DNA of 54,223 nt, from positions 1 to 54,223 of the forward strand of contig CAZDYJ010000003.1 of NCBI GenBank assembly GCA_964509735.1, written 5' to 3'. Shown here piece after piece: positions 1 through 54,223 of the stretch. Source of the stretch: an uncultured Gammaproteobacteria bacterium. Its GTDB lineage: Bacteria > Patescibacteriota > Patescibacteriia > Patescibacteriales > UBA12465. The notes beneath the pieces are model-generated. The model ran no database searches, was not told where the DNA came from, and saw only the letters and a program-made list of their open reading frames with translations. Both the position numbers and the translations under genes were made by a program. Numbering within the stretch: the stretch's first letter is position 1; each line of letters starts with the position of its first letter.

Positions 1-3000
1 CCTTCTCCAGACACATCTTTTTTATAACAACTAAGAGCTGGAACACTTTCCTCAAAGTCAAAATGAGCTGTTGTGTTTAAGCCAAGTTCTTTAATATCAC
101 TGTAATAATTCATGTTTGGTAAAGCATAGCCGCTAGCATTCTTATCTTTCTCAGGGTCAAAAACTCTCGACTCACCTTGAGAATAAGTAATAACATTAGC
201 ACATTGATTTTGTTCGTCTAAGGTATTACATTCCCCCAAGGAATAACATGAAGTGTGTCCTGTTTCAGTGTTTAAACCATAAGAGGTACAAGTTAACCAC
301 TTCGCACAAACTCTATCGGGGTTAACCTTTAATAACTGATTGGCATTATATGGTCCATAAGATAGAGCTGGAGATTTTCCGTCTAAAGTAGCGCTAGCGT
401 TATAAACATTTTTACTTAAACCAGAAGCACCGTTAATTGATCTCTCATTAAACAAAACACAACCACCATTAAAGTCAGTAACCGAGCAAGTTGATTTATT
501 AACACTATCTTTTATCTGATAATCAACTAATAATTCTTTTACCTCAACAACAACACCGCTATTACTTGACCTTGTTAACTTAGCCGAATAGTTATCAAAA
601 GTATTAAATATTATTGGCTGATTAGAGTCAGTTAACTTTAAGCTATTAGTTGGTGTGGCACTGAAATTATTATCGTTTCCTAATGTGCGTACAGAACTTC
701 TAGCAAATTCTAATTCTGAACCAGCAATATAAGTACCGCTTGTAGAATATTTTGCGCTAAATGAATAAAGCTTATTTCTTTCTAATTGAACTACTTGTTC
801 GTTTGCGGAAACTAACGCATTCATCCAAGAATCTTCCCCCCAACTTGGAACATTATTAGAGCCATAAACTTTATACTCAGGATTTCTAACTAAGTTTGGG
901 TTAAATTTACTAACTGGATCAATATACTCTGTACAGCCAGAAGAGTTAGCCTCACAAAGAGCCGTAGATTGATTTGGGACAGGGATAGCGCCGCCAGTTC
1001 CACCAAGACCAATGGTTTTTAAATAACTAACCGAACATTCGTAATCATTATTGTCAGTTATACAGGAGCCTCTTTCGCAATCAATATCGCTAGCGCAAAT
1101 ACTACCACTTGATTCTAAGCCGCTTATAAGGCCGTCACTATTAAAATCGCATCTTTTAACAGGAACCTTAAACCATGCTTTAGAAGAATTTAAAGGATCA
1201 TTACTGCTTCTAAAGATACACAAATTATTAACTGGGTCTTTAAAATAACTAATTCCCCCTGACTTCATTTTATATTCTTCACAACCAATATCACTATAAT
1301 TACAAAGAGAAATATCGTAATTATTAGGATTGTTTTTTCTAAATATATCAGACCATGTTAATCCAGCACCAACTCCACTTGCCTGCCCCATACGACTACA
1401 GCCCAAATCGGCTGACAAACAAGCCTTACTTCTATCATAAATAGCATAAACTACCGAATCTTTATCAACTTCGACGCAATCACTTTCGCCGCTATCACAA
1501 ACGCCATTTAAATTAGTATCATTCCAAACATTGCCAATAGGGGAGTTATAATTTTTTGTATCTATCATTTGCTCACAACCGACAGAATTCGAAGAACATA
1601 AAGTGCTAAAGTTATGAAGATAATGACTTAAGTTATCACGATCTCTATATTGAGCACAACCAAGATTATAATCTGGGCCTTGATAATTTCCTAAATTGTC
1701 ATAATAACAAATATCAGGAATTTTACTGCTACCTTTTTTCAAATAATATCTATCACTTATTTCGGTTATAACAATGTCGTCAATAATAACTGGTGCGTTA
1801 GCTGTAATGTTTAAAGTTCCGGTGGAACCTAAGTTTTTAAGCAAATTTTCTAAACTAACATTATAAATATTCCAAGATTCCCCGCCTTTTATGATAACTT
1901 GGGCATCCTCCTTACTTAAAGATGAGTTGAAATAATATTCTTCTCCGCTCTCTTCGTTTTTTAAGAAAATCCTAAGTTCTGTTTCTACTTGTGAACGGGC
2001 AATAAAGCGAACAGTATAACCATAACCCTCTCTAACATAAGAACCAAAATCAATTTTTGCCTTAACTCCGTCTTCAGATGGGCCGCATAAAGCTCCAAAA
2101 TTATATTGCAAAGATTGACCATTTTGCTCGTTAGAAATTTGACTATCAGAAACACCGCCAGAACAATTGCTGTACCAAGGGTTAATTCCTTGATTAAAGT
2201 CAAAAGAGCTAACTATTCTTGTGCTATTACCATTACTTCCATTATATTCACGACAACCATTATCTTTCTCCCCGCAAACCAATCCTTCGCTTGGAATAGC
2301 CTGATAGACACAAGAATTTTGACTATTATCCCAAATTCCGCCGTTTTTACAAACATAACAAACAGCAGCCGAAGAATTCCAATGTTTATCATTTCCGACA
2401 CAAGAAGTAGCACTTCTAATGTTTTTATCGATATTATTATTGCTTAAACGATAAGAATTACAATTTTCTGAACAAGTAACAACTTTAGATAATAAACGAT
2501 AAGAACTAGCTCCGCTGGCTGTTAAAAACTGCTTACAATCAGGATTATAATTAGGATCGCTAAGTGGCAAATTATAAACGTCAGAACAGTCGGCAGTCTC
2601 CTCATCGCCAATACTTAAAGGATTTCCGTCTACTCCTTTTTGCAAGGTATAGCGAGTTAAATCACCTAAGCCACCGTTTTCCCAGGCATAGTAATCACTA
2701 CATTTTGATTCATCTGGCTTAATACATTGTTTTAAGAAGACATAATATTCTCTACCTTCACCGCCCTTTGCTACTTCGTCTAAATTAGTAAATTCATTAC
2801 AACCAACGGCCTGTTGAGAACACTTTTCAGTTGCACTAGGAATAATATTTTCTGATTCCGCTGGATTAAAGTATGTTTCTCTGGCGATATATAAATCATA
2901 ACCAGAACATTCTTTAGGGCAATAATCGGAACTGGCAACTTGAGCTGGAACCTTTAAATTACTATAAACTCCAGTATATAGTTCACAACCAACCTCGCTA

Positions 3001-5882
3001 GCATTACATTTTCTAGCATAATTTAAACAAACACTTGGAGCATTATCTTTTAAAGAATAATTTTTACTTGCAGAAATTGTATCAACATAACAAGCTTCTT
3101 CTAAATATCTTGGTAAAAGTTTTTGATTAACCTTATAAGCACCATAAGTACTATAAGCTGTTGACCAATCACCTAATTCAAATTTTATATTTTTAACATA
3201 AGCTACAGCGTTTCCGCCAGACAAATTATCAGCAGTAATTAAGAAGTCAGGATTTGAAAAACCTAAAGGAGAAGAGGCTGTAACTGAAATGCTATACCAC
3301 TGACCACGAGTAGAGATAGAGCTAGTTACTTGTCTATCACCTGGGTTAATAATTAATCGGACATTATTACCTTCGGCCAAATAAACATCAGCACTTAATG
3401 TATAGTTTTGATTGGCTAAAATTTGTAAATTATCAGGGAAAATATTAGCGGTTGAACGAACAGAGCCTAAGCCGGCACCACTTATTTTTAAAACCTTTGC
3501 ACTTACCTGTTCGTAAATTTCATCGGAAATATCAACAATACTAGCACTTCCAGTTATTAACCAGCTGGACAAAAGCCCTTCCGGGGAACTTGGCGGAAAT
3601 AAAAATTCAGAATCAATAATCAAATTACTTCCCCATGTTGGCTTAACGCGCATTAATTCTGTGCATCCCTCAGCCGAAGAATTACAAGATTGTAAATTCT
3701 TATTTAAAAACAAGCTATAATTAGTATCCCAAGTAACTGTACCATTAGCATTATAAGCACCGAAAGTTGAATATCTTTTACAACCAGAGTTGTCGGCGTT
3801 ACAATTTCCGTAATCAATTGTGTTTTCTAAATAGGAAACTGTCTGATTATTAGAGATATTGGTAAATGACTGACAAGTGTTGGCAATCGGAGAACAAGTT
3901 TTATTATTAAATTCCCAAGTTCTCTTTTCCTCAGTACAATACCCGTAAAGATCACAACCGCCGTTTACACCTTCTTTAATACAACTTTGATTATCGGCGC
4001 AATAATTATCATCTCTTAAAATCATTAATTCACTTAAAATATCAGCTGTATTTGGAATATCTTTTATTCCTGGAACAACAAATGAATTTAAAATCTGAGA
4101 ACCTGCTCCTTCCCTTTTGCAATAATTAAGAGGGGCTTTTAGGACCCACTTCGGATCTACTAAACCATGACACCAGGCAAGGTCTCTTTGCTCAAAGTTT
4201 GAACTGAATTTATCGTACTCATCGTTTTGATCAAAGCAAGCAATAAGATCACCCAGGGTAGCATTTTTCGGCTCTTCGCCATCTTTAAAAGCTCTTTCAA
4301 TTGCCACCTCGAAGCCAAGAGGTAAAATACGATATTTTCTTAAAATTTTTACATTTCTTAAAGAAAAATGATTATTTTGTGCACCCGGAGAATAATCATA
4401 TTCTATTTTCCAGTCAGCATTTAAATAACCGTCTTTTATGGCATCGCCAACTGTTTTTTGTTCAATAATTGCTTGCATGAACCTATCATTTATAACGCAA
4501 TTATTTGGACCAGGGTTGTTTGGGTCGATACAGGCAGATAAATCGCTTAAAATACTATAATCGCTTTTGGTGTCAAATTGTGGCTCAAGGAGAATCCTGG
4601 TTTTTTCACGCATTAAAGATTCGCCAAAAGCAAGATTTGGGTCAGCAGCATAATCAGTTAATGAAGCAGAGTCCTTTTTATCGGTTAAACTGCGCATTAA
4701 ATTATTATAAGCAGTAATTGCTAATTGATTTAAAAATATATTAGCCGCATCAACTAAAACATCGCCTGTGGTTTTGCCAAAATTCTCTACTCTAATTGCC
4801 CTGGCTTCAGCCTCAGCTTCTCTGGCTGCTTGAGGTGTTCCTTGAATAATGCCAGCAATATCTCTAACTTCTAACCAACCTTGATTTGCTTGTAATCCGC
4901 TATGAGCTACTGAGGCTTCTTTGGTTTTTGTTTCCTCAAGGTCAACTTGAGCCATCATGTAAATACTTAAATCATTACCTCGAGGATCAAAATAACTACC
5001 AAAATTATTAAAGAATGTTCCATCCTGAATAGATTTTAATTTATTATAATAACCCGCAACCCCATCTCCCCAATTACTAATTATATCTGTTGCAGTACAA
5101 TTTGGATCAGCCGGACGAGTGTAGTCAACCAAGCCTAAAGAAATTTTTAGCTTAGCCTCCATGGAAGACGGCTGACAAACATTAAAAGAATTAGCATCTT
5201 GGCCTTTATCTACAACTCTGGTGGCACCAAAGGCTTGTTGACTAGAGCAATTTGTAGCTGCTTTACCGCATTCATCGTAACAAGTTCCTCTTAGCTGCAT
5301 AGAAGCAAGACCAGAAGTAAAAGTCTGTTCTGGGTATAAAGATGTTGTCTTATTAGTCTTATCCTCCACCTTTTTAACACTAAACCCCGTTAAACTACCG
5401 TTATTATCTTTCTTATAGCAGTCTTCATAACAAGCTTTTGTCATAGCCTCACAGCTTCCTTGTTCACCATCTTTTCCAGAAAAATCCAAATTCTGAACAA
5501 AGTTTTCTAAAAATTGTCCAGCCGCTGCATCTCCGACATTTTTCAAATAAGTTCCCCAGTCTTCTTTTATATAAAGCGAGTCCTGCCCTCTCCCTCCTGA
5601 ACCGATATAACTAGCGGCGTCATAAGCTATTTTATTTAAAGAAGCACTTAAAGTTCTTTGAAATGCTAAAGAGCCAGCCTTTTGAATAGCTTTACCTATT
5701 TTTGTTTCAAAAAAACTTTTTATTGCCTGAGCTAAAGCACCAGGATCAGAAACAACTGCTTGAGCAGATACTTGTCTTGGAGCAATCGAAAAAGAAAAAA
5801 CAATTGCTAAAGCAATAAAAGAAAAAATTGTTTTCTTTAAAAGTCCTTTTTCATCTTTTTTATTAAAAAATCTGACTTTCAT
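1..5882 (-). CDS. Giant exported Cys-rich surface protein; 5' end complete, 3' end runs off the left edge of the window (at least 1960 aa)
   Basis: Hand translation: ATG at 5882-5880 and no in-frame stop down to base 1. N-terminal signal/anchor MKVRFFNKKDEKGLLKKTIFSFIALAIVFSFSIAPRQVSAQA. About 70 Cys by hand count and nine C-x5-G-C-x-x-[YFLM] motifs. Not listed in the ORF track, presumably because it has no in-window stop. Confidence 0.85.
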   Translation of the reverse strand, partial: MKVRFFNKKDEKGLLKKTIFSFIALAIVFSFSIAPRQVSAQAVVSDPGALAQAIKSFFETKIGKAIQKAGSLAFQRTLSASLNKIAYDAASYIGSGGRGQDSLYIKEDWGTYLKNVGDAAAGQFLENFVQNLDFSGKDGEQGSCEAMTKACYEDCYKKDNNGSLTGFSVKKVEDKTNKTTSLYPEQTFTSGLASMQLRGTCYDECGKAATNCSSQQAFGATRVVDKGQDANSFNVCQPSSMEAKLKISLGLVDYTRPADPNCTATDIISNWGDGVAGYYNKLKSIQDGTFFNNFGSYFDPRGNDLSIYMMAQVDLEETKTKEASVAHSGLQANQGWLEVRDIAGIIQGTPQAAREAEAEARAIRVENFGKTTGDVLVDAANIFLNQLAITAYNNLMRSLTDKKDSASLTDYAADPNLAFGESLMREKTRILLEPQFDTKSDYSILSDLSACIDPNNPGPNNCVINDRFMQAIIEQKTVGDAIKDGYLNADWKIEYDYSPGAQNNHFSLRNVKILRKYRILPLGFEVAIERAFKDGEEPKNATLGDLIACFDQNDEYDKFSSNFEQRDLAWCHGLVDPKWVLKAPLNYCKREGAGSQILNSFVVPGIKDIPNTADILSELMILRDDNYCADNQSCIKEGVNGGCDLYGYCTEEKRTWEFNNKTCSPIANTCQSFTNISNNQTVSYLENTIDYGNCNADNSGCKRYSTFGAYNANGTVTWDTNYSLFLNKNLQSCNSSAEGCTELMRVKPTWGSNLIIDSEFLFPPSSPEGLLSSWLITGSASIVDISDEIYEQVSAKVLKISGAGLGSVRSTANIFPDNLQILANQNYTLSADVYLAEGNNVRLIINPGDRQVTSSISTRGQWYSISVTASSPLGFSNPDFLITADNLSGGNAVAYVKNIKFELGDWSTAYSTYGAYKVNQKLLPRYLEEACYVDTISASKNYSLKDNAPSVCLNYARKCNASEVGCELYTGVYSNLKVPAQVASSDYCPKECSGYDLYIARETYFNPAESENIIPSATEKCSQQAVGCNEFTNLDEVAKGGEGREYYVFLKQCIKPDESKCSDYYAWENGGLGDLTRYTLQKGVDGNPLSIGDEETADCSDVYNLPLSDPNYNPDCKQFLTASGASSYRLLSKVVTCSENCNSYRLSNNNIDKNIRSATSCVGNDKHWNSSAAVCYVCKNGGIWDNSQNSCVYQAIPSEGLVCGEKDNGCREYNGSNGNSTRIVSSFDFNQGINPWYSNCSGGVSDSQISNEQNGQSLQYNFGALCGPSEDGVKAKIDFGSYVREGYGYTVRFIARSQVETELRIFLKNEESGEEYYFNSSLSKEDAQVIIKGGESWNIYNVSLENLLKNLGSTGTLNITANAPVIIDDIVITEISDRYYLKKGSSKIPDICYYDNLGNYQGPDYNLGCAQYRDRDNLSHYLHNFSTLCSSNSVGCEQMIDTKNYNSPIGNVWNDTNLNGVCDSGESDCVEVDKDSVVYAIYDRSKACLSADLGCSRMGQASGVGAGLTWSDIFRKNNPNNYDISLCNYSDIGCEEYKMKSGGISYFKDPVNNLCIFRSSNDPLNSSKAWFKVPVKRCDFNSDGLISGLESSGSICASDIDCERGSCITDNNDYECSVSYLKTIGLGGTGGAIPVPNQSTALCEANSSGCTEYIDPVSKFNPNLVRNPEYKVYGSNNVPSWGEDSWMNALVSANEQVVQLERNKLYSFSAKYSTSGTYIAGSELEFARSSVRTLGNDNNFSATPTNSLKLTDSNQPIIFNTFDNYSAKLTRSSNSGVVVEVKELLVDYQIKDSVNKSTCSVTDFNGGCVLFNERSINGASGLSKNVYNASATLDGKSPALSYGPYNANQLLKVNPDRVCAKWLTCTSYGLNTETGHTSCYSLGECNTLDEQNQCANVITYSQGESRVFDPEKDKNASGYALPNMNYYSDIKELGLNTTAHFDFEESVPALSCYKKDVSGE

Positions 5883-5924
5883 TTTTTTAAATATTATGAA
5901 ATTTTTATTATAAAATATTTAAGG

Positions 5925-6593
5925 CTATTCTTCCATTTTAGAAACCATAGCTTCTAAATAAATAGCTTGTAAATCTTCGTCACTTATTAAATCAAGTTGT
6001 TCTTGGCTAAAACCGTTTACCAACATTAACTCTCTTAAAACAGAAATATTAATTTCTCCACTGACAACTGAATTTAAAAACTCCTCATCTTCATTATTAA
6101 CTGATAAAATATTCTCATTTTCTGAGGGTAAATTTAACTGAGTATTGCTAGTAGAAGCAGTTTCGGAAAAATTATCATTTCCGGAACAATTTTCTCCTTC
6201 AGCACACTTGGGATCGCTTCCGTAAACAAATATTTCATCATAATCACTTCGACCATCACTATCGGTATCTTCTAAGTATGGGGAGGTTTTATGAATGTAT
6301 ATTTCATCATAATCAGATAGCCCATCTCCGTCTGTATCCATGCTCATTAAAACGGCCGTATGAAATTCTACAGCTTCTTGTTGACTGGCTGGAATAGCAG
6401 CTTCTCCGCCATAACGAAAAGGAGATCTAATTCGATTAATGAATTGTAAAACTCCTAAAGTTATAAAAAAAACGCCAAAGATAGCCAGAAAAATTACTGC
6501 TATTTTTTGCGTTTTTTCTTTTTTTTCCTGATTTGGATCTCGGCCTTCTTTTAACGAAAAATCGGGCTGATAATTATTTTCCAGCATAATCAA
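5925..6593 (-). CDS. Membrane-anchored protein with thrombospondin type-3-like Ca-binding repeats
   Basis: Single TM segment (IAVIFLAIFGVFFITLGVLQF), then DTDGDGLSDYDE and DTDSDGRSDYDE repeats (DxDxDGxxDxxE). Same strand as the giant ORF and 42 nt upstream of it. Confidence 0.7.
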   Translation of the reverse strand: MIMLENNYQPDFSLKEGRDPNQEKKEKTQKIAVIFLAIFGVFFITLGVLQFINRIRSPFRYGGEAAIPASQQEAVEFHTAVLMSMDTDGDGLSDYDEIYIHKTSPYLEDTDSDGRSDYDEIFVYGSDPKCAEGENCSGNDNFSETASTSNTQLNLPSENENILSVNNEDEEFLNSVVSGEINISVLRELMLVNGFSQEQLDLISDEDLQAIYLEAMVSKMEE

Positions 6594-6615
6594 TTAAAAT
6601 AAAATTTCAATTAAA

Positions 6616-7476
6616 TTATACCATAAAACCGCGGAAGGTCGCAAACATTTTTTTAAAATCTTCTAAACTTAAACGTTCCGCTCGAAGAGATGCTTCAATA
6701 TTAGATTTTTTTAATAATTCTTCCACTAAAGACATCTCTATTTTTAACCCAGCCGCTAAATTATTTTTTATCATTTTTCTCTTGGCGCTAAAAACAATTC
6801 GAGCTAAGCGAAAAAAAATTTTATCCTCGTTAATATTAAAATTCTCTGGTTTTAAAACTATTTTTATAACCGAACTATCTACTTCTGGCTCGGGCCAAAA
6901 GTTACCTGCTTTTACCTCTCTGATAATTTTTGCTTGACCGTAATAAGCAATGGATAAAGCTAATAAATTATTATCCGGTACATCAGAAATAATTCTCGCG
7001 GCCACTTCTTTTTGAAGCATTAAAGTTAAAGACTCTGGTTTTATTTTAGAAGATAAAACTGTTCTTAAAAAAATTGAGCTTATATTATAAGGCAAATTAG
7101 CGACTATTTTAAATTTAGGCACTTCTTTATAACCCGTTTCTGTAAAATATTTTTCTAAATCAAATTTAAGTATATCTTCATTTATAATCTCAATATTAGA
7201 AGCTCCTTGAGAATCAACAGCCATGCGAAGGTAATTAGCTAATTTATCATCAAGCTCAACAGCAATAACTTTTTTAGCCACTTTTGACAATTTAGCGGTT
7301 AAAAATCCTAAACCAGGACCAATCTCTAAAACTATATCGTCATTATTTATTTCTGCGGCCTTAACAATATCGTCATAAATTTTTTCATTAATTAAAAAAT
7401 TCTGACCCTTTGAGCGGCTAGGTTTTATCTCCATTAAACGACAAATTTCTCTGGTTTTTTTTAATATTTCTGACAT
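6616..7476 (-). CDS. rsmA: 16S rRNA (adenine1518/1519-N6)-dimethyltransferase RsmA/KsgA
   Basis: GQNFL, SAM-binding VLEIGPGLGFLT and NLPYNI motifs. Abuts the leuS stop with no gap. Confidence 0.9.
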   Translation of the reverse strand: MSEILKKTREICRLMEIKPSRSKGQNFLINEKIYDDIVKAAEINNDDIVLEIGPGLGFLTAKLSKVAKKVIAVELDDKLANYLRMAVDSQGASNIEIINEDILKFDLEKYFTETGYKEVPKFKIVANLPYNISSIFLRTVLSSKIKPESLTLMLQKEVAARIISDVPDNNLLALSIAYYGQAKIIREVKAGNFWPEPEVDSSVIKIVLKPENFNINEDKIFFRLARIVFSAKRKMIKNNLAAGLKIEMSLVEELLKKSNIEASLRAERLSLEDFKKMFATFRGFMV

Positions 7477-9909
7477 TTATTTAATAACTATGTTTAATAT
7501 TTTAGAAGGAACAAAAATTTTCTTAACAACTTCTACGTTTTTTAAGTATGTCGATATTTTTTCATCAGCCATGGCTAAAGAAAAAACTTCAGACTCTAAT
7601 ATATCAACAGGAACAAGTAAGGTTCCTCTTAATTTTCCGTTAATCTGAATAGCTAAATTAACATTTTTATCTTTAATTAAATCTTCAGAAAAATTCGGCC
7701 AAGTATTTTCAAAAACACTTCCCTTGCCACCAGCTCTTTCCCATAATTCCTCAGATAAATGAGGCACAAAAGGAGACAGTATTTTAATAAACATAAGCCA
7801 GTTTTCCAAACTAAGAGGTGCTTTTAAGTTTTTATTTTTATAGTAAGTAATTTCATTTACTAAAATCATCATTGCCGAAACAGCGGTATTAAAAGCAAAA
7901 TTTTCAATATCTTCTCCCACTTTTTTAATAGTTTTATGAAGAAGTGATAAAACTTTTTCATCATCTTTTTCCGGCTCAATAAAATCAAGAGAAAAATTTT
8001 CAATTTTCTCTAAAAACTTTCTTGTGCCTACTAAACCATTTGAATTCCAATCAACTGCTTGAGCAAAAGGACCCATAAACATCTCGTAAACACGCAAAGA
8101 ATCTGCTCCATGGCTGTCAGCAATATCACTCGGATTAATAACATTACCCCAACGTTTAGACATTTTTCGACCATCTTCTCCCATGATTAAACCGACATGT
8201 TGTAATTTTGTAAACGGTTCTTCATAGGATACTGCGCCAATATCAAATAAAAACTTATGCCAAAAACGAGCATAAATTAAATGTCTAGTAGCATGCTCTG
8301 CTCCGCCAACATAGAAATCAACTGGCGACCAATATTTTTCCTTATCTTTATCAACCAAAGCTTCGCTATTTTTTGGATCTATGTAACGCAAATAATACCA
8401 ACAAGAGCCACCCCATTGTGGCATGGTATTAGTTTCTCGTTGAGCCGGGCCACCGCATTTTGGACAATCTGTATTAAGCCAATTGGTAATTGTTGCTAAA
8501 GGAGATTCGCCAGTCCCACTCGGTTCGTAATTTTCTACTTCTGGAAGTTTTAAAGGTAGTTCGCTTTCAGGTAAAGCCACTACACCACATTTCTCACAAT
8601 GAACAAGCGGAATAGGCTCACCCCAATATCTTTGTCTGGAAAAAACCCAGTCCTTAATTTTATAGTTTATTTTTCTTGTCCCATTTTTTGTTTCCTCTAA
8701 GAAATCAATCATTTTAGAACGAGCTTCGGAAGATTTAAGCTTAGTAAAATCATTAGAATTAATCAGAATTCCGTCTTCAGTAAAAGCCTGTAAATTTATA
8801 TCTAATTCTTTATTTTCTGACAAGATAACTGTTTTTATAGGTAAATCATATTTCTTGGCAAATTCAAAATCTCTTTCATCGTGAGCTGGAACGGCCATAA
8901 CTGCCCCAGTTCCATAAGAATTTAAAACATAGTCAGCAATAAAAATAGGAATAAGTTCGCCGTTAAAAGGATTTACAGCTTTTAGTCCTTCTAAAATAAC
9001 GCCACTTTTATCTTTATTTAAATCGGTTCTCTGTAAATCACTTTTATTTTTTACTGTTTCGACATAAGCTAAAACATCTTTATAATTTACAATCGAATCT
9101 TTTAATTTTTCAACTAATTTATTTTCTGGAGCTATAACCACATAAGTACAACCAAAAATTGTATCAACTCTGGTTGTAAAAACTTTAATTATTTCCTCTC
9201 TATTTTCAATTTTAAAATCAATTTCTGCTCCTTCGCTACGACCAATCCAGTTTCTCTGCATTTCTTTTATTGAATCCTCCCAGCCTGGTAATTTATCTAA
9301 ATCATAAAGCAATCTATCGGCATAGTCAGTTATTTTTAGAACCCATTGGCGCATAGGCTTCTGTTCTACTTCGCTGCCACATCTTTCACATAAACCATTT
9401 TCTAAATCTTCGTTAGCGAGTCCTGTCTGACAAGACGGACACCAATTTATAGGTTCATGAGATTCATAAGCTAAACCTTTTTTAAACATTTGCAAAAATA
9501 TCCACTGTGTCCATTTATAATATTCTGGATCTGTAGTATTTACTTCTCTTTCCCAGTCATAAGAAAAGCCCAATCTTTCTAATTGTTTTTTAAAATAAGC
9601 AATATTATCGTCTGTTGCTTTTTTGGGATGAATTTTATTTTTTATAGCGTAATTTTCTGCTGGCAAGCCAAAAGCATCCCAGCCCATGGGATGTAGAACA
9701 TTAAATCCTTTAAGTCTTTTATAACGAGCAAAAATGTCAGTAGCGATATAGCCTTTTGGATGTCCGACATGAAGACCTGCTCCAGAAGGATAAGGAAACA
9801 TGTCTAAAATATAGTATTTTGGCTTATTTCTGTCTTCTTGAGTCCGATATAAGCCATTTTCCTGCCATTTTTTCTGCCATTTTTTCTCTAAATTCTTATG
9901 ATCGTACAT
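7477..9909 (-). CDS. leuS: Leucyl-tRNA synthetase
   Basis: 810 aa. HIGH-type motif (PYPSGAGLHVGHP), KMSKR (KMSKS motif) and Zn-type CPSC/CERCG cysteines. Confidence 0.97.
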   Translation of the reverse strand: MYDHKNLEKKWQKKWQENGLYRTQEDRNKPKYYILDMFPYPSGAGLHVGHPKGYIATDIFARYKRLKGFNVLHPMGWDAFGLPAENYAIKNKIHPKKATDDNIAYFKKQLERLGFSYDWEREVNTTDPEYYKWTQWIFLQMFKKGLAYESHEPINWCPSCQTGLANEDLENGLCERCGSEVEQKPMRQWVLKITDYADRLLYDLDKLPGWEDSIKEMQRNWIGRSEGAEIDFKIENREEIIKVFTTRVDTIFGCTYVVIAPENKLVEKLKDSIVNYKDVLAYVETVKNKSDLQRTDLNKDKSGVILEGLKAVNPFNGELIPIFIADYVLNSYGTGAVMAVPAHDERDFEFAKKYDLPIKTVILSENKELDINLQAFTEDGILINSNDFTKLKSSEARSKMIDFLEETKNGTRKINYKIKDWVFSRQRYWGEPIPLVHCEKCGVVALPESELPLKLPEVENYEPSGTGESPLATITNWLNTDCPKCGGPAQRETNTMPQWGGSCWYYLRYIDPKNSEALVDKDKEKYWSPVDFYVGGAEHATRHLIYARFWHKFLFDIGAVSYEEPFTKLQHVGLIMGEDGRKMSKRWGNVINPSDIADSHGADSLRVYEMFMGPFAQAVDWNSNGLVGTRKFLEKIENFSLDFIEPEKDDEKVLSLLHKTIKKVGEDIENFAFNTAVSAMMILVNEITYYKNKNLKAPLSLENWLMFIKILSPFVPHLSEELWERAGGKGSVFENTWPNFSEDLIKDKNVNLAIQINGKLRGTLLVPVDILESEVFSLAMADEKISTYLKNVEVVKKIFVPSKILNIVIK

Positions 9910-9928
9910 ATATTTCTAATAAAATCTA

Positions 9929-10705
9929 TTATATTTCAAGGCCAACTGGCGCATGATCAGAACCCTCTATTTTATCTAAAATAAAAGAATTTTTCAGTGA
10001 TTTTTTAAGTTTAGCCGATACACAGAAATAGTCAATCCGCCAACCAACATTACGCAGACGAGCCATAGCTCGGAAACTCCACCACGAATATTGAATTTTA
10101 TCACCATTTAAATACCTATAAGAATCAATAAAGCCTTCTTTTATAAATTTTGAAAAAGATTCTCTCTCTTCTTTTGTGTAACCAGACTCTCCCTCGTTTT
10201 GTTTTGGCCTTGCTAAATCAATTGATTCATGAGCGACGTTAAAATCGCCAGTAATTATAACCGGTTTTTTCTTTTCTAAAATTTTAGCTTTTTTTAACAT
10301 TTCTTCATTAAACTCAATTTTAAAATCTAAACGAGCTAAATCAGCCTGAGAGTTAGGAAAATAAGCATTTATTAAATAAAAATTTTTAGTTTCTAAAATT
10401 TGCACTCGACCCTCATCATCAAACTTATCCAAGCCTAAAACAGAAAAATTATCATTTATTTTACTAAGAATGCTTTCTTTGACTAAAATAGCCGTTCCGC
10501 TATAACCAGGTCTTTTAGCGGGACACCAAAATTCTTTATAACCTGGAAAATCGAATTGAGCTAAGGATATATCTTTTTCAGAAATCTTTATTTCTTGAAG
10601 ACATAATATGTCTGGGTTTTCTTTTTTTAAAAAATCCAGGAATCCTTTTTTTAAAACTGCCCTTATTCCATTTACATTCCAAGAAATTATTTTCATATAA
10701 AACAT
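9929..10705 (-). CDS. xth: Exodeoxyribonuclease III (AP endonuclease family)
   Basis: SWNVNG, LQEIK, GDFNV and SDHAPV motifs. The true start is probably the MKIISWNVNG Met at 10696. Confidence 0.9.
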   Translation of the reverse strand: MFYMKIISWNVNGIRAVLKKGFLDFLKKENPDILCLQEIKISEKDISLAQFDFPGYKEFWCPAKRPGYSGTAILVKESILSKINDNFSVLGLDKFDDEGRVQILETKNFYLINAYFPNSQADLARLDFKIEFNEEMLKKAKILEKKKPVIITGDFNVAHESIDLARPKQNEGESGYTKEERESFSKFIKEGFIDSYRYLNGDKIQYSWWSFRAMARLRNVGWRIDYFCVSAKLKKSLKNSFILDKIEGSDHAPVGLEI

Positions 10706-10720
10706 TTATTATGGTATAAT
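10692..10720 (+). promoter_or_regulatory. Candidate sigma70-type promoter with extended -10 for the DsbA-like/por operon
   Basis: TTCATA (10692-10697), 17 nt spacer, then TGgTATAAT (10712-10720), 60 nt upstream of the 10781 ATG. AT-rich background makes chance matches likely. Confidence 0.35.
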
Positions 10721-10780
10721 AAAAACACAAAATAATTATACTTTAAAAGAAGCGTCAATTCAAATTAGCTTCCAAGTTTT

Positions 10781-11578
10781 ATGAGTATTTCTGATCGATT
10801 AAATTATGCCCGGATGAAATCTAAGCATCAAAAAATGCTTTTACCTTGGCATAAAAAATGGTGGGGAGTTTTATTAATAATTTTTCTTATTATTCTGGTT
10901 ATAATTGTTATTTTTTCCACTTTCTACGTAATAAACAGAACAAAAGAAATAATTAAAGAAAGAGAGGCTGTTGGACTCACTACTAATACGCTGGTTTATT
11001 TAAGATCTATTGAAGGCGATGGTAGTAATTATTATTTAGGAAAAAATCAATCTTTTTATAATTATTTTCTAAACGCTCAAAATAATATAAACCAAGAACC
11101 GGTAGTTGATGTCGTTGTCTTTAGTAATTTTTCTTGTGCGTTTAGTGCTCAATCATCAAGGATAATGAGATCTATGGCTACTGAATTTGGCGAAAAGGTT
11201 CGCTTTGTCTTTCGTGACAGCCCAACCCAGGATTCGATAGTTTTAGCAGTTGGTGCTCGCTGTGCCGGAGAGCAAGGAAAGTTTTGGGAAATGCATGATT
11301 TTTTATTTGAATTACAAGATGATTTTTCCAGCTTAATTGAAGAAGATGAAAAAAAATTATTTTTAAAACAAATGGCTGAAATACTAGAATTAGATACAGA
11401 AAAATTTAACACCTGCTTAGAAGAAAGAAAGTATTTAGAAAAAATAAAAAAAGATTACGAAGACGGAGAAAAACTAAATATTTCTGGAACTCCAACCTGG
11501 TTCGTTAATGGGCAAGAAATTATTGGTTCTTTAAGTGAAGATTTATTTCGCAATCTTCTATCTGGATTAATTAAATAA
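10781..11578 (+). CDS. Membrane-anchored DsbA-family thioredoxin-fold protein with a CxxS (CAFS) active-site motif
   Basis: N-terminal TM (WWGVLLIIFLIILVIIVIFSTFYVI). DsbA-like layout: VVVFSNFSCAFSAQ ... GKFWEMHDFLF ... ISGTPTWFVNG (cis-Pro loop TP). Confidence 0.75.
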   Translation: MSISDRLNYARMKSKHQKMLLPWHKKWWGVLLIIFLIILVIIVIFSTFYVINRTKEIIKEREAVGLTTNTLVYLRSIEGDGSNYYLGKNQSFYNYFLNAQNNINQEPVVDVVVFSNFSCAFSAQSSRIMRSMATEFGEKVRFVFRDSPTQDSIVLAVGARCAGEQGKFWEMHDFLFELQDDFSSLIEEDEKKLFLKQMAEILELDTEKFNTCLEERKYLEKIKKDYEDGEKLNISGTPTWFVNGQEIIGSLSEDLFRNLLSGLIK

Positions 11579-11590
11579 GCTATTAAAAGT

Positions 11591-12133
11591 ATGCAAGAAA
11601 TAAGAGTTCATGGACGTGGCGGTCAGGGGGTTGTTACAGCCGCCGAATTGTTAGCTATGGCTGCTTTTTATGACGGAAAAGAGGCTCAAGCTTTTCCTAA
11701 TTTCGGAGTTGAAAGAAGTGGTGCTCCAATTCAGTCTTACGCCAGAATTAGTGATAAAAAAATAATTACCAGAGAACATATTTATAAACCAAGTGTTTTA
11801 ATAATTCAAGATTCAAGTTTAATAACCACCACGCCAATATTTAAAGGTTGTGATAATAAAACTGTTGTTATTATAAATGACGAAAAATCAAATTGGCCAG
11901 ATGTAAAAATATTTCCTAGTAAAAAGATTTTTTTCTCTCCGGCTACAAAAATAGCTTTAGAAATAATTGGGAAAAACATTGTAAACACAGTTATTCTTGG
12001 AGCTTTCGCAAAACACACGAATTTAGTTTCTTTAAAATCTCTTGAGAAAGCGATTAAAGAAAAATTTAAAGAAAAAAGTGAGGCAATAATAAATAAAAAT
12101 ATTGAAGCTTTACGCCGTGCTTATAAAAATTAA
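11591..12133 (+). CDS. porG: Pyruvate/2-oxoacid:ferredoxin oxidoreductase, gamma subunit
   Basis: GRGGQGVVTAAELLA N-terminus typical of POR gamma, 180 aa, in operon context with the delta, alpha and beta subunits. Substrate (pyruvate versus another 2-oxoacid) is not determinable. Confidence 0.85.
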   Translation: MQEIRVHGRGGQGVVTAAELLAMAAFYDGKEAQAFPNFGVERSGAPIQSYARISDKKIITREHIYKPSVLIIQDSSLITTTPIFKGCDNKTVVIINDEKSNWPDVKIFPSKKIFFSPATKIALEIIGKNIVNTVILGAFAKHTNLVSLKSLEKAIKEKFKEKSEAIINKNIEALRRAYKN

Positions 12134-12136
12134 TTT

Positions 12137-12400
12137 ATGAAAAGACTTATAACAAAACCAAACAGTTCTTTAGGCAATAAAACTGGTCCTTGGCGAACAC
12201 ATAAACCAATCAGCGATAGAGATATTTGTATTAGCTGTGGCTTATGTGCAAAAATTTGCCCGGAGGCTTGTATTGAAATGGAAAAACTAAAGAATTATGA
12301 GAAGCTAAAACCGGTAACTGATTATGATTATTGTAAAGGCTGCGGTCTTTGTGTTAAAGAGTGCCCGGTAAAAGCAATTCGAATGGAAGAAGATTTTTAA
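12137..12400 (+). CDS. porD: 2-oxoacid:ferredoxin oxidoreductase, delta subunit (2x[4Fe-4S] ferredoxin)
   Basis: Two CxxCxxCxxxCP motifs (CISCGLCAKICP, CKGCGLCVKECP), 87 aa. Confidence 0.85.
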   Translation: MKRLITKPNSSLGNKTGPWRTHKPISDRDICISCGLCAKICPEACIEMEKLKNYEKLKPVTDYDYCKGCGLCVKECPVKAIRMEEDF

Positions 12401-12404
12401 AAAT

Positions 12405-13571
12405 ATGAAAAATAAAATAAAAAAAGAGTTTTTAGAAGGGTCAAGAGCGGTGGCTTTAACTATTTTAAATATTAATCCGGCTGTTGTTTCTGCTTACCCC
12501 ATAACCCCCCAAACTCATATAGTTGAAGACTTAGCAAAAATGAAAGCTGATGGCACAGCTGATTTCGAATACTTAAGAGCGGAAAGTGAATTTGCAGCTG
12601 CCTCTATAGTTTTAGGAGCTAGCGCGGCTGGAGTAAGAACTTACAGCGCTACCAGCTCTCAGGGCTTATTGCTAATGTCTGAGGTTGTTCATAATATTTC
12701 TGGTCTACGCTTACCAGTTGTTATGACTTGTGCTAATCGGGCAATTTCTTCACCAATTAATATCTGGAACGATCATAGTGATATTATGAACCTACGTGAT
12801 GCAGGTTTTATTCAGTTTTTTGCCTCAGATCTTCAAGAGGCAGTTAATCAACATATTTTAGCTTATAAAATTGCCGAGAAAATGAATTTACCAGTTATGA
12901 TAAATATGGATGGCTTTATTTTAACTCATTCTTATGAACCGGTTTTTATTCCATCACGTTCTTTAATTAAAAAATTTCTACCTGATTATAAACCAGAAAA
13001 AGGCACTTATCTTGATCCAAAAAATCCTCTAACTTTAGGAGCTTTCTTCCCTCCCGAATATTATATGAAGACTCGCCAGGACTTACATGACGATCTTTTA
13101 ATTTCCCTTGAATTAATTAAAAAAGAAACAAAAAATCTAAATAAAATAATTGGCTTTAAAAATGTTGATAATGGACTAGTTGAATATATTGGTGATAAAA
13201 AAGCAAAAACAGTTTTAGTAGCTCTTGGCTCGGTTAATGGCACGATTGAAGAAGTTATAAAAAAGATTAAAAATGTTTCTTTGTTAAAAATAAAAACCTA
13301 TCGTCCTTGGCCAAGAGAAGAAATAAAAAAGTCTTTAGAAAAATGTGAAAATATTGCCGCGATTGAAAAGTTTATTGGACTTGGTCAAGCTGGACCTCTT
13401 TACCTCGATTTAGTAGAAACTTTTAGTCAAGAAAAAAAACAAAAAAATATTAAAAATTATATTGTCGGTCTGGGCGGTAAAGATGTTAGTCAGGAAATGA
13501 TTAAAAAAATAATAACAGATGTTCAAAAAAAACATCAGTCCATAGAAGAAGTGGCTAAATTTTTCTATTAA
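12405..13571 (+). CDS. porA: 2-oxoacid:ferredoxin oxidoreductase, alpha subunit
   Basis: 388 aa. N-terminus GSRAVALT...VVSAYPITPQT typical of POR alpha. Confidence 0.9.
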   Translation: MKNKIKKEFLEGSRAVALTILNINPAVVSAYPITPQTHIVEDLAKMKADGTADFEYLRAESEFAAASIVLGASAAGVRTYSATSSQGLLLMSEVVHNISGLRLPVVMTCANRAISSPINIWNDHSDIMNLRDAGFIQFFASDLQEAVNQHILAYKIAEKMNLPVMINMDGFILTHSYEPVFIPSRSLIKKFLPDYKPEKGTYLDPKNPLTLGAFFPPEYYMKTRQDLHDDLLISLELIKKETKNLNKIIGFKNVDNGLVEYIGDKKAKTVLVALGSVNGTIEEVIKKIKNVSLLKIKTYRPWPREEIKKSLEKCENIAAIEKFIGLGQAGPLYLDLVETFSQEKKQKNIKNYIVGLGGKDVSQEMIKKIITDVQKKHQSIEEVAKFFY

Positions 13572-13575
13572 AAAT

Positions 13576-14559
13576 ATGTTTAAAAACCAAAACAAAAAGA
13601 TAAAATCACTGACCATATTAATTGTTTTAGCAATTTGTTTTCTTGGCTTACCATATTTTGTTTTTGCCACTACCTCAACAAGTAAATTTGAAACGCTTTA
13701 TTTTACTCCACAAATTGAAATTCCTAATTCGGGCATTTCAGGAAAAACCTCCCTGTCTGGTGCACCAAATGCGGACGGAGTTGTAACTAGCAATTTACTG
13801 GGAGTCTACATTAAAGCAATTTATAATTATGGCTTAAGTGTAGCAGGTATATTAGCAGCTATAGTTATGATGGCTGGTGGTATTATGTGGCTTACCTCGG
13901 GAGGAGATTCTGGGCAAGTTTCTAAGGCAAAAAGTTTTATTGGCGGTAGTTTAGTGGGTTTATTTTTACTTTTTGGTGTCTATATAATTTTAAATACTGT
14001 TAACCCACTATTGGTTGAGTTAAAGGAATTGCCTACTATGACTATAAAAAGCGTGGTAACAGAAAATGTTTATTGTTGTCACCCGCAAAAAGGTCTTGTA
14101 AATATAAGTGTAAAAAAAATTGGTGATGATTTATTTTATGCTGACAGTAGAAACGAGGTTGGTGGAAAAATTAAAGAAGAAGGAACAAGTTTTTCTGGTT
14201 GCTGGAACGAACTTGCTTCAGAGGATTGTAAACCTGAAGACAGTGCTCAGTGTATTAAAGATGATAAACTAAAAAGTTATGTTTGTATAAATCCAAAAAA
14301 TAAAATCTGCTGTACTTGCACAGTGGGTGATAATTGGATCATGAACAGATACACATCCTGTCGAGAAAATGTTACTCAGGATGAGTGTGATAAATTCTGT
14401 AATGGAGAATTAAAGAAATACGAAACAAAGGATAATAAAACTTATAAGCTTTTTAACAACCTTTACCCCATTAAACATGGTTTATATAAATGCACCGATG
14501 CTACAAAAGGTCAAGTGTGTGATTATACTAGTCAAGGTGGGTCTGGTGGTTCTTGGTAA
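13576..14559 (+). CDS. Exported TrbC/VirB2-like (T4SS-pilin-type) two-helix membrane protein with a 14-Cys C-terminal domain
   Basis: Signal/anchor (LTILIVLAICFLGLPYFVFA). Helix-loop-helix core YNYGLSVAGILAAIVMMAGGIMWLTSGGDSGQVSKAKSFIGGSLVGLFLLFGVYIILNTVNP. C-terminal ~165 aa holds 14 Cys. Start lies 4 nt after the porA stop. Confidence 0.7.
   Translation: MFKNQNKKIKSLTILIVLAICFLGLPYFVFATTSTSKFETLYFTPQIEIPNSGISGKTSLSGAPNADGVVTSNLLGVYIKAIYNYGLSVAGILAAIVMMAGGIMWLTSGGDSGQVSKAKSFIGGSLVGLFLLFGVYIILNTVNPLLVELKELPTMTIKSVVTENVYCCHPQKGLVNISVKKIGDDLFYADSRNEVGGKIKEEGTSFSGCWNELASEDCKPEDSAQCIKDDKLKSYVCINPKNKICCTCTVGDNWIMNRYTSCRENVTQDECDKFCNGELKKYETKDNKTYKLFNNLYPIKHGLYKCTDATKGQVCDYTSQGGSGGSW
13831..13950 (+). 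repeat. 120-nt copy A of the conserved pilin-core coding repeat
   Basis: 108/120 nt identical to 16031-16150 by hand alignment. 38/40 encoded residues are identical. Confidence 0.9.
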
Positions 14560-14604
14560 TAAATTTAATTACCTTATAATCACACAAAAAATTTATTAAA
14601 GAAT

Positions 14605-15483
14605 ATGAAAAATATAAAATCAAAAAAATTCCTGTCACCCGGTCATAATGCTTGTGCTGGCTGTGGACAGTTGTCAGCCGCTCAAGCGGTTATGCGAGCT
14701 CTTAGTCCAGACACGATAATTGCTAATGCGACTGGTTGTTTAGAAGTAACTACGACTGCCTATCCTCAGAGTGCTTGGGGTTTACCTTGGATACATTCAT
14801 TATTTGAAAATGCTTCTAGTGTTGCCAGTGGAATACAAGCAGCTTTAAATAAAAAGGGGGATAAAAAAACAAAAGTAATAGTTCAGGCTGGTGACGGCGG
14901 AACTTATGATATTGGCTTTGGTCAGATAAGTGGCATGTGGGAAAGAGGTGAAAATATTTTATATATTTGTTATGACACAGAAGCTTATTCAAATACCGGC
15001 ATTCAAGCATCAGGCGCAACCCCTTACGGAGCAAGCACAACAACTAGTCCAAGCGGCAAAGATTCCATCGGTTCAACTCAAAGAAAAAAAGACATGATAG
15101 CTGTTGCTTTAGCTCACGGACTAAAATATGTTGCTCAAAGTTCAGCTGGCTTTCCTGATGATATAACTAATAAGGTAAAAAAAGCTTTAGCGACAAATGG
15201 CCCAAGCTACATTCAAATTCTTTCTCCTTGTATTCCTGGTTGGAATGTAAATTATGATGAGGCGGTTATGTTTGGAAAATTATCAGCCCAAACAGGTCTT
15301 TACCCTTTACTTGAATATGTTGATGGAAAATTAAGCTCTTCAAGTATTAGAGAAAACTTTCAAGCTAAGCCCGTAGAAGATTATCTTTTAAAACAAGGTC
15401 GCTTTAAACATTTAAAGCCAAGAGATATCGAGGAAATCCAAAAAATGGCTAATTTAAATATTGAAAAATATAGATTGATTTAA
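14605..15483 (+). CDS. porB: 2-oxoacid:ferredoxin oxidoreductase, beta subunit (TPP-binding)
   Basis: GHNACAGCG cysteine motif and TPP-binding GDGGTYDIG...Y.NTG; 292 aa. Confidence 0.9.
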   Translation: MKNIKSKKFLSPGHNACAGCGQLSAAQAVMRALSPDTIIANATGCLEVTTTAYPQSAWGLPWIHSLFENASSVASGIQAALNKKGDKKTKVIVQAGDGGTYDIGFGQISGMWERGENILYICYDTEAYSNTGIQASGATPYGASTTTSPSGKDSIGSTQRKKDMIAVALAHGLKYVAQSSAGFPDDITNKVKKALATNGPSYIQILSPCIPGWNVNYDEAVMFGKLSAQTGLYPLLEYVDGKLSSSSIRENFQAKPVEDYLLKQGRFKHLKPRDIEEIQKMANLNIEKYRLI

Positions 15484-15487
15484 AATT

Positions 15488-16819
15488 ATGAAAAAAATAA
15501 ATAAAATATTTTCTCTAAGCTTACTGGGAATAATGTTTTTTTCTGTCTTTGCTATATTTTTTCCTCAAGAAATAAATGCGGCCGATGGTTGTTCTAGGAG
15601 ATGTTTACCTTATGCAACAGGAATGGATATTACAACTTTATGTGCAACTACGAGCAATGAAACGTCCGCAGCATATGCGCTTCTTGGCTTAGCCACACCA
15701 GAGCTTTTAACTGATGGGGTCTGCACTGGTCAGCCAAGCATGACTTGTCCGGCTGGTAGCATTGCTGCTTGTTGTTGTTGTAGCACCTGCGCATACACAG
15801 CTCCAGCGCCACCAACTCCGAACACAGCCCAACAATACGCACAACAACAAGTTAACAATTGGGCACAAACTCAAACAATTTCTATACTCCCTAAATACAA
15901 TAATACTCCAGAGTTACAAATAAAATTACCAATTAACTTTGGAAAGGTAAATTGTGAAAATAATGATGATGGTGGCTTTGCTTGTTCAATCTCCTGGATC
16001 GGAGATTATGTTGCTTATGTTTACCGTTACGGCTTAAGTGTAGCGGGAATATTAGCGGCTATAGTGATGATGGCCGGTGGTGTTATGTGGCTTACCTCGG
16101 GCGGGGATTCGGGACAAGTTTCTAAGGCAAAAAGTTTTATTAGCGGTAGCGTTATTGGTTTGTTAATACTTTTTTCTACTTACATGATTCTTTATCAAAT
16201 TAATCCTGGATTAACAGAATTAAATCCTATAACAATTGGATATAAATCAACAGACAGACCTGTTCCTGGTGGAAGTGATAGTGTTTTTAATGCAACAACC
16301 CAATCGTGTTTAAACGATACAGAATTATTTCACGTTGGAGATATTGATAATATTTATATCAAACCAACTTGTTCTGACCCGAGACTATCAAAAACTTCTT
16401 ATGATGCTTTGAAAAAGGCAGCAGAGCTTGCTAAGGCTGAAGGTTTTAAAATTCAATTAAACAGTGCTAACAGGACTTACGAAAAACAGGTTGAACTTTG
16501 GGATAAGGAATATAAAGAACAAAAAGCAAAAAATCCAACCAAAACAGAAGCTGAAATAATTAAAATAACCGGCGGCATTGTAGCTCATCCGGATAAATGC
16601 AAAGCTCCAAATTGTAGTGGTCATTGTGGAGGAGTAGCTGTTGATATTTGTTTATTCGGAACCTCGTCCTGCAATAAAATAGGCGGCCGCACAAATGCTG
16701 TTTACAAAGATGCTCATACTAAAAAATTAGAAGAAATAATGAATAAGGCTGGTTGGGGAAGATACTGTGGAGAATGGTGGCATTTTCAAACAAATCTAAC
16801 AGCCACTCCTTGCTCATAA
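15488..16819 (+). CDS. Exported T4SS-pilin-like membrane protein fused to a VanY/M15-family peptidoglycan peptidase domain
   Basis: Signal/anchor. Cys-rich N-terminal region including CCCC (15770-15781). Core YRYGLSVAGILAAIVMMAGGVMWLTSGGDSGQVSKAKSFISGS...YQINP. C-terminal SGHCGGVAVD (SxHxxGxAxD, 16616-16645) and EWWH (ExxH, 16772-16783). Confidence 0.75.
   Translation: MKKINKIFSLSLLGIMFFSVFAIFFPQEINAADGCSRRCLPYATGMDITTLCATTSNETSAAYALLGLATPELLTDGVCTGQPSMTCPAGSIAACCCCSTCAYTAPAPPTPNTAQQYAQQQVNNWAQTQTISILPKYNNTPELQIKLPINFGKVNCENNDDGGFACSISWIGDYVAYVYRYGLSVAGILAAIVMMAGGVMWLTSGGDSGQVSKAKSFISGSVIGLLILFSTYMILYQINPGLTELNPITIGYKSTDRPVPGGSDSVFNATTQSCLNDTELFHVGDIDNIYIKPTCSDPRLSKTSYDALKKAAELAKAEGFKIQLNSANRTYEKQVELWDKEYKEQKAKNPTKTEAEIIKITGGIVAHPDKCKAPNCSGHCGGVAVDICLFGTSSCNKIGGRTNAVYKDAHTKKLEEIMNKAGWGRYCGEWWHFQTNLTATPCS
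16031..16150 (+). repeat. 120-nt copy B of the conserved pilin-core coding repeat (direct orientation, flanks porB with copy A)
   Basis: See copy A; of the 12 nucleotide differences only 2 change the encoded residue (I/V and G/S). Confidence 0.9.
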
Positions 16820-16851
16820 AAATATTTTTAAAAACTGAGCCTTAAAAATAT

Positions 16852-16889
16852 AAAAAAACCTTTCCATTATACATTGGAAAGGTTTTTTT
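16852..16889. terminator. Bidirectional rho-independent terminator between the convergent por operon and rnhA
   Basis: A-run, stem CCTTTCCA (16859-16866) / TGGAAAGG (16875-16882), 8-nt loop, then a T7 run. Symmetric A/T runs allow function on both strands. Confidence 0.75.
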
Positions 16890-17003
16890 AAATAAGCAGA
16901 AAATGATGTGCGAATATTTTTTAGCGAGCTACGAGTCTTTATAAGCGCCACTTAATTAACCACAAAAAATATCAAAAGCACGACAAAATAATTCATTATA
17001 CAA

Positions 17004-17408
17004 TTACCTCCCTCTATCCATAGCCTCATTGGCCAACTGATCAGCTTCTTTATTGAGTTCACGTCGAATGTGAGTATAATTTATATTCTTAAAACCTAGT
17101 GATAAATTATGAATTTCTAAAAACAAAGGCGCTAGATCGGCATTTTTAACTTTATATTCTCTTTTTAGTTGTTTAACAACTAATTCACTATCTAAAAAGC
17201 ATTGAATATCTTCCCCTTTTAATTCTTTAGCTTTTTTAAGTGCGGCTAGTAAAGCTCTGTATTCGGCTTGATTGTTAGTTGTGTTTCCTAAAAATTCAGA
17301 CACTTCAGCAATCTTATTTTTTTTCTCATCATATAAAACAGCTCCTATGCCAGCTGGCCCAGGATTGCCACGTGCCCCACCATCGCTATAAATAATAATT
17401 TTTTTCAT
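17004..17408 (-). CDS. rnhA: Ribonuclease HI
   Basis: DGGARGNPGPAGIG, TNNQAEYRAL, DSELVVKQ and NKEADQLAN (DEDD catalytic pattern); 134 aa. Confidence 0.85.
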   Translation of the reverse strand: MKKIIIYSDGGARGNPGPAGIGAVLYDEKKNKIAEVSEFLGNTTNNQAEYRALLAALKKAKELKGEDIQCFLDSELVVKQLKREYKVKNADLAPLFLEIHNLSLGFKNINYTHIRRELNKEADQLANEAMDRGR

Positions 17409-17416
17409 ATAAGTAT

Positions 17417-19249
17417 TTAAGAAAATTTCTCATTTTTTCTCATATCAACTATTTTAAGCTGAGCTTCTTTTCGACCGTTAAATTCATTGATTTCTAAGTA
17501 ATAAACTATGTCTACTCGGTCGCCAATAGTGAAATCTCTATAATCCTCTGCCCCGCCAAAAGATAATGCCCAAACTGACAATGGTCTAAAGTTATCGCCG
17601 CCAGATGATGATAGGCGAAACTTAACATGTTGATTTAAAAGACCCATTTTAATAATATCATCAATTCTTAAATCATAAGAAACAAAGCGCGGTTGAGGGT
17701 TGTGTTGTCCGAAAGGTTCAAGTTCGGAAATTTTTTCAGCCAACTCAATACTTATTTTCTCAGCTGATAATTCTGCTTCAATTTTTAATTTCGGAGTTAA
17801 AACTGAAGTATCAATTCGACTTAAAGCGACAGCTGATAACTTTTCCATAAACCTATTTAAATTTTCTTCGCCTTTAACAGAAAATCCGCAAGCCATGGGA
17901 TGTCCACCGTATTTATCAAGAGTATCAGAACATTCTTCTATTGCTTCTATTAAATTAAATCCTTCTATAGAACGACCAGAACCTTTAAAAGATATTTTTT
18001 TAGGAATTAATTTTTTCTGCTCAGCATTAAATTCTAACTCTTCTATTAAGCGAGTAATAATAAGAGTTGGGCGATAATACTTCTCCGCTATTCTGCCCGC
18101 TACTAAACCAATTACTCCCTCATTCCAAACTTGATCTGGTTTAGCTAAACCAATAATAAGCAAGGGTAAATTATCTTTATCAATTTGTTCTTCAACTTGA
18201 GCGCTTATTTCTTCGGTTATTTTTTGGCGACTTAAATTTCGCTGATTTAATTCTTCGGCTAACTCTTTAGCCTCGTCTTCGTCCTTAGTTGTTAAAAGAG
18301 CAAAGGCACTATTGGCATGAGCTAGGCGACTAGCAGCATTTAAACGCGGACCTATTTGCCAACCAATATTCCAAGCTTCTATTTTTTTATCTTCTTTTAT
18401 TTTAGACAAACTAATAAGTTCATTTAAGCCTAATCTTTTTTTCTTGTTTAAAACTTTTAAACCTTCTTTAACCAGCAATCTATTTTCTCCCAGCAAACTA
18501 ACCATATCAGCCACAGTTCCAACCGCTACTAAATCCAAACAACGATTGCTAATAATATTTTTTTGCTGGGGCTCGAGTTTAGACTTTGACAGCAAAGCAC
18601 AAACTAATTTAAAAGAAACCCCAACGCCAGCTAAAAGTTTAAAAGGATAATTATCACTTTCATCAGCCGGATCGATAACTGAACAAGCCGGTAAATCTTC
18701 TTTTTTCTCTGGTAAAATATGGTGATCGGTTATAATAACTTCAAGCCCTAAGCTTTTAGCGTAATCTACTTCTGCTTTATTTCTAATGCCATTATCAACG
18801 GTAATAATTAATTTAAATCCTTGTTCAGCGATTTGCTTAACAGCCATTTTATTTAAACCATAACCTTCGGAAACTCGGTCAGGTAAATAAATTTCTACTT
18901 TAGCTTGTAGAGTTTGTAATGTTTCCAGTAAAATAACGGAAGATGTTACTCCGTCAGCATCATAGTCTCCGTAAACAACAATCTTTTCACCATTTTTAAT
19001 GCAAGAAATTATTAAATCAACAGCTTTTTCCATGTCTCTAAATAAAAACGGATTGTAAAAAAGAACTTCATCCTTAATGCCAAAAGATAAAGTATTTTCT
19101 AAAGGCAAAAGACCACTTAAGAAAGTTTTTATTTCTAAAGCACTTTTAAAGCCTCGATTAAAAAGCAACTGAACTAATAACGAATCAACGTCAGGGACAG
19201 ATGAAAAAATTTCAGCTGGTGCTTTTGTATTTACTTGCCAAATTTTCAT
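17417..19249 (-). CDS. recJ: Single-stranded-DNA-specific exonuclease RecJ
   Basis: DHH family motifs YGDYDADGVTS, ITDHH and DHHA1 GGHPMACG; 610 aa. Confidence 0.9.
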   Translation of the reverse strand: MKIWQVNTKAPAEIFSSVPDVDSLLVQLLFNRGFKSALEIKTFLSGLLPLENTLSFGIKDEVLFYNPFLFRDMEKAVDLIISCIKNGEKIVVYGDYDADGVTSSVILLETLQTLQAKVEIYLPDRVSEGYGLNKMAVKQIAEQGFKLIITVDNGIRNKAEVDYAKSLGLEVIITDHHILPEKKEDLPACSVIDPADESDNYPFKLLAGVGVSFKLVCALLSKSKLEPQQKNIISNRCLDLVAVGTVADMVSLLGENRLLVKEGLKVLNKKKRLGLNELISLSKIKEDKKIEAWNIGWQIGPRLNAASRLAHANSAFALLTTKDEDEAKELAEELNQRNLSRQKITEEISAQVEEQIDKDNLPLLIIGLAKPDQVWNEGVIGLVAGRIAEKYYRPTLIITRLIEELEFNAEQKKLIPKKISFKGSGRSIEGFNLIEAIEECSDTLDKYGGHPMACGFSVKGEENLNRFMEKLSAVALSRIDTSVLTPKLKIEAELSAEKISIELAEKISELEPFGQHNPQPRFVSYDLRIDDIIKMGLLNQHVKFRLSSSGGDNFRPLSVWALSFGGAEDYRDFTIGDRVDIVYYLEINEFNGRKEAQLKIVDMRKNEKFS

Positions 19250-19252
19250 TTT

Positions 19253-19351
19253 TTAAAAACCAATCATTATAGTCCAGGCCACCATTGAAAAAATAACCAC
19301 CGTTGAAACAATGCCCCAGAGAACTCTTTTAATTCTTTTTCTTCTTTTCAT
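19253..19351 (-). CDS. Possible 32-aa single-pass membrane peptide (below the ORF track length cutoff)
   Basis: MKRRKRIKRVLWGIVSTVVIFSMVAWTIMIGF: basic N-terminus plus one hydrophobic helix. It exactly fills the lepA-recJ gap on the same strand. No homology evidence. Confidence 0.3.
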   Translation of the reverse strand: MKRRKRIKRVLWGIVSTVVIFSMVAWTIMIGF

Positions 19352-19356
19352 ATAAA

Positions 19357-21183
19357 TTATCTTTTTAAAATTTTAACAAAAGTATCAGAGGGAATATCAA
19401 CACTTCCCTTGCCAACGGCCATCATCTTCTTTTTTCCTTTTTTCTGTTTCTCTAATAACTTTCTTTTACGACTAACATCGCCGCCGTATAATTTAGCCGT
19501 AACATCTTTTCTCATAGCTGGTAATTTTTCAGCCGCAATAACTTTTCCATTTAAAGCTGCTTGAATCTTAACAGCAAACATCTGTCGTGGCAAACTATCT
19601 TTTAAAATATCAACCACTGCTCGTCCCTCGCGATGAGCTTCATCACGATAAACTATAGTAGATAAAGCTTCAACGCCCTCCTCGGCTACTAAAATATCCA
19701 TTTTAACAACATCAGCCTCACGATAATCGAGATAATCATAATTTATTGAAGCATAGCCAGAAGAGACACTTTTTATCTTATCATAGAAGTCAGTTAAAAT
19801 AGATGATAGAGGCATTTCATAATGCAAAAGAACTCGGCTATTTTCACCCTCCGAAGATAAATATTCTGTGTTTTTATAAACCCCTCTTTTATCTTGAGCT
19901 AATTTAATAATATTTCCCATAAAACTTTTAGGAGAAATGATATCCAATCTTACCCAAGGCTCGGAAATTAAAGATAAGTGGTGCGGCTCAGGCATTCTTT
20001 GTGGAGTTCTAATTATTTCTTCGACTCCATTGGTGCGAATAATTTTATAAGCCACACTAGGCACGGTAACAATTAAATCTAAATCATATTCGCGGCGCAA
20101 TCTTTCTTGAAAAACCTCTAAATGAAGAAGTCCTAAAAAACCACAACGAAAACCAAAACCTAAAGCATCTGACCTTTCTGGTTCATAGGATAAAGAAGCG
20201 TCGTTTAATTTTAATTTTTCCATGGCATCTCGCAAATCTTTAAAATCATTCCCTTCTTTAGGAAAAATACCCGCATAAACCATGGGTTTTACTTCTTTAT
20301 AACCTGGCAGAGCTTGAATTTTTTTTAAATTAAAAGCATTAGGACCAGCAGTCATAGTATCGCCAACACGACAATCACCAACCTGCTTAAAACCAGTAAT
20401 TATATAACCAATAGAGCCTGGCCCTAAAAATTCTTTAGGAAAATAATCTGGCTTAAAAATACCACATTCTAAAACCTCACTTTCAGCCCCGGTAAAAAGT
20501 AATTTTATTTTATCGCCTTTTTTTATAGTGCCATTAAAAACTCGAATATAAGCCACCACGCCGCGATAAGTATCATACTTAGAGTCAAAAATTAAAGCTC
20601 TTGGCGAATCAGAGTCATCACCATTTACATCTTTATTCTCCGGTTCATGAGGTGGGTTGCCGTTTTTTATAACAGCCTCTAAAATTTCCTGAACACCAGC
20701 TCCAGTTTTTCCAGAAGCAGAAATTATTTCTTCCTCACGACAACCTAAAAGATCGATAATTTCTCTTTTAGTTTTTGGGATATCGGCGGCTGGCAAATCA
20801 ATTTTATTTATAACCGGGATAATTGTTAAATCTTGTTCTAGGGCTAAATACAAATTAGCTAAAGTCTGAGCTTGAATTCCTTGAGTAGAGTCAACGAGTA
20901 AAACAGCCGTTTCAACAGCCGCTAAAGAGCGAGAAACTTCATAGGAAAAATCAACGTGTCCGGGTGTATCAATTAAATTCAAAATCTGACCACTGTATTC
21001 CATGGTCGCTGGCTGCAATTTAATTGTAATTCCTCTTTCTCTTTCTAAATCCATACCATCTAAAACCTGGTCTTTCATTTTTCTTTTATCAACTGTGCCA
21101 GTTATCTCCAACATGCGATCAGCTAAAGTAGATTTGCCATGATCAATATGGGCGATAATGGAAAAATTTCTGATTTTGTCCAT
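19357..21183 (-). CDS. lepA: Elongation factor 4 (LepA)
   Basis: G-domain IIAHIDHGKSTLADR, DTPGHVDF and NKIDL; 608 aa with a LepA-type C-terminus. Confidence 0.97.
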   Translation of the reverse strand: MDKIRNFSIIAHIDHGKSTLADRMLEITGTVDKRKMKDQVLDGMDLERERGITIKLQPATMEYSGQILNLIDTPGHVDFSYEVSRSLAAVETAVLLVDSTQGIQAQTLANLYLALEQDLTIIPVINKIDLPAADIPKTKREIIDLLGCREEEIISASGKTGAGVQEILEAVIKNGNPPHEPENKDVNGDDSDSPRALIFDSKYDTYRGVVAYIRVFNGTIKKGDKIKLLFTGAESEVLECGIFKPDYFPKEFLGPGSIGYIITGFKQVGDCRVGDTMTAGPNAFNLKKIQALPGYKEVKPMVYAGIFPKEGNDFKDLRDAMEKLKLNDASLSYEPERSDALGFGFRCGFLGLLHLEVFQERLRREYDLDLIVTVPSVAYKIIRTNGVEEIIRTPQRMPEPHHLSLISEPWVRLDIISPKSFMGNIIKLAQDKRGVYKNTEYLSSEGENSRVLLHYEMPLSSILTDFYDKIKSVSSGYASINYDYLDYREADVVKMDILVAEEGVEALSTIVYRDEAHREGRAVVDILKDSLPRQMFAVKIQAALNGKVIAAEKLPAMRKDVTAKLYGGDVSRKRKLLEKQKKGKKKMMAVGKGSVDIPSDTFVKILKR

Positions 21184-21241
21184 ATTTTTTTCTATTTCTT
21201 ACTAATAAAAATTAATTAAATAACTATTTCCCTCTCTAAAT

Positions 21242-22897
21242 TTAAACCCCTCTTGCCTCCCCTGAGTCATCGAGTTTTACTTTCTTAAATGGCCAACGAC
21301 GTTTTAGAGAAGCAAAAAAATCAATTATTTCCTCACTCTTTAAAACATAACAAACTAAAGCGTAAACTATCAAACCAAAGAATCCGGAAGAAGTAAGTTG
21401 TGTAAAAACTCCTAAAAAACTGCTCATATCAATATATGGCCAGACTAATGATTTCGTTGCTTGCGCCATTAAACCTGCCAAAATAGCAGCGATAGTAAAT
21501 TTAAAAACTGACACAACTATTTTATTTATATCAATTACTCTATTTTGCACATAAATCCAAACAAAAAGCAAGAAAAAATTAACAATGTTGGCAGCTGAAA
21601 AAGCTAAGGCCAGGCCAGTTACTCCCATTTTAGGCGATAAATATAAAGATAAAACTATATTTACAACAACTGATACTAATCCTAAATAGAAGGGTGTTTT
21701 TGAGTCATGTTTAGCATAAAAAACTCTAACTAAAAGAGGGATAGTCGCTTGAGCAAAAAGACTTAAAGCAAAAAATCCCAAAGTGTTCATAGTTAAAACA
21801 GTGTCTGTCCAGCTAAAATTACCAGAACCCAAAACAACACGAGTAATTTGTGCTCTTAAAATAATAATTAAAACTGTAGACGGAACAATAAAAAAAAGTA
21901 TCTGTCTAAAAGCTTGGGAAAAATTCTTAGCGAGCAAATGTTTATCTCGGGCAGATTCAGATAAAAGCGGAAAAGCGGCGACAGCAAAAGATATACCAAA
22001 AATACCAATAGGAAAAGACTGTAAATTGTTAGCTAAATTAAAAACAGCCAAAGAACCGCCAGCTAAACTTGAAGCTAAGGCCGTTATGACTAATAAATTA
22101 ATTTGAGAAATAGCTAAACTCATCGTTCTTGGAACCATCATCTTAAATATTTTCAAAGTATTTAAATCACGCCATTTAAAACTCAACTTATAACGAAACC
22201 CTAAAGCGTAAACAACTGGAATCTGAATTATTAAATGAAGAAAGGCTCCAATCACAACACCCCAGGCTAGTCCAGCTGGGCCAAAATAATCAACTAAATA
22301 AACCGCTCCAAAAATTATCCCTAAGTTATAAAGAATCGGTGCTAAAGAATAAATTAAAAATCTTTTAAAAGATTGAAGTATGCCCCCAAAGATTCCGGAT
22401 AGACCCAGGAAAAGAGGTGATAAAAACATTATTCTTGTTAAATTAGCGGTTAGAAGTTTTTCTTCACCACTAAAACCAGGGGCAATTAAATTCATTAAAG
22501 ATGGTGCAAAAAATACACCTATTAAAGATATAACCGATAAAGCAATGAATAAAATATTTAAAATATTGGAAGCAAGTGCCCAGGCTTCTTTATTTTTTTC
22601 ACTGGGATCACAATTACTATCCTTGTCGCATTTAAAATCTTTTATTAAAGATGTAAAAATGGGAATAAATCCTGCTGATAAAGCACCTAAAACAATTAAA
22701 CTATAAACGAGATCAGGAATTTTAAAAGCAGCAAAATAAATATCTAATTCTCTGCCAGCTCCAAACTCACCCGCCAAAACACGATCACGAACAACACCTA
22801 ATAAGCGAGAAGCTAAAGACGACAAAGCCACCAAGGCGGCGGCCACGGTTATGCTGTTTATTTGTTTAGAAAAAATGTTTTTTAAAAGTCTAACCAT
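21242..22897 (-). CDS. murJ: Lipid II flippase MurJ/MviN
   Basis: Polytopic, 551 aa. N-terminus SLASRLLGVVRDRVLAGEFGAGRELDIYFAAFKIPD is typical of MurJ. Confidence 0.9.
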   Translation of the reverse strand: MVRLLKNIFSKQINSITVAAALVALSSLASRLLGVVRDRVLAGEFGAGRELDIYFAAFKIPDLVYSLIVLGALSAGFIPIFTSLIKDFKCDKDSNCDPSEKNKEAWALASNILNILFIALSVISLIGVFFAPSLMNLIAPGFSGEEKLLTANLTRIMFLSPLFLGLSGIFGGILQSFKRFLIYSLAPILYNLGIIFGAVYLVDYFGPAGLAWGVVIGAFLHLIIQIPVVYALGFRYKLSFKWRDLNTLKIFKMMVPRTMSLAISQINLLVITALASSLAGGSLAVFNLANNLQSFPIGIFGISFAVAAFPLLSESARDKHLLAKNFSQAFRQILFFIVPSTVLIIILRAQITRVVLGSGNFSWTDTVLTMNTLGFFALSLFAQATIPLLVRVFYAKHDSKTPFYLGLVSVVVNIVLSLYLSPKMGVTGLALAFSAANIVNFFLLFVWIYVQNRVIDINKIVVSVFKFTIAAILAGLMAQATKSLVWPYIDMSSFLGVFTQLTSSGFFGLIVYALVCYVLKSEEIIDFFASLKRRWPFKKVKLDDSGEARGV

Positions 22898-22898
22898 A

Positions 22899-23126
22899 TT
22901 AAATATTTTTTTCTTTAAAATTTCTTAAAAGTAAAAATAAATTAATTAACCAAAAAATAAAAATGATATTAAAGTTAAATAAAGCACTCAAGATACCGGA
23001 AAAAAGCAAGTCTAAAATAAAAAAACTAAATAAAATAATAGTCAAAAAATAAAAAAATTCTTCAATAAAAACTTGATTATTTTCTTTATTTAAAAATTTT
23101 TTAACTTTAAACGCAAAAAGGTTCAT
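22899..23126 (-). CDS. Small hydrophobic membrane protein (75 aa), hypothetical
   Basis: Two predicted TM helices. 1-nt gap to murJ and 5-nt gap to the upstream gene. No recognisable family. Confidence 0.4.
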   Translation of the reverse strand: MNLFAFKVKKFLNKENNQVFIEEFFYFLTIILFSFFILDLLFSGILSALFNFNIIFIFWLINLFLLLRNFKEKNI

Positions 23127-23131
23127 AAAAA

Positions 23132-24670
23132 CTATCTCTTAAAAATCTCCTTAATTTTTTCTAAAATATTTTTACCAGAAAATTCAACTTTAATTTTTTC
23201 TATTGATAAATAATTGTCATATTCAAGCTCTGATCCAAAACCACTATCATGCTCTAAGCCGGGAATAGAAATAACAAAAGAATATTTGTTATTTAAAAAA
23301 TCAGCTCCTCTTAAATCAAATTCAACCGTGGCAGTTTTTAAACCATCTTCATTTTTAGGCGACTCATAGCTAGCAACGACAAAACTTTCTTTCTCGGGAG
23401 AAAATAATCTATCAATTTTTCTCGGCTCAGAATTAAAAAATTTATCTTTATTAATTGAGATAAAGCCCCTGGTTTCAATAATAATATCACTTTTTTCCAG
23501 CTTAATATTTTTCAAATCCAATAAATTATCAACTTCTCCAGAAAAATTTTTATAAGTCTTTGAAATGTCTATAACTTCATCATCTATTTTAACTTTTGAT
23601 AAAGATTCAGTATTAAATGTTTTAAAATTTAAAGAACTAGCATTACTCCAAAAGTCACCATAAACAAGCTCGTAAACAGGCCAAACTTTATTAATAAAAA
23701 CTAAACGATCAGATGAGCTTTCTATTTCTTCTATAACAATATTACTATTAGCGATAATCTCAAACTTATACAAACCCTCTTCTTTAAAAAAATCATTAAA
23801 AATAAGCTCATCAATTAACTCTCCTTGACGAAAATTATTATCAAAACTTAAACCACTAAAATTATCCTTTTTTAACTCTAAAATCTGACTGCTTATTAAT
23901 TCATCTTGAAAATAAAGACGAACATTAATATTCCCTGGCAAATTATCAAGGTTTAAATTTCTAAAATTAATTTTTAAATTATCTTTTGAATCTTTAAAAT
24001 AAACTTGAAACTGATGAGAACCTCTTAAAGCTTGTCTTATTGTTAGGGGAAAAGTTTGAGTGTAAGCTGGCAACTTATAATCTCTTTTCAAAGAATGGTT
24101 ATAAAAAGCCACACAATTTAAAGCCTCGGTTGAGCAATTTTCTAAATAATTTTTATCTAAATCTGAAAAGAATTTTTCAGAACTATTATATATTTCTTCT
24201 TTTTGCAAAACTAACAAAGCATTCTCATCCACTAAGCGCTTCCAGGAAAATCTTAATTTATCTAAAATTTTATTTTGAATAGGTTTTAGCTCATAAGCCT
24301 GGGAACTTAAGTCCTTTAAAACTCCTAATTCAACGATTGGAGTTTCAGATGATAATTTATCGTGATATTCTATGGTAATTTTAGCTTTACTGAAAGTTCG
24401 CGGACTTAAAATTGAAAAATAAACCGGATCTGATATTATAACCAAGGATTCTTTTTGAGAAAAATCTATTCTTTCTCCTGGTCTAAAATCAGCAAAAAAG
24501 CCTCTGCCTAAATTTATGCTTTTAGAAAAATTTGATGAAAAACTTATTTTTCCACCTGGGACAAATTTAAAACATAAAAATAAGGCTAATAAAAGCAAAA
24601 AAATCGCAACAAAAATTAAACGAAGCCTATATTTTAAAGCTTGATTTTTTATTTTTTTTAGACTAATCAT
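23132..24670 (-). CDS. N-terminally anchored extracytoplasmic protein (512 aa), hypothetical
   Basis: Long ORF with one N-terminal TM (LIFVAIFLLLLALFLCF) and no recognised motifs. First gene of an apparent operon with the 75-aa gene and murJ. Confidence 0.6.
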   Translation of the reverse strand: MISLKKIKNQALKYRLRLIFVAIFLLLLALFLCFKFVPGGKISFSSNFSKSINLGRGFFADFRPGERIDFSQKESLVIISDPVYFSILSPRTFSKAKITIEYHDKLSSETPIVELGVLKDLSSQAYELKPIQNKILDKLRFSWKRLVDENALLVLQKEEIYNSSEKFFSDLDKNYLENCSTEALNCVAFYNHSLKRDYKLPAYTQTFPLTIRQALRGSHQFQVYFKDSKDNLKINFRNLNLDNLPGNINVRLYFQDELISSQILELKKDNFSGLSFDNNFRQGELIDELIFNDFFKEEGLYKFEIIANSNIVIEEIESSSDRLVFINKVWPVYELVYGDFWSNASSLNFKTFNTESLSKVKIDDEVIDISKTYKNFSGEVDNLLDLKNIKLEKSDIIIETRGFISINKDKFFNSEPRKIDRLFSPEKESFVVASYESPKNEDGLKTATVEFDLRGADFLNNKYSFVISIPGLEHDSGFGSELEYDNYLSIEKIKVEFSGKNILEKIKEIFKR

Positions 24671-24802
24671 GAGCTTATCTTATCTTATTTTAACTAAATT
24701 TTCAATAAGCGCGACTATTCTTAAATTTTAAATTTAAGCTTTAAGTAATTGCTTTTAATTCCAAGATGCGAACTTTTTGTCTTCTAAAAATATCTTCTTT
24801 TA

Positions 24803-24838
24803 TTTAAAAAACAAGGCTCAAAAAATTGAGCCTTGTTT
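24803..24838 (-). terminator. Rho-independent terminator downstream of rpoC
   Basis: Stem CAAGGCTCA (24812-24820) / TGAGCCTTG (24827-24835), followed on the minus strand by a T6 run. Confidence 0.65.
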
Positions 24839-24850
24839 TATATCTTTATT

Positions 24851-27800
24851 TTAAGCAATGTTGCTAAAATCTTCTCTTTTTTTCTTCTCTTTATAACCAG
24901 TTCCCGCAGGAATTAAACAACCAATAATAACGCTCTCCTTTAATCCCTCAAGATAATCTATCTTACCATTAACCGCGGCATCAATTAAGACGCGTGATGT
25001 TTCTTGGAAAGATGCGGCTGACAAGAAACTGTCAGTTGAAAGAGATGCTTTAGTAATACCCATTAATAAACGGTCAGCTTTTGATGGATATTTTAATTTC
25101 TTATTAGCTTGTTCAAAGACCTCTTCTTCAACAACCTCTCCTGGTAATAAATTAGTTTCACCAGCTTCTTTAATTAAGAAGCGAGAGAACATTTGACGAG
25201 CAATAATTTCCACATGCTTATCATTTAAAGGCTGTCCTTGAGATGAATAAACATATTGAATTTCAGAGATAATATATTTCTGAGTTTCGAGCATTCCTTT
25301 CAACTTATAAAGTTCTCTTAAATCAAGACTACCTTCTGTAAGTTGAGTTCCTCTGGTAATTTCATCGCCATCTTTTACTATCATCATAGTTCCCTTCATA
25401 ACCGGCAATTCTTTAACCTTCTCAACTTCGTAGGAGACAGAAACATATTTATCACTTAATTCTATACGACCAGCTGATTTTGATTTTACAAGTTCGCTAC
25501 CGATTTTAAAGATGTCAGTATTTTTAGAAATTTCTTGTCCGTCTTTAACTAAAACTTTTATTTCTAATTTTTTTACATCCTTAGAAGTCATTCCACCGGC
25601 CAACTTCATTTCATTAATTTTTTCTGAGAAATAATATTTATCAGCCTCTTCACCTTTAAAGAAAATGCTTAAAATCTTTATCTGAGGATTATCAACCATA
25701 ATCTCTTTGCCATCTTTTCCTTTAATTGTTTTCTTAGCAAATTCAATCTTCACTCGACCATCAACATCGGAGATTAAAGCTTTTTTCTTAGGACTTCTGG
25801 CTTCAAAAATTTCTTCAACTCTAGGCAAACCTTGAGTAATATCATCTTGACTGGCTACACCACCAGAGTGAAAGGTTCTCATAGTAAGCTGTGTTCCCGG
25901 CTCACCAATTGACTGAGCGGCAATAACACCAACAGTTGCGCCAATTTTAACTGGCTTATTATAAGCCAAATCCCAACCATAACATTTAGCACAAACACCT
26001 TTATGCATTCGGCAACTTAAAACTGATCTGATATAAATTTTTTCTACAGCTTTTTCTTTTAAGATACTAACATTTTCTTCATCCATCATGTCACCAGCTT
26101 TTAAAACAACTTTTCCTTTGACATCCAAAGCGTCTTTAGCCAAATAACGTCCTATAGCTTTTCTGAAAAAATCATCGCCATTTTTTTCTACATCAGCTTT
26201 TACAAGCTCCATTCCCTGATCATCTCCACAATTATCTTCAGTCACAATAACATCTTGAGAAACATCAACTAAACGACGGGTTAAGTAACCCGCATTAGCG
26301 GTACGAAGAGCAGTATCTGATAAACCTTTACGTACACCGTGAGTAGAAATAAAATATTCTAAAACCCCAAATCCTTCTTTAAAGTTTCCCTTAACCGGTA
26401 ATTCCAAAATTGCACCTGAAGGAGAAGTAACTAAACCTTTCATACCAAGAATCTGAACTGGTTGAGCCCAAGAACCACGAGCACCAGAATCAATCATTGA
26501 ATAAACAGGTAAAATATCAACTAAACCTTTTTTACAAATATCAGCAATTCTATCTTTTGTTCTAGCCCATTCTTCAATAACTTTAGAATATCTTTCACTA
26601 TCAGTTAACAAACCTTCTTCAAACTGTTCGCCAATTAATTCAACACTTTTATTTGCCTCTTCAATTAATCTGTCTTTTTCTGGAAAAGTAGGTAAATCAC
26701 CAAATCCCCAAGAAAGTCCGGATTTAGTAATGTATTTTAAACTCTTATTCTTTAAATCATCGATGAACTTTACAGTTTCTTCTTCGCCATAAACACGTAA
26801 ACATTCTTTAATTAAATCACGTAATTTTCCCTTGCCCACCACGTCATTTATAAAACGTAGTTTTTCTGGCAATAAATCATTGAAAATTAAACGACCAACT
26901 GTTGTTTTCATAAGCTCTCCATTGTAACGAACGGAAATAGCTTCATGTAAATCAATGGCGTTATTATCATAGGCTAACTTAGCCTCATCTTCGCCATAAA
27001 AATATTTCATGTCTTCTTTTTTTCTATCATGATAAGCTTTTTCAGCAAAGGTAATATAATAAGTTCCCCAAACAATATCTTGAGCAGGTGAAACGATTGG
27101 ATCGCCAGTAGCTGGTTTAAGAAGATTATGAGTAGCTAACATTAAAGTCTCCGCTTCATGCTTTGCTTCTTTAGTAAGTGGAACATGAACAGCCATTTGA
27201 TCACCATCAAAGTCGGCATTAAAAGCAGTACAAACAAGAGGATGAATTTGGATAGCCTTACCTTCAATTAGAATTGGTCTAAAAGCCTGGATACCTAAAC
27301 GATGCAAGGTTGGAGCACGATTTAATAATACGAAAGCATCGCTTACTACTTCTTCTAAAATATCAAAAACGTCATCATGTCCGGCTTCGATATATCTTGA
27401 AGCACTACGAACATTATGAACAATTTCTCTTTTAATAAGCTGAGAAATAATAAAAGGTTTAAACAATTCAAGAGCCATGATTTTTGGTAAACCACATTGA
27501 TCAAGATCAAGCTTCGGATTAACAACGATAACGGAACGTCCAGAATAATCAACACGTTTTCCCAATAAGTTTTGACGAAAACGTCCTTGTTTTCCTTTTA
27601 AAGTGTCAGCTAAAGATTTTAATTGTCTCTTTTGGCCAGTTGAAGCAGTGACAGTTTTTGTATGACGAGCCGAGTTGTCAATTAAAGCATCAACCGCTTC
27701 TTGAAGCATTCTTTTTTCATTTCGACAAATAACTTCCGGTGCATTTAAATCAACCAATTGTTTTAAACGATTGTTTCGATTAATAATACGACGATAAAGA

Positions 27801-28783
27801 TCATTTAAATCAGAAGCAGCAAATCGTCCACCATCTAAAGCCACCATCGGACGAAGATCTGGAGGAATAACCGGCACAATAGTCATAATCATCCACTCTG
27901 GTCTGATATTATTATTTCGGAAACTCTTTAAAAGCTTTAAACGTTTAATTAATTTCTCTTTCTTTGATTCAATAGAGTCTTTCAATTTTTCTTCTAACTT
28001 TTTAATGCTTGGTTCTAATTCTATTTTAGTAAGTAACTTACGAATAGCTTCGGCTCCAATAGAAGCTTCAAAAATATGACCAAATTTCATGCTCAAGTTT
28101 TGATACTGACTTTCAGACATTACTAATAATGGTTTAAGGTCTTTTAAGTCTTTCTGTACCTGAGAAAAATCTTCTTCAAGTTTAGCTAATTTTTCTTCCT
28201 TCTCAGCCTGTAAAGCTTTTGCGTCTAAACCCGATTCTTTAGCATCACCTTCTTTTAAATTTTTTAAACGATTATTAAAATCATTTTCAATACTTTTTAA
28301 TTTTCCTTTATATTCAGTTTTAACTTGTTCAATAGTTGCTTCTTTTAAACTTTCATCTACTTCTGTAACAATAAAACTGGCATAATAAATAACTTTTTCC
28401 AAAGACTGAACGCCAAGATTTAATAATAAGCCTATTTTTGAGGATAATCCGCGTAAAAACCAAATATGAGTAGCTGGTACTTGAAGGCTTATGTGTCCCA
28501 ATCTTTCACGACGAACAATGCTTCTTGTTACTTCAACGCCACACTTATCGCAAACAATTCCTTTGTATCGGATTTTTTTATATTTTCCGCAAGCACATTC
28601 CCAGTCTTTAGTTGGACCAAAAATCTTTTCACAAAACAAACCATCTTTTTCTGGACGTTGAGTGCGGTAATTAATTGTTTCTGGTCTGGTGATTTCCCCG
28701 AATGACCAATCGAGAATTTCATCAGGACTAGCCAATTTTAATCTTATGGCATCAAAGTCACTGGTTTTTATCGGATTTAACAT
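24851..28783 (-). CDS. rpoC: DNA-directed RNA polymerase subunit beta'
   Basis: 1310 aa. Catalytic [12 protein letters not shown] and an N-terminal Zn-finger CxC...CxxC. Confidence 0.98.
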
Positions 28784-28834
28784 ATGTTATAAATTTAATA
28801 TATAAATTTTCCTTCCGAGAATGCTTATCGGAAA

Positions 28835-31800
28835 TTATTCTTCTGACTCAATAACTGCTTCCGGCTCGGAAACATCTTCAGTTATTTCATCCGGAATCAA
28901 AACTTCCGGTTTTTCATAAGCAAATTTATCGTCAACTTTCTTGTCTATAATCTCATCGTCCATATCAATGGCTACCTCAGAGGCTATCTGTCCTTCGCCG
29001 CCAAGAAGTTGAACATTTAAACCAAGCCCTTTTAATTCTCTGATTAAAACGTTAAAGGATTCTGGAACATTTAATTTTTCAATTTCTTCTCCTTTAATAA
29101 TGGCTTCATAAGCTTTACTTCGTCCAGGAACGTCATCAGACTTAATAGTTAACATTTCTTGTAAAGTATGAGCAGCGCCGTAACCCTCAAGAGCCCAAAC
29201 TTCCATTTCTCCGAATCTTTGTCCGCCAGACTGAGCTTTACCGCCTAAAGGCTGTTGAGTGATAAGAGAGTATGGACCAATTGAACGTTGGTGGATTTTG
29301 TCATCAACCATGTGGTTAAGTTTCAAAACATATTTATAACCAACGGTAATTTTATGATCGTAAGCATCGCCAGTTTTTCCATCAAATAAAACAATCTTTC
29401 CATCTTCTGGTAAGCCAGCTTTTTTAAGTTCATCTTTAATTTGTTGCTCAGTAACACCATTTAAAGCTGGGGTCATGATATTGTAACCATTTTTCTTAGC
29501 CGCAAAACCAAGGTGAGTTTCAAGTAACTGACCAAGGTTCATACGAGAAATAATACCAAGAGGAGAAAGAATAATATCAATCGGAGTTCCGTCAGCTAGA
29601 AAAGGCATGTCTTCAACTGGCACAACTCTAGAAATAACACCTTTGTTTCCATGACGACCAGACAACTTATCGCCAACTTGGATTTTTCTGATATTAGCTA
29701 CAGAAACTTGAATTGATTTTAAAACTCCAGCTGATAATTTATCACCTTCTTCACGAGAGAAAACTTTTATATCAACAACTTTTCCGTGTTCACCATGTTC
29801 AAGATACAAAGAAGAGTCTCTAACATCTTTAGCTTTGTCACCAAAAATAGCTCGAAGTAATTTTTCTTCAGCTGATAAGGTTGTTTCTCCTTTTGGAGTA
29901 ATTTTACCGACTAAAATATCACCACTAGAAACTTCGGCACCGATGCGAATAATTCCTTCTTCATCTAAGTTTTTTAATTTTTCTTCACTGATGTTTGGAA
30001 TGTCGTTAGTAATAACTTCTGGTCCAAGCTTAGTGTCACGAACATCAATAGTATAATTTTCAATATGAACAGAAGAGTAAACATCTTCACGCACTAAACG
30101 TTCAGAAATAATAATCGCATCTTCATAGTTAAACCCTTCCCAAGTCATAAAAGCGACTAAAACATTTTTACCTAAAGCCAATTCCCCATCACTAATTGCT
30201 GGTCCATCTGATAAAACCTGGCCTTTTTTAACCTTATCGCCAACACTAATAGTAGGGTGTTGGTTAATACAAGTTGAGTAGTTAGAGCGTAAAAATTTAT
30301 TTAAGTTATAAGAAATAACTTCTCCTTTTTTAGTACTTATCTGAATTAAAGAAGAATCAACGTAAATTACTTCACCATCTTCAGCGGAAATAATAACGTG
30401 TCCGCTATCACGAGCAGCTCTTTCTTCAACGCCGGTTCCAACAACAGGAGTTTCAGTTTTTAGCAAAGGAACGGCTTGACGTTGCATGTTTGTTCCCATT
30501 AAAGATCTTTGTCCGTCGTTGTGTTCCATGAAAGGAATTAGAGACGTAGCAATAGAAATAATCTGATTAGCAGCTAAGCCAACGAAATCAATTTTATCAA
30601 CATCTTCAACGCCAGGTTCGCCATGCTTTCTAACTTCAAATTTTCCAATAATAAAGTAGCCATTATCATCTTTTGGAATTGTGGCGTCAGCAGTAATATA
30701 TTTTTCTTCTTCAAAAGCATCAAGATAAACAATTTCATCGGTAACCCGACTACCTTTTTTATCATGAATAACTTTATAGTAAGGTGATTCTAAAAATCCA
30801 TAAGTATTTAAACGAGCGTAGCTGGCTAAGTGACCAACTAAACCAATATTTGGACCTTCTGGAGTCGCAATCGGACAAATACGTCCGTAGTGAGTTGAGT
30901 GTACATCACGAACATCAAAGCCCGCTCTTTCACGAGTTAAACCGCCAGGACCCATGGCTGATAAACGACGTTTATGTTCAAGCTCGGCTAAAGGATTTGT
31001 TTGGTCCATGAATTGGGATAACTGAGATGACATGAAAAATTCCTTAACAACACCAATTACTGGACGAGCATTAACAAGTTTTGATGGAGTAAGTGAGGCA
31101 ATATCAGAAGTAGACATTCTGTCTTTAATAATTCTTTCCATTCGAGCTAAACCAACACGAAAACGATTTTGAATTAAGCCACCAATAGCACGAATACGAC
31201 GATTTCCTAAATGATCAATATCGTCTTCTGGCTCCTTAGTGATATTTAATCTAATAACTTCTTTTAAAATAAGAATTAAATCTTCGCGTCTTAAAATTCT
31301 GTTTTCTTTCTTTGTAGCTGATAAATCAAGATTAAAACGACGATTTAATTTATAACGTCCCACGCGACCGAAATCATAACGATCAAAGCGGAAAAACATT
31401 GAATGAATTAACTGACGAGCGTTTTCAGCAGAAGCAAGGTCTCCTGGGCGAATACGACGATAAACTTCTTGTAAGCCCTCTTCTTCGTTTCCAGCTAAAT
31501 CTTTTTCAATAGTAGCATCAATAAAAGTAGGTTCTTCTTCGCTTTTTACTAAATCAACGTCAGTAAATAATTTTTTAATTTCTTCGTCAGTCGAGTAACC
31601 AAAAGCACGAAGTAAAGAAGTAGCCGCTACCTTTCTTTTTCTATCAATACGAATCCATATAACTTTATTGGAATCTGTTTCTATTTCCAACCAAGCACCG
31701 CGATTAGGAATTATTTTAGCACCATAACATTTTTTCCCTTTTATAAATTCGGAAGTAAACATTACACCTGCACTTCTAATTAACTGGGAAACAATAACAC

Positions 31801-32167
31801 GTTCAATGCCGTTGATAATAAATGTTCCGTTTTGTGTCATTAAAGGAAAATCGCCAAGAAAAACTTCTTGGTTTATCGCTTTGCCAGTTTTCTTATTTAA
31901 AAGTCTAGCTTTAACACGAACAGGAGCTTCGTAAGTTACATTCTTCTCACGACTTTCAACTTCAGAAAATTTAGGCTCGTCTAAATAATAATCTTCGAAA
32001 TATAATTCAAGATCACGACCAATAAAATCGACAACTGGGTTTATTTCGTCAAAAAGCTCAGCTAAGCCTTCTTTTAAAAACCACTTATAGGAATTGGTCT
32101 GAATCTCGATCAAGTCCGGCATCGGTGCGGCAACCGAAAGCTCGGAAAACGATTTTCTTTTAGACAT
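28835..32167 (-). CDS. rpoB: DNA-directed RNA polymerase subunit beta
   Basis: Conserved GDKLSGRHGNKGV and RFGEMEVWALE motifs. The track ORF extends to 32209, but MSKRKSF at 32167 is the more plausible start. Confidence 0.97.
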   Translation of the reverse strand: MSKRKSFSELSVAAPMPDLIEIQTNSYKWFLKEGLAELFDEINPVVDFIGRDLELYFEDYYLDEPKFSEVESREKNVTYEAPVRVKARLLNKKTGKAINQEVFLGDFPLMTQNGTFIINGIERVIVSQLIRSAGVMFTSEFIKGKKCYGAKIIPNRGAWLEIETDSNKVIWIRIDRKRKVAATSLLRAFGYSTDEEIKKLFTDVDLVKSEEEPTFIDATIEKDLAGNEEEGLQEVYRRIRPGDLASAENARQLIHSMFFRFDRYDFGRVGRYKLNRRFNLDLSATKKENRILRREDLILILKEVIRLNITKEPEDDIDHLGNRRIRAIGGLIQNRFRVGLARMERIIKDRMSTSDIASLTPSKLVNARPVIGVVKEFFMSSQLSQFMDQTNPLAELEHKRRLSAMGPGGLTRERAGFDVRDVHSTHYGRICPIATPEGPNIGLVGHLASYARLNTYGFLESPYYKVIHDKKGSRVTDEIVYLDAFEEEKYITADATIPKDDNGYFIIGKFEVRKHGEPGVEDVDKIDFVGLAANQIISIATSLIPFMEHNDGQRSLMGTNMQRQAVPLLKTETPVVGTGVEERAARDSGHVIISAEDGEVIYVDSSLIQISTKKGEVISYNLNKFLRSNYSTCINQHPTISVGDKVKKGQVLSDGPAISDGELALGKNVLVAFMTWEGFNYEDAIIISERLVREDVYSSVHIENYTIDVRDTKLGPEVITNDIPNISEEKLKNLDEEGIIRIGAEVSSGDILVGKITPKGETTLSAEEKLLRAIFGDKAKDVRDSSLYLEHGEHGKVVDIKVFSREEGDKLSAGVLKSIQVSVANIRKIQVGDKLSGRHGNKGVISRVVPVEDMPFLADGTPIDIILSPLGIISRMNLGQLLETHLGFAAKKNGYNIMTPALNGVTEQQIKDELKKAGLPEDGKIVLFDGKTGDAYDHKITVGYKYVLKLNHMVDDKIHQRSIGPYSLITQQPLGGKAQSGGQRFGEMEVWALEGYGAAHTLQEMLTIKSDDVPGRSKAYEAIIKGEEIEKLNVPESFNVLIRELKGLGLNVQLLGGEGQIASEVAIDMDDEIIDKKVDDKFAYEKPEVLIPDEITEDVSEPEAVIESEE

Positions 32168-32313
32168 AAAGGTATATAAATTTAGAAAAATAAATAAATT
32201 TTTTAACAAAAAAATCCCAACCCCAAATTGGCTTGAGTTTAAAGGATATTAAGTTAATTGTTTTTTTGATAAATCACTTTTTTAATAAAAAGTGTCGAGA
32301 TGACTCTATCTTA

Positions 32314-33756
32314 TTATATTTGTTGTTTTTTGTCAATGCCCAGTTTTTCCACAATCTCCTCCCTAACCACATTTCTTTCATCCCAAGGCATTTTTTCTCC
32401 ATTCGCTAAACAAATTTGCTGTTCCGCACCTTTACCGGTAAATAACAAAAGGTCGTCTTTTTCCGCTAAAGTAACTGCTTTTTTAATTGCTTCACGTCTA
32501 TTAAGTATTTTAAAAAGGTCTTTATTTAAGACTTTTCCCGCCTCTTCAGCGCCAAGCGCCACTTCATTTATAATAACAGAAGGATCATCATCATATGGAT
32601 CCTCATCTGTAACAATTACTATATCAGCCTTATCAGCTGCCAACTTTCCAAGAATAGGTCGACGAGACTTATCTCTTCCTCCGCCAGTTGAACCAAGTAG
32701 ATGAATTAATCTTTTATGAGGTATTAAATCAATAACCTGATAAAGTTTTTCAATTGCTTTTGGTTCAAATGAATAATCAACAATTGCTTGAAAATCCTGA
32801 CCAACATCAATCATTTCTATTTTTCCGGCTAAATTGTGAACACTTTCTAAACCTTCTTCAATTTTTTGAGGGTTTATGCCCTGACTTAAACCCACAGCAT
32901 AAGCATTAAGAGCGTTTTTAGCGTTAAAATCTCCCAATAACTTTAGATTTATACTTTCATCGCCAATTAAAAAACTAGTCCCCCAGGAGCCAGTTTCAAT
33001 ATTTTTACCAATTACAACGGAAAGATCCTTGGGCACAAATTCGCTTTTAATTTTTGAGATAAATAAGTCTTTATCAAAACTTTCATTAAAAGAACAGATA
33101 TATTTTGTTTCTGCCCAAAAGTTAAAAAAATAATCAGCATTGTCATCGTCACCATTTATAATTATTGTTTTGGCAACTCTTTTATAATCTAATTTTTTTA
33201 ACTGAGTTTTTGGATTAACAACCTGATGATTGTCGTCTATGTATTTTATTTTTAGACGACGAAGATGAGAAAATAATTTTCCTTTAGCAGCTCGATAATT
33301 TTCGAAGCTACCATGAGAGTCAATATGTTCCGGATAAAGACCAGTAAAAAGAATTACGTCATAATTAACAAAACGATGACGAAATTGTTTTATTCCCTCA
33401 GACGTTGTTTCAACTATTGCATAAGAACAGCCATTTGTTTTCATCTTTTTTAAAAGCTTCTGAATAAAAAAACGACCAGGCATAGTCATTTTTTTATCAT
33501 TTAACCATTCTCTATCGCCATCAGAAAAAACAGCTGTTGAAGTGAGTCCTGTTTTATAACCAGCTCCAGATAACATTTTAGCAATTAAATATGAAGATGA
33601 TGTTTTGCCAGCTGTTCCAGTAACACCAATAACTATTAAATTGCGACTAGGAAAACCGTAAATCAAAGCGGCTAAGAAACTTAACAAAAAATGATAAACC
33701 GGACTCAAAGCTTTAAATAATTTTTTAGGAATTAATTTTTTTACAAAAGACAGCAT
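32314..33756 (-). CDS. murE: Mur ligase family protein, MurE-like, with a short N-terminal domain
   Basis: P-loop GVTGTAGKTSS at about residue 46, with Mur ligase middle and C-terminal domains. The position of the MurE DNPR motif reads EDPY (32593-32604). Amino-acid specificity is uncertain. Confidence 0.65.
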   Translation of the reverse strand: MLSFVKKLIPKKLFKALSPVYHFLLSFLAALIYGFPSRNLIVIGVTGTAGKTSSSYLIAKMLSGAGYKTGLTSTAVFSDGDREWLNDKKMTMPGRFFIQKLLKKMKTNGCSYAIVETTSEGIKQFRHRFVNYDVILFTGLYPEHIDSHGSFENYRAAKGKLFSHLRRLKIKYIDDNHQVVNPKTQLKKLDYKRVAKTIIINGDDDNADYFFNFWAETKYICSFNESFDKDLFISKIKSEFVPKDLSVVIGKNIETGSWGTSFLIGDESINLKLLGDFNAKNALNAYAVGLSQGINPQKIEEGLESVHNLAGKIEMIDVGQDFQAIVDYSFEPKAIEKLYQVIDLIPHKRLIHLLGSTGGGRDKSRRPILGKLAADKADIVIVTDEDPYDDDPSVIINEVALGAEEAGKVLNKDLFKILNRREAIKKAVTLAEKDDLLLFTGKGAEQQICLANGEKMPWDERNVVREEIVEKLGIDKKQQI

Positions 33757-33759
33757 AAA

Positions 33760-34122
33760 TTAATTATTAACAGACTTTTTACCTAAAGAATCTTTTATTT
33801 CATTTAAAAAATTTTCCATATCATCTAGACGCTTATTTTCTGTAGCAATTAACTCTGATAAATTAGAGGCAATGCGAGTCTTGTCAGCTATTATTAGTTG
33901 TCCGTAAATTTTGTTAAATGATCCGTCAGCGATTAAACCTATAAAGTTTTCTATTTCAGAAAAAACCTTGCTTTTCTTCTCTTTTAATTTTTGTAAAGAA
34001 TCTAGAATTTCATCTTTTTCCTTGAAGTTTAGTAATTCCTCTTTAGGGGCTAATTGATCAATACCGTTTAACGCTTCGTTGTTTGTGAGATTTTTTGGGT
34101 TTTCAAAATTGTTCATGTTCAT
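33760..34122 (-). CDS. Hypothetical coiled-coil protein (120 aa)
   Basis: ORF sits between ftsK and the Mur ligase gene with 21-nt and 3-nt gaps. No recognised motif. Confidence 0.45.
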   Translation of the reverse strand: MNMNNFENPKNLTNNEALNGIDQLAPKEELLNFKEKDEILDSLQKLKEKKSKVFSEIENFIGLIADGSFNKIYGQLIIADKTRIASNLSELIATENKRLDDMENFLNEIKDSLGKKSVNN

Positions 34123-34143
34123 ATGTTTAAATTTAATTTTAAT

Positions 34144-36723
34144 TTATCTAGAAAAAAACATTTCATCGTCATCTTCAAAGGGTAATTTTTTTGAATCTTC
34201 TTCTTTTTTTTCTGACTTTAAATTATCGTCCTGAGTGCGGATATCTTCTAATATTTCGTCTTCATCTTCTATAGCGTCTTCAACCTCTTCTTCGTTGAGC
34301 TCAAGCTCTTCTTCTACGTCCTCTATCTCATCTTCGATTTCTACTTCTGTTTCTTCTTCTTCTACTTCTTCGGCGTCATCACTTTTATTAAAGACCAAAA
34401 CACCATCATCCCCCTCACTATCATTTGAATCGCTATTAAAATAATTTTTTGGAGCAACAAAACTTTGTCTGTCATGAACAGGTATTCCGGATAAAGAAGA
34501 TGATTTGTGTGCTTCATATTCAGAAGCGGTTACTAAAACTTCGCGTGGTTTTGAACCATTAGAGGGGCCAATAACTCCGGCTTCTTCAAGCATGTCTAAA
34601 ATTTTAGCTGCTCTTCCGTAGCCAATTGAAAGTCGACGTTGTAACATCGAAGTTGAAGCTTTATTAGCTTTAATTATAATTTCTCTGGCTTCATCAAAAA
34701 GCTCGTCTTCATCACCATGAGTTCCATCCATGCCAACACCAGCATTGCCGTTAACTTTTTGTCTATCAGTAATGCCTTCTAAATATTCAGCCTCTCCGCT
34801 TTTTTCTTTAATATAATTTACAACATCATTTATTTCTTCATCGCTTAAATAAGCGCCTTGTATTCTTTTTGGTTTAGAAAGTTCAGCGGTAGAGAAAAGC
34901 ATATCACCTTGTCCGAGTAATTTTTCAGCTCCAGAGGAGTCAAGAATTGTTTTTGAATCAACCAAAGAAGCAACTGAAAAAGCAATACGAGAAGGGATGT
35001 TCGCTTTAATAAGACCAGTTATAACATCAACGCTTGGTCTTTGGGTGGCTAAAATAAGATGAATACCGATAGCACGAGACATTTGCGCTAAACGAATAAT
35101 TGCCGCCTCCATTTCTTTTCCGCTGGTCATCATAAAATCAGCCAGCTCATCAATAATAAAAACTATATAGGGCATTTTTTCTTTAGAAACAGCATTATAG
35201 GATTGGATATTTCTTTTTCCCGATTTATTTAAAATATCATAACGCCTATCCATTTCATTTAAACACCATTTTAAAGCATTAATTGTTTTACTTACTTCTG
35301 TTATTACTGGAGTAAGTAAGTGAGGAATGCCGTTATAAGTAGGTAGCTCAACTCTTTTTGGATCCACCATTATAAATCTTAAATCGTCAGGATTATTCTG
35401 ATAAAGCAAGCTAACTATGATGGCGTTTAAACAAACAGACTTTCCTGAGTTTGTAGCACCGGCTACTAAAAGATGAGGCATGCGTGATAAATCATAAAGC
35501 CAAGAAATTCCTGCCACATCTTTTCCTAAAACAACCATTAAATTATTTTTTCTCTTCTTAAAATTTTCTGATTCAAGTATTTCTCTTAAACCAACAATGG
35601 CTTTAGCTTTATTTGGAACTTCTACGCCAACTAAGGACTGTCCTGGTATAGGAGCTTCGATTCTAATCGGATGAGCTGCTAAAGATAATGACAAGTCATT
35701 ATTTAAAGTTGTTATTCTTGAAAGCTTAACACCTTCAGCTGGTGAAAAAGTATATTGAGTAACCGTTGGCCCGACTTTTGTTTCTCCCATTTCTACGCCA
35801 ATACCAAACTTCTCTAAAGTTTTTTTAATTTTTTGAGCATTGAAATCGGTATCACCACCAATAGCCTTACTCATTTTATTACTTAATAACTCAACGGGTA
35901 AATCTATTTTAAAACTTTTTTTCGGCCAAGCAATTTTTTCCTGAGTTTTTGGTAATTGTTCACGAAGAGCGGCTGGATTAATAATTTCATCTTCGCTTTC
36001 TTCAATGTTTTCTGGAGCACTTAAATCTCTTTTTTCCCAAGCACCTAAAACTTCTTCTCTGGCTTGTTGAATAAGTAATTTACCTTCTTCTTCCTCCTCA
36101 TCATCATCCTCGTCATCACCATTATCTTCATTATTAGAAGAAGAGAAAAGAGCGCGAAAGAAAAGAACGAAGGGGGTAAATAATTTTGCTAAAAAACTTT
36201 CTCGACCTAATATTTTAGACAAAGAAGTATTAAAAACTAAAAGCAAAGAAATTATAAATATAGCCAATAAGACAATCACTCCACCCCAAAATCCAAAAAT
36301 ATAGTGAAATAGATTACTAAAACCTAAACCAATATAACCACCACCCTGTCCATTTAAAACAGACTCTTTCCATTCATCCTTGTTGATAAAAAAATGAAAA
36401 AGACTTTGATAAGAAACAAATAAAAAAGTTAAACCAAGGTAATCAGAAAATTTCAAGGTTTTTACCTGGTATTTTGCAACAACCAGCGCCCAATAAATAA
36501 AAATTAAAGGAACCAACCATTTCCCAAAACCAAAAATAAGACTTAAATATTTTGATAAAAATAAACCAAAGTGACCAGAAAGATTAAAAAGGCCTAAAAA
36601 ACTAATCAAACCAAAGACAGCCAATAAAACAACAATAATACCATGTTTGGTTTTGTCTCCAATTTCTAGAGAGGGAAAGTTAACATAATCAAAAGCTTCA
36701 CGGTTTTTCTTTTTTCTGCCCAT
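34144..36723 (-). CDS. ftsK: DNA translocase FtsK/SpoIIIE with acidic linker and long acidic C-terminal tail
   Basis: N-terminal TM helices, Walker A GATNSGKSV, Walker B FIIDELADF, and gamma wHTH STSMLQRRLSIGYGRAAKILDMLEEAGVIG. Confidence 0.92.
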   Translation of the reverse strand: MGRKKKNREAFDYVNFPSLEIGDKTKHGIIVVLLAVFGLISFLGLFNLSGHFGLFLSKYLSLIFGFGKWLVPLIFIYWALVVAKYQVKTLKFSDYLGLTFLFVSYQSLFHFFINKDEWKESVLNGQGGGYIGLGFSNLFHYIFGFWGGVIVLLAIFIISLLLVFNTSLSKILGRESFLAKLFTPFVLFFRALFSSSNNEDNGDDEDDDEEEEEGKLLIQQAREEVLGAWEKRDLSAPENIEESEDEIINPAALREQLPKTQEKIAWPKKSFKIDLPVELLSNKMSKAIGGDTDFNAQKIKKTLEKFGIGVEMGETKVGPTVTQYTFSPAEGVKLSRITTLNNDLSLSLAAHPIRIEAPIPGQSLVGVEVPNKAKAIVGLREILESENFKKRKNNLMVVLGKDVAGISWLYDLSRMPHLLVAGATNSGKSVCLNAIIVSLLYQNNPDDLRFIMVDPKRVELPTYNGIPHLLTPVITEVSKTINALKWCLNEMDRRYDILNKSGKRNIQSYNAVSKEKMPYIVFIIDELADFMMTSGKEMEAAIIRLAQMSRAIGIHLILATQRPSVDVITGLIKANIPSRIAFSVASLVDSKTILDSSGAEKLLGQGDMLFSTAELSKPKRIQGAYLSDEEINDVVNYIKEKSGEAEYLEGITDRQKVNGNAGVGMDGTHGDEDELFDEAREIIIKANKASTSMLQRRLSIGYGRAAKILDMLEEAGVIGPSNGSKPREVLVTASEYEAHKSSSLSGIPVHDRQSFVAPKNYFNSDSNDSEGDDGVLVFNKSDDAEEVEEEETEVEIEDEIEDVEEELELNEEEVEDAIEDEDEILEDIRTQDDNLKSEKKEEDSKKLPFEDDDEMFFSR

Positions 36724-36795
36724 ATTTAATTTAAATTATATAATCATTTTAACCGCTTAAAACTGTTTCTGCAAGCAAGTCTTATCTTTTCAAAA

Positions 36796-37827
36796 CTACT
36801 TTAAAGATAAATTCATATCTTTTGTAACCTTAGAAAGAAGGGTCGCTGCTCGATTAGGTTCACCATCAAACTTCATAAAAAGATAAACAGCTGTTCTAAC
36901 GGCGGTCCAGTTATAATAAAGATTTATTCTTAACTGTAAATCTTCTGTTAATTCCAACTTTCTTAAAGAAAGATATTTATCTAAAAATATTTTTTTTAGT
37001 CTTTCTGCTAAAGCAGGGTCATTTAATTTTCCTAAAACCTTATATTCTACTTGTTGTAAAAATGTGCCAATATCTCTTGCAAAATCAGCTCGACAAAAAT
37101 CGGAAAAATCTATTACTCCCAAACGACCGCGACCAGTATCTATCAAGTTTTCTAAATGAGCGTCGCCATGAATTAATCTTTTATTTTCTTTGTTTTTTAA
37201 ATTTTCATTTTCTTGAGATGTAAAAAAATTATAAGCCGCTTCAAGCTCTCTATCATAAAGCTTGTTATATCTTAAGCTCATCTCTCGCAAAACAGCTGGG
37301 CGACCAGGAACAACTGTTTCAATTCTATCTGTTCCCGGATTGAATTCTAAATCATCACTAAACGGAAGGTTGTGTAATCTAGAAAAAAATTCTGCCGCCA
37401 TAATAATTTTCTTCTCAAGAGCTAAGATATTTCCCTCTTTTAAAAGCGATAGAACATTTCGACCTCTTAAGGCTCTATAAAAAACACCTCGAAATTCCTC
37501 TGAGTAAAAAAGTGGTCTGGGTAATTCTATTGGCTTGGAGTTTAAGGGACTATTCCAAAGATAATCTAAAATACCAAAAACATTTTCTCTTGATTCTTCG
37601 CTATGTGCAGAGCAAATTATTCTTATTTTATTTATTTTTTTTTCAGGCGTTAAAAAATAGGTTTCAAACTCAATAACAACATGATAAGTGCTGGTCCAAA
37701 CCATTTTTTTATATGGTTTTATTTTTATTTTTTTTATATCAACAAAACTAGGATAAAGTGGTAAAAGATTTTTTCTAAAAAAATTCAAAACGAAACTTTC
37801 ATCAAACAGGTTATGTATCTTATTCAT
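36796..37827 (-). CDS. APH/choline-kinase-fold phosphotransferase family protein
   Basis: Catalytic loop LIHGDAHLENL and metal-binding VIDFSDF. Substrate unknown. Lies 3 nt downstream of the GH57 gene. Confidence 0.65.
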   Translation of the reverse strand: MNKIHNLFDESFVLNFFRKNLLPLYPSFVDIKKIKIKPYKKMVWTSTYHVVIEFETYFLTPEKKINKIRIICSAHSEESRENVFGILDYLWNSPLNSKPIELPRPLFYSEEFRGVFYRALRGRNVLSLLKEGNILALEKKIIMAAEFFSRLHNLPFSDDLEFNPGTDRIETVVPGRPAVLREMSLRYNKLYDRELEAAYNFFTSQENENLKNKENKRLIHGDAHLENLIDTGRGRLGVIDFSDFCRADFARDIGTFLQQVEYKVLGKLNDPALAERLKKIFLDKYLSLRKLELTEDLQLRINLYYNWTAVRTAVYLFMKFDGEPNRAATLLSKVTKDMNLSLK

Positions 37828-37830
37828 AAA

Positions 37831-39024
37831 TTACTTTTGTTTTCCGGGCCAATGATTTTCCCAATGCTCCCGCCAAAGATTTTTACTTATTTTTAAATAA
37901 TATTTTTCTGCCGCTAACTTTAACGAACGACTTTTACTATCAGATATACTTCTAACTGAACGAACTAAATCGCCTAAGCCCTTATCAACTATATCTGGAT
38001 TCCAAGCATAGGGGCCAAAATTTTCTGAAAAATCATTAGCACTAGCCCACCAAAAAGTACAACTAGCTAAGCCTCTGACTAAATGCCAACGATACCAAGA
38101 ATAATTAATATCATCTTTAAACTTTTCATCAAGAGATAAAGATAAATTAGCTAAGCGCCAAAGATCACGATGAATTTTATTTTTTCTATCAAACCATAAA
38201 CGAAATGGTTGTCCGTCAGCTAAATCTTCTTCGCTTGATTCCCAACTTGATGGTCTTAAATCAATTTCTTCAAAGTCATTTTCTGAAAAACTACCAATAA
38301 ACTCTGACAAAGTTTTTGTGCTAAGATCTTTTGATGCAGCTAATTTTTCCATTTCTCCGCTTGGGTCTTCATGTCGCAATCCATACAACTCGCCATCAGT
38401 CGCGGTTATTAAAGTTTCTAAAAAATGAGAACCTGTTTCCTTGTTTTCGTCTATGTATTTTAAAATTAAATCTGGCGGATAAGCACGAGATTGATCACGA
38501 TCACGAAAAACAACTTTTAAAGAACTAAGACGATCTATAAATGGTTTTTTCTTATTAAAATCTTCCTCATTCAAAGCAGAAAATTCATCAAGAATTATCC
38601 ATTCATAGCCAGCTTGCTTAACAACCCTCGCGGCATTTGCTGAATAAGCCATCTCTGGAAAAAAGAAGCCCCGAGGTTTAAAATTAGCACCAAAATACTT
38701 TTTCAATATTTCTTCATTTTCCTTTATTTGTCTTAGCATTTCTTCTTCACTAACTAAAGGCATCAGAACATGATAAGCGGCTGTGCCAACTATTTCAAGC
38801 TGACCTTTATCATGAACATTTTTCAGGCGAGCTAAAAAATCTAACTCTCCCATTTCCGCCAATCTTTCTATTAAACAACCACTAATATTAATTGTTAAAT
38901 GAAAATCTGGATTATTTTCCAAAAGTCTAAGTATTCTAAGATAACTTTTATCAAGCGCTTCTTTAATAAGAAAAGAATCTATATTAGCTGGCTGATAAAG
39001 ATGTAAAAAATTTAACCACAACAT
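37831..39024 (-). CDS. Glycoside hydrolase family 57 protein (alpha-glucan active)
   Basis: GH57-like regions: LHLYQP, GQLEIVGTAAYH, PEMAY (candidate nucleophile Glu) and TDGELYG (candidate acid/base Asp). Confidence 0.8.
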   Translation of the reverse strand: MLWLNFLHLYQPANIDSFLIKEALDKSYLRILRLLENNPDFHLTINISGCLIERLAEMGELDFLARLKNVHDKGQLEIVGTAAYHVLMPLVSEEEMLRQIKENEEILKKYFGANFKPRGFFFPEMAYSANAARVVKQAGYEWIILDEFSALNEEDFNKKKPFIDRLSSLKVVFRDRDQSRAYPPDLILKYIDENKETGSHFLETLITATDGELYGLRHEDPSGEMEKLAASKDLSTKTLSEFIGSFSENDFEEIDLRPSSWESSEEDLADGQPFRLWFDRKNKIHRDLWRLANLSLSLDEKFKDDINYSWYRWHLVRGLASCTFWWASANDFSENFGPYAWNPDIVDKGLGDLVRSVRSISDSKSRSLKLAAEKYYLKISKNLWREHWENHWPGKQK

Positions 39025-39026
39025 AT

Positions 39027-40490
39027 TTATTTGTCTTTAAGAACTTTATAATAAAGTTCAATGTATTTATGAGCCGGAATCTCCCAGCTATTTGACTGCT
39101 TCATAACCTTCTTAAGTAAAGTCCGCCAAGCGTTTTTATGTTTAAAATTTTCTAGAGCTCTAATAACGGTAGCGAAAAATAAATTTGCGTCATCTGCTTT
39201 AAAAGTAAAACCGTTGCCGCGACGAGTACTGGGATTATAATTTTCAACTGTATCGTAAAGTCCTCCTATACTTCGAACAACTGGAATGCATCCATAACGC
39301 ATAGCGATTAACTGATTTATGCCGCAAGGTTCATGATTTGATGGTAAAAGAAATAAGTCACTACCAGCATATAACAAAGTTTCAATATTTTGATCAAAGG
39401 GGAGCCAAACTAATTTTTTAGGATATTTTTTAGCTAGTTTTTTTATAGGTTTTATATATTCATCATTACCATCTCCCATAAAAACAAGCTGGATATCAAA
39501 TTTCAATAAAGACTCAATTATCTTTAGTATTAAATTAAAACCTTTTTGAAAAGTTACTCGAGAAGTTGTGCAGAGAATTGGAATGTCTTCATCTTTTGGT
39601 AATCCAACTTTACTTTGTAAAAATAATTTATTAGCCTCTTTAGCTAAAAAACTATTTTCAAAAGAATAATTTCTATGTAGTCCGGGATCTTTTTCGGGGT
39701 TATAAGTATTATAATCAATGCCGTTTATTATTCCGAATAATTTATCTTCGCGATTACGTAAAATTCTATCTAAATCTTGTCCAAATTTTTTAGTCATTAT
39801 TTCTGACCTATAACGCTCAGAAACTGTATTAATGATGTCGGCTGATAAAATTGCTCTTTTAGCAAAGTTGATGTTTTCTATTTCAGGATTATCCATGTGT
39901 GGCAAGCGGCTACGTCCATAATCTTTTTTTTCTAACGGCACTTCCCACCAATTATGGCCAAATTGAAAAATTAAATTATGAATAGTAAAAACGCTTTTAG
40001 CCTTTTTTAGTGTCTTAGAATATCTAAAATCAGTTTTTAAATAAAAAGGAATAAGCCCTGTTTGCCAATCATGACAATGAACAATATCGGCTGAGAATTT
40101 TAAAAGAGAAATTAGTTTTAAAGCCGCCACATTAAAAGCCATGAAACGAGCATTTTCATTTTTGGAGCCATATAAATTACGCCGCTTGGAAAAAAACTTT
40201 GGATAATCAACAAAATAAACCGGTAAATCGTCCATTAAATAAGCCTTCCAAAAGCTAACTTTTATTTTTTCCCGACTATTAATTCTTAAAACAATATTTT
40301 CAAAAACCGGAATTAAACCGCGCTCTTTTATATCAATTATCTTTCCATAAAGAGGGGTAATAATTATAACATCATGTCCTATTCTTTTTTGTGCCTTAGG
40401 CAAGCTACGCGTCACATCGCCTAGCCCACCTGTTTTTGAAAAAGGTGCTACTTCTGAGGCAATATGAACTATTTTTAATTTTTTTGGCAT
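39027..40490 (-). CDS. glgA: Glycogen/starch synthase (GT5)
   Basis: N-terminal KTGGLGDV motif and GT-B C-terminal half; 487 aa. Confidence 0.9.
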   Translation of the reverse strand: MPKKLKIVHIASEVAPFSKTGGLGDVTRSLPKAQKRIGHDVIIITPLYGKIIDIKERGLIPVFENIVLRINSREKIKVSFWKAYLMDDLPVYFVDYPKFFSKRRNLYGSKNENARFMAFNVAALKLISLLKFSADIVHCHDWQTGLIPFYLKTDFRYSKTLKKAKSVFTIHNLIFQFGHNWWEVPLEKKDYGRSRLPHMDNPEIENINFAKRAILSADIINTVSERYRSEIMTKKFGQDLDRILRNREDKLFGIINGIDYNTYNPEKDPGLHRNYSFENSFLAKEANKLFLQSKVGLPKDEDIPILCTTSRVTFQKGFNLILKIIESLLKFDIQLVFMGDGNDEYIKPIKKLAKKYPKKLVWLPFDQNIETLLYAGSDLFLLPSNHEPCGINQLIAMRYGCIPVVRSIGGLYDTVENYNPSTRRGNGFTFKADDANLFFATVIRALENFKHKNAWRTLLKKVMKQSNSWEIPAHKYIELYYKVLKDK

Positions 40491-40966
40491 AAATTTTTAT
40501 TATTTAAAGCACAAATAGCAACTGCTAAAGCGTCCGCAGCATCATCAGGTTGAGGTATTTTATCAAGTTTTAAAACTAATTTAACCATTTTTTGCACCTG
40601 CTCTTTTGTCGCTTTTCCATAAGAAGTAATTCCTTGTTTTACTTGAGAAGGGCTAAATTCTAAACAATTTATCTTATTCTTTTTAATGGCTAAAAGTATT
40701 ACGCCTCGAGCCTGTCCGACAATCAAAGCTGTTTTTACATTTTTATTAAAAAATAATTGTTCTATTCCTACTACGTCTGGTTTATGTTTTTTTATTATTT
40801 TATCAAGTAAGTTAAAAAGTTGTTCAAGGCGAACAGAAAATTCTTCCGTAGAACTGGTTTTTATGGACCCATAATCTAGACATTTTATAAATCCTTTTTC
40901 TTCTTCAATAATTCCATAACCAGTATCAGCAATACCGGGATCTAAACCTAAAACAATTTTAGACAT
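40475..40966 (-). CDS. ruvC: Holliday junction resolvase RuvC
   Basis: LGLDPGIADTGYGII, IEQLFF and DDAADALAVA. Overlaps the glgA start by 16 nt. Confidence 0.92.
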   Translation of the reverse strand: MSKIVLGLDPGIADTGYGIIEEEKGFIKCLDYGSIKTSSTEEFSVRLEQLFNLLDKIIKKHKPDVVGIEQLFFNKNVKTALIVGQARGVILLAIKKNKINCLEFSPSQVKQGITSYGKATKEQVQKMVKLVLKLDKIPQPDDAADALAVAICALNNKNLCQKN

Positions 40967-40972
40967 AATCGT

Positions 40973-41686
40973 TTAAGCTAAATTCGTATAATAATCACTA
41001 ACATCTTCATTGTCTTCTAATTCGGAAAGCAAGCGATCAATTTTTTCATTTTCCTCATCAGATAAATTTATTTTATCCTTAGCCACATATTCAATTTCAG
41101 CTGACTCTATCTTTAAAGACTTATCAATTAAAAATTTTTCTGTTTCTTGTAAGTCTTTTACTTCTGTAAAAATAGTTATACCTTCGACTTCTTTTTTAAA
41201 ATCAACCACATTCTTATCAATTAATTCTAATTCTAAATCGTCGATAGAAACATTTTTTAAATCTTCGGTTAAAATTCTAATAACTCCTAATTGAGAAAAA
41301 TTCCATAAAACAGAAGACAAGGCTCCGCCATTTTTTGTAAAAGTATGTCTAACTGAAGACCCGCTACGATTTTTATTGTCAGTTAAACATTTAACAACAA
41401 TTTGAATATTTGGCGGAACAATTCCTTCGTAATAAATTTCTTCAATCTGATCTCCTTGTAATTCACCTGTTCCCTTTTTTATAGCTCTTTCTATATTATC
41501 TTTAGGCATGCTCACACTTTTTGCCCGATCAATGGCTACTCTAAGACTTGGATTAGCGTCTGGATCGCCACTTATTTTAGCAGCCACGCTAATAGCGTTA
41601 GCTAGTTTTGTAAAAATTGCTCCTCTTTTTGCATCAACAACGGCTTTTTGGCGATGAGTTGTCGCCCATTTTGAGTGTCCTGACAT
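40973..41686 (-). CDS. yebC: YebC/PmpR family transcriptional regulator
   Basis: Starts MSGHSKWATTHRQK, giving 237 aa. The 340-aa track ORF carries an implausible low-complexity N-terminal extension that overlaps the divergent gene. Confidence 0.9.
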   Translation of the reverse strand: MSGHSKWATTHRQKAVVDAKRGAIFTKLANAISVAAKISGDPDANPSLRVAIDRAKSVSMPKDNIERAIKKGTGELQGDQIEEIYYEGIVPPNIQIVVKCLTDNKNRSGSSVRHTFTKNGGALSSVLWNFSQLGVIRILTEDLKNVSIDDLELELIDKNVVDFKKEVEGITIFTEVKDLQETEKFLIDKSLKIESAEIEYVAKDKINLSDEENEKIDRLLSELEDNEDVSDYYTNLA

Positions 41687-41789
41687 ATCAAAAATCATTA
41701 TTTTTATAATAGACAAAAATTGACGTTTTTTTATACGCCCTTTGTTTTTAGGATAACCCGAATTGAAATAAAAATCAAGATAGATTATA

Positions 41790-42716
41790 ATGAAAAATAT
41801 GAAAATCAATAAAAAAAAGATAGAAAATCTAAATGAAGTCGTTTTAAAAGCTTTAGATTTTTTTAGTAAAAATCCTCCAAAAAACTTTAAAACATCTTCT
41901 TTTAAATTTCCCCTGGTAATTGGCAGTGGAAATGCTATCAATGCCGGAAAATTAATCTTTGGCGAGCAGGCTGCTTTATTTGCCACTGAAAGCAATTTTA
42001 AAGAAATATTAAAAAACTACCAAGAATTATTTCATAAAAAAATAATAAAAGAAGCTGTTGTTATATCAGCCTCTGGAGAAAAAGATTCTGTCTGGGAAAT
42101 AGAATTAGCCAAAAAAATTGGATTAAAAACCAGTCTTTTAACTTGTTCTAAAAATTCTAGTGCAGGAAAAATAGCTGACAAAACTTTTATTTTCGAAAAA
42201 TTACCAGAACCTTATACTTATAATGTTTCAACTTATTTAGGTATGATTTTAGCCGCTAAAGGAGAAAAGGCGGAAAATATTAAAAAGTTTATAAAAGCTT
42301 TAAAAATTCCTAATAATTTTTCCAGCTTTGCAGCCTATTCTTTTATATTACCAGATAAATTCGCCGCCTTAGCGCCAATGATAGATATAAAAAGACATGA
42401 ATTATTTGGCCCCAGACTTTCTTTAAGAGCTTTTAGTGAAGGCGAAGCTCGCCATGCTAAATTTGTAATAGATTGGGATAAAGAATTAATTATAAGTTTT
42501 GGCAAAAATAAATATTTTGGAGAACAAAACAGAAAATGGGAAATAAACTTAAACAAAAATTATGACCAAGCTTTTATGATGGCTTTAAGTTATTATATAG
42601 TTGGCTTAATTCAAGAAACAAAAAATCCTTATTTTAAAAAAAATATTGCAAGTTATTGCCAGAAAGGTCCAAAAGCTTATGGACAAAAAGGTGAATTTCA
42701 GATTATAGTCGAATAA
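41790..42716 (+). CDS. Hypothetical protein, possibly SIS (sugar isomerase/phosphosugar-binding)-like
   Basis: VVISASGEKDS plus a GLKTSLLTCS pattern resembles an SIS fold. Weak, motif-level only. Confidence 0.4.
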   Translation: MKNMKINKKKIENLNEVVLKALDFFSKNPPKNFKTSSFKFPLVIGSGNAINAGKLIFGEQAALFATESNFKEILKNYQELFHKKIIKEAVVISASGEKDSVWEIELAKKIGLKTSLLTCSKNSSAGKIADKTFIFEKLPEPYTYNVSTYLGMILAAKGEKAENIKKFIKALKIPNNFSSFAAYSFILPDKFAALAPMIDIKRHELFGPRLSLRAFSEGEARHAKFVIDWDKELIISFGKNKYFGEQNRKWEINLNKNYDQAFMMALSYYIVGLIQETKNPYFKKNIASYCQKGPKAYGQKGEFQIIVE

Positions 42717-42792
42717 AAGAAAATAAAGAAATAAGTATATCGAAAATTCTTTTAAACAAAAATTTAAAAAAATATCCATTGAGGGAGGCTTA

Positions 42793-44118
42793 TTGCTAGT
42801 TAAATTCTTATCTCTTTTTGGAAAAACATCATCCATCATTATAAAAATGTTGGCTTTTTTATCTAGAAAGTTTTTTAAATTTTTATTTTATAATTCTTTA
42901 GTAAAAATTTATTACACAATTTTTAGAATAAAAAGAAACGATTTAGAGGGAAAGCCCTTAAAATTATTTTTAAAAAAAGAAATTAGTGGATTAATTGTTT
43001 TTGCTGTAGCATTTTTTCTAATAATCTCTAACGTTTTTACAGCCCAAGAGAGCGTTCAAGCTGCCAACAATAAACTATCAAAAACAACAGTGGCTAGCTT
43101 AATTGCTTCTGACTTTGATACTGGCATAGAAGAAGAATTAATTGAAGAATTTTTAACTCCAAGTATACTAGGGGCAGCGAAACAAAAAAGCTTAGAAAAA
43201 GATTATCAAGTTGCAGAAAAAAATGACTTAAAAATAGAAGATAATGATAGTTCTTCGGAAGTATTTTTAAGCCTTAATGAAGCTGGGGATTTAGTTTTTA
43301 AACCAAAAAACGTTACAGAGGAAAATAAACAAAACAGCTCAAGTCAAAGAACTGAAATAGAAAAATATATAGTTCAGCCTGGCGATACAGTTTCTACAAT
43401 TGCTGGTCGTTTTGGAATTACAATAAATACTGTTCTTTGGGCTAATAATTTAGGAAATTATAGCATTATTAAACCTGGTCAAGAGCTTACCATCTTGCCT
43501 TATAGTGGAATTATTTATAAAGTAAAGTCGGGTGATACTTTGTCAAAAATAGCTAACACCTATAAAATTAACGACACCGACATATCTGAAAAAAATAACA
43601 TTGATATTAATTTGGGCCTAAAAATAGGTCAGGAATTAATTCTTCCTGGGGCTAGTCGTATAGTAGCTGCTGCTCCAGTTAGAGTAAATCCTGCTAGCAC
43701 CCCAAATACAACGAGCTCGGTTAATAAAGTTCCAAACACTCAATCAAGTGGAGATAATATGGCCTGGCCAACAGAGGGTCATAGGATTTCACAGTATTTT
43801 ACCTGGAGTCATAATGGCTTAGACATCGCTAATAAGGTTGGCACTCCTATTTACGCTGCTGAGGCTGGCACAATTGAAATATCTGCCACGGGTTGGAATG
43901 GTGGATATGGTAACACTCTTTTAATTAATCATGGAAACGGCAAAAAAACTCGATATGGACACTTAACTTCTCTTTATGTAAAAGTAGGTGATAAGGTTAC
44001 TAAAGGAGAAAACATTGGAACCATGGGTTCAACTGGAAGATCAACTGGTTCACATTTACATTTTGAAGTTATTATAAATGGAGCAAGGTACAATCCTTTA
44101 AATTACATTAAATATTAA
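42793..44118 (+). CDS. LysM-domain M23 family metallopeptidase (peptidoglycan endopeptidase)
   Basis: TM anchor, two LysM repeats (YIVQPGDTVSTIAGRFG; YKVKSGDTLSKIANTYK), and M23 motifs HNGLDIA and GSHLHFEV. Start is TTG at 42793 (GGAGG at 42784-42788) or ATG at 42847. Confidence 0.85.
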   Translation: MLVKFLSLFGKTSSIIIKMLAFLSRKFFKFLFYNSLVKIYYTIFRIKRNDLEGKPLKLFLKKEISGLIVFAVAFFLIISNVFTAQESVQAANNKLSKTTVASLIASDFDTGIEEELIEEFLTPSILGAAKQKSLEKDYQVAEKNDLKIEDNDSSSEVFLSLNEAGDLVFKPKNVTEENKQNSSSQRTEIEKYIVQPGDTVSTIAGRFGITINTVLWANNLGNYSIIKPGQELTILPYSGIIYKVKSGDTLSKIANTYKINDTDISEKNNIDINLGLKIGQELILPGASRIVAAAPVRVNPASTPNTTSSVNKVPNTQSSGDNMAWPTEGHRISQYFTWSHNGLDIANKVGTPIYAAEAGTIEISATGWNGGYGNTLLINHGNGKKTRYGHLTSLYVKVGDKVTKGENIGTMGSTGRSTGSHLHFEVIINGARYNPLNYIKY

Positions 44119-44122
44119 AATT

Positions 44123-44374
44123 ATGAGCATCGTCTTGGGATTACTTATATTTGCCATTGGCATTTTACTTGTTTTAAAGTCGGATTGGTTTTTAAATAAC
44201 TTCGGAAGAATATCTTGGTTTGAAGAGGTTTTTGGCTCATCAGGAGGATCCCGTCTTGGTTATAAATTAATTGGTTTTGTTTTTATATTTATAGGAATAA
44301 TTTTTATGACTGGTTCGGGAAATAGTTTTATGACTTGGCTGCTAGGACCTCTTATGAAATATAACCAAGTTTAA
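44123..44374 (+). CDS. Small membrane protein (83 aa), hypothetical
   Basis: Two hydrophobic helices. Lies 4 nt after the M23 peptidase gene. Confidence 0.5.
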   Translation: MSIVLGLLIFAIGILLVLKSDWFLNNFGRISWFEEVFGSSGGSRLGYKLIGFVFIFIGIIFMTGSGNSFMTWLLGPLMKYNQV

Positions 44375-44377
44375 GTC

Positions 44378-44406
44378 TTGACCATTAATAAATTTATTGC
44401 TAATCT
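44378..44406 (+). promoter_or_regulatory. Candidate sigma70 promoter for tRNA-Ala
   Basis: TTGACC (44378-44383), 17 nt spacer, then TAATCT (44401-44406). The tRNA 5' end lies 16 nt downstream. Confidence 0.4.
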
Positions 44407-44422
44407 TTTCTTGTTAGAAACA

Positions 44423-44496
44423 GGGCCCCTAGCTCAGCTGGTTAGAGCACCTGCTTTGCAAGCAGGGGGTCAAGGGTTCGAATCCCTTGGGGTCCA
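44423..44496 (+). tRNA. tRNA-Ala (anticodon UGC), CCA not encoded
   Basis: Hand-folded cloverleaf: acceptor GGGCCCC/GGGGUCC with the G3:U70 alanine identity pair, anticodon loop TTTGCAA, and T-loop GGTTCGAATCC. Confidence 0.95.
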
Positions 44497-44506
44497 CTAA
44501 CAAACA

Positions 44507-44540
44507 ATCACCCAAATTTATTTGGGTGATTTTTGTTTTT
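44507..44540 (+). terminator. Rho-independent terminator after tRNA-Ala
   Basis: Stem ATCACCCAAA / TTTGGGTGAT with loop TTTA, followed by TTTTTGTTTTT. Confidence 0.7.
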
Positions 44541-44563
44541 ATCAAGACTAATTATTTTTTAAA

Positions 44564-44597
44564 TAAAAAAAAGACGGTATTTTTTAAACCGCCTTTT
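44564..44597 (-). terminator. Possible terminator downstream of the HD/dGTPase-like gene
   Basis: Minus strand GGCGGT...ACCGTC stem (one G-U pair) followed by a T8-9 run. The stem is short. Confidence 0.4.
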
Positions 44598-44607
44598 AAC
44601 AAAGAAC

Positions 44608-45720
44608 TTAGTATTCAGATAGCCGGTGAAATAGAAAATCTTTTTTTTCTAAGTCAGGACTAAAAACCTCAATTGGTGAATTTTTTAAATCTAAGGACTT
44701 TAAGATTTCCCAAAAGCCCTCTTTTTCAAAATCCTCTAAGCTTTTTACTCCTCTTTTTTTCCATGACAATTTTTTTGCTTCGCTATCGGTTAAAATAGCC
44801 AGGGCTAGAAATTTGTCATTAATTCCAAGAGAAAAATCCTCCGTAAAAAACTCACCAATTTCCGCTAACTCAGACAACAATCTCTGTCTATTATCTTCGC
44901 CGTCTAAAACCAAGTATAAATTTCTATACATCCAGTCTCTTAATTGATAGAAATTATTTGCCTCGGGGCTAGTCGAAAAAGAAAGTTTTCCTAAAGAAGC
45001 ACTTTCTGAAACAAGAGCGTAAATTGTTTTAGCTAAACGCTCTCTTTGATTTGATCCAAAAAATTTTACAGATTTAGGAAGACCTTCTTCCTTTAAATGA
45101 CCAAGTCGAAGAGCGTCGTTTACATCGGAAAAAGTGTAAGCTATTTTATCAGCTAACATAACCAGAGAAGCTTCGGCGCTAACACCATTATTAATGCTTG
45201 CCTCAGCGCCACCTCGAGAATGATTTAAAATCCCCTCTAAAGTTTCAAAAGAAAGATTAAGTCCTAAACCTTTTCTTTCAACTTTTTGAGCAGTAACAAC
45301 GCCCATGACCGCATGGGAGAATTTTTTACCACTCAAATAGCTCAAACTTCTTTCGCCAAGATGTCCATAAGGTGTGTGTCCTATATCATGTCCTAAAGCT
45401 ATTGCTTGAGCTAAATCAGAATTTAGTCCAAGTATTTCAGCCATAAAATACGACAAAGAGACAACTTCGTTCGTATGAATTAAACGATTGCGAACGTGGG
45501 CAGTCGAATTAACTGGAAAAACTTGAGTTTTATCTCCCAATCGACGAAAAGCCTTGCTTTGTCTAATTTTTTCAACATCAAGTTTAAAAGGGTTAAACAT
45601 GTTGCCAAAAAAAGAAATTTCCTCATCATCTTCAAAACGACGACCGAGAGTTTCTTCATTTTTAAAAGCTAAATGCTTTAAACAGCCTTGAAATTCACGA
45701 AAAGAATTTTTTTCTCTCAT
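44608..45720 (-). CDS. dgt: dGTP triphosphohydrolase-like HD-domain protein
   Basis: HD motifs RLIHTNEV and LGHDIGHTPYGH, with a later LADKIAY; 370 aa. Confidence 0.8.
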   Translation of the reverse strand: MREKNSFREFQGCLKHLAFKNEETLGRRFEDDEEISFFGNMFNPFKLDVEKIRQSKAFRRLGDKTQVFPVNSTAHVRNRLIHTNEVVSLSYFMAEILGLNSDLAQAIALGHDIGHTPYGHLGERSLSYLSGKKFSHAVMGVVTAQKVERKGLGLNLSFETLEGILNHSRGGAEASINNGVSAEASLVMLADKIAYTFSDVNDALRLGHLKEEGLPKSVKFFGSNQRERLAKTIYALVSESASLGKLSFSTSPEANNFYQLRDWMYRNLYLVLDGEDNRQRLLSELAEIGEFFTEDFSLGINDKFLALAILTDSEAKKLSWKKRGVKSLEDFEKEGFWEILKSLDLKNSPIEVFSPDLEKKDFLFHRLSEY

Positions 45721-45878
45721 TTTATTTAGTTTTAATTATCAGTTTTTAAAGAACAAAAAATCATTTTATTAAAGCATTTTACTTAAAAAAAGTCAAAGCT
45801 TAAAAAATAGAGCCGCTCTTTTCTTTTGTTTTTTAATAGATTATAATAAATAAAGATATAAAAATTAATAAAAATTAT

Positions 45879-46478
45879 ATGATGGGCATGTTTAAAATGA
45901 ATAGAAGAGAAAATCCTTCAGTTCAAAAAGCTATGGAAGAAAAAAATGAAAAAGAAAAAATGGCGTCAATAGCAAAAATTAACGCCATATCTTATCAAAA
46001 TATTATTCTAAGAGCACAGGAAATTTTAAATGACGAAGACAATCAAAAACTTGACGAAATGGTTGGTAATAAAAATTTTGACAAAGAGATGTTGTCTTTT
46101 TTACAAGAAAAGATTCCTAATTTTTCTGAAATAATAAAAGAAGAAGTTATGAAAACACAAAATAATTTAGAAAATGAAATGCAAGAGCTTGAAAAAGTGG
46201 AAACAGAAAGTATCTTAAAAATTGGTGGCATGGCCTTAGAAGGAACAATAAATAATATCCTGGGAATTTTAGAGGGAGAGGAAAAAGAAAGTTTCAAAAA
46301 AATGCTAGACAAGGGAGATGAAAAAGAAGTTTACAATTATATTGAAGAAAACTTTCCTAACATGCTAAATAATAAAATTGAGGACACAAAAAATGATTTT
46401 AATTTTTTAGACGATGAAATTGAAAAAAATTTAGCAAAATTAGAAGCCGAAGAAAAAGCTAAAAAACAGGTTGAATAA
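45879..46478 (+). CDS. Acidic coiled-coil protein with an internal ~40-aa duplication, hypothetical
   Basis: E/K/N-rich, with no TM segment. Two related modules: NDEDNQKLDEMVGNKNFDKEMLSFLQEKIPNFSEIIKEE and EGEEKESFKKMLDKGDEKEVYNYIEENFPNMLNNKIED. Confidence 0.5.
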   Translation: MMGMFKMNRRENPSVQKAMEEKNEKEKMASIAKINAISYQNIILRAQEILNDEDNQKLDEMVGNKNFDKEMLSFLQEKIPNFSEIIKEEVMKTQNNLENEMQELEKVETESILKIGGMALEGTINNILGILEGEEKESFKKMLDKGDEKEVYNYIEENFPNMLNNKIEDTKNDFNFLDDEIEKNLAKLEAEEKAKKQVE

Positions 46479-46689
46479 AAAATCCATGGAAAATAGTAAT
46501 CATTCTTATCAGGAAAAAGATAATGAAAATAAAATAGAAAAAATTAACAAGATAAAAAATTATCTTGAAGATTTAAATTTAAGATTGAATAGCGTACTAT
46601 TAGAAAGTCAAGGAAAAATGAAAGAAGTGGTGGAAAAAAAAGAAGCGGAAAAAATAAATCAACTGTTAGAAGATTTAAAAAACATGTAA
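46471..46689 (+). CDS. Small charged hypothetical protein (72 aa from TTG, or 67 aa from ATG at 46486)
   Basis: ORF only. Overlaps or abuts the preceding gene. Predicted helical and charged. Confidence 0.35.
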   Translation: MNKKSMENSNHSYQEKDNENKIEKINKIKNYLEDLNLRLNSVLLESQGKMKEVVEKKEAEKINQLLEDLKNM

Positions 46690-46698
46690 TTTAAACAT

Positions 46699-47952
46699 AT
46701 GGATTACGAACAAGATAAAAATAAACAAGAGTCTTCTCAGGAAGGACTTGAAAGTAAAATTGAAGAAAATCCTTTTAACCCAGAAAAGCCTTTATCGGAG
46801 ATTAAAGAAGTTGCTTTAGAAAAAGGTGAAGAAAAAATTGAAAAAAGCTCGGCTGAGTTAGAGTTTAATTTGGAAAATTTTTCTGGAGCAGTTGGTAATG
46901 AAGATTTTTTAGTAGCTGAAATGGAAAGCATTAAATCTGAAGCAGAGGAGAAAATAAATGAAGTGGGTAATGAATTTAAAAAAAATGTAAATGAAGTAGC
47001 TGATACTGATATAGAAAATAAAGAAGATAAAACGGAAAAAAGCACTGCGGAAATAAAATCTGAATCTATAGAAAAAGCTCAAAATACAAAAAAAGAAATA
47101 ATTAATTTATATAAAGAACTAAAAAAAACAAAAGATTTAGGAGAGAAGGAAAAAATAAGCTCAGAAATAAAAGAAAAAGAAGGGTCTTTAAATGAAATAA
47201 AAAAAGAATACTTGGTTGCTTCTGGTGAAGAAATTTCTAAAGCTATTTTTGAAGAAGTAAAAGCTAACCCAGAAAATAGATCTTTAATAAAACTTAAAGC
47301 TCAAATTAAAGCGTTGGAAGAAATGAATGAAAAAATGGAATCCGGAACTATTAGCGCCGAAGATCATCATGCTTCTAAAAGTTTTATAGCAAAAATAGGT
47401 AAATATTTACCAAAAAACAAACTTGCTCAAGCTGCTTTAGTGGCTGGAGTTGTTTCTGTTGGCGCTATAGCCGCTAGCGGTGGTTTTTCGGCTGGACTAA
47501 GTCTTTATTTAGGCACAAAAATAGCTACAAAAATGGGCAGATCAATAGCTGGAGTTTTGGTTGGTGAAAAAATCGTTGATTTAATAGGAAAAGGCATTGA
47601 CAAATCCCAGGAAAAAAGAGAAGATAAACTGTTGTCAGAAAATTTAGATAGTTCCTTGGATAAAATAGTAGAAATTCACAATGAAAAAATAAAAACCAAG
47701 CAAAAATCTGAAAAAATTAAGAAATACACAAAAATAGGAGCTCATGTTCTTTTTGCTGGCACTTTAATGGGCGGACTCGAAGTAGCTGAGGCTGGCTTAA
47801 AGGGAGCAGTTAATTTAGCAGGTAGCGGAAGTATGTTTGCCGAAGTTTTCTCACATAGCGTTAAATACGCAGGACTTGATATCGGTGGTGATAAATTAAT
47901 TCACAAATCTGTCCATGCTCACGAACACTTAGAACACAAAAAAGCAGCTTAA
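46699..47952 (+). CDS. Hypothetical protein: acidic coiled-coil N-terminal half, Gly/Ala-rich membrane C-terminal half, His-rich tail
   Basis: 417 aa. Hydrophobic segments LAQAALVAGVVSVGAIAASGGFSAGLSLYLG and IGAHVLFAGTLMGGL. C-terminus HKSVHAHEHLEHKK. Confidence 0.55.
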   Translation: MDYEQDKNKQESSQEGLESKIEENPFNPEKPLSEIKEVALEKGEEKIEKSSAELEFNLENFSGAVGNEDFLVAEMESIKSEAEEKINEVGNEFKKNVNEVADTDIENKEDKTEKSTAEIKSESIEKAQNTKKEIINLYKELKKTKDLGEKEKISSEIKEKEGSLNEIKKEYLVASGEEISKAIFEEVKANPENRSLIKLKAQIKALEEMNEKMESGTISAEDHHASKSFIAKIGKYLPKNKLAQAALVAGVVSVGAIAASGGFSAGLSLYLGTKIATKMGRSIAGVLVGEKIVDLIGKGIDKSQEKREDKLLSENLDSSLDKIVEIHNEKIKTKQKSEKIKKYTKIGAHVLFAGTLMGGLEVAEAGLKGAVNLAGSGSMFAEVFSHSVKYAGLDIGGDKLIHKSVHAHEHLEHKKAA

Positions 47953-47984
47953 AAAAATATTAATCTATAAAAAAGGAGGTTGTG

Positions 47985-48080
47985 ATGTTGTACATTCTGA
48001 TAGCAGTGGGGGTTTTTCTTTTAGCAGTCTTAATTGCTTGTATTCAAGACCCAAGAAGAAAAAAAACCAAAAAAACCTAG
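47985..48080 (+). CDS. Possible 31-aa single-pass membrane peptide with a strong Shine-Dalgarno (below the ORF track cutoff)
   Basis: AAAGGAGG (GGAGG at 47975-47979) lies 5 nt before the ATG. Product MLYILIAVGVFLLAVLIACIQDPRRKKTKKT. Followed by a terminator. Confidence 0.4.
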   Translation: MLYILIAVGVFLLAVLIACIQDPRRKKTKKT

Positions 48081-48094
48081 TAAACAAGTGAAAC

Positions 48095-48128
48095 AAAAAG
48101 CCGTTAAAAAAACGGCTTTTTTTCTTTT
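48095..48128 (+). terminator. Rho-independent terminator ending the 45879-48080 cluster
   Basis: Stem AAAGCCGTT / AACGGCTTT with an A5 loop, followed by a T-rich run. Confidence 0.7.
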
Positions 48129-48172
48129 AACTTGTTTTTGCTTAGTAGTCTTAAAAATGATAAAATTAAATC

Positions 48173-50896
48173 ATGTCTAATAAAAAAGAAAAATTAATCA
48201 TTATCGATGGAAATGCTTTAATTCATCGTAGTTTTCACGCGATTCCACCGACTTTACGAAATAAAGATGGCCTTTTAGTTAATGCCGTTTATGGGTTTTC
48301 CTCGTTTCTGTTAAAAGCCTTGGCGGAATTTAAGCCAGATTATCTTGTTTTAACTCTTGATAAAAAGGGTCCAACTTTTAGGCATGAGGCTTATGTTGAA
48401 TATAAAGCTACCAGAGTTAAGGCACCGGATGAATTATATGAGCAAATTCCTTTAATAAAAGATTTGGCTCAAGCTTTCGATATGCCGGTTTTTGAATTAA
48501 GCGGTTTTGAGGCTGACGACTTAATTGGTACTATTTGTCAGTTACCAGAAACTTCTGATTTAGAAAAAATAATTATCACTGGTGATTTAGATACTCTACA
48601 ACTAGTTAATGAGAAAACTAAGGTTTATACTATGAGCCGTGGTTTATCAGATAGCATTTTATATGACGAGGAAAAAATAAAAGAGCGTTATGGTTTTGGA
48701 GCGGATAAAATTATTGACTATAAAGCTTTACGAGGTGACCCGAGCGACAATATTCCTGGTGTAAAAGGTATTGGCGAAAAAAGTGCTACTGAGCTTTTAT
48801 TAAATTTTAATAATTTAGAAGGGATATACGAGGCTTTAGAAAAAAATAGCGAAAAAATAAAAGCGAGGACGGCTGAGTTATTAACGACTGATAAAGAAAA
48901 AGCTTTTTTAAGCCGAGAATTAGCGACAATAAATACCAAGGCGCCGATAGAATTTAATTTAGAATCAACTCGTTTTAATACTTTTGATACAAAAAAAGTT
49001 TTTGATCTTTTTAGTGATTTAGAATTTAGATCATTACTTGCAAAGGTAAAAACTTTAAAAGATTCTTTAAATGCTAATTCAAGCTCTTTGGAAATAGAAG
49101 ATGAAAAAATAAAAAATTCAAGCGAAGAAGAAACAAAAAGCATAGTTATTAAAACTCCAGATGAGTTAAAAGAATTAATTAAAAAAATTAATAAAGAAAA
49201 ATGCCTTGGTCTAAAAATTGCTGTAGACAATAATTCTACTAGTAATAAAATTTACGGTCTTTCTCTATGTCTTAAAGAGGGGGAAGCTTTTTTTCTTGAC
49301 TATAAAAAGTTAAAAGACTTAAAAATCGTTTTAGAGGATGAAAAAATAAAAAAAAGCGGACATGATTTAAAAAAAGAATATCTAAGCTTAAAAAAAGAAA
49401 AAATAAATCTGCAAGGTTTAGATTTTGATATTATGATTGCTTCTTATGTTTTAAATCCTGCTAATCGTAACCATGAACTTAATTCCCTGGCCTTTAGAGA
49501 GCTTGGTCTTGATGAAAAAGTGGAAAACAAGGCTGAGCAAAAAAGCACTCAATTAAGTTTTGATTTAAATGGTCCGGATATAGAAAAAATTTCTTTGGCT
49601 ACTAATCGAGAAAACGACTTAAGTTGGCGTTTAAAAAAAGTTTTAACTGAAAGATTAAAACAAGAAGAATTATTTAAAGTTTTTAAAGATATAGAGATGC
49701 CTTTAGTTGAAGTATTAGGGGAAATGGAAAATAAGGGTATTTTATTTGACGCAAAACCAATTAAGTCTTTAGAAAAAAAATTGAGTTTAAAAATATCTAA
49801 ACTAGAAAAAGAAATACATGACTTAGCTGGTGAAGATTTTAACATCAATTCAACCAAGCAGCTTAAAGAAATTTTATTTGATAAATTAGAAATTCCGACT
49901 AAAGGAATAAAAAAAGGAAAAACTGGTTTCTCCACAGCCGATGATGAACTTGAAAAATTAATTGAAGCTCATCCAATTATCGCTAAATTACGCGATTATA
50001 GAGAAACAAATAAATTAATAACCACCTATATAAACCCTTTACCGGAACTAGTTAATAAAAAAACAGGTCGAATTCACAGTCATTTTAACCAAACAATAAC
50101 AGCGACTGGAAGACTATCTTCAAGCGACCCAAATCTTCAAAACATTCCTGCTAGAAGCGAGGAAGGAAAAATAATTCGCGAAGCTTTTATCGCCCAGGAA
50201 GGATTCGAATTGCTCGGACTTGATTATTCTCAAATAGAACTTCGCTTAGCGGCTCATTTATCAGGAGACGAAAAAATGTTAGAAGCTTTTAAAAATAAAG
50301 AGGATATTCATAGAAAAACAGCAGCTTTAATAAACGAGGTTGATTTAAAAGACGTGACTAAAAAAATGCGCCAGGAAGCTAAAGCTACAAACTTTGGCAT
50401 TATTTACGGACAAGGTTCACATGGATTAGCTCAAGCCGCTAATATTCCCTACTACCAGGCTAAAGATTTTATTGTTAAATATTTTGAGTCATATCCGGGT
50501 ATTAAAAAAATGATGGATGAGTCAATTTTAAATGCTTCAAAAAATAATTTTACTATAACTTTTACTGGACGAAAGCGACCTTTGCCGGAAATAAACTCTT
50601 CAATTCCGATGGTTAAGAAAGCAGCTGAGAGAATAGCTATTAATACTCCGGTCCAAGGTGGGGCGGCAGATATTATAAAAATGGCGATGATAAATATTTA
50701 TAATCTCATTAAAAATGATGAGGAAAATATTCGCCTTTTAATTCAGGTTCACGATGAATTGATTTTTGAAGTAAAAAAGACTAAGCTTGATTATTACCTG
50801 CCTAAAATAAAAAAGATTATGTCAGAGGCAATTGAGTTAGAGGTGCCACTTGAAGTTGAAGGCGGAGTAGCTAATAATTGGGGTGATTTAAAATAG
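48173..50896 (+). CDS. polA: DNA polymerase I (5' nuclease + degenerate 3'-5' exo-like + polymerase domains)
   Basis: 5' nuclease DGNALIHRSFHA and GDPSDNIPGVKGIGEKSA. Polymerase motif A LDYSQIELRLAAHLS, motif B RQEAKATNFGIIYG and motif C QVHDEL. Confidence 0.97.
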   Translation: MSNKKEKLIIIDGNALIHRSFHAIPPTLRNKDGLLVNAVYGFSSFLLKALAEFKPDYLVLTLDKKGPTFRHEAYVEYKATRVKAPDELYEQIPLIKDLAQAFDMPVFELSGFEADDLIGTICQLPETSDLEKIIITGDLDTLQLVNEKTKVYTMSRGLSDSILYDEEKIKERYGFGADKIIDYKALRGDPSDNIPGVKGIGEKSATELLLNFNNLEGIYEALEKNSEKIKARTAELLTTDKEKAFLSRELATINTKAPIEFNLESTRFNTFDTKKVFDLFSDLEFRSLLAKVKTLKDSLNANSSSLEIEDEKIKNSSEEETKSIVIKTPDELKELIKKINKEKCLGLKIAVDNNSTSNKIYGLSLCLKEGEAFFLDYKKLKDLKIVLEDEKIKKSGHDLKKEYLSLKKEKINLQGLDFDIMIASYVLNPANRNHELNSLAFRELGLDEKVENKAEQKSTQLSFDLNGPDIEKISLATNRENDLSWRLKKVLTERLKQEELFKVFKDIEMPLVEVLGEMENKGILFDAKPIKSLEKKLSLKISKLEKEIHDLAGEDFNINSTKQLKEILFDKLEIPTKGIKKGKTGFSTADDELEKLIEAHPIIAKLRDYRETNKLITTYINPLPELVNKKTGRIHSHFNQTITATGRLSSSDPNLQNIPARSEEGKIIREAFIAQEGFELLGLDYSQIELRLAAHLSGDEKMLEAFKNKEDIHRKTAALINEVDLKDVTKKMRQEAKATNFGIIYGQGSHGLAQAANIPYYQAKDFIVKYFESYPGIKKMMDESILNASKNNFTITFTGRKRPLPEINSSIPMVKKAAERIAINTPVQGGAADIIKMAMINIYNLIKNDEENIRLLIQVHDELIFEVKKTKLDYYLPKIKKIMSEAIELEVPLEVEGGVANNWGDLK

Positions 50897-50906
50897 TTTT
50901 CTTATT

Positions 50907-52235
50907 ATGAAAAATGAAAAAGAAATAAAAAGCATTGCTATTCTTGGCCTGGGTTTAGAAAATATTTCCCTGTTAAGAATTTTTGATAAACACAAACTGA
51001 CTACTAAAATAACAGTTTGTGATTTTCGCAATAAAAAAAACCTGCCTCCCCTTGATTTAAGAAATATAAAAGTTGATTACCGTCTTGAAGAAAATTTTAA
51101 TAAAAATCTATTTGATTTTGATCTTTTATTTCGCTCACCGGGCTGGCCTTTAAGTTGTCCCGGGATTAAAGAGGCTATTAAATATAAAAGTATAATAAGT
51201 AGTCCGATGAATTTTTTCTTGGAAAATTGCCCTACGAAAAACATTATCGGCGTAACTGGCAGTAAAGGCAAAGGAACAACCGCCACTTTAATATATAAAA
51301 TAATTGAAAATAGTTTAAAAGAAAAAAAATCAAAAGCCAAAGTTTATCTAGGCGGAAATATTGGCATTGCCCCCCTTTCTTTTTTAGAAAAAATTAAAAA
51401 AGATGATTTTGTTGTTTTAGAATTATCTAGCTTTCAATTAGAAGATTTAAAATATTCGCCAAGAATTTCTGTACTAACAAATATATTTAAAGAACATTTA
51501 AGTCCAGCTGACCCTAATAATCCAAACTATCATTCTTCTGAAAAAAAATACTTCCAAGCGAAATTAAACATTGCCGCTTTTAAAGAAAATTTGTATTTAG
51601 TCGCTAATTCGAAATTAAAAACAAAAATAGACAAAATAAAAACTAACAAACCCCAAGGAAAAGTTCTTTATTTTTCAAAAAACGACAACACTTCAAAATT
51701 AGTCGGAGATTTTAACCAAGAAAATATTGCCGCCGCAGAATTAGTAGTCAAACTTTTAAAAATAAAAAGCTCTGTAATAAAAAAAACAATTAATAACTTT
51801 AAAAACTTAGAACATCGCTTAGAACTTGTCTTAGAAAAAGATGGACGACGCTTTTTTGATAATAGTTTTTCAACAACACCTGAAAGCACAATCGCCGACC
51901 TCAAATCATTTTCCTCTAACCTTATTCAAATAGCGGGCGGGGCAGACAAAGGAGCTGATTTTAAAAATTTAGCTAAAACGATTAAGGAAAAAACTAATTT
52001 TTTAATTCTTTTGCCTGGTGCTGGAACAGAGAGACTAAAAAAAGAATTAAATAAAATAAACTTTTCAAAAAATTTAATTTTCGAAGCAAGGGATATGAAA
52101 GAGGCTGTTTTAAAAGCTAAAAAAGAATCAATTTTCGGCAGTGTTATTCTTCTTTCAACCGCTTGTGCTAGTTTTGGTTTATTTAAAAACTATAAAGAAA
52201 GAGGCGACTTGTTCAAAAAATATGTTAAAGAATAA
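50907..52235 (+). CDS. murD: UDP-N-acetylmuramoylalanine--D-glutamate ligase
   Basis: N-terminal Rossmann-like IAILGLGLEN and P-loop IGVTGSKGKGTT; 442 aa. Adjacent to murI. Confidence 0.85.
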   Translation: MKNEKEIKSIAILGLGLENISLLRIFDKHKLTTKITVCDFRNKKNLPPLDLRNIKVDYRLEENFNKNLFDFDLLFRSPGWPLSCPGIKEAIKYKSIISSPMNFFLENCPTKNIIGVTGSKGKGTTATLIYKIIENSLKEKKSKAKVYLGGNIGIAPLSFLEKIKKDDFVVLELSSFQLEDLKYSPRISVLTNIFKEHLSPADPNNPNYHSSEKKYFQAKLNIAAFKENLYLVANSKLKTKIDKIKTNKPQGKVLYFSKNDNTSKLVGDFNQENIAAAELVVKLLKIKSSVIKKTINNFKNLEHRLELVLEKDGRRFFDNSFSTTPESTIADLKSFSSNLIQIAGGADKGADFKNLAKTIKEKTNFLILLPGAGTERLKKELNKINFSKNLIFEARDMKEAVLKAKKESIFGSVILLSTACASFGLFKNYKERGDLFKKYVKE

Positions 52236-53067
52236 AAAGGAAACGGTAAAAAATAAAATAGGTGTGTTTGATTCTGGCTTAGGAGGCTTAAGTGTTTTAA
52301 AAAACTTTTTAAAAGAATTGCCAGATTATAATTATATTTATTTAGGTGATAACGCTAGAGTGCCTTATGGTGAAAAATCGCCAGAAAAAATTTATGAATA
52401 TACTTGTCAGGCGGTAGATTTCCTATTTAAAAAAGGTTGTAATTTAATTATTATTGCTTGCAATACTGCTTCTGCACAGGCTTTACCAAAAATACAGCAA
52501 GAATGGTTGCCAAAAAATTATCCCGATCGAAAAGTTTTAGGAGTCATTCGACCATTAGCTGAAGAGGCAGCTAAAAAAGGCTTTAAAAATATAGGCGTAA
52601 TTGGCACAAAGGCAACTATTAAAGCAAAGGCTTATAGTCAGGAAATAGAAAAAATAAACAAAATAATAAAAGTTAATGAAGCGAGCGCCCCTCTTTTAGT
52701 TCCCTTAATTGAGGATGGTTGGGCAAAAAAACCAGAGACAAAAATGATTTTAAAAAAATATTTACGTCCCTTAAAAGCGGCGAAAATAAATATGCTTATT
52801 TTAGCCTGCACGCATTATCCTTTTTTAATAAAAGACATTAGCCGAATATGTGGCAAAAGAATTTTAGTGCCTAATCCAGGGGAAATTATTGCTTTAAGTT
52901 TAAAAAATTATTTAAAAAATCATCCAGAACTAGAGTTAAGTGAAAATAAAAATCCTAGTCGAGAATTTTATGCTAGCGATAAGCAGGATATTTTCATGTC
53001 TTTAGGAAAAAAGTTTTTAGGTCGAGATATTAGTGATCTTCAGAAAGCCAATTTAGAAAATCTATGA
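52222..53067 (+). CDS. murI: Glutamate racemase
   Basis: GVFDSGLGGLSV, ACNTAS and LACTHYP. The plausible start MLKNKKETV at 52222 overlaps the murD end. The track ORF start at 52141 is an artefactual extension. Confidence 0.92.
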   Translation: MLKNKKETVKNKIGVFDSGLGGLSVLKNFLKELPDYNYIYLGDNARVPYGEKSPEKIYEYTCQAVDFLFKKGCNLIIIACNTASAQALPKIQQEWLPKNYPDRKVLGVIRPLAEEAAKKGFKNIGVIGTKATIKAKAYSQEIEKINKIIKVNEASAPLLVPLIEDGWAKKPETKMILKKYLRPLKAAKINMLILACTHYPFLIKDISRICGKRILVPNPGEIIALSLKNYLKNHPELELSENKNPSREFYASDKQDIFMSLGKKFLGRDISDLQKANLENL

Positions 53068-54032
53068 TTATATTTTTTTATGGTGACGATAATTTTCGCT
53101 CCAAAAAATCTTTAAGAGAATTAAAAGAAAAGTTTGTTAAAGAGGTGGACCCACAGTCTAACAGCTTAATTTTAATTGACGGACAAAAAATTGATTTAAG
53201 TGGTTTTAGTGAAAAAATAAATCATGGCTCTTTATTTAGTCAAAAAAGATTATTAATAATCGAAGATATTTTCAAAAATAAGAAAGCGGGAATTTTTTCA
53301 GAGTTTCTTGGTATTTTAAATAATAAAAAATCTGATAGTGGCGACACGATAGTCTTTTACGAAAACGACTCGGTTTTAAAAAACGGTACTTTAAAAAAAG
53401 ACGCTGCTTTATTTTTTAAATTTTTAAAAGAACAAAAATTTTCTCAAGAATTTAAAACCTTAACCGGCGCATCTCTTTTATCTTTTATAAAAAAAGAATT
53501 ATCTTCTTATAATAAAGAAATAACGCAATCAGCCGCTAAATTATTAACAGATAATTTTAGTGATAATAACTGGCTACTTGGCAATGAACTAAAAAAAATA
53601 GCTTTTAGTACAAACGAAAAAATTATTTCTTTAGATGATGTAAAAAAAATGATTAAAGAAAGTTTTAGCGAAGATATATTTTCTTTAACAGACGCTATTG
53701 GTGAAAAAAATAATCAAAAAGCAGTTGAAATTTTAGAACAACAATACTTAGCCGGATTAAGTGATGAATATCTTTTAAGCATGTTAATTCGTCATTTTAA
53801 AATACTTTTACAAGTTAAAGAAGAATTTTTAAAAGACGGAAGTAGTGCTAGTATAGCAAATAGTTTAAAGCTTCATCCCTTTGTTGTAAAAAAATCCTTA
53901 GCTCAGGGCAATAAATTCTCCCACACAGACATAATAAAAATATTTAATCATCTTATTAATTTAGATTTTAAAAATAAAACTGGAAAAAGTCGTTTATCCG
54001 AAGAATTATTTGTTTTTATCGCCACCTTATAA
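53064..54032 (+). CDS. holA: DNA polymerase III delta subunit
   Basis: 322 aa. HolA-like N-terminus (IIFFYGDDNF...) and overall helical C-terminal layout. Family-level resemblance only. ATGA overlap with murI. Confidence 0.7.
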   Translation: MIIFFYGDDNFRSKKSLRELKEKFVKEVDPQSNSLILIDGQKIDLSGFSEKINHGSLFSQKRLLIIEDIFKNKKAGIFSEFLGILNNKKSDSGDTIVFYENDSVLKNGTLKKDAALFFKFLKEQKFSQEFKTLTGASLLSFIKKELSSYNKEITQSAAKLLTDNFSDNNWLLGNELKKIAFSTNEKIISLDDVKKMIKESFSEDIFSLTDAIGEKNNQKAVEILEQQYLAGLSDEYLLSMLIRHFKILLQVKEEFLKDGSSASIANSLKLHPFVVKKSLAQGNKFSHTDIIKIFNHLINLDFKNKTGKSRLSEELFVFIATL

Positions 54033-54091
54033 TTAATTTTTTCTTAATTATTTTTCATTTTTTTTAAAAAATTAACAGCCTGATTTAGTAC

Positions 54092-54120
54092 TTGCTTTTT
54101 TATTTATTGTCTGTTATAGT
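54092..54120 (+). promoter_or_regulatory. Candidate promoter upstream of tRNA-Ile
   Basis: TTGCTT, 17 nt spacer, then TATAGT, 43 nt upstream of the tRNA 5' end. Weak evidence in an AT-rich context. Confidence 0.25.
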
Positions 54121-54163
54121 TTTTCCAGGATTTTTTGCGCCGAATCTTTTTTTTGATAAAGGC

Positions 54164-54223
54164 GGGCAATTAGCTCAGTTGGTTAGAGCGCAACACTGAT
54201 AATGTTGAGGTCGGAGGTTCGAA
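54164..54223 (+). tRNA. tRNA-Ile (anticodon GAU), truncated by the right edge of the window
   Basis: GGGCAAT acceptor, D-arm GCTCAGTTGGTTAGAGC, anticodon stem-loop CAACA-CTGATAA-TGTTG, and T-arm start GGAGGTTCGAA. Confidence 0.9.

Follow-up and report, generated by a model that had tools for sequence, protein, structure and literature searches.

A family of giant exported cysteine-rich proteins in Patescibacteria and its candidate role as a host-contact element beside a T4SS

Gene content of the locus

The 54,223-nucleotide stretch of DNA analysed here (the window) begins inside a giant open reading frame (ORF) on the minus strand (Table 1). Machine translation from position 5882 to position 3 gives 1,960 stop-free codons starting MKVRFFNKKDEKGLLKK, and a stop 12 codons before the ATG bounds the frame upstream. 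The initial annotation, which had been the first to describe a giant Cys-rich ORF here, named an in-frame stop between 5882 and 1 as the finding that would speak against it, and re-translation found none. Its hand count of about 70 Cys compares with 71 in the 1,960-residue fragment, which is otherwise rich in S (10.6%), N (8.8%), G (7.7%), Y (5.3%) and T (5.1%). The supplied ORF listing holds only fragments of 65-113 aa in bases 1-5900 because ORFs that run off an end go unlisted; the documentation of the listing agrees with the earlier supposition that the ORF had been dropped for want of a stop in the window. That the gene continues past the window, as also proposed, is borne out by homologues of mostly 2,400-3,000 aa, which align to 98-100% of the fragment and thereby place about 800 C-terminal residues outside the window.

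The frame might be suspected to be open by chance, or to belong to a decaying pseudogene rather than a functional gene, given that the 3' end lies beyond the window and that there is no obvious Shine-Dalgarno-like sequence upstream of the ATG. However, the chance of an equally long open frame at 35% GC is about 1e-63, and hundreds of full-length homologues conserve length, domain order and Cys, so that on the sequence this reading appears effectively refuted, with a vanishingly small probability. DNA tandem repeats were not found in the gene, suggesting that it does not encode a recently expanded repeat protein. Scans for promoters and terminators gave no meaningful excess over shuffled background.

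Several neighbours in the window provide supporting hints of a surface or secretion context, namely weak T4SS_pilin-like ORFs, a DsbA-like gene and the tight co-directional packing of the giant with a gene for a TSP3-repeat protein. The latter lies 42 nt upstream of the giant ORF with no terminator-like site between the two. The DsbA-like gene is conserved at its position in 55 of 57 loci and may encode a disulfide-forming helper for the giant, a putative functional link. Both ORFs with sub-threshold T4SS_pilin-like matches have syntenic homologues that are flagged in the same way, weakly in the case of the 327-aa ORF (in locus L088), and the 443-aa VanY/M15 peptidase is possibly part of the same secretion apparatus.

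Table 1. Coordinates of the giant gene, its predicted parts and selected neighbours in the window
Feature	Residues	Position	Strand	Basis or remark
Giant ORF, cut by window edge	1-1960 (codons)	3..5882	-	Open frame and homologues
Sec-type signal peptide, predicted cleavage VSA|QA	1-40	5763..5882	-	Sole hydrophobic segment; conserved A|Q
Mature N-terminal module	41-135	5478..5762	-	AVVSD (degenerate IPVxD), then predicted long helices
Variable Cys-containing insert	~140-235	5178..5465	-	In less than half of the family
Family-specific conserved domain	236-627	4002..5177	-	Conservation 0.44-0.63
Cys-hairpin array 1	628-740	3663..4001	-	Cys positions 100% conserved
Beta-sandwich B1	~750-915	3138..3635	-	CBM4/16/22/61-like jelly-roll (predicted); pLDDT 73-92
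Cys-rich region 2	931-1210	2253..3092	-	Invariant Cys framework and motifs
Beta-sandwich B2	~1224-1375	1758..2213	-	B1 homologue; pLDDT 76-91
Cys-rich region 3	1392-1650	933..1709	-	Conserved Cys, motifs, hhalign
Cys-free beta-rich domain B3	~1654-1795	498..923	-	Beta strands, pLDDT 61-84
Cys-rich region 4, start	1799-1960	3..488	-	Conserved Cys1859-1894; homologues go on ~800 aa
222-aa membrane-anchored protein with bacterial TSP3 (calcium-binding) repeat		5925..6593	-	PF18884, 32.2 bits
DsbA-like thioredoxin, divergently transcribed		10781..11578	+	Thioredoxin_4 and DSBA Pfam matches
327-aa ORF among pyruvate:ferredoxin oxidoreductase subunit genes		13576..14559	+	T4SS_pilin-like E 0.032, sub-threshold
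443-aa VanY/M15 peptidoglycan peptidase		15488..16819	+	VanY 1e-7; T4SS_pilin-like E 0.0044, sub-threshold

Family conservation

The giant is a real, conserved gene and belongs to a large, length-conserved and unnamed family of Patescibacteria, mostly found in Falkowbacteria. Orthologs in related genomes, which the initial annotation had proposed to look for, are numerous: 114 homologues were found at 24-58% identity (best 58%), with conserved length and a nearly invariant Cys framework, the Cys positions in the family alignment being mostly 95-100% conserved despite the low overall identity. A profile search of 1.84 billion proteins recovered 1,515 representatives at 50% identity, of which 1,067 reach E<=1e-30, and the best 150 matches listed were giants or giant fragments only. 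The median length in the family is 2,717 aa and members are present in 465 GTDB species genomes.

Known families offer little purchase on the protein. The 1,960-aa fragment has no Pfam or NCBIfam match above cut-off, and PDB sequence searches with the fragment and with a profile of its N-terminal part (A6) returned no match, in keeping with the earlier remark that the first ~600 residues could not be placed.

Domain architecture

The signal peptide is followed by a helical N-terminal module, a family-specific domain and then Cys-hairpin arrays that alternate with beta-sandwiches resembling carbohydrate-binding modules (CBMs) of the CBM4/22 type. The AlphaFold2 (AF2) models have a mean pLDDT of 56 for residues 1-930 and 60 for residues 905-1960. 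The strongest conserved motif of the N-terminal part, LNKIAYDxAxYxGSGGxGQ, falls in the predicted helices of residues 41-135 and includes invariant N83, A90, G99 and Q100 (protein numbering; alignments A6 and A8). The insert that follows has a column occupancy of 0.21-0.63, and its Cys144-212 are conserved in only ~45% of members. The family-specific domain is predicted to be helical to residue ~430 and then to form an alpha/beta part (~450-590), which is confidently modelled (pLDDT 78-89 for residues 460-580) and conserved, and bears invariant D and E residues. With profile A6, this domain has no relatives in the PDB or Pfam. Modelling followed by Foldseek searches, as the initial annotation had recommended, yielded no assignable fold for the N-terminal 430 residues, which are modelled at low confidence, and CBM-like sandwiches further on; the Foldseek listing was dominated by CBM matches.

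Array 1 is built of C-x6-C modules of the form C-x4-xGC-x-E/R-Y/F and is related to arrays 2 and 3 (hhalign 62-87%, with 87% for Cys-rich region 2); regions 2 and 3 are related to each other at 92%. The C-x6-C module with its GC-x-E-Y signature appears to be specific to the giant family. Short disulfide hairpins in an extended extracellular stalk would recall the Cys-repeat ectodomains of eukaryotic type (furin-like, EGF and LDLR-type, as in Elapor1 and ApoER2), but the giant lacks sequence homology to them and the resemblance to Elapor1 and ApoER2 in whole-model Foldseek searches, noted for Cys-rich region 3, is weak (TM ~0.1). Metal binding, instead of disulfide pairing, is also conceivable in principle for the Cys residues.

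At least two of the beta-sandwiches are predicted to have a CBM4/22-like jelly-roll fold. Both modelled halves of the fragment match CBM4, CBM16, CBM22 and CBM61 structures in Foldseek (TM 0.54-0.72, E 1e-5 to 6e-7), with B1 reaching a target-normalised TM of 0.54-0.70 against PDB CBMs (E ~1e-6) and B2 a TM of ~0.7 against CBM22 and CBM4. B1 and B2 are homologous to each other (hhalign 96%, E 4e-9), and relatedness of B3 to either is undetectable (2.3% and 0.5%, respectively). The window copy itself has no Pfam match to CBM_4_9 (PF02018) at E<=0.1; many homologues carry precomputed PF02018 matches, and against the cut-off of 25.9 bits one member scores above (P0096, 26.5) and two below (P0111, 24.0; P0001, 19.1), the match in P0001 covering residues 1224-1318, the B2-equivalent region. 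The giant has at least two domains predicted to share the beta-sandwich fold of CBM4, CBM9, CBM16 and CBM22, and homologues reach or approach the CBM_4_9 cut-off; it differs from known CBM proteins in that the modules come without a recognisable glycoside hydrolase and are embedded in a presumably disulfide-rich stalk. Foldseek matches to Cry, Vip and iota-toxin structures were also seen, and a toxin reading was rejected as their alignments are confined to the shared beta-sandwich modules.

CBM4/22-type modules are usually found alongside glycoside hydrolases in proteins that have been characterised, and the Foldseek matches are mostly to CBMs from such enzymes. The giant could accordingly be imagined as a secreted polysaccharide or cell-wall enzyme, either breaching the wall in the manner of VirB1 or degrading that of the host, with residues 236-627 as the catalytic part and the CBM-like modules targeting the substrate. 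The invariant D and E residues of the confidently modelled alpha/beta domain would suit this role, and Patescibacteria are reported to have few recognisable VirB1 homologues (PMC12102498). We nevertheless consider an enzyme improbable: Pfam, NCBIfam and PDB profile searches detect no catalytic family, enzymes do not usually consist for the most part of Cys-rich stalk as the giant does, and the neighbourhood already encodes peptidoglycan hydrolases fused to pilins. The suggestion in the initial annotation of an adhesin or host-contact protein is plausible and better grounded now that CBM4/22-like sandwiches are predicted, although it continues to be drawn from predicted domains rather than from demonstration.

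Beyond the window, 82 of 207 full-length members have a motif near the C-terminus, IDWGDG...PHxFYHxY...DNWG, which we take to resemble a PKD domain; Pfam PKD had no match at E<=0.1 in the three members searched (P0001, P0096 and P0111).

Export

The giant is predicted to be exported by Sec with cleavage of its signal peptide and to have neither a membrane nor a sortase anchor. The only hydrophobic segment in the fragment spans residues ~13-37 and lies within a typical Sec signal peptide, with a K-rich n-region, a 17-residue h-region and a cleavage site, VSA|QA, that was placed by rule; the A|Q junction is kept across the family alignments. Among 207 full-length relatives, which were surveyed for anchors as the C-terminus of the window copy lies beyond base 1, 184 have a single hydrophobic segment, located at the N-terminus, 11 have a later segment and just two match an LPXTG-like sortase motif. 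The initial annotation had left the choice between a signal peptide and an N-terminal anchor; since full-length members lack any anchor, the former is favoured and retention by an uncleaved N-terminus is the less likely of the two.

Gene order

Loci of relatives show a conserved order of genes for a ~220-aa TSP3 protein, the giant, a small membrane protein (d1) and a VirB6/TrbL-like protein, which is upheld in the most distant members (24-28% identity). The TSP3 gene is directly upstream of the giant in 63 of 68 loci, again including most distant members, and among 45 eligible loci d1 lies downstream of the giant in 40 and the VirB6-like gene, on the same strand and 0.7-3.4 kb downstream, in 41. 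The VirB6 identity of this neighbour rests on sub-threshold matches: its family matches TrbL/VirB6 in 3 of 10 members (best E 4.5e-4), accompanied by a weak precomputed TrbL_3 match, and its profile picked up from PDB sequences only low-complexity noise due to a charged tail. No Pfam family was found for d1, and the likeness of its 2-TM topology to pilins is only an impression.

Genes for PrgI, a TraC-like protein and VirB4 occur within 10 kb downstream of the giant in six of nine contexts (L001, L003, L087, L088, L089 and L090); VirB4 is 7-10 genes downstream in five of these, and L087 reaches PrgI and the TraC-like gene before the locus ends. Loci of relatives therefore place the giant within 20 CDS of virB4, the neighbourhood used in a published survey (PMC12102498), and the counterpart of this region for the window copy lies past base 1. 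The VirB4 module is absent within 10 kb of the giant in the remaining three contexts (L004, L086 and L091). Even where the VirB4 part is split off, the giant, d1, the VirB6-like gene and the gene labelled d3 remain contiguous.

We judge the chances to be about even that the giant is a disulfide-stapled, glycan-binding surface fibre that acts as a host-contact element together with the patescibacterial T4SS. Following Sec export and removal of the signal peptide, the protein would fold extracellularly into an elongated fibre, held together by roughly 45 disulfides, in which Cys-hairpin arrays alternate with CBM4/22-like lectin beta-sandwiches and which has no covalent or membrane anchor. The conserved helical N-terminal module would keep the fibre on the cell by docking to the T4SS encoded immediately downstream, with the small 2-TM protein, the extended VirB6/TrbL-like protein and then PrgI/VirB3, the TraC-like protein and VirB4 as its partners, and the distal lectin domains may bind glycans on the surface of the host cell.

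The main alternative dispenses with the T4SS. The giant would then serve the cell surface in general, as a fibre, an adhesin or an S-layer-like part of the envelope, and its adjacency to the VirB6-like gene would reflect gene order frozen in a streamlined genome. The housekeeping genes ksgA (68 of 68 loci) and leuS (55 of 57) are as conserved beside the giant as its T4SS neighbours, so conserved order by itself is no proof of a functional link and synteny in this clade is weak evidence for one. The location of the VirB4 module elsewhere in three loci fits the same picture, as does the failure of sequence and fold searches to link the giant to any component of a T4SS. Furthermore, Saccharibacteria require a number of adhesins that have lectin-type domains and have not been described as belonging to a T4SS (PMC10633639). 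Against this, a protein with no anchor of any kind must be retained by some partner, the block from the giant to d3 holds together down to 24-28% identity regardless of the VirB4 split, and the giant has a VirB5-type motif at its mature N-terminus and the gene position of VirB5. We regard independence from the T4SS as possible but rather unlikely.

Relation to known systems

VirB5 is a three-helix bundle with a globular appendage, located at the pilus tip and docking on a VirB6 pentamer. A more specific version of the T4SS-linked fibre, and a sub-case of it, is that the giant is the true VirB5 equivalent of an essential, non-conjugative patescibacterial T4SS, that is, a tip or stalk subunit extended C-terminally by an adhesin fibre that binds a host receptor. 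After cleavage, the N-terminus would dock on the extended VirB6 platform, where it would nucleate a VirB2-like pilus, and the disulfide-stapled lectin fibre of ~2,500 residues would select and hold the host cell. We consider this version doubtful on the following evidence.

The minor pilins VirB5, TrbJ and TrwJ (PF07996), pilus-tip adhesins of Gram-negative MPF_T systems, resemble the giant in having a Sec signal peptide and a gene that is followed directly by a small gene and then by a VirB6-like gene, along with the adhesive and docking role that we propose for the giant; a helical N-terminus (predicted for the giant at low confidence) and an IPVxD-type mature N-terminus (seen in part of the giant family) may be further points in common. 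In R388 the order TrwJ (VirB5), Eex lipoprotein, TrwI (VirB6) parallels that of giant, small protein and VirB6-like protein. The mature N-terminus of TrwJ (VMA|QGIPVFD) has a degenerate counterpart in the window giant (VSA|QAVVSD), and the motif [ILVM]P[VIT]x[DE] is found at the mature N-terminus of a minority of members, 39 of 210 giants against a background of 0.5-1%, counts that are phylogenetically non-independent. DUF4141 (PF13605), a family whose genes neighbour traJ and lie close to traG in Bacteroides conjugative transposons (PMC10434189), matches residues 26-54 of the window giant at 19.6 bits (E 5.9e-4), partly within the signal peptide; the score drops to 14.5 bits with the signal peptide removed, compared with a gathering threshold of 30 bits. 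Patescibacterial T4SS loci encode VirB2-like pilins and no recognised VirB5 (PMC12102498, PMC12857230).

Several results stand against VirB5 equivalence. PF07996 has no match in the window protein, nor in 25 N-terminal slices at E<=1, and the DUF4141 matches are limited to 3 of 25 members, all weak and below cut-off. Alignment of profile A6 to R388 TrwJ gave an hhalign probability of 0.5%, a comparison of low power as it used a single template sequence. The AF2 helices at 47-94, 109-136, 144-159 and 192-215 have a pLDDT below 50, and no VirB5 structures are among the Foldseek matches listed for the giant model. A profile of mature residues ~1-100 returned only proteins of 94-161 aa (two labelled partial), which we read as fragments of giants rather than as shorter relatives of VirB5 size, an outcome that carries little weight. 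The giant is also ~12 times larger than these pilins, has Cys-hairpin arrays and CBM-like domains, a fold that is predicted only, and a system of monoderm MPF_FATA-like type in which VirB5 is not expected. Membership of the VirB5 family was rejected on the missing Pfam match and the TrwJ alignment, and the analogy of position and motif is retained.

PrgB, the aggregation substance of pCF10, is likewise a large secreted surface protein with a presumed role in cell-cell contact that is encoded beside a monoderm-type T4SS (PrgI/VirB3-like, VirB4). Unlike PrgB, the giant has no LPXTG sortase signal and no PrgB-type Pfam or NCBIfam domains, and it is rich in Cys where PrgB is poor; PrgB homologues were not found among Patescibacteria in a phylum-wide survey (PMC12102498). 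A parallel from the same phylum and lifestyle context is the saccharibacterium Southlakia epibionticum, which has a monoderm-type T4SS with VirB2-like pilins and no relaxase and needs polysaccharide-binding surface proteins for epibiotic growth (PMC10633639). No giant homologue has been reported there, and the giant family is centred on lineages of the Falkowbacteria type and its linkage to the T4SS is positional.

Implications for Patescibacteria

In Southlakia, epibiotic growth requires the T4SS with its pilins and also several adhesins (PMC10633639). The patescibacterial T4SS is the first secretion system of this type found to be essential if its owner is to grow on a host (PMC10633639, PMC12857230). 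In the phylum-wide survey, adhesins of the T4SS were not found and VirB5 was essentially missing (PMC12102498). As a large, length-conserved family of secreted proteins with predicted lectin-like domains, encoded directly upstream of a VirB6-like gene, the giants are a concrete candidate for the missing host-contact element in lineages of the Falkowbacteria type, a good but unproven one. Should the giant prove to be a VirB5 equivalent, a monoderm would have a T4SS component of a new architectural class. The analysis also provides a domain map for an unannotated family that comprises more than 1,000 clusters; the map includes a new C-x6-C module, presumably disulfide-bonded, and, at the N-terminus, a conserved domain of ~600 residues without known relatives. 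Even if the link to the T4SS is wrong, the giant would still rank with the largest conserved surface proteins that these ~1 Mb genomes encode, its gene accounting for roughly 1% of their length.

A Giant Gene Family in Patescibacteria

The minus strand of the window, from the ATG at 5882 to position 3, is open throughout. Machine translation runs through 1,960 sense codons without meeting a stop, with 2 bases left over, as the initial annotation had read by hand, and the frame opens 12 codons 5' of the ATG. The computed chance of so long an open frame (∼1e-63 at 35% GC) and the existence of a large conserved family exclude a non-gene reading. The fragment contains 71 Cys (3.6%; ∼70 had been counted by hand), is rich in S, N, G, Y, and T as first described, and has one hydrophobic segment (residues ∼13–37). 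Only fragments of 65–113 aa appear here in the mechanical ORF list, because it leaves out ORFs that run off an end, which is the explanation originally offered.

A search of 5.8 billion proteins recovered 114 relatives at 24–58% identity, nearly all of them 2,400–3,000 aa long and aligning over 85–100% of the fragment. The gene is thus kept in related genomes and, as anticipated, continues past the window, whose copy is without ∼800 C-terminal residues. These relatives, from Patescibacteria or Candidatus Falkowbacteria metagenome-assembled genomes (MAGs), are named only “hypothetical protein,” and a literature search found no paper describing the family. A profile of residues 38–640 matched 1,515 of 1.84 billion cluster representatives at E ≤ 1e-3 (1,067 at E ≤ 1e-30), the best 150 of the 1,515 all being giants or giant fragments, and a scan covering each GTDB species by one genome placed relatives in 465 stretches. 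The 207 full-length members have a median length of 2,717 aa and a median of 94 Cys. In an alignment of 110 sequences, conservation reaches 95–100% at most Cys positions while identity drops to ∼24–35%, strong evidence for purifying selection on what appears to be a structural cysteine framework.

Many public MAG records with the giant (L006, L008, L011, L018, L019, and others) bear the title “uncultured Gammaproteobacteria bacterium,” and one (L064) is called “Bacillota bacterium.” As taxonomic labels these are probably placeholders or wrong, since the flanks are syntenic with Falkowbacteria loci.

Domain Architecture

Features of the giant protein (residues counted from the ATG at 5882) and of genes upstream of it (window positions)
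Feature	Position	Strand	Remarks
Signal peptide	residues 1–40		K-rich n-region, 17-residue h-region, VSA|QA; cleavage site rule-based
Mature N-terminal module	residues 41–135		starts (A)Q-I/V-P-V-x-D/E in many members; long predicted helices after
Variable Cys insert	residues 140–235		in less than half of family members
Family-specific region	residues 236–627		conserved; no detectable relatives
B1	residues ∼750–915		homologous to B2 (hhalign 96%, E 4e-9)
B2	residues ∼1224–1375		CBM_4_9 Pfam matches at equivalent position in homologues
B3	residues ∼1654–1795		Cys-free, beta-rich
TSP3 gene, 222 aa	5925–6593	-	bacterial thrombospondin type-3 (calcium-binding) repeat; 42-nt gap to the giant downstream
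DsbA-like thioredoxin	10781–11578	+	N-terminal hydrophobic region; divergent from the xth-leuS-ksgA-TSP3-giant string
327-aa ORF, no solid family	13576–14559	+	T4SS_pilin match E 0.032, sub-threshold
VanY/M15 D-Ala-D-Ala peptidase, 443 aa	15488–16819	+	weak T4SS_pilin-like segment, residues 185–235, E 0.0044, sub-threshold

The N-terminus had been described as a signal peptide or anchor. The signal-peptide features stand, including an A|Q junction conserved across the family alignments; a cleaved signal peptide is more likely than the anchor, as 184 of the 207 full-length members have no later hydrophobic segment. Because an LPXTG-like match near the C-terminus is likewise found in only 2 of the 207, the exported protein is predicted to be either released or held non-covalently. 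The best-conserved N-terminal motif, LNKIAYDxAxYxGSGGxGQ, is carried on predicted long helices. A profile covering the N-terminal region, residues 236–627 included, had no Pfam or PDB sequence matches, in agreement with the earlier failure to place the first ∼600 residues in any family; residues ∼450–590 are confidently modelled as an alpha/beta domain.

The sequence between residue 628 and the window edge consists of four Cys-rich regions with the three Cys-free domains B1, B2, and B3 between them. The former carry ∼11 copies of C-x4-x-G-C-x-(E/R)-(Y/F/L), with C-x6-C spacing, and are mutually related (hhalign 62–92%). No DNA tandem repeats were found and the modularity is therefore ancient. 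Beta-sandwiches from both halves of the model superpose on CBM4, CBM16, CBM22, and CBM61 (Foldseek, target-normalised TM 0.54–0.72), and the CBM_4_9 match of one homologue exceeds the curated cut-off. The initial suggestion of a candidate adhesin or host-contact protein is plausible and better grounded with these CBM-like folds in predicted models. The same modules could instead target a hydrolase hidden in residues 236–627, a very unlikely arrangement given that no catalytic family was detected. Full-length relatives end in IDWGDG...PHxFYHxY...DNWG, which we take to recall PKD domains; Pfam does not confirm a PKD domain there.

Genomic Context

The genes of the window, among them xth, leuS, ksgA, pyruvate:ferredoxin oxidoreductase (POR) subunits, recJ, lepA, murJ, rpoB/C, ftsK, glgA, and polA, are those of an ordinary chromosome and not of a mobile element. 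On the minus strand, xth, leuS, ksgA, the TSP3 gene, and the giant are separated by gaps of 0–42 nt, and a terminator scan found no terminator-like site before the giant. The TSP3 gene lies upstream of the giant in 63 of 68 loci, the most divergent included, and its product may assist the giant as partner or chaperone. The DsbA-like gene occupies the same spot in 55 of 57 loci, and its product could plausibly serve as oxidase to the giant, with its ∼94 Cys. In relatives the upstream region encodes proteins that join a T4SS_pilin domain to peptidoglycan hydrolase domains (VanY, NlpC/P60, 3D), fusions that may act in VirB1-like wall breaching; their counterparts in the window are the VanY/M15 peptidase and the 327-aa ORF. 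The 327-aa ORF splits POR, separating the POR_N/PFOR_II gene (12405–13571) from the TPP-binding subunit gene (14605–15483); L001, L086, L088, and L089 keep an equivalent interruption, whose ORF in L088 likewise carries a weak T4SS_pilin flag.

Elsewhere in the window, ORFs of 512 aa (23132–24670, minus strand) and 417 aa (46699–47952, plus strand) have no Pfam match at E ≤ 1e-3, and positions 46001–48000 show the strongest positive GC (+0.29) and AT (+0.28) skew, unlike neighbouring plus-strand gene blocks. A YebC/TACO1 ORF (40973–41995, minus strand) has a listed TTG start that probably lies too far upstream; its Pfam match begins at residue 108 and it overlaps a plus-strand ORF (41790–42716). 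A stand-alone RNase H/RVT_3-type gene (134 aa, 17004–17408, minus strand) adjoins recJ, and the syntenic L088 locus has it at its edge. Divergent relatives have an enlarged leucyl-tRNA synthetase in the syntenic position (L087, 5550–8390, 946 aa; L091, 3046–6492, 1,148 aa), with NUDIX Pfam matches in both and additional alpha/beta-hydrolase matches in L091.

The downstream neighbours of the giant lie outside the window and were read from related contigs. In L001, the closest relative, whose upstream side is fully syntenic with the window, the giant is followed by d1 (∼190 aa, charged leader, two hydrophobic helices), a ∼870-aa polytopic protein, three unassigned proteins, PrgI (VirB3-like), a TraC-like protein, and a VirB4-type ATPase. 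Among the 45 eligible of 85 fetched loci, d1 lies downstream in 40 and the polytopic gene in 41, the latter 0.7–3.4 kb away on the same strand. TrbL/VirB6 matches in 3 of 10 polytopic family members (best E 4.5e-4) and one weak precomputed TrbL_3 match are all below curated cut-offs; with its invariant ∼340-residue TM core and long charged tail, the protein looks like an “extended VirB6.” PrgI, TraC-like, and VirB4 genes follow within 10 kb in six of nine informative contexts (L001, L003, L087, L088, L089, and L090), and in L004, L086, and L091 the giant block stops after d3, a gene beyond the polytopic one. Even the most divergent members (24–28% identity) keep the core order: a ∼240-aa protein, the giant, and an 820–1,200-aa protein. 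[quoted passage not shown] Since synteny is the main link between the two, a surface adhesin independent of the T4SS is possible, though not the reading we favour.

Comparison with VirB5

A sub-threshold DUF4141 match at residues 26–54 prompted a comparison with VirB5-type proteins; in Bacteroides conjugative transposons, DUF4141 genes sit beside traJ and close to traG (PMC10434189, gene tables). TrwJ, the VirB5 of R388, matures to QGIPVFD... and is encoded in the order VirB4, TrwJ, small Eex lipoprotein, TrwI (VirB6), a position analogous to that of the giant, which also precedes a small gene and then a VirB6-like gene. Of 210 giants, 39 have the strict form [ILVM]P[VIT]x[DE] of the motif at the mature N-terminus, compared with background rates of 0.5% in stretches of equal size taken elsewhere in giants and 1% in other ORFs with a signal. 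Motif and position would suit a protein working like a giant VirB5 or tip adhesin. However, the strict motif is confined to this minority and is degenerate in the window copy (AVVSD), no VirB5 Pfam match was found in the window copy or in 25 N-terminal slices, hhalign of the N-terminal profile against TrwJ gives 0.5%, the predicted helical model of the N-terminus is unreliable, and profile searches found no VirB5-sized relatives of the N-terminal module among the best 150 matches to residues 38–640. For these reasons we reject membership of the VirB5 family, and a VirB5-like mode of action appears unlikely.

Proposed Role

The best-supported reading is a Sec-exported, disulfide-stapled surface fibre with lectin-type modules, held by the T4SS as a host-contact element. 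It builds on directly observed export signal features, lack of an anchor, an invariant Cys scaffold, CBM-like folds in the predicted models, and gene order. After export via Sec, the giant would extend outside the cell as a fibre bearing the lectin-type modules, stapled by the disulfides expected from its extracytoplasmic location and DsbA neighbour. The conserved N-terminal module would retain it on the T4SS membrane platform encoded beside it, and putative glycan binding would let it serve in host contact. Its best placement is among the large surface adhesins associated with secretion systems.

Patescibacterial T4SS resemble monoderm conjugation machinery, usually without a relaxase and with VirB2-like pilins; a survey of Patescibacteria found no PrgB-like adhesins and VirB5 in one MPF_T-type genome only (PMC12102498). 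Epibiotic growth of Southlakia epibionticum requires the T4SS, its pilins, and several adhesins (PMC10633639, PMC12857230). New in the giant are a putative C-x6-C disulfide module, a ∼600-residue N-terminal domain apparently without known relatives, the lack of an anchor, and, within a monoderm T4SS, a conserved location corresponding to VirB5. The giant is well supported as a real and widespread secreted protein. With its function inferred, it is a concrete candidate in one of the open questions about Patescibacteria.

Follow-up and report, generated by a model that had tools for sequence, protein, structure and literature searches.

Four-subunit pyruvate or 2-ketoisovalerate:ferredoxin oxidoreductases are encoded, in Thermotoga, Pyrococcus and Helicobacter for example, by operons of the porGDAB or porCDAB type. 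The stretch of DNA that we have analysed, a 54-kb window of a Falkowbacteria-type (Patescibacteria) genome from an uncultured organism, holds all four subunit families in the canonical order G-D-A-B and with the expected domains, but here the gene of an exported membrane protein splits alpha from beta, with its paralogue after beta and a DsbA-like gene at the front (Table 1). Why are genes for a central metabolic enzyme and for the cell surface interleaved in this manner, and what keeps them together? The answer that we favor, and hold to be rather probable, is that the region is a chimeric operon formed by a single ancient insertion of surface genes derived from a type IV secretion system (T4SS), inherited vertically and linked to por at the level of expression.

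Table 1. Features of the por region and their positions in the window
Feature	Position	Strand	Remarks
Promoter-like site	10692..10720	+	TTCATA, 17 nt, TG-extended TATAAT; 10/12 consensus match, candidate
DsbA/Thioredoxin_4-like gene	10781..11578	+	265 aa; PF13462, PF01323
porG, gamma subunit	11591..12133	+	PF01558, TIGR02175
porD, delta subunit	12137..12400	+	Fer4 families, TIGR02179
porA, alpha subunit	12405..13571	+	PF01855 (POR_N), PF17147 (PFOR_II)
pilX, first pilin-like gene, fifth of seven	13576..14559	+	327 aa; orthologues match PF18895
Promoter-like match	14553..14580	+	TTGGTA, 16 nt, TATAAT; 10/12; candidate internal promoter
porB, TPP-binding beta subunit	14605..15483	+	PF02775, NF008819
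pilY, second pilin-like gene, seventh of seven	15488..16819	+	443 aa; VanY
Bidirectional intrinsic-terminator-like hairpin	16852..16889		A7-CCTTTCCA-loop-TGGAAAGG-T7

Organization of the seven-gene region

Seven ORFs lie on the + strand between 10781 and 16819 with successive gaps of 12, 3, 4, 4, 45 and 4 nt, and the ORF listing agrees exactly with the order and spacing given in the first-pass annotation of this DNA. To judge from the spacing alone, the seven genes are probably co-transcribed. One promoter-like element had been described upstream of the DsbA-like gene; it is indeed seen there, with its 10/12 match and TG extension, within the 5' end of the divergent exonuclease III gene, but a second promoter-like match extends over the stop codon of pilX and into the 45-nt gap 5' of porB. 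A promoter-like match in this gap would count against a single transcript, but in this DNA such matches are no commoner than in shuffled sequences (31 found vs 24.9 expected), so that this one is evidence for neither side. It is not conserved in relatives, the closer of which (group I) have a median pilX-porB gap of 9 nt. The single strong terminator that had been called is borne out by the hairpin of CCTTTCCA and TGGAAAGG, with an A-run on one side and a T-run on the other, where the pilY and RNase H genes converge.

Profile searches of Pfam and NCBIfam support both the oxidoreductase (POR) and the DsbA-like calls. The porG product matches the POR gamma family (PF01558, 2.6e-40; TIGR02175, 1.6e-59, 200.7 bits vs a cut-off of 81.1) and the porD product, with two 4Fe-4S ferredoxin motifs, matches TIGR02179 (5.4e-28, 96.9 bits vs a cut-off of 60.05). 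For the porA product we find POR_N (PF01855, 5.3e-68) and PFOR_II (PF17147, 1.8e-17), the best NCBIfam match being PorA_Arch at 410 bits, below the 550-bit equivalog cut-off, and for the porB product TPP_enzyme_C (PF02775, 2.9e-21) and NF008819 PorB (3.7e-106, 354.7 bits, below the 405-bit cut-off). The four products thus make up a four-subunit 2-oxoacid:ferredoxin oxidoreductase, but because scores fall under the equivalog cut-offs its substrate, pyruvate or another 2-oxoacid, is inferred. The domain content of the POR subunits is ordinary, and hydropathy analysis found no hydrophobic segments in them.

The DsbA-like protein resembles thiol-disulfide oxidoreductases of the DsbA/BdbD type in its fold family, which scores above the Pfam cut-offs (Thioredoxin_4, PF13462, 4e-16; DSBA, PF01323, 1.3e-12), in an N-terminal membrane anchor and, in most orthologues, in a CPxC-type active site. 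Hydropathy gives a single N-terminal hydrophobic segment, at ~residues 23-55 and preceded by a Lys/Arg-rich N-terminus, and the protein is predicted to be membrane-anchored with its fold facing outward. It differs from that type in that Ser or Thr replaces the second active-site Cys, both here (C-A-F-S, i.e. CxxS) and in 14 relatives, CxxC being found in 55/70 aligned orthologue active sites, and in the fixed position of its gene, which leads the por operon in two sister clades. The por cluster itself contains neither a DsbB nor a VKOR partner. The suggestion that the three non-POR products are all extracytoplasmic and thiol- or disulfide-related holds in part: they are predicted to be extracytoplasmic and are Cys-rich, but the DsbA-like protein carries CxxS and not CxxC.

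Pilin-like anchors with large ectodomains

The pilX and pilY proteins have a two-helix core in common (54% identity over 109 aa). In pilX a signal-peptide-like helix is followed by a two-helix membrane hairpin of the VirB2/PF18895 type (~residues 74-142) and by a beta-rich C-terminal ectodomain (~residues 160-320) with 14 Cys; the AF2 model has a pLDDT of 73.9, mostly 76-92 in the C-terminal domain, for which a PDB search gave no match at E <= 0.001. In pilY a signal-peptide-like helix and a Cys-rich N-terminal ectodomain precede the same type of hairpin (~residues 175-238), and the C-terminal domain is a VanY/M15 (LAS) metallopeptidase with S-G-H-C-G-G-V-A-V-D and E-W-W-H motifs (Pfam VanY, 1e-07, 32.2 bits vs a cut-off of 25; VanY-type PDB matches, weak). 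Orthologues at the pilY position carry VanY, NlpC/P60, 3D, Amidase_5 or SLT_3 domains, with a recognisable hydrolase domain in only about one-third of them. Ectodomains are variable, with swaps between close relatives; the inter-helix loop and its flanking helices are among the most conserved stretches.

With respect to the pilin-like call, the window's own proteins fall under the profile cut-offs (pilY vs PF18895, T4SS_pilin, E 4.4e-3, 17.5 bits; pilX vs NF045849, 6.8e-4), so that the assignment is solid only via orthologues of the pilX/pilY core, 116 of 124 of which match PF18895. Another Patescibacterium has, beside PrgI, TraC-like and VirB4-like genes, proteins with 40-44% identity to the core; a PF18895+SLT protein is among these T4SS-adjacent homologues, and the hairpin loop motif occurs in T4SS-cluster homologues too and is thus not POR-specific. 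VirB2/TrbC-like pilins of Patescibacteria (PF18895) occur in arrays (PMC12102498), and it is these that pilX and pilY resemble in their signal peptide and two-helix hairpin, in the PF18895 matches of their orthologues and in the T4SS surroundings of their core homologues. They differ in being 3-6 times larger (327 and 443 aa vs the 71-position Pfam model), in bearing Cys-rich or peptidoglycan-hydrolase ectodomains, in having no adjoining T4SS genes here and in flanking a gene that encodes one subunit of a central metabolic enzyme. The label 'pilin' is overstated; what stands is a VirB2-like hairpin as the anchor of large ectodomains.

Membrane-anchored cell-wall hydrolases are known from monoderm conjugation and T4SS systems, where they are VirB1-like (e.g. 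PrgK, TraG of pIP501, CwlT, TcpG). The likeness lies in an N-terminal membrane anchor joined to interchangeable peptidoglycan hydrolase domains (SLT, NlpC/P60/CHAP-like, peptidase), which in the present case are VanY/M15, NlpC/P60, 3D, Amidase_5 or SLT-type in pilY orthologues and SLT in the T4SS-cluster relative. Here, however, a PF18895 hairpin takes the place of the single TM helix as anchor, and pilY lies within a por operon rather than a transfer locus.

Recurrence and origin of the interleaved layout

With PorB we retrieved 80 species-representative loci, 63 of which are informative in that porA is visible upstream. The porA-porB interval holds 1-3 pilin-core ORFs in 62 of these 63 species-level relatives, which places the interleaving far beyond chance and makes the layout an old inherited operon architecture, not an accident. 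Contiguous porGDAB with pilin-like genes elsewhere, the pattern that the first-pass annotation had set against its reading, is the opposite of what the survey gives: interleaving is fixed across the whole clade, a further difference from other four-subunit POR operons, and is operon-tight in the closer relatives. Within group I the gap from porA to pilX is mostly 1-5 nt or a 4-nt overlap, that from pilX to porB is <=30 nt in 33/35 loci and that from porB to pilY has a median of 1 nt (<=30 nt in 33/34). Deeper relatives have 440-2500 nt between the pilin-like genes and porB, with toxin-antitoxin genes inside; a DUF2283-containing small-gene pair, RelE/ParE-type pairs, 23S_rRNA_IVP and GIY-YIG genes are all met there. 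Their porB very probably has a promoter of its own, so that the por-pilin unit would not always be one operon.

On a neighbor-joining tree of PorB all 75 pilin-positive loci group in a single 80-tip clade, whose remaining five tips are without upstream sequence. The sister clade of 24 tips is pilin-negative and retains dsbA-porGDAB, the DsbA-like gene heading the por genes in both clades alike, and more distant (metagenomic) por operons are plain contiguous porGDAB. The pilin-positive loci have a single origin on this tree. The copies that follow porB form a similarity group of their own, to which the second 'between' copy of deeper relatives is mostly nearer (12/18), and by sequence pilX and pilY are ancient paralogues. 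A fixed insertion of a duplicated surface-gene cassette, one of two possibilities raised at the outset, fits these observations.

What keeps the genes together

From the established gene identities, homology, conservation, spacing and single origin of the por-pilin locus, the following history can be proposed. In the ancestor of the Falkowbacteria-type clade the DsbA-like gene would already have stood ahead of porG-porD-porA-porB, and between porA and porB this ancestor would have gained a paralogous gene pair that goes back to 'pilin-domain' proteins associated with type IV secretion; in the window's subclade porB would now lie between the two paralogues. Transcription of all seven genes would probably start in the promoter region that precedes the DsbA-like gene and end at the hairpin at 16852-16889. 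PorGDAB, assembled in the cytoplasm, would serve as pyruvate (2-oxoacid):ferredoxin oxidoreductase, while the other three products would be exported, the DsbA-like protein tethered outside the membrane and pilX and pilY held in it through the VirB2-like helical hairpin. The former of these two would display a putatively disulfide-dependent, disulfide-rich domain and the latter a peptidoglycan peptidase, M15/VanY here and other hydrolases in relatives. The link is most likely one of expression and not a physical or catalytic partnership, in that the envelope genes of a small genome with few regulators may ride a constitutively used catabolic operon. The unrelated genes inserted in por operons of the deeper relatives and of the sister clade speak for the same view, that of an operon permissive to insertions rather than one enzymatically linked to the pilin-like genes. 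Our analysis gave no sign of POR and the surface proteins working together.

Most of these loci also share their flanking genes, with LeuRS and exonuclease III on the upstream side and RNase H, RecJ, LepA and MurJ on the downstream side, so interleaving could have been kept through slow gene-order change rather than benefit. The position would then be a frozen accident of genes useful in themselves, with internal promoters that may serve the pilin-like genes and porB, an account that we consider doubtful. Besides the synteny over the same genome set, it draws on the promoter-like matches within the cluster, on the long gene-filled gaps before porB in deeper relatives and on unrelated insertions in sister-clade por operons, where genes for a secreted cyclophilin, an alpha/beta hydrolase or RmlA/RmlB-like proteins lie between por subunits. 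However, more distant loci (e.g. L062, L067, L070-L080) have lost the conservation of the downstream flank and kept the por-pilin cluster, and the 1-10 nt gaps and 4-nt overlaps of ~35 species leave little space for independent signals, such tight spacing being typical of maintained co-expression. The linkage has also outlasted local rearrangements: in one locus (L058) porB lies with three pilin-like genes although porGDA is missing, dsbA-porGD is inverted and porA-pil-porB-pil intact in another (L055), and groups I and II place porB differently and keep both paralogues in the cluster. Such persistence hints that something besides inertia may be at work, and the favored idea that the envelope genes hitch-hike on the por operon leaves it unexplained.

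An unrecognised functional module, the other possibility raised in the first-pass annotation, would have selection keep POR, the exported DsbA-like protein and the surface proteins with VirB2-type anchors in one place because they cooperate. In one version surface or host-contact functions would be made in fixed proportion to pyruvate catabolism; in a more radical one the conserved cytoplasmic loop of the hairpin would recruit POR to the membrane. The persistence of the linkage, the tight and often overlapping spacing and the conservation of the inter-helix loop with its flanking helices are all consistent with cooperation, as is the por linkage of every core-subfamily copy in the DNA examined: a custom HMM of the core found only two copies in the 54-kb window, both por-linked, and none beyond the por cluster in ~1.2 Mb of relatives' loci. 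We nevertheless regard it as improbable, having found no positive evidence for it. In the sister clade the same dsbA-por operon does without pilin-like genes, the POR subunits have neither unusual domains nor hydrophobic segments, the loop motif is that of T4SS-cluster homologues, the ectodomains are variable and exchanged, unrelated genes are found at the same junctions (por operons of this lineage host toxin-antitoxin pairs as well as GIY-YIG, cyclophilin and RmlA/B-like genes), and the whole neighbourhood is syntenic.

Finally, a chimeric metagenome assembly or binning, or extra ORFs that are not real genes, might be suspected in a window from an uncultured organism whose own pilin-profile matches are under cut-offs, but the chance of this is negligible, refuted as it is by the same order in >60 independent assemblies from many studies, the closed or near-closed chromosomes CP066698.1 and OW818634.1 included, by pilin-like ORFs that are intact, with core and Cys columns conserved among orthologues, and by the GC of the inserted genes (0.34 and 0.38), which is like that of neighbouring genes.

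The por cluster and its enzyme

The seven plus-strand genes listed in the table form a compact block in which ORF calling places gaps of 12, 3, 4, 4, 45 and 4 nt, the same block and spacings that the first-pass annotation had given, and a consensus scan together with inspection of the sequence located once more the promoter-like site and the hairpin that it had placed at the two ends. The genes for the four subunits of a 2-oxoacid:ferredoxin oxidoreductase (POR) retain the order G-D-A-B and are not contiguous, a gene of 984 nt splitting porA from porB. Minus-strand housekeeping genes flank the block, with LeuRS and exonuclease III-like genes upstream and RNase H and RecJ genes downstream.

Features of the por cluster in the window
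Feature	Position	Strand or location	Basis
DsbA/Thioredoxin_4-like gene	10781-11578	+	Pfam/NCBIfam profiles
porG	11591-12133	+	PF01558, TIGR02175
porD	12137-12400	+	TIGR02179, two 4Fe-4S motifs
porA	12405-13571	+	POR_N and PFOR_II
pilX (gene 5)	13576-14559	+	hairpin core, NF045849
porB	14605-15483	+	TPP_enzyme_C; best NCBIfam model PorB
pilY (gene 7)	15488-16819	+	hairpin core, VanY/M15
Promoter-like site	10692-10720	upstream of DsbA-like gene	consensus scan
Second promoter-like match, TTGGTA-16-TATAAT	14553-14580	sole sizeable gap, before porB	consensus scan
Hairpin A7-CCTTTCCA-loop-TGGAAAGG-T7	16852-16889	usable on both strands	scan and sequence

Promoter consensus matches in this AT-rich DNA number 31, against 24.9 expected from shuffles. 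Because shuffled sequence yields nearly as many, the one that lies before porB is only a caveat. For terminators the corresponding values are 8 and 4.5, and with both scans near the shuffle expectation we have not used them for or against internal signals in relatives. An Rfam search returned no families in the cluster region. Elsewhere in the window are a further exported wall hydrolase, a LysM and Peptidase_M23 protein (42793-44118), a complete tRNA (44423-44496) and a second tRNA (54164-54223) that is truncated by the window end.

The enzyme class, 2-oxoacid:ferredoxin oxidoreductase, is certain. The gamma subunit carries the POR domain PF01558 (E 2.6e-40) and scores 200.7 bits with TIGR02175 (cut-off 81.1), the delta subunit, with two Fer4 stretches and 9 Cys, scores 96.9 bits with TIGR02179 (cut-off 60.05), the alpha subunit matches PF01855 (POR_N, 5.3e-68) and PF17147 (PFOR_II, 1.8e-17), and the beta subunit the TPP-binding family PF02775 (2.9e-21). 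The best NCBIfam equivalog models, PorA, PorB, PorC and PorD, are all matched below NCBI's strict cut-offs (410/550, 354.7/405, 210/225 and 96.7/120 bits, respectively), and pyruvate is accordingly a presumed substrate. Pfam and hydropathy reveal neither hydrophobic segments nor extra domains in the POR subunits of the window.

Distribution and origin among relatives

A PorB scan of one genome per GTDB species produced 80 loci with PorB identities of 54-88%, each typed using tblastn, ORF calling and a custom HMM of the two-helix hairpin core that pilX and pilY have in common. The interruption noted in the window by the first-pass annotation, a pilin-like ORF between porA and porB, recurs almost without fail: porA can be seen upstream of porB in 63 loci, and 62 of these contain 1-3 ORFs with the pilin core between the two genes. 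Apparent zeros in the HMM count of two loci (L030 and L038) are ORF-boundary artefacts, and the sole exception is L078, in which unknown ORFs of 505, 100 and 106 aa interrupt the por operon (6296-8745). On the contig of the nearest relative the seven genes stand in identical order between the same neighbours. In the 54-kb window the core HMM finds the two por-linked copies only, it finds no copies outside the por cluster in the relatives' DNA (∼1.2 Mb), and all 70 database homologues of pilX have a por-cluster ORF of these loci as best match.

Two architectures can be distinguished. In group I, to which the window belongs (PorB identity ∼72% or more), the genes run dsbA-porG-porD-porA-pilX-porB-pilY, a few loci have a third copy, and the junctions are tight. 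Between porA and pilX there are usually 1-5 nt, or the genes overlap by 4 nt; the gap between pilX and porB has a median of 9 nt (≤30 nt in 33/35), and that between porB and pilY a median of 1 nt (≤30 nt in 33/34). In group II (PorB identity ∼56-70%) both paralogues usually lie between porA and porB and none follows porB, and between the pilin-like genes and porB there is a conserved pair of small genes of ∼70 aa, one of which matches DUF2283, sometimes joined by RelE/ParE/YafQ-type pairs, a 23S_rRNA_IVP four-helix protein or GIY-YIG genes. The after-porB copies form their own similarity group, to which the second copy of group II is mostly nearer (12/18); pilX and pilY are therefore old paralogues, and porB has shifted relative to pilY.

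The small-gene pair (∼71 and ∼69 aa) lies directly upstream of porB in loci L039-L080 (for example L040, 9410-9840). Its second member is the DUF2283 protein, and the first, which has no Pfam match, is presumably DUF4258-like. Both the pair and the extra cargo have been lost in the subclade that holds the window.

In a neighbour-joining tree of PorB all 75 pilin-positive loci fall within one clade of 80 tips, the remaining five tips having no upstream sequence, which gives the pilin-positive loci a single origin on this tree. A search with PorA returned, among the best 120 matches listed, only in-clade sequences (63-97% identity) and no outgroups, and the sister clade was reached by a metagenome scan with the PorB of L078. 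Its 24 tips are devoid of the pilin core and keep the DsbA-like gene ahead of porGDAB, and more distant por operons are plain porGDAB. The sequence comparison points to a stepwise history, from porGDAB to dsbA plus porGDAB and then to insertion of a pilin-like pair. The interleaving of por and pilin-like genes is an easily scored clade-wide synapomorphy of the Falkowbacteria-type lineage. Recent horizontal transfer or a mobile cassette was considered and rejected, as the GC content matches that of the neighbours, repeats and an integrase are absent, and the PorB tree gives a single origin.

The 80 loci bear titles naming Falkowbacteria, Patescibacteria or Parcubacteria, several of them evidently mislabelled. 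Many GTDB representatives with Falkowbacteria-type synteny (for example L001, L002, L006, L011 and L022) are titled 'uncultured Gammaproteobacteria bacterium' and one such record 'Thermoplasmatales archaeon'; for these third-party MAGs the organism names given at deposition look wrong.

The exported proteins

Genes 5 and 7 are 54% identical over 109 residues, a common core of two hydrophobic helices and a conserved connecting loop (WLTSGGDSGQVSKAKSFI). By hydropathy and sequence, pilX (327 aa) consists of a signal-peptide-like helix, then the hairpin, then a C-terminal domain containing 14 Cys. An AlphaFold2 model built with 22 homologues (mean pLDDT 73.9) places helices at residues 5-23, 74-107 and 112-142, so that a signal-peptide-like segment followed by a two-helix TM hairpin is predicted, as in PF18895 pilins. 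The C-terminal domain (residues ∼160-320) is modelled as beta-rich with one long helix, at pLDDT values of mostly 76-92, its Cys columns are kept across homologues, and a Foldseek search of the PDB with the pilX model gave no match at E ≤ 0.001; this domain may represent an undescribed fold. In pilY (443 aa) a Cys-rich N-terminal ectodomain precedes the hairpin, which is followed by a VanY/M15 domain (32.2 bits; Pfam cut-off 25) with both LAS-type motifs, S-G-H-C-G-G-V-A-V-D (SxHxxGxAxD) and E-W-W-H (ExxH). A phmmer comparison of the C-terminus with PDB sequences gives only marginal matches, to VanY-type carboxypeptidases (E 0.02-0.12), and it is therefore from the Pfam match and the motifs that we place pilY in the M15B/VanY (LAS) zinc peptidase family as a predicted peptidase.

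The pilin-like call of the first-pass annotation holds for the family and is weak for the window proteins taken alone. In the window pilY reaches 17.5 bits with PF18895 (E 4.4e-3), below the gathering score of 26.6 bits, and pilX has no Pfam match and only NF045849 at 6.8e-4. By contrast, 116 of 124 orthologous ORFs match PF18895 at E < 1e-3 (best 1.5e-10; 30 bits for the copy in locus L005), which makes the assignment secure at the family level; a majority of database homologues also carry a precomputed PF18895 annotation and NCBI names several of them 'pilin'. Unlike T4SS pilins of PF18895, which at ∼70-120 aa are essentially the hairpin alone, pilX and pilY are not pilin-sized and have large ectodomains; their orthologues range from 185 to 535 aa. 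No T4SS machinery genes (VirB4 and others) were found among the scanned window ORFs or in the flanks of the relatives.

The core of pilX and pilY is 40-44% identical to two proteins from a T4SS cluster of another Patescibacterium (L156), where the distant homologue P0070 sits among VirB4, PrgI and TraC-like genes, so the por-linked genes are relatives of T4SS-associated proteins, and a locus of this type is probably the kind of source from which they came. A specific subfamily of VirB2-hairpin-anchored proteins can in this way be recognised as having left a T4SS locus. The L156 cluster (4211-12968) consists of PrgI- and TraC-like genes and a VirB4-like ATPase (DUF87/AAA_10) and then genes for three large proteins, two of which have the hairpin core, one being a 744-aa PF18895 and SLT fusion.

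With the C-terminal domain of pilX and the N-terminal domain of pilY as queries tblastn gave almost no matches in relatives at E ≤ 1e-5, implying a much higher rate of evolution in the ectodomains than in the hairpin. The enzymatic head is also variable. Among 39 orthologues at the pilY position there are six VanY, three NlpC/P60, three 3D, two Amidase_5 and one SLT_3 domains, the nearest relative has NlpC/P60 where the window genome has M15, and second copies in group II include 3D, SLT and SLT_3. At the after-porB position, peptidoglycan hydrolase domains are thus swapped on a conserved hairpin anchor. Examples of the variants are pilY itself, L158 (9870-11048) and the after-porB ORFs of L001-L055.

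The DsbA-like protein scores above cut-off with PF13462 (60.1 bits, cut-off 23.2) and PF01323 (48.3 bits, cut-off 25.6). Hydropathy shows a strongly basic N-terminus and then a single long hydrophobic segment (residues ∼23-55), and by the positive-inside rule the thioredoxin fold is predicted to face outward, beyond the membrane. The active site in the window protein is C-A-F-S (residues ∼117-122), not CxxC. In an alignment of 70 orthologues from L001-L108, 55 have CxxC, 14 CxxS and one CxxT, and since the CxxS and CxxT forms are scattered among the CxxC forms, loss of the resolving cysteine seems to have happened more than once. Oxidase chemistry could thereby have given way to isomerase or mixed-disulfide chemistry.

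Explanations for the linkage

We consider the probable explanation to be a chimeric por operon, created by one ancient insertion, in which the envelope genes are coupled to POR through expression. In the window genome transcription would start ahead of the DsbA-like gene and end at the hairpin beyond pilY, yielding cytoplasmic POR and three exported envelope proteins. PilX and pilY would sit in the membrane through a VirB2-type hairpin, with the parts on either side of it exposed outside the cell, pilX displaying its disulfide-rich domain and pilY acting on peptidoglycan, and the DsbA-like protein would plausibly handle their cysteines, though it is a CxxS variant in this lineage. Provided that all seven genes share a transcript, por expression is a possible proxy for surface-protein production in metatranscriptomes.

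That the arrangement is instead a purely neutral relic, its parts served by internal promoters, strikes us as unlikely. Most of the same genomes also keep the flanking LeuRS, exonuclease III, RNase H, RecJ, LepA and MurJ genes; the lineage simply has a stable gene order. Several observations nevertheless speak for more than inertia. The cluster outlasts the downstream flank in the most distant loci, and tight or overlapping junctions recur in ∼35 species. In L055 (4854-8467) the dsbA-porG-porD block has been inverted and porA-pil-porB-pil remains intact, and in L058 (3100-10906) three pilin-like genes, the small-gene pair and porB stay together downstream of RuvC and ahead of rpoC, with no porGDA nearby upstream.

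The same observations would suit a true functional module, specific to the Falkowbacteria-type clade and maintained by selection, in which T4SS-derived disulfide-rich surface proteins and wall hydrolases, in that event likely acting on the envelope of the cell itself or of a host, are coupled stoichiometrically or physically to POR. We regard this as distinctly improbable. The stability of the flanks in most of the same genomes counts against it, as do the variable ectodomains of pilX and pilY, the POR subunits without hydrophobic segments or additional domains, and a sister clade whose POR works without pilin-like genes. Furthermore, por junctions in this lineage accept unrelated cargo, in the form of selfish elements in group II and of other genes in the sister clade. 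There, a secreted or lipoprotein cyclophilin gene lies between porD and porA (L088, 2382-3116; L092, 681-1301; L098, 6183-6839), RmlA-like and RmlB-like genes between porA and porB (L092, 2450-3262; L101, 3818-5627), and an alpha/beta hydrolase gene inside the operon of L082 (4124-5872). Were the linkage functional, energy metabolism would be tied to cell-surface machinery in a manner not described in the searchable literature, and host-contact functions directly to the main catabolic step. An assembly artefact can be dismissed, given recurrence in more than 60 assemblies.

The gene order is unusual and robustly conserved, and a new mechanism is not supported so far. The components all come from established families, namely four-subunit POR, DsbA/Thioredoxin_4, PF18895 pilin-like domains and M15/VanY, and a 2025 survey found VirB2-like genes to be widespread in Patescibacteria (PMC12102498). 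In the searchable literature, which omits most subscription journals, we found no description of a POR-pilin linkage. Within these bounds two elements appear to be new, the clade-wide, vertically inherited presence of pilin-like genes in a por operon, where they separate the alpha from the beta subunit gene, and the form of these PF18895 members as large hairpin-anchored ectodomain proteins, with interchangeable wall-hydrolase heads in one lineage. A heteromeric core enzyme can evidently tolerate a long-lasting interruption of its operon.

Patescibacteria are uncultured, very small and probably host-dependent, and the function of most of their surface proteins is unknown. Proteins of the pilX and pilY type make concrete candidates for roles in host interaction or wall remodelling, with surface functions that can be tested. 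Several of the sister-clade por inserts are, like the DsbA-like gene, envelope-related, and in sister-clade loci L082-L107 a conserved membrane protein of ∼125 aa with several hydrophobic segments is often encoded directly after porB (for example L078, 10981-11358), the position that pilY occupies in the window's clade.
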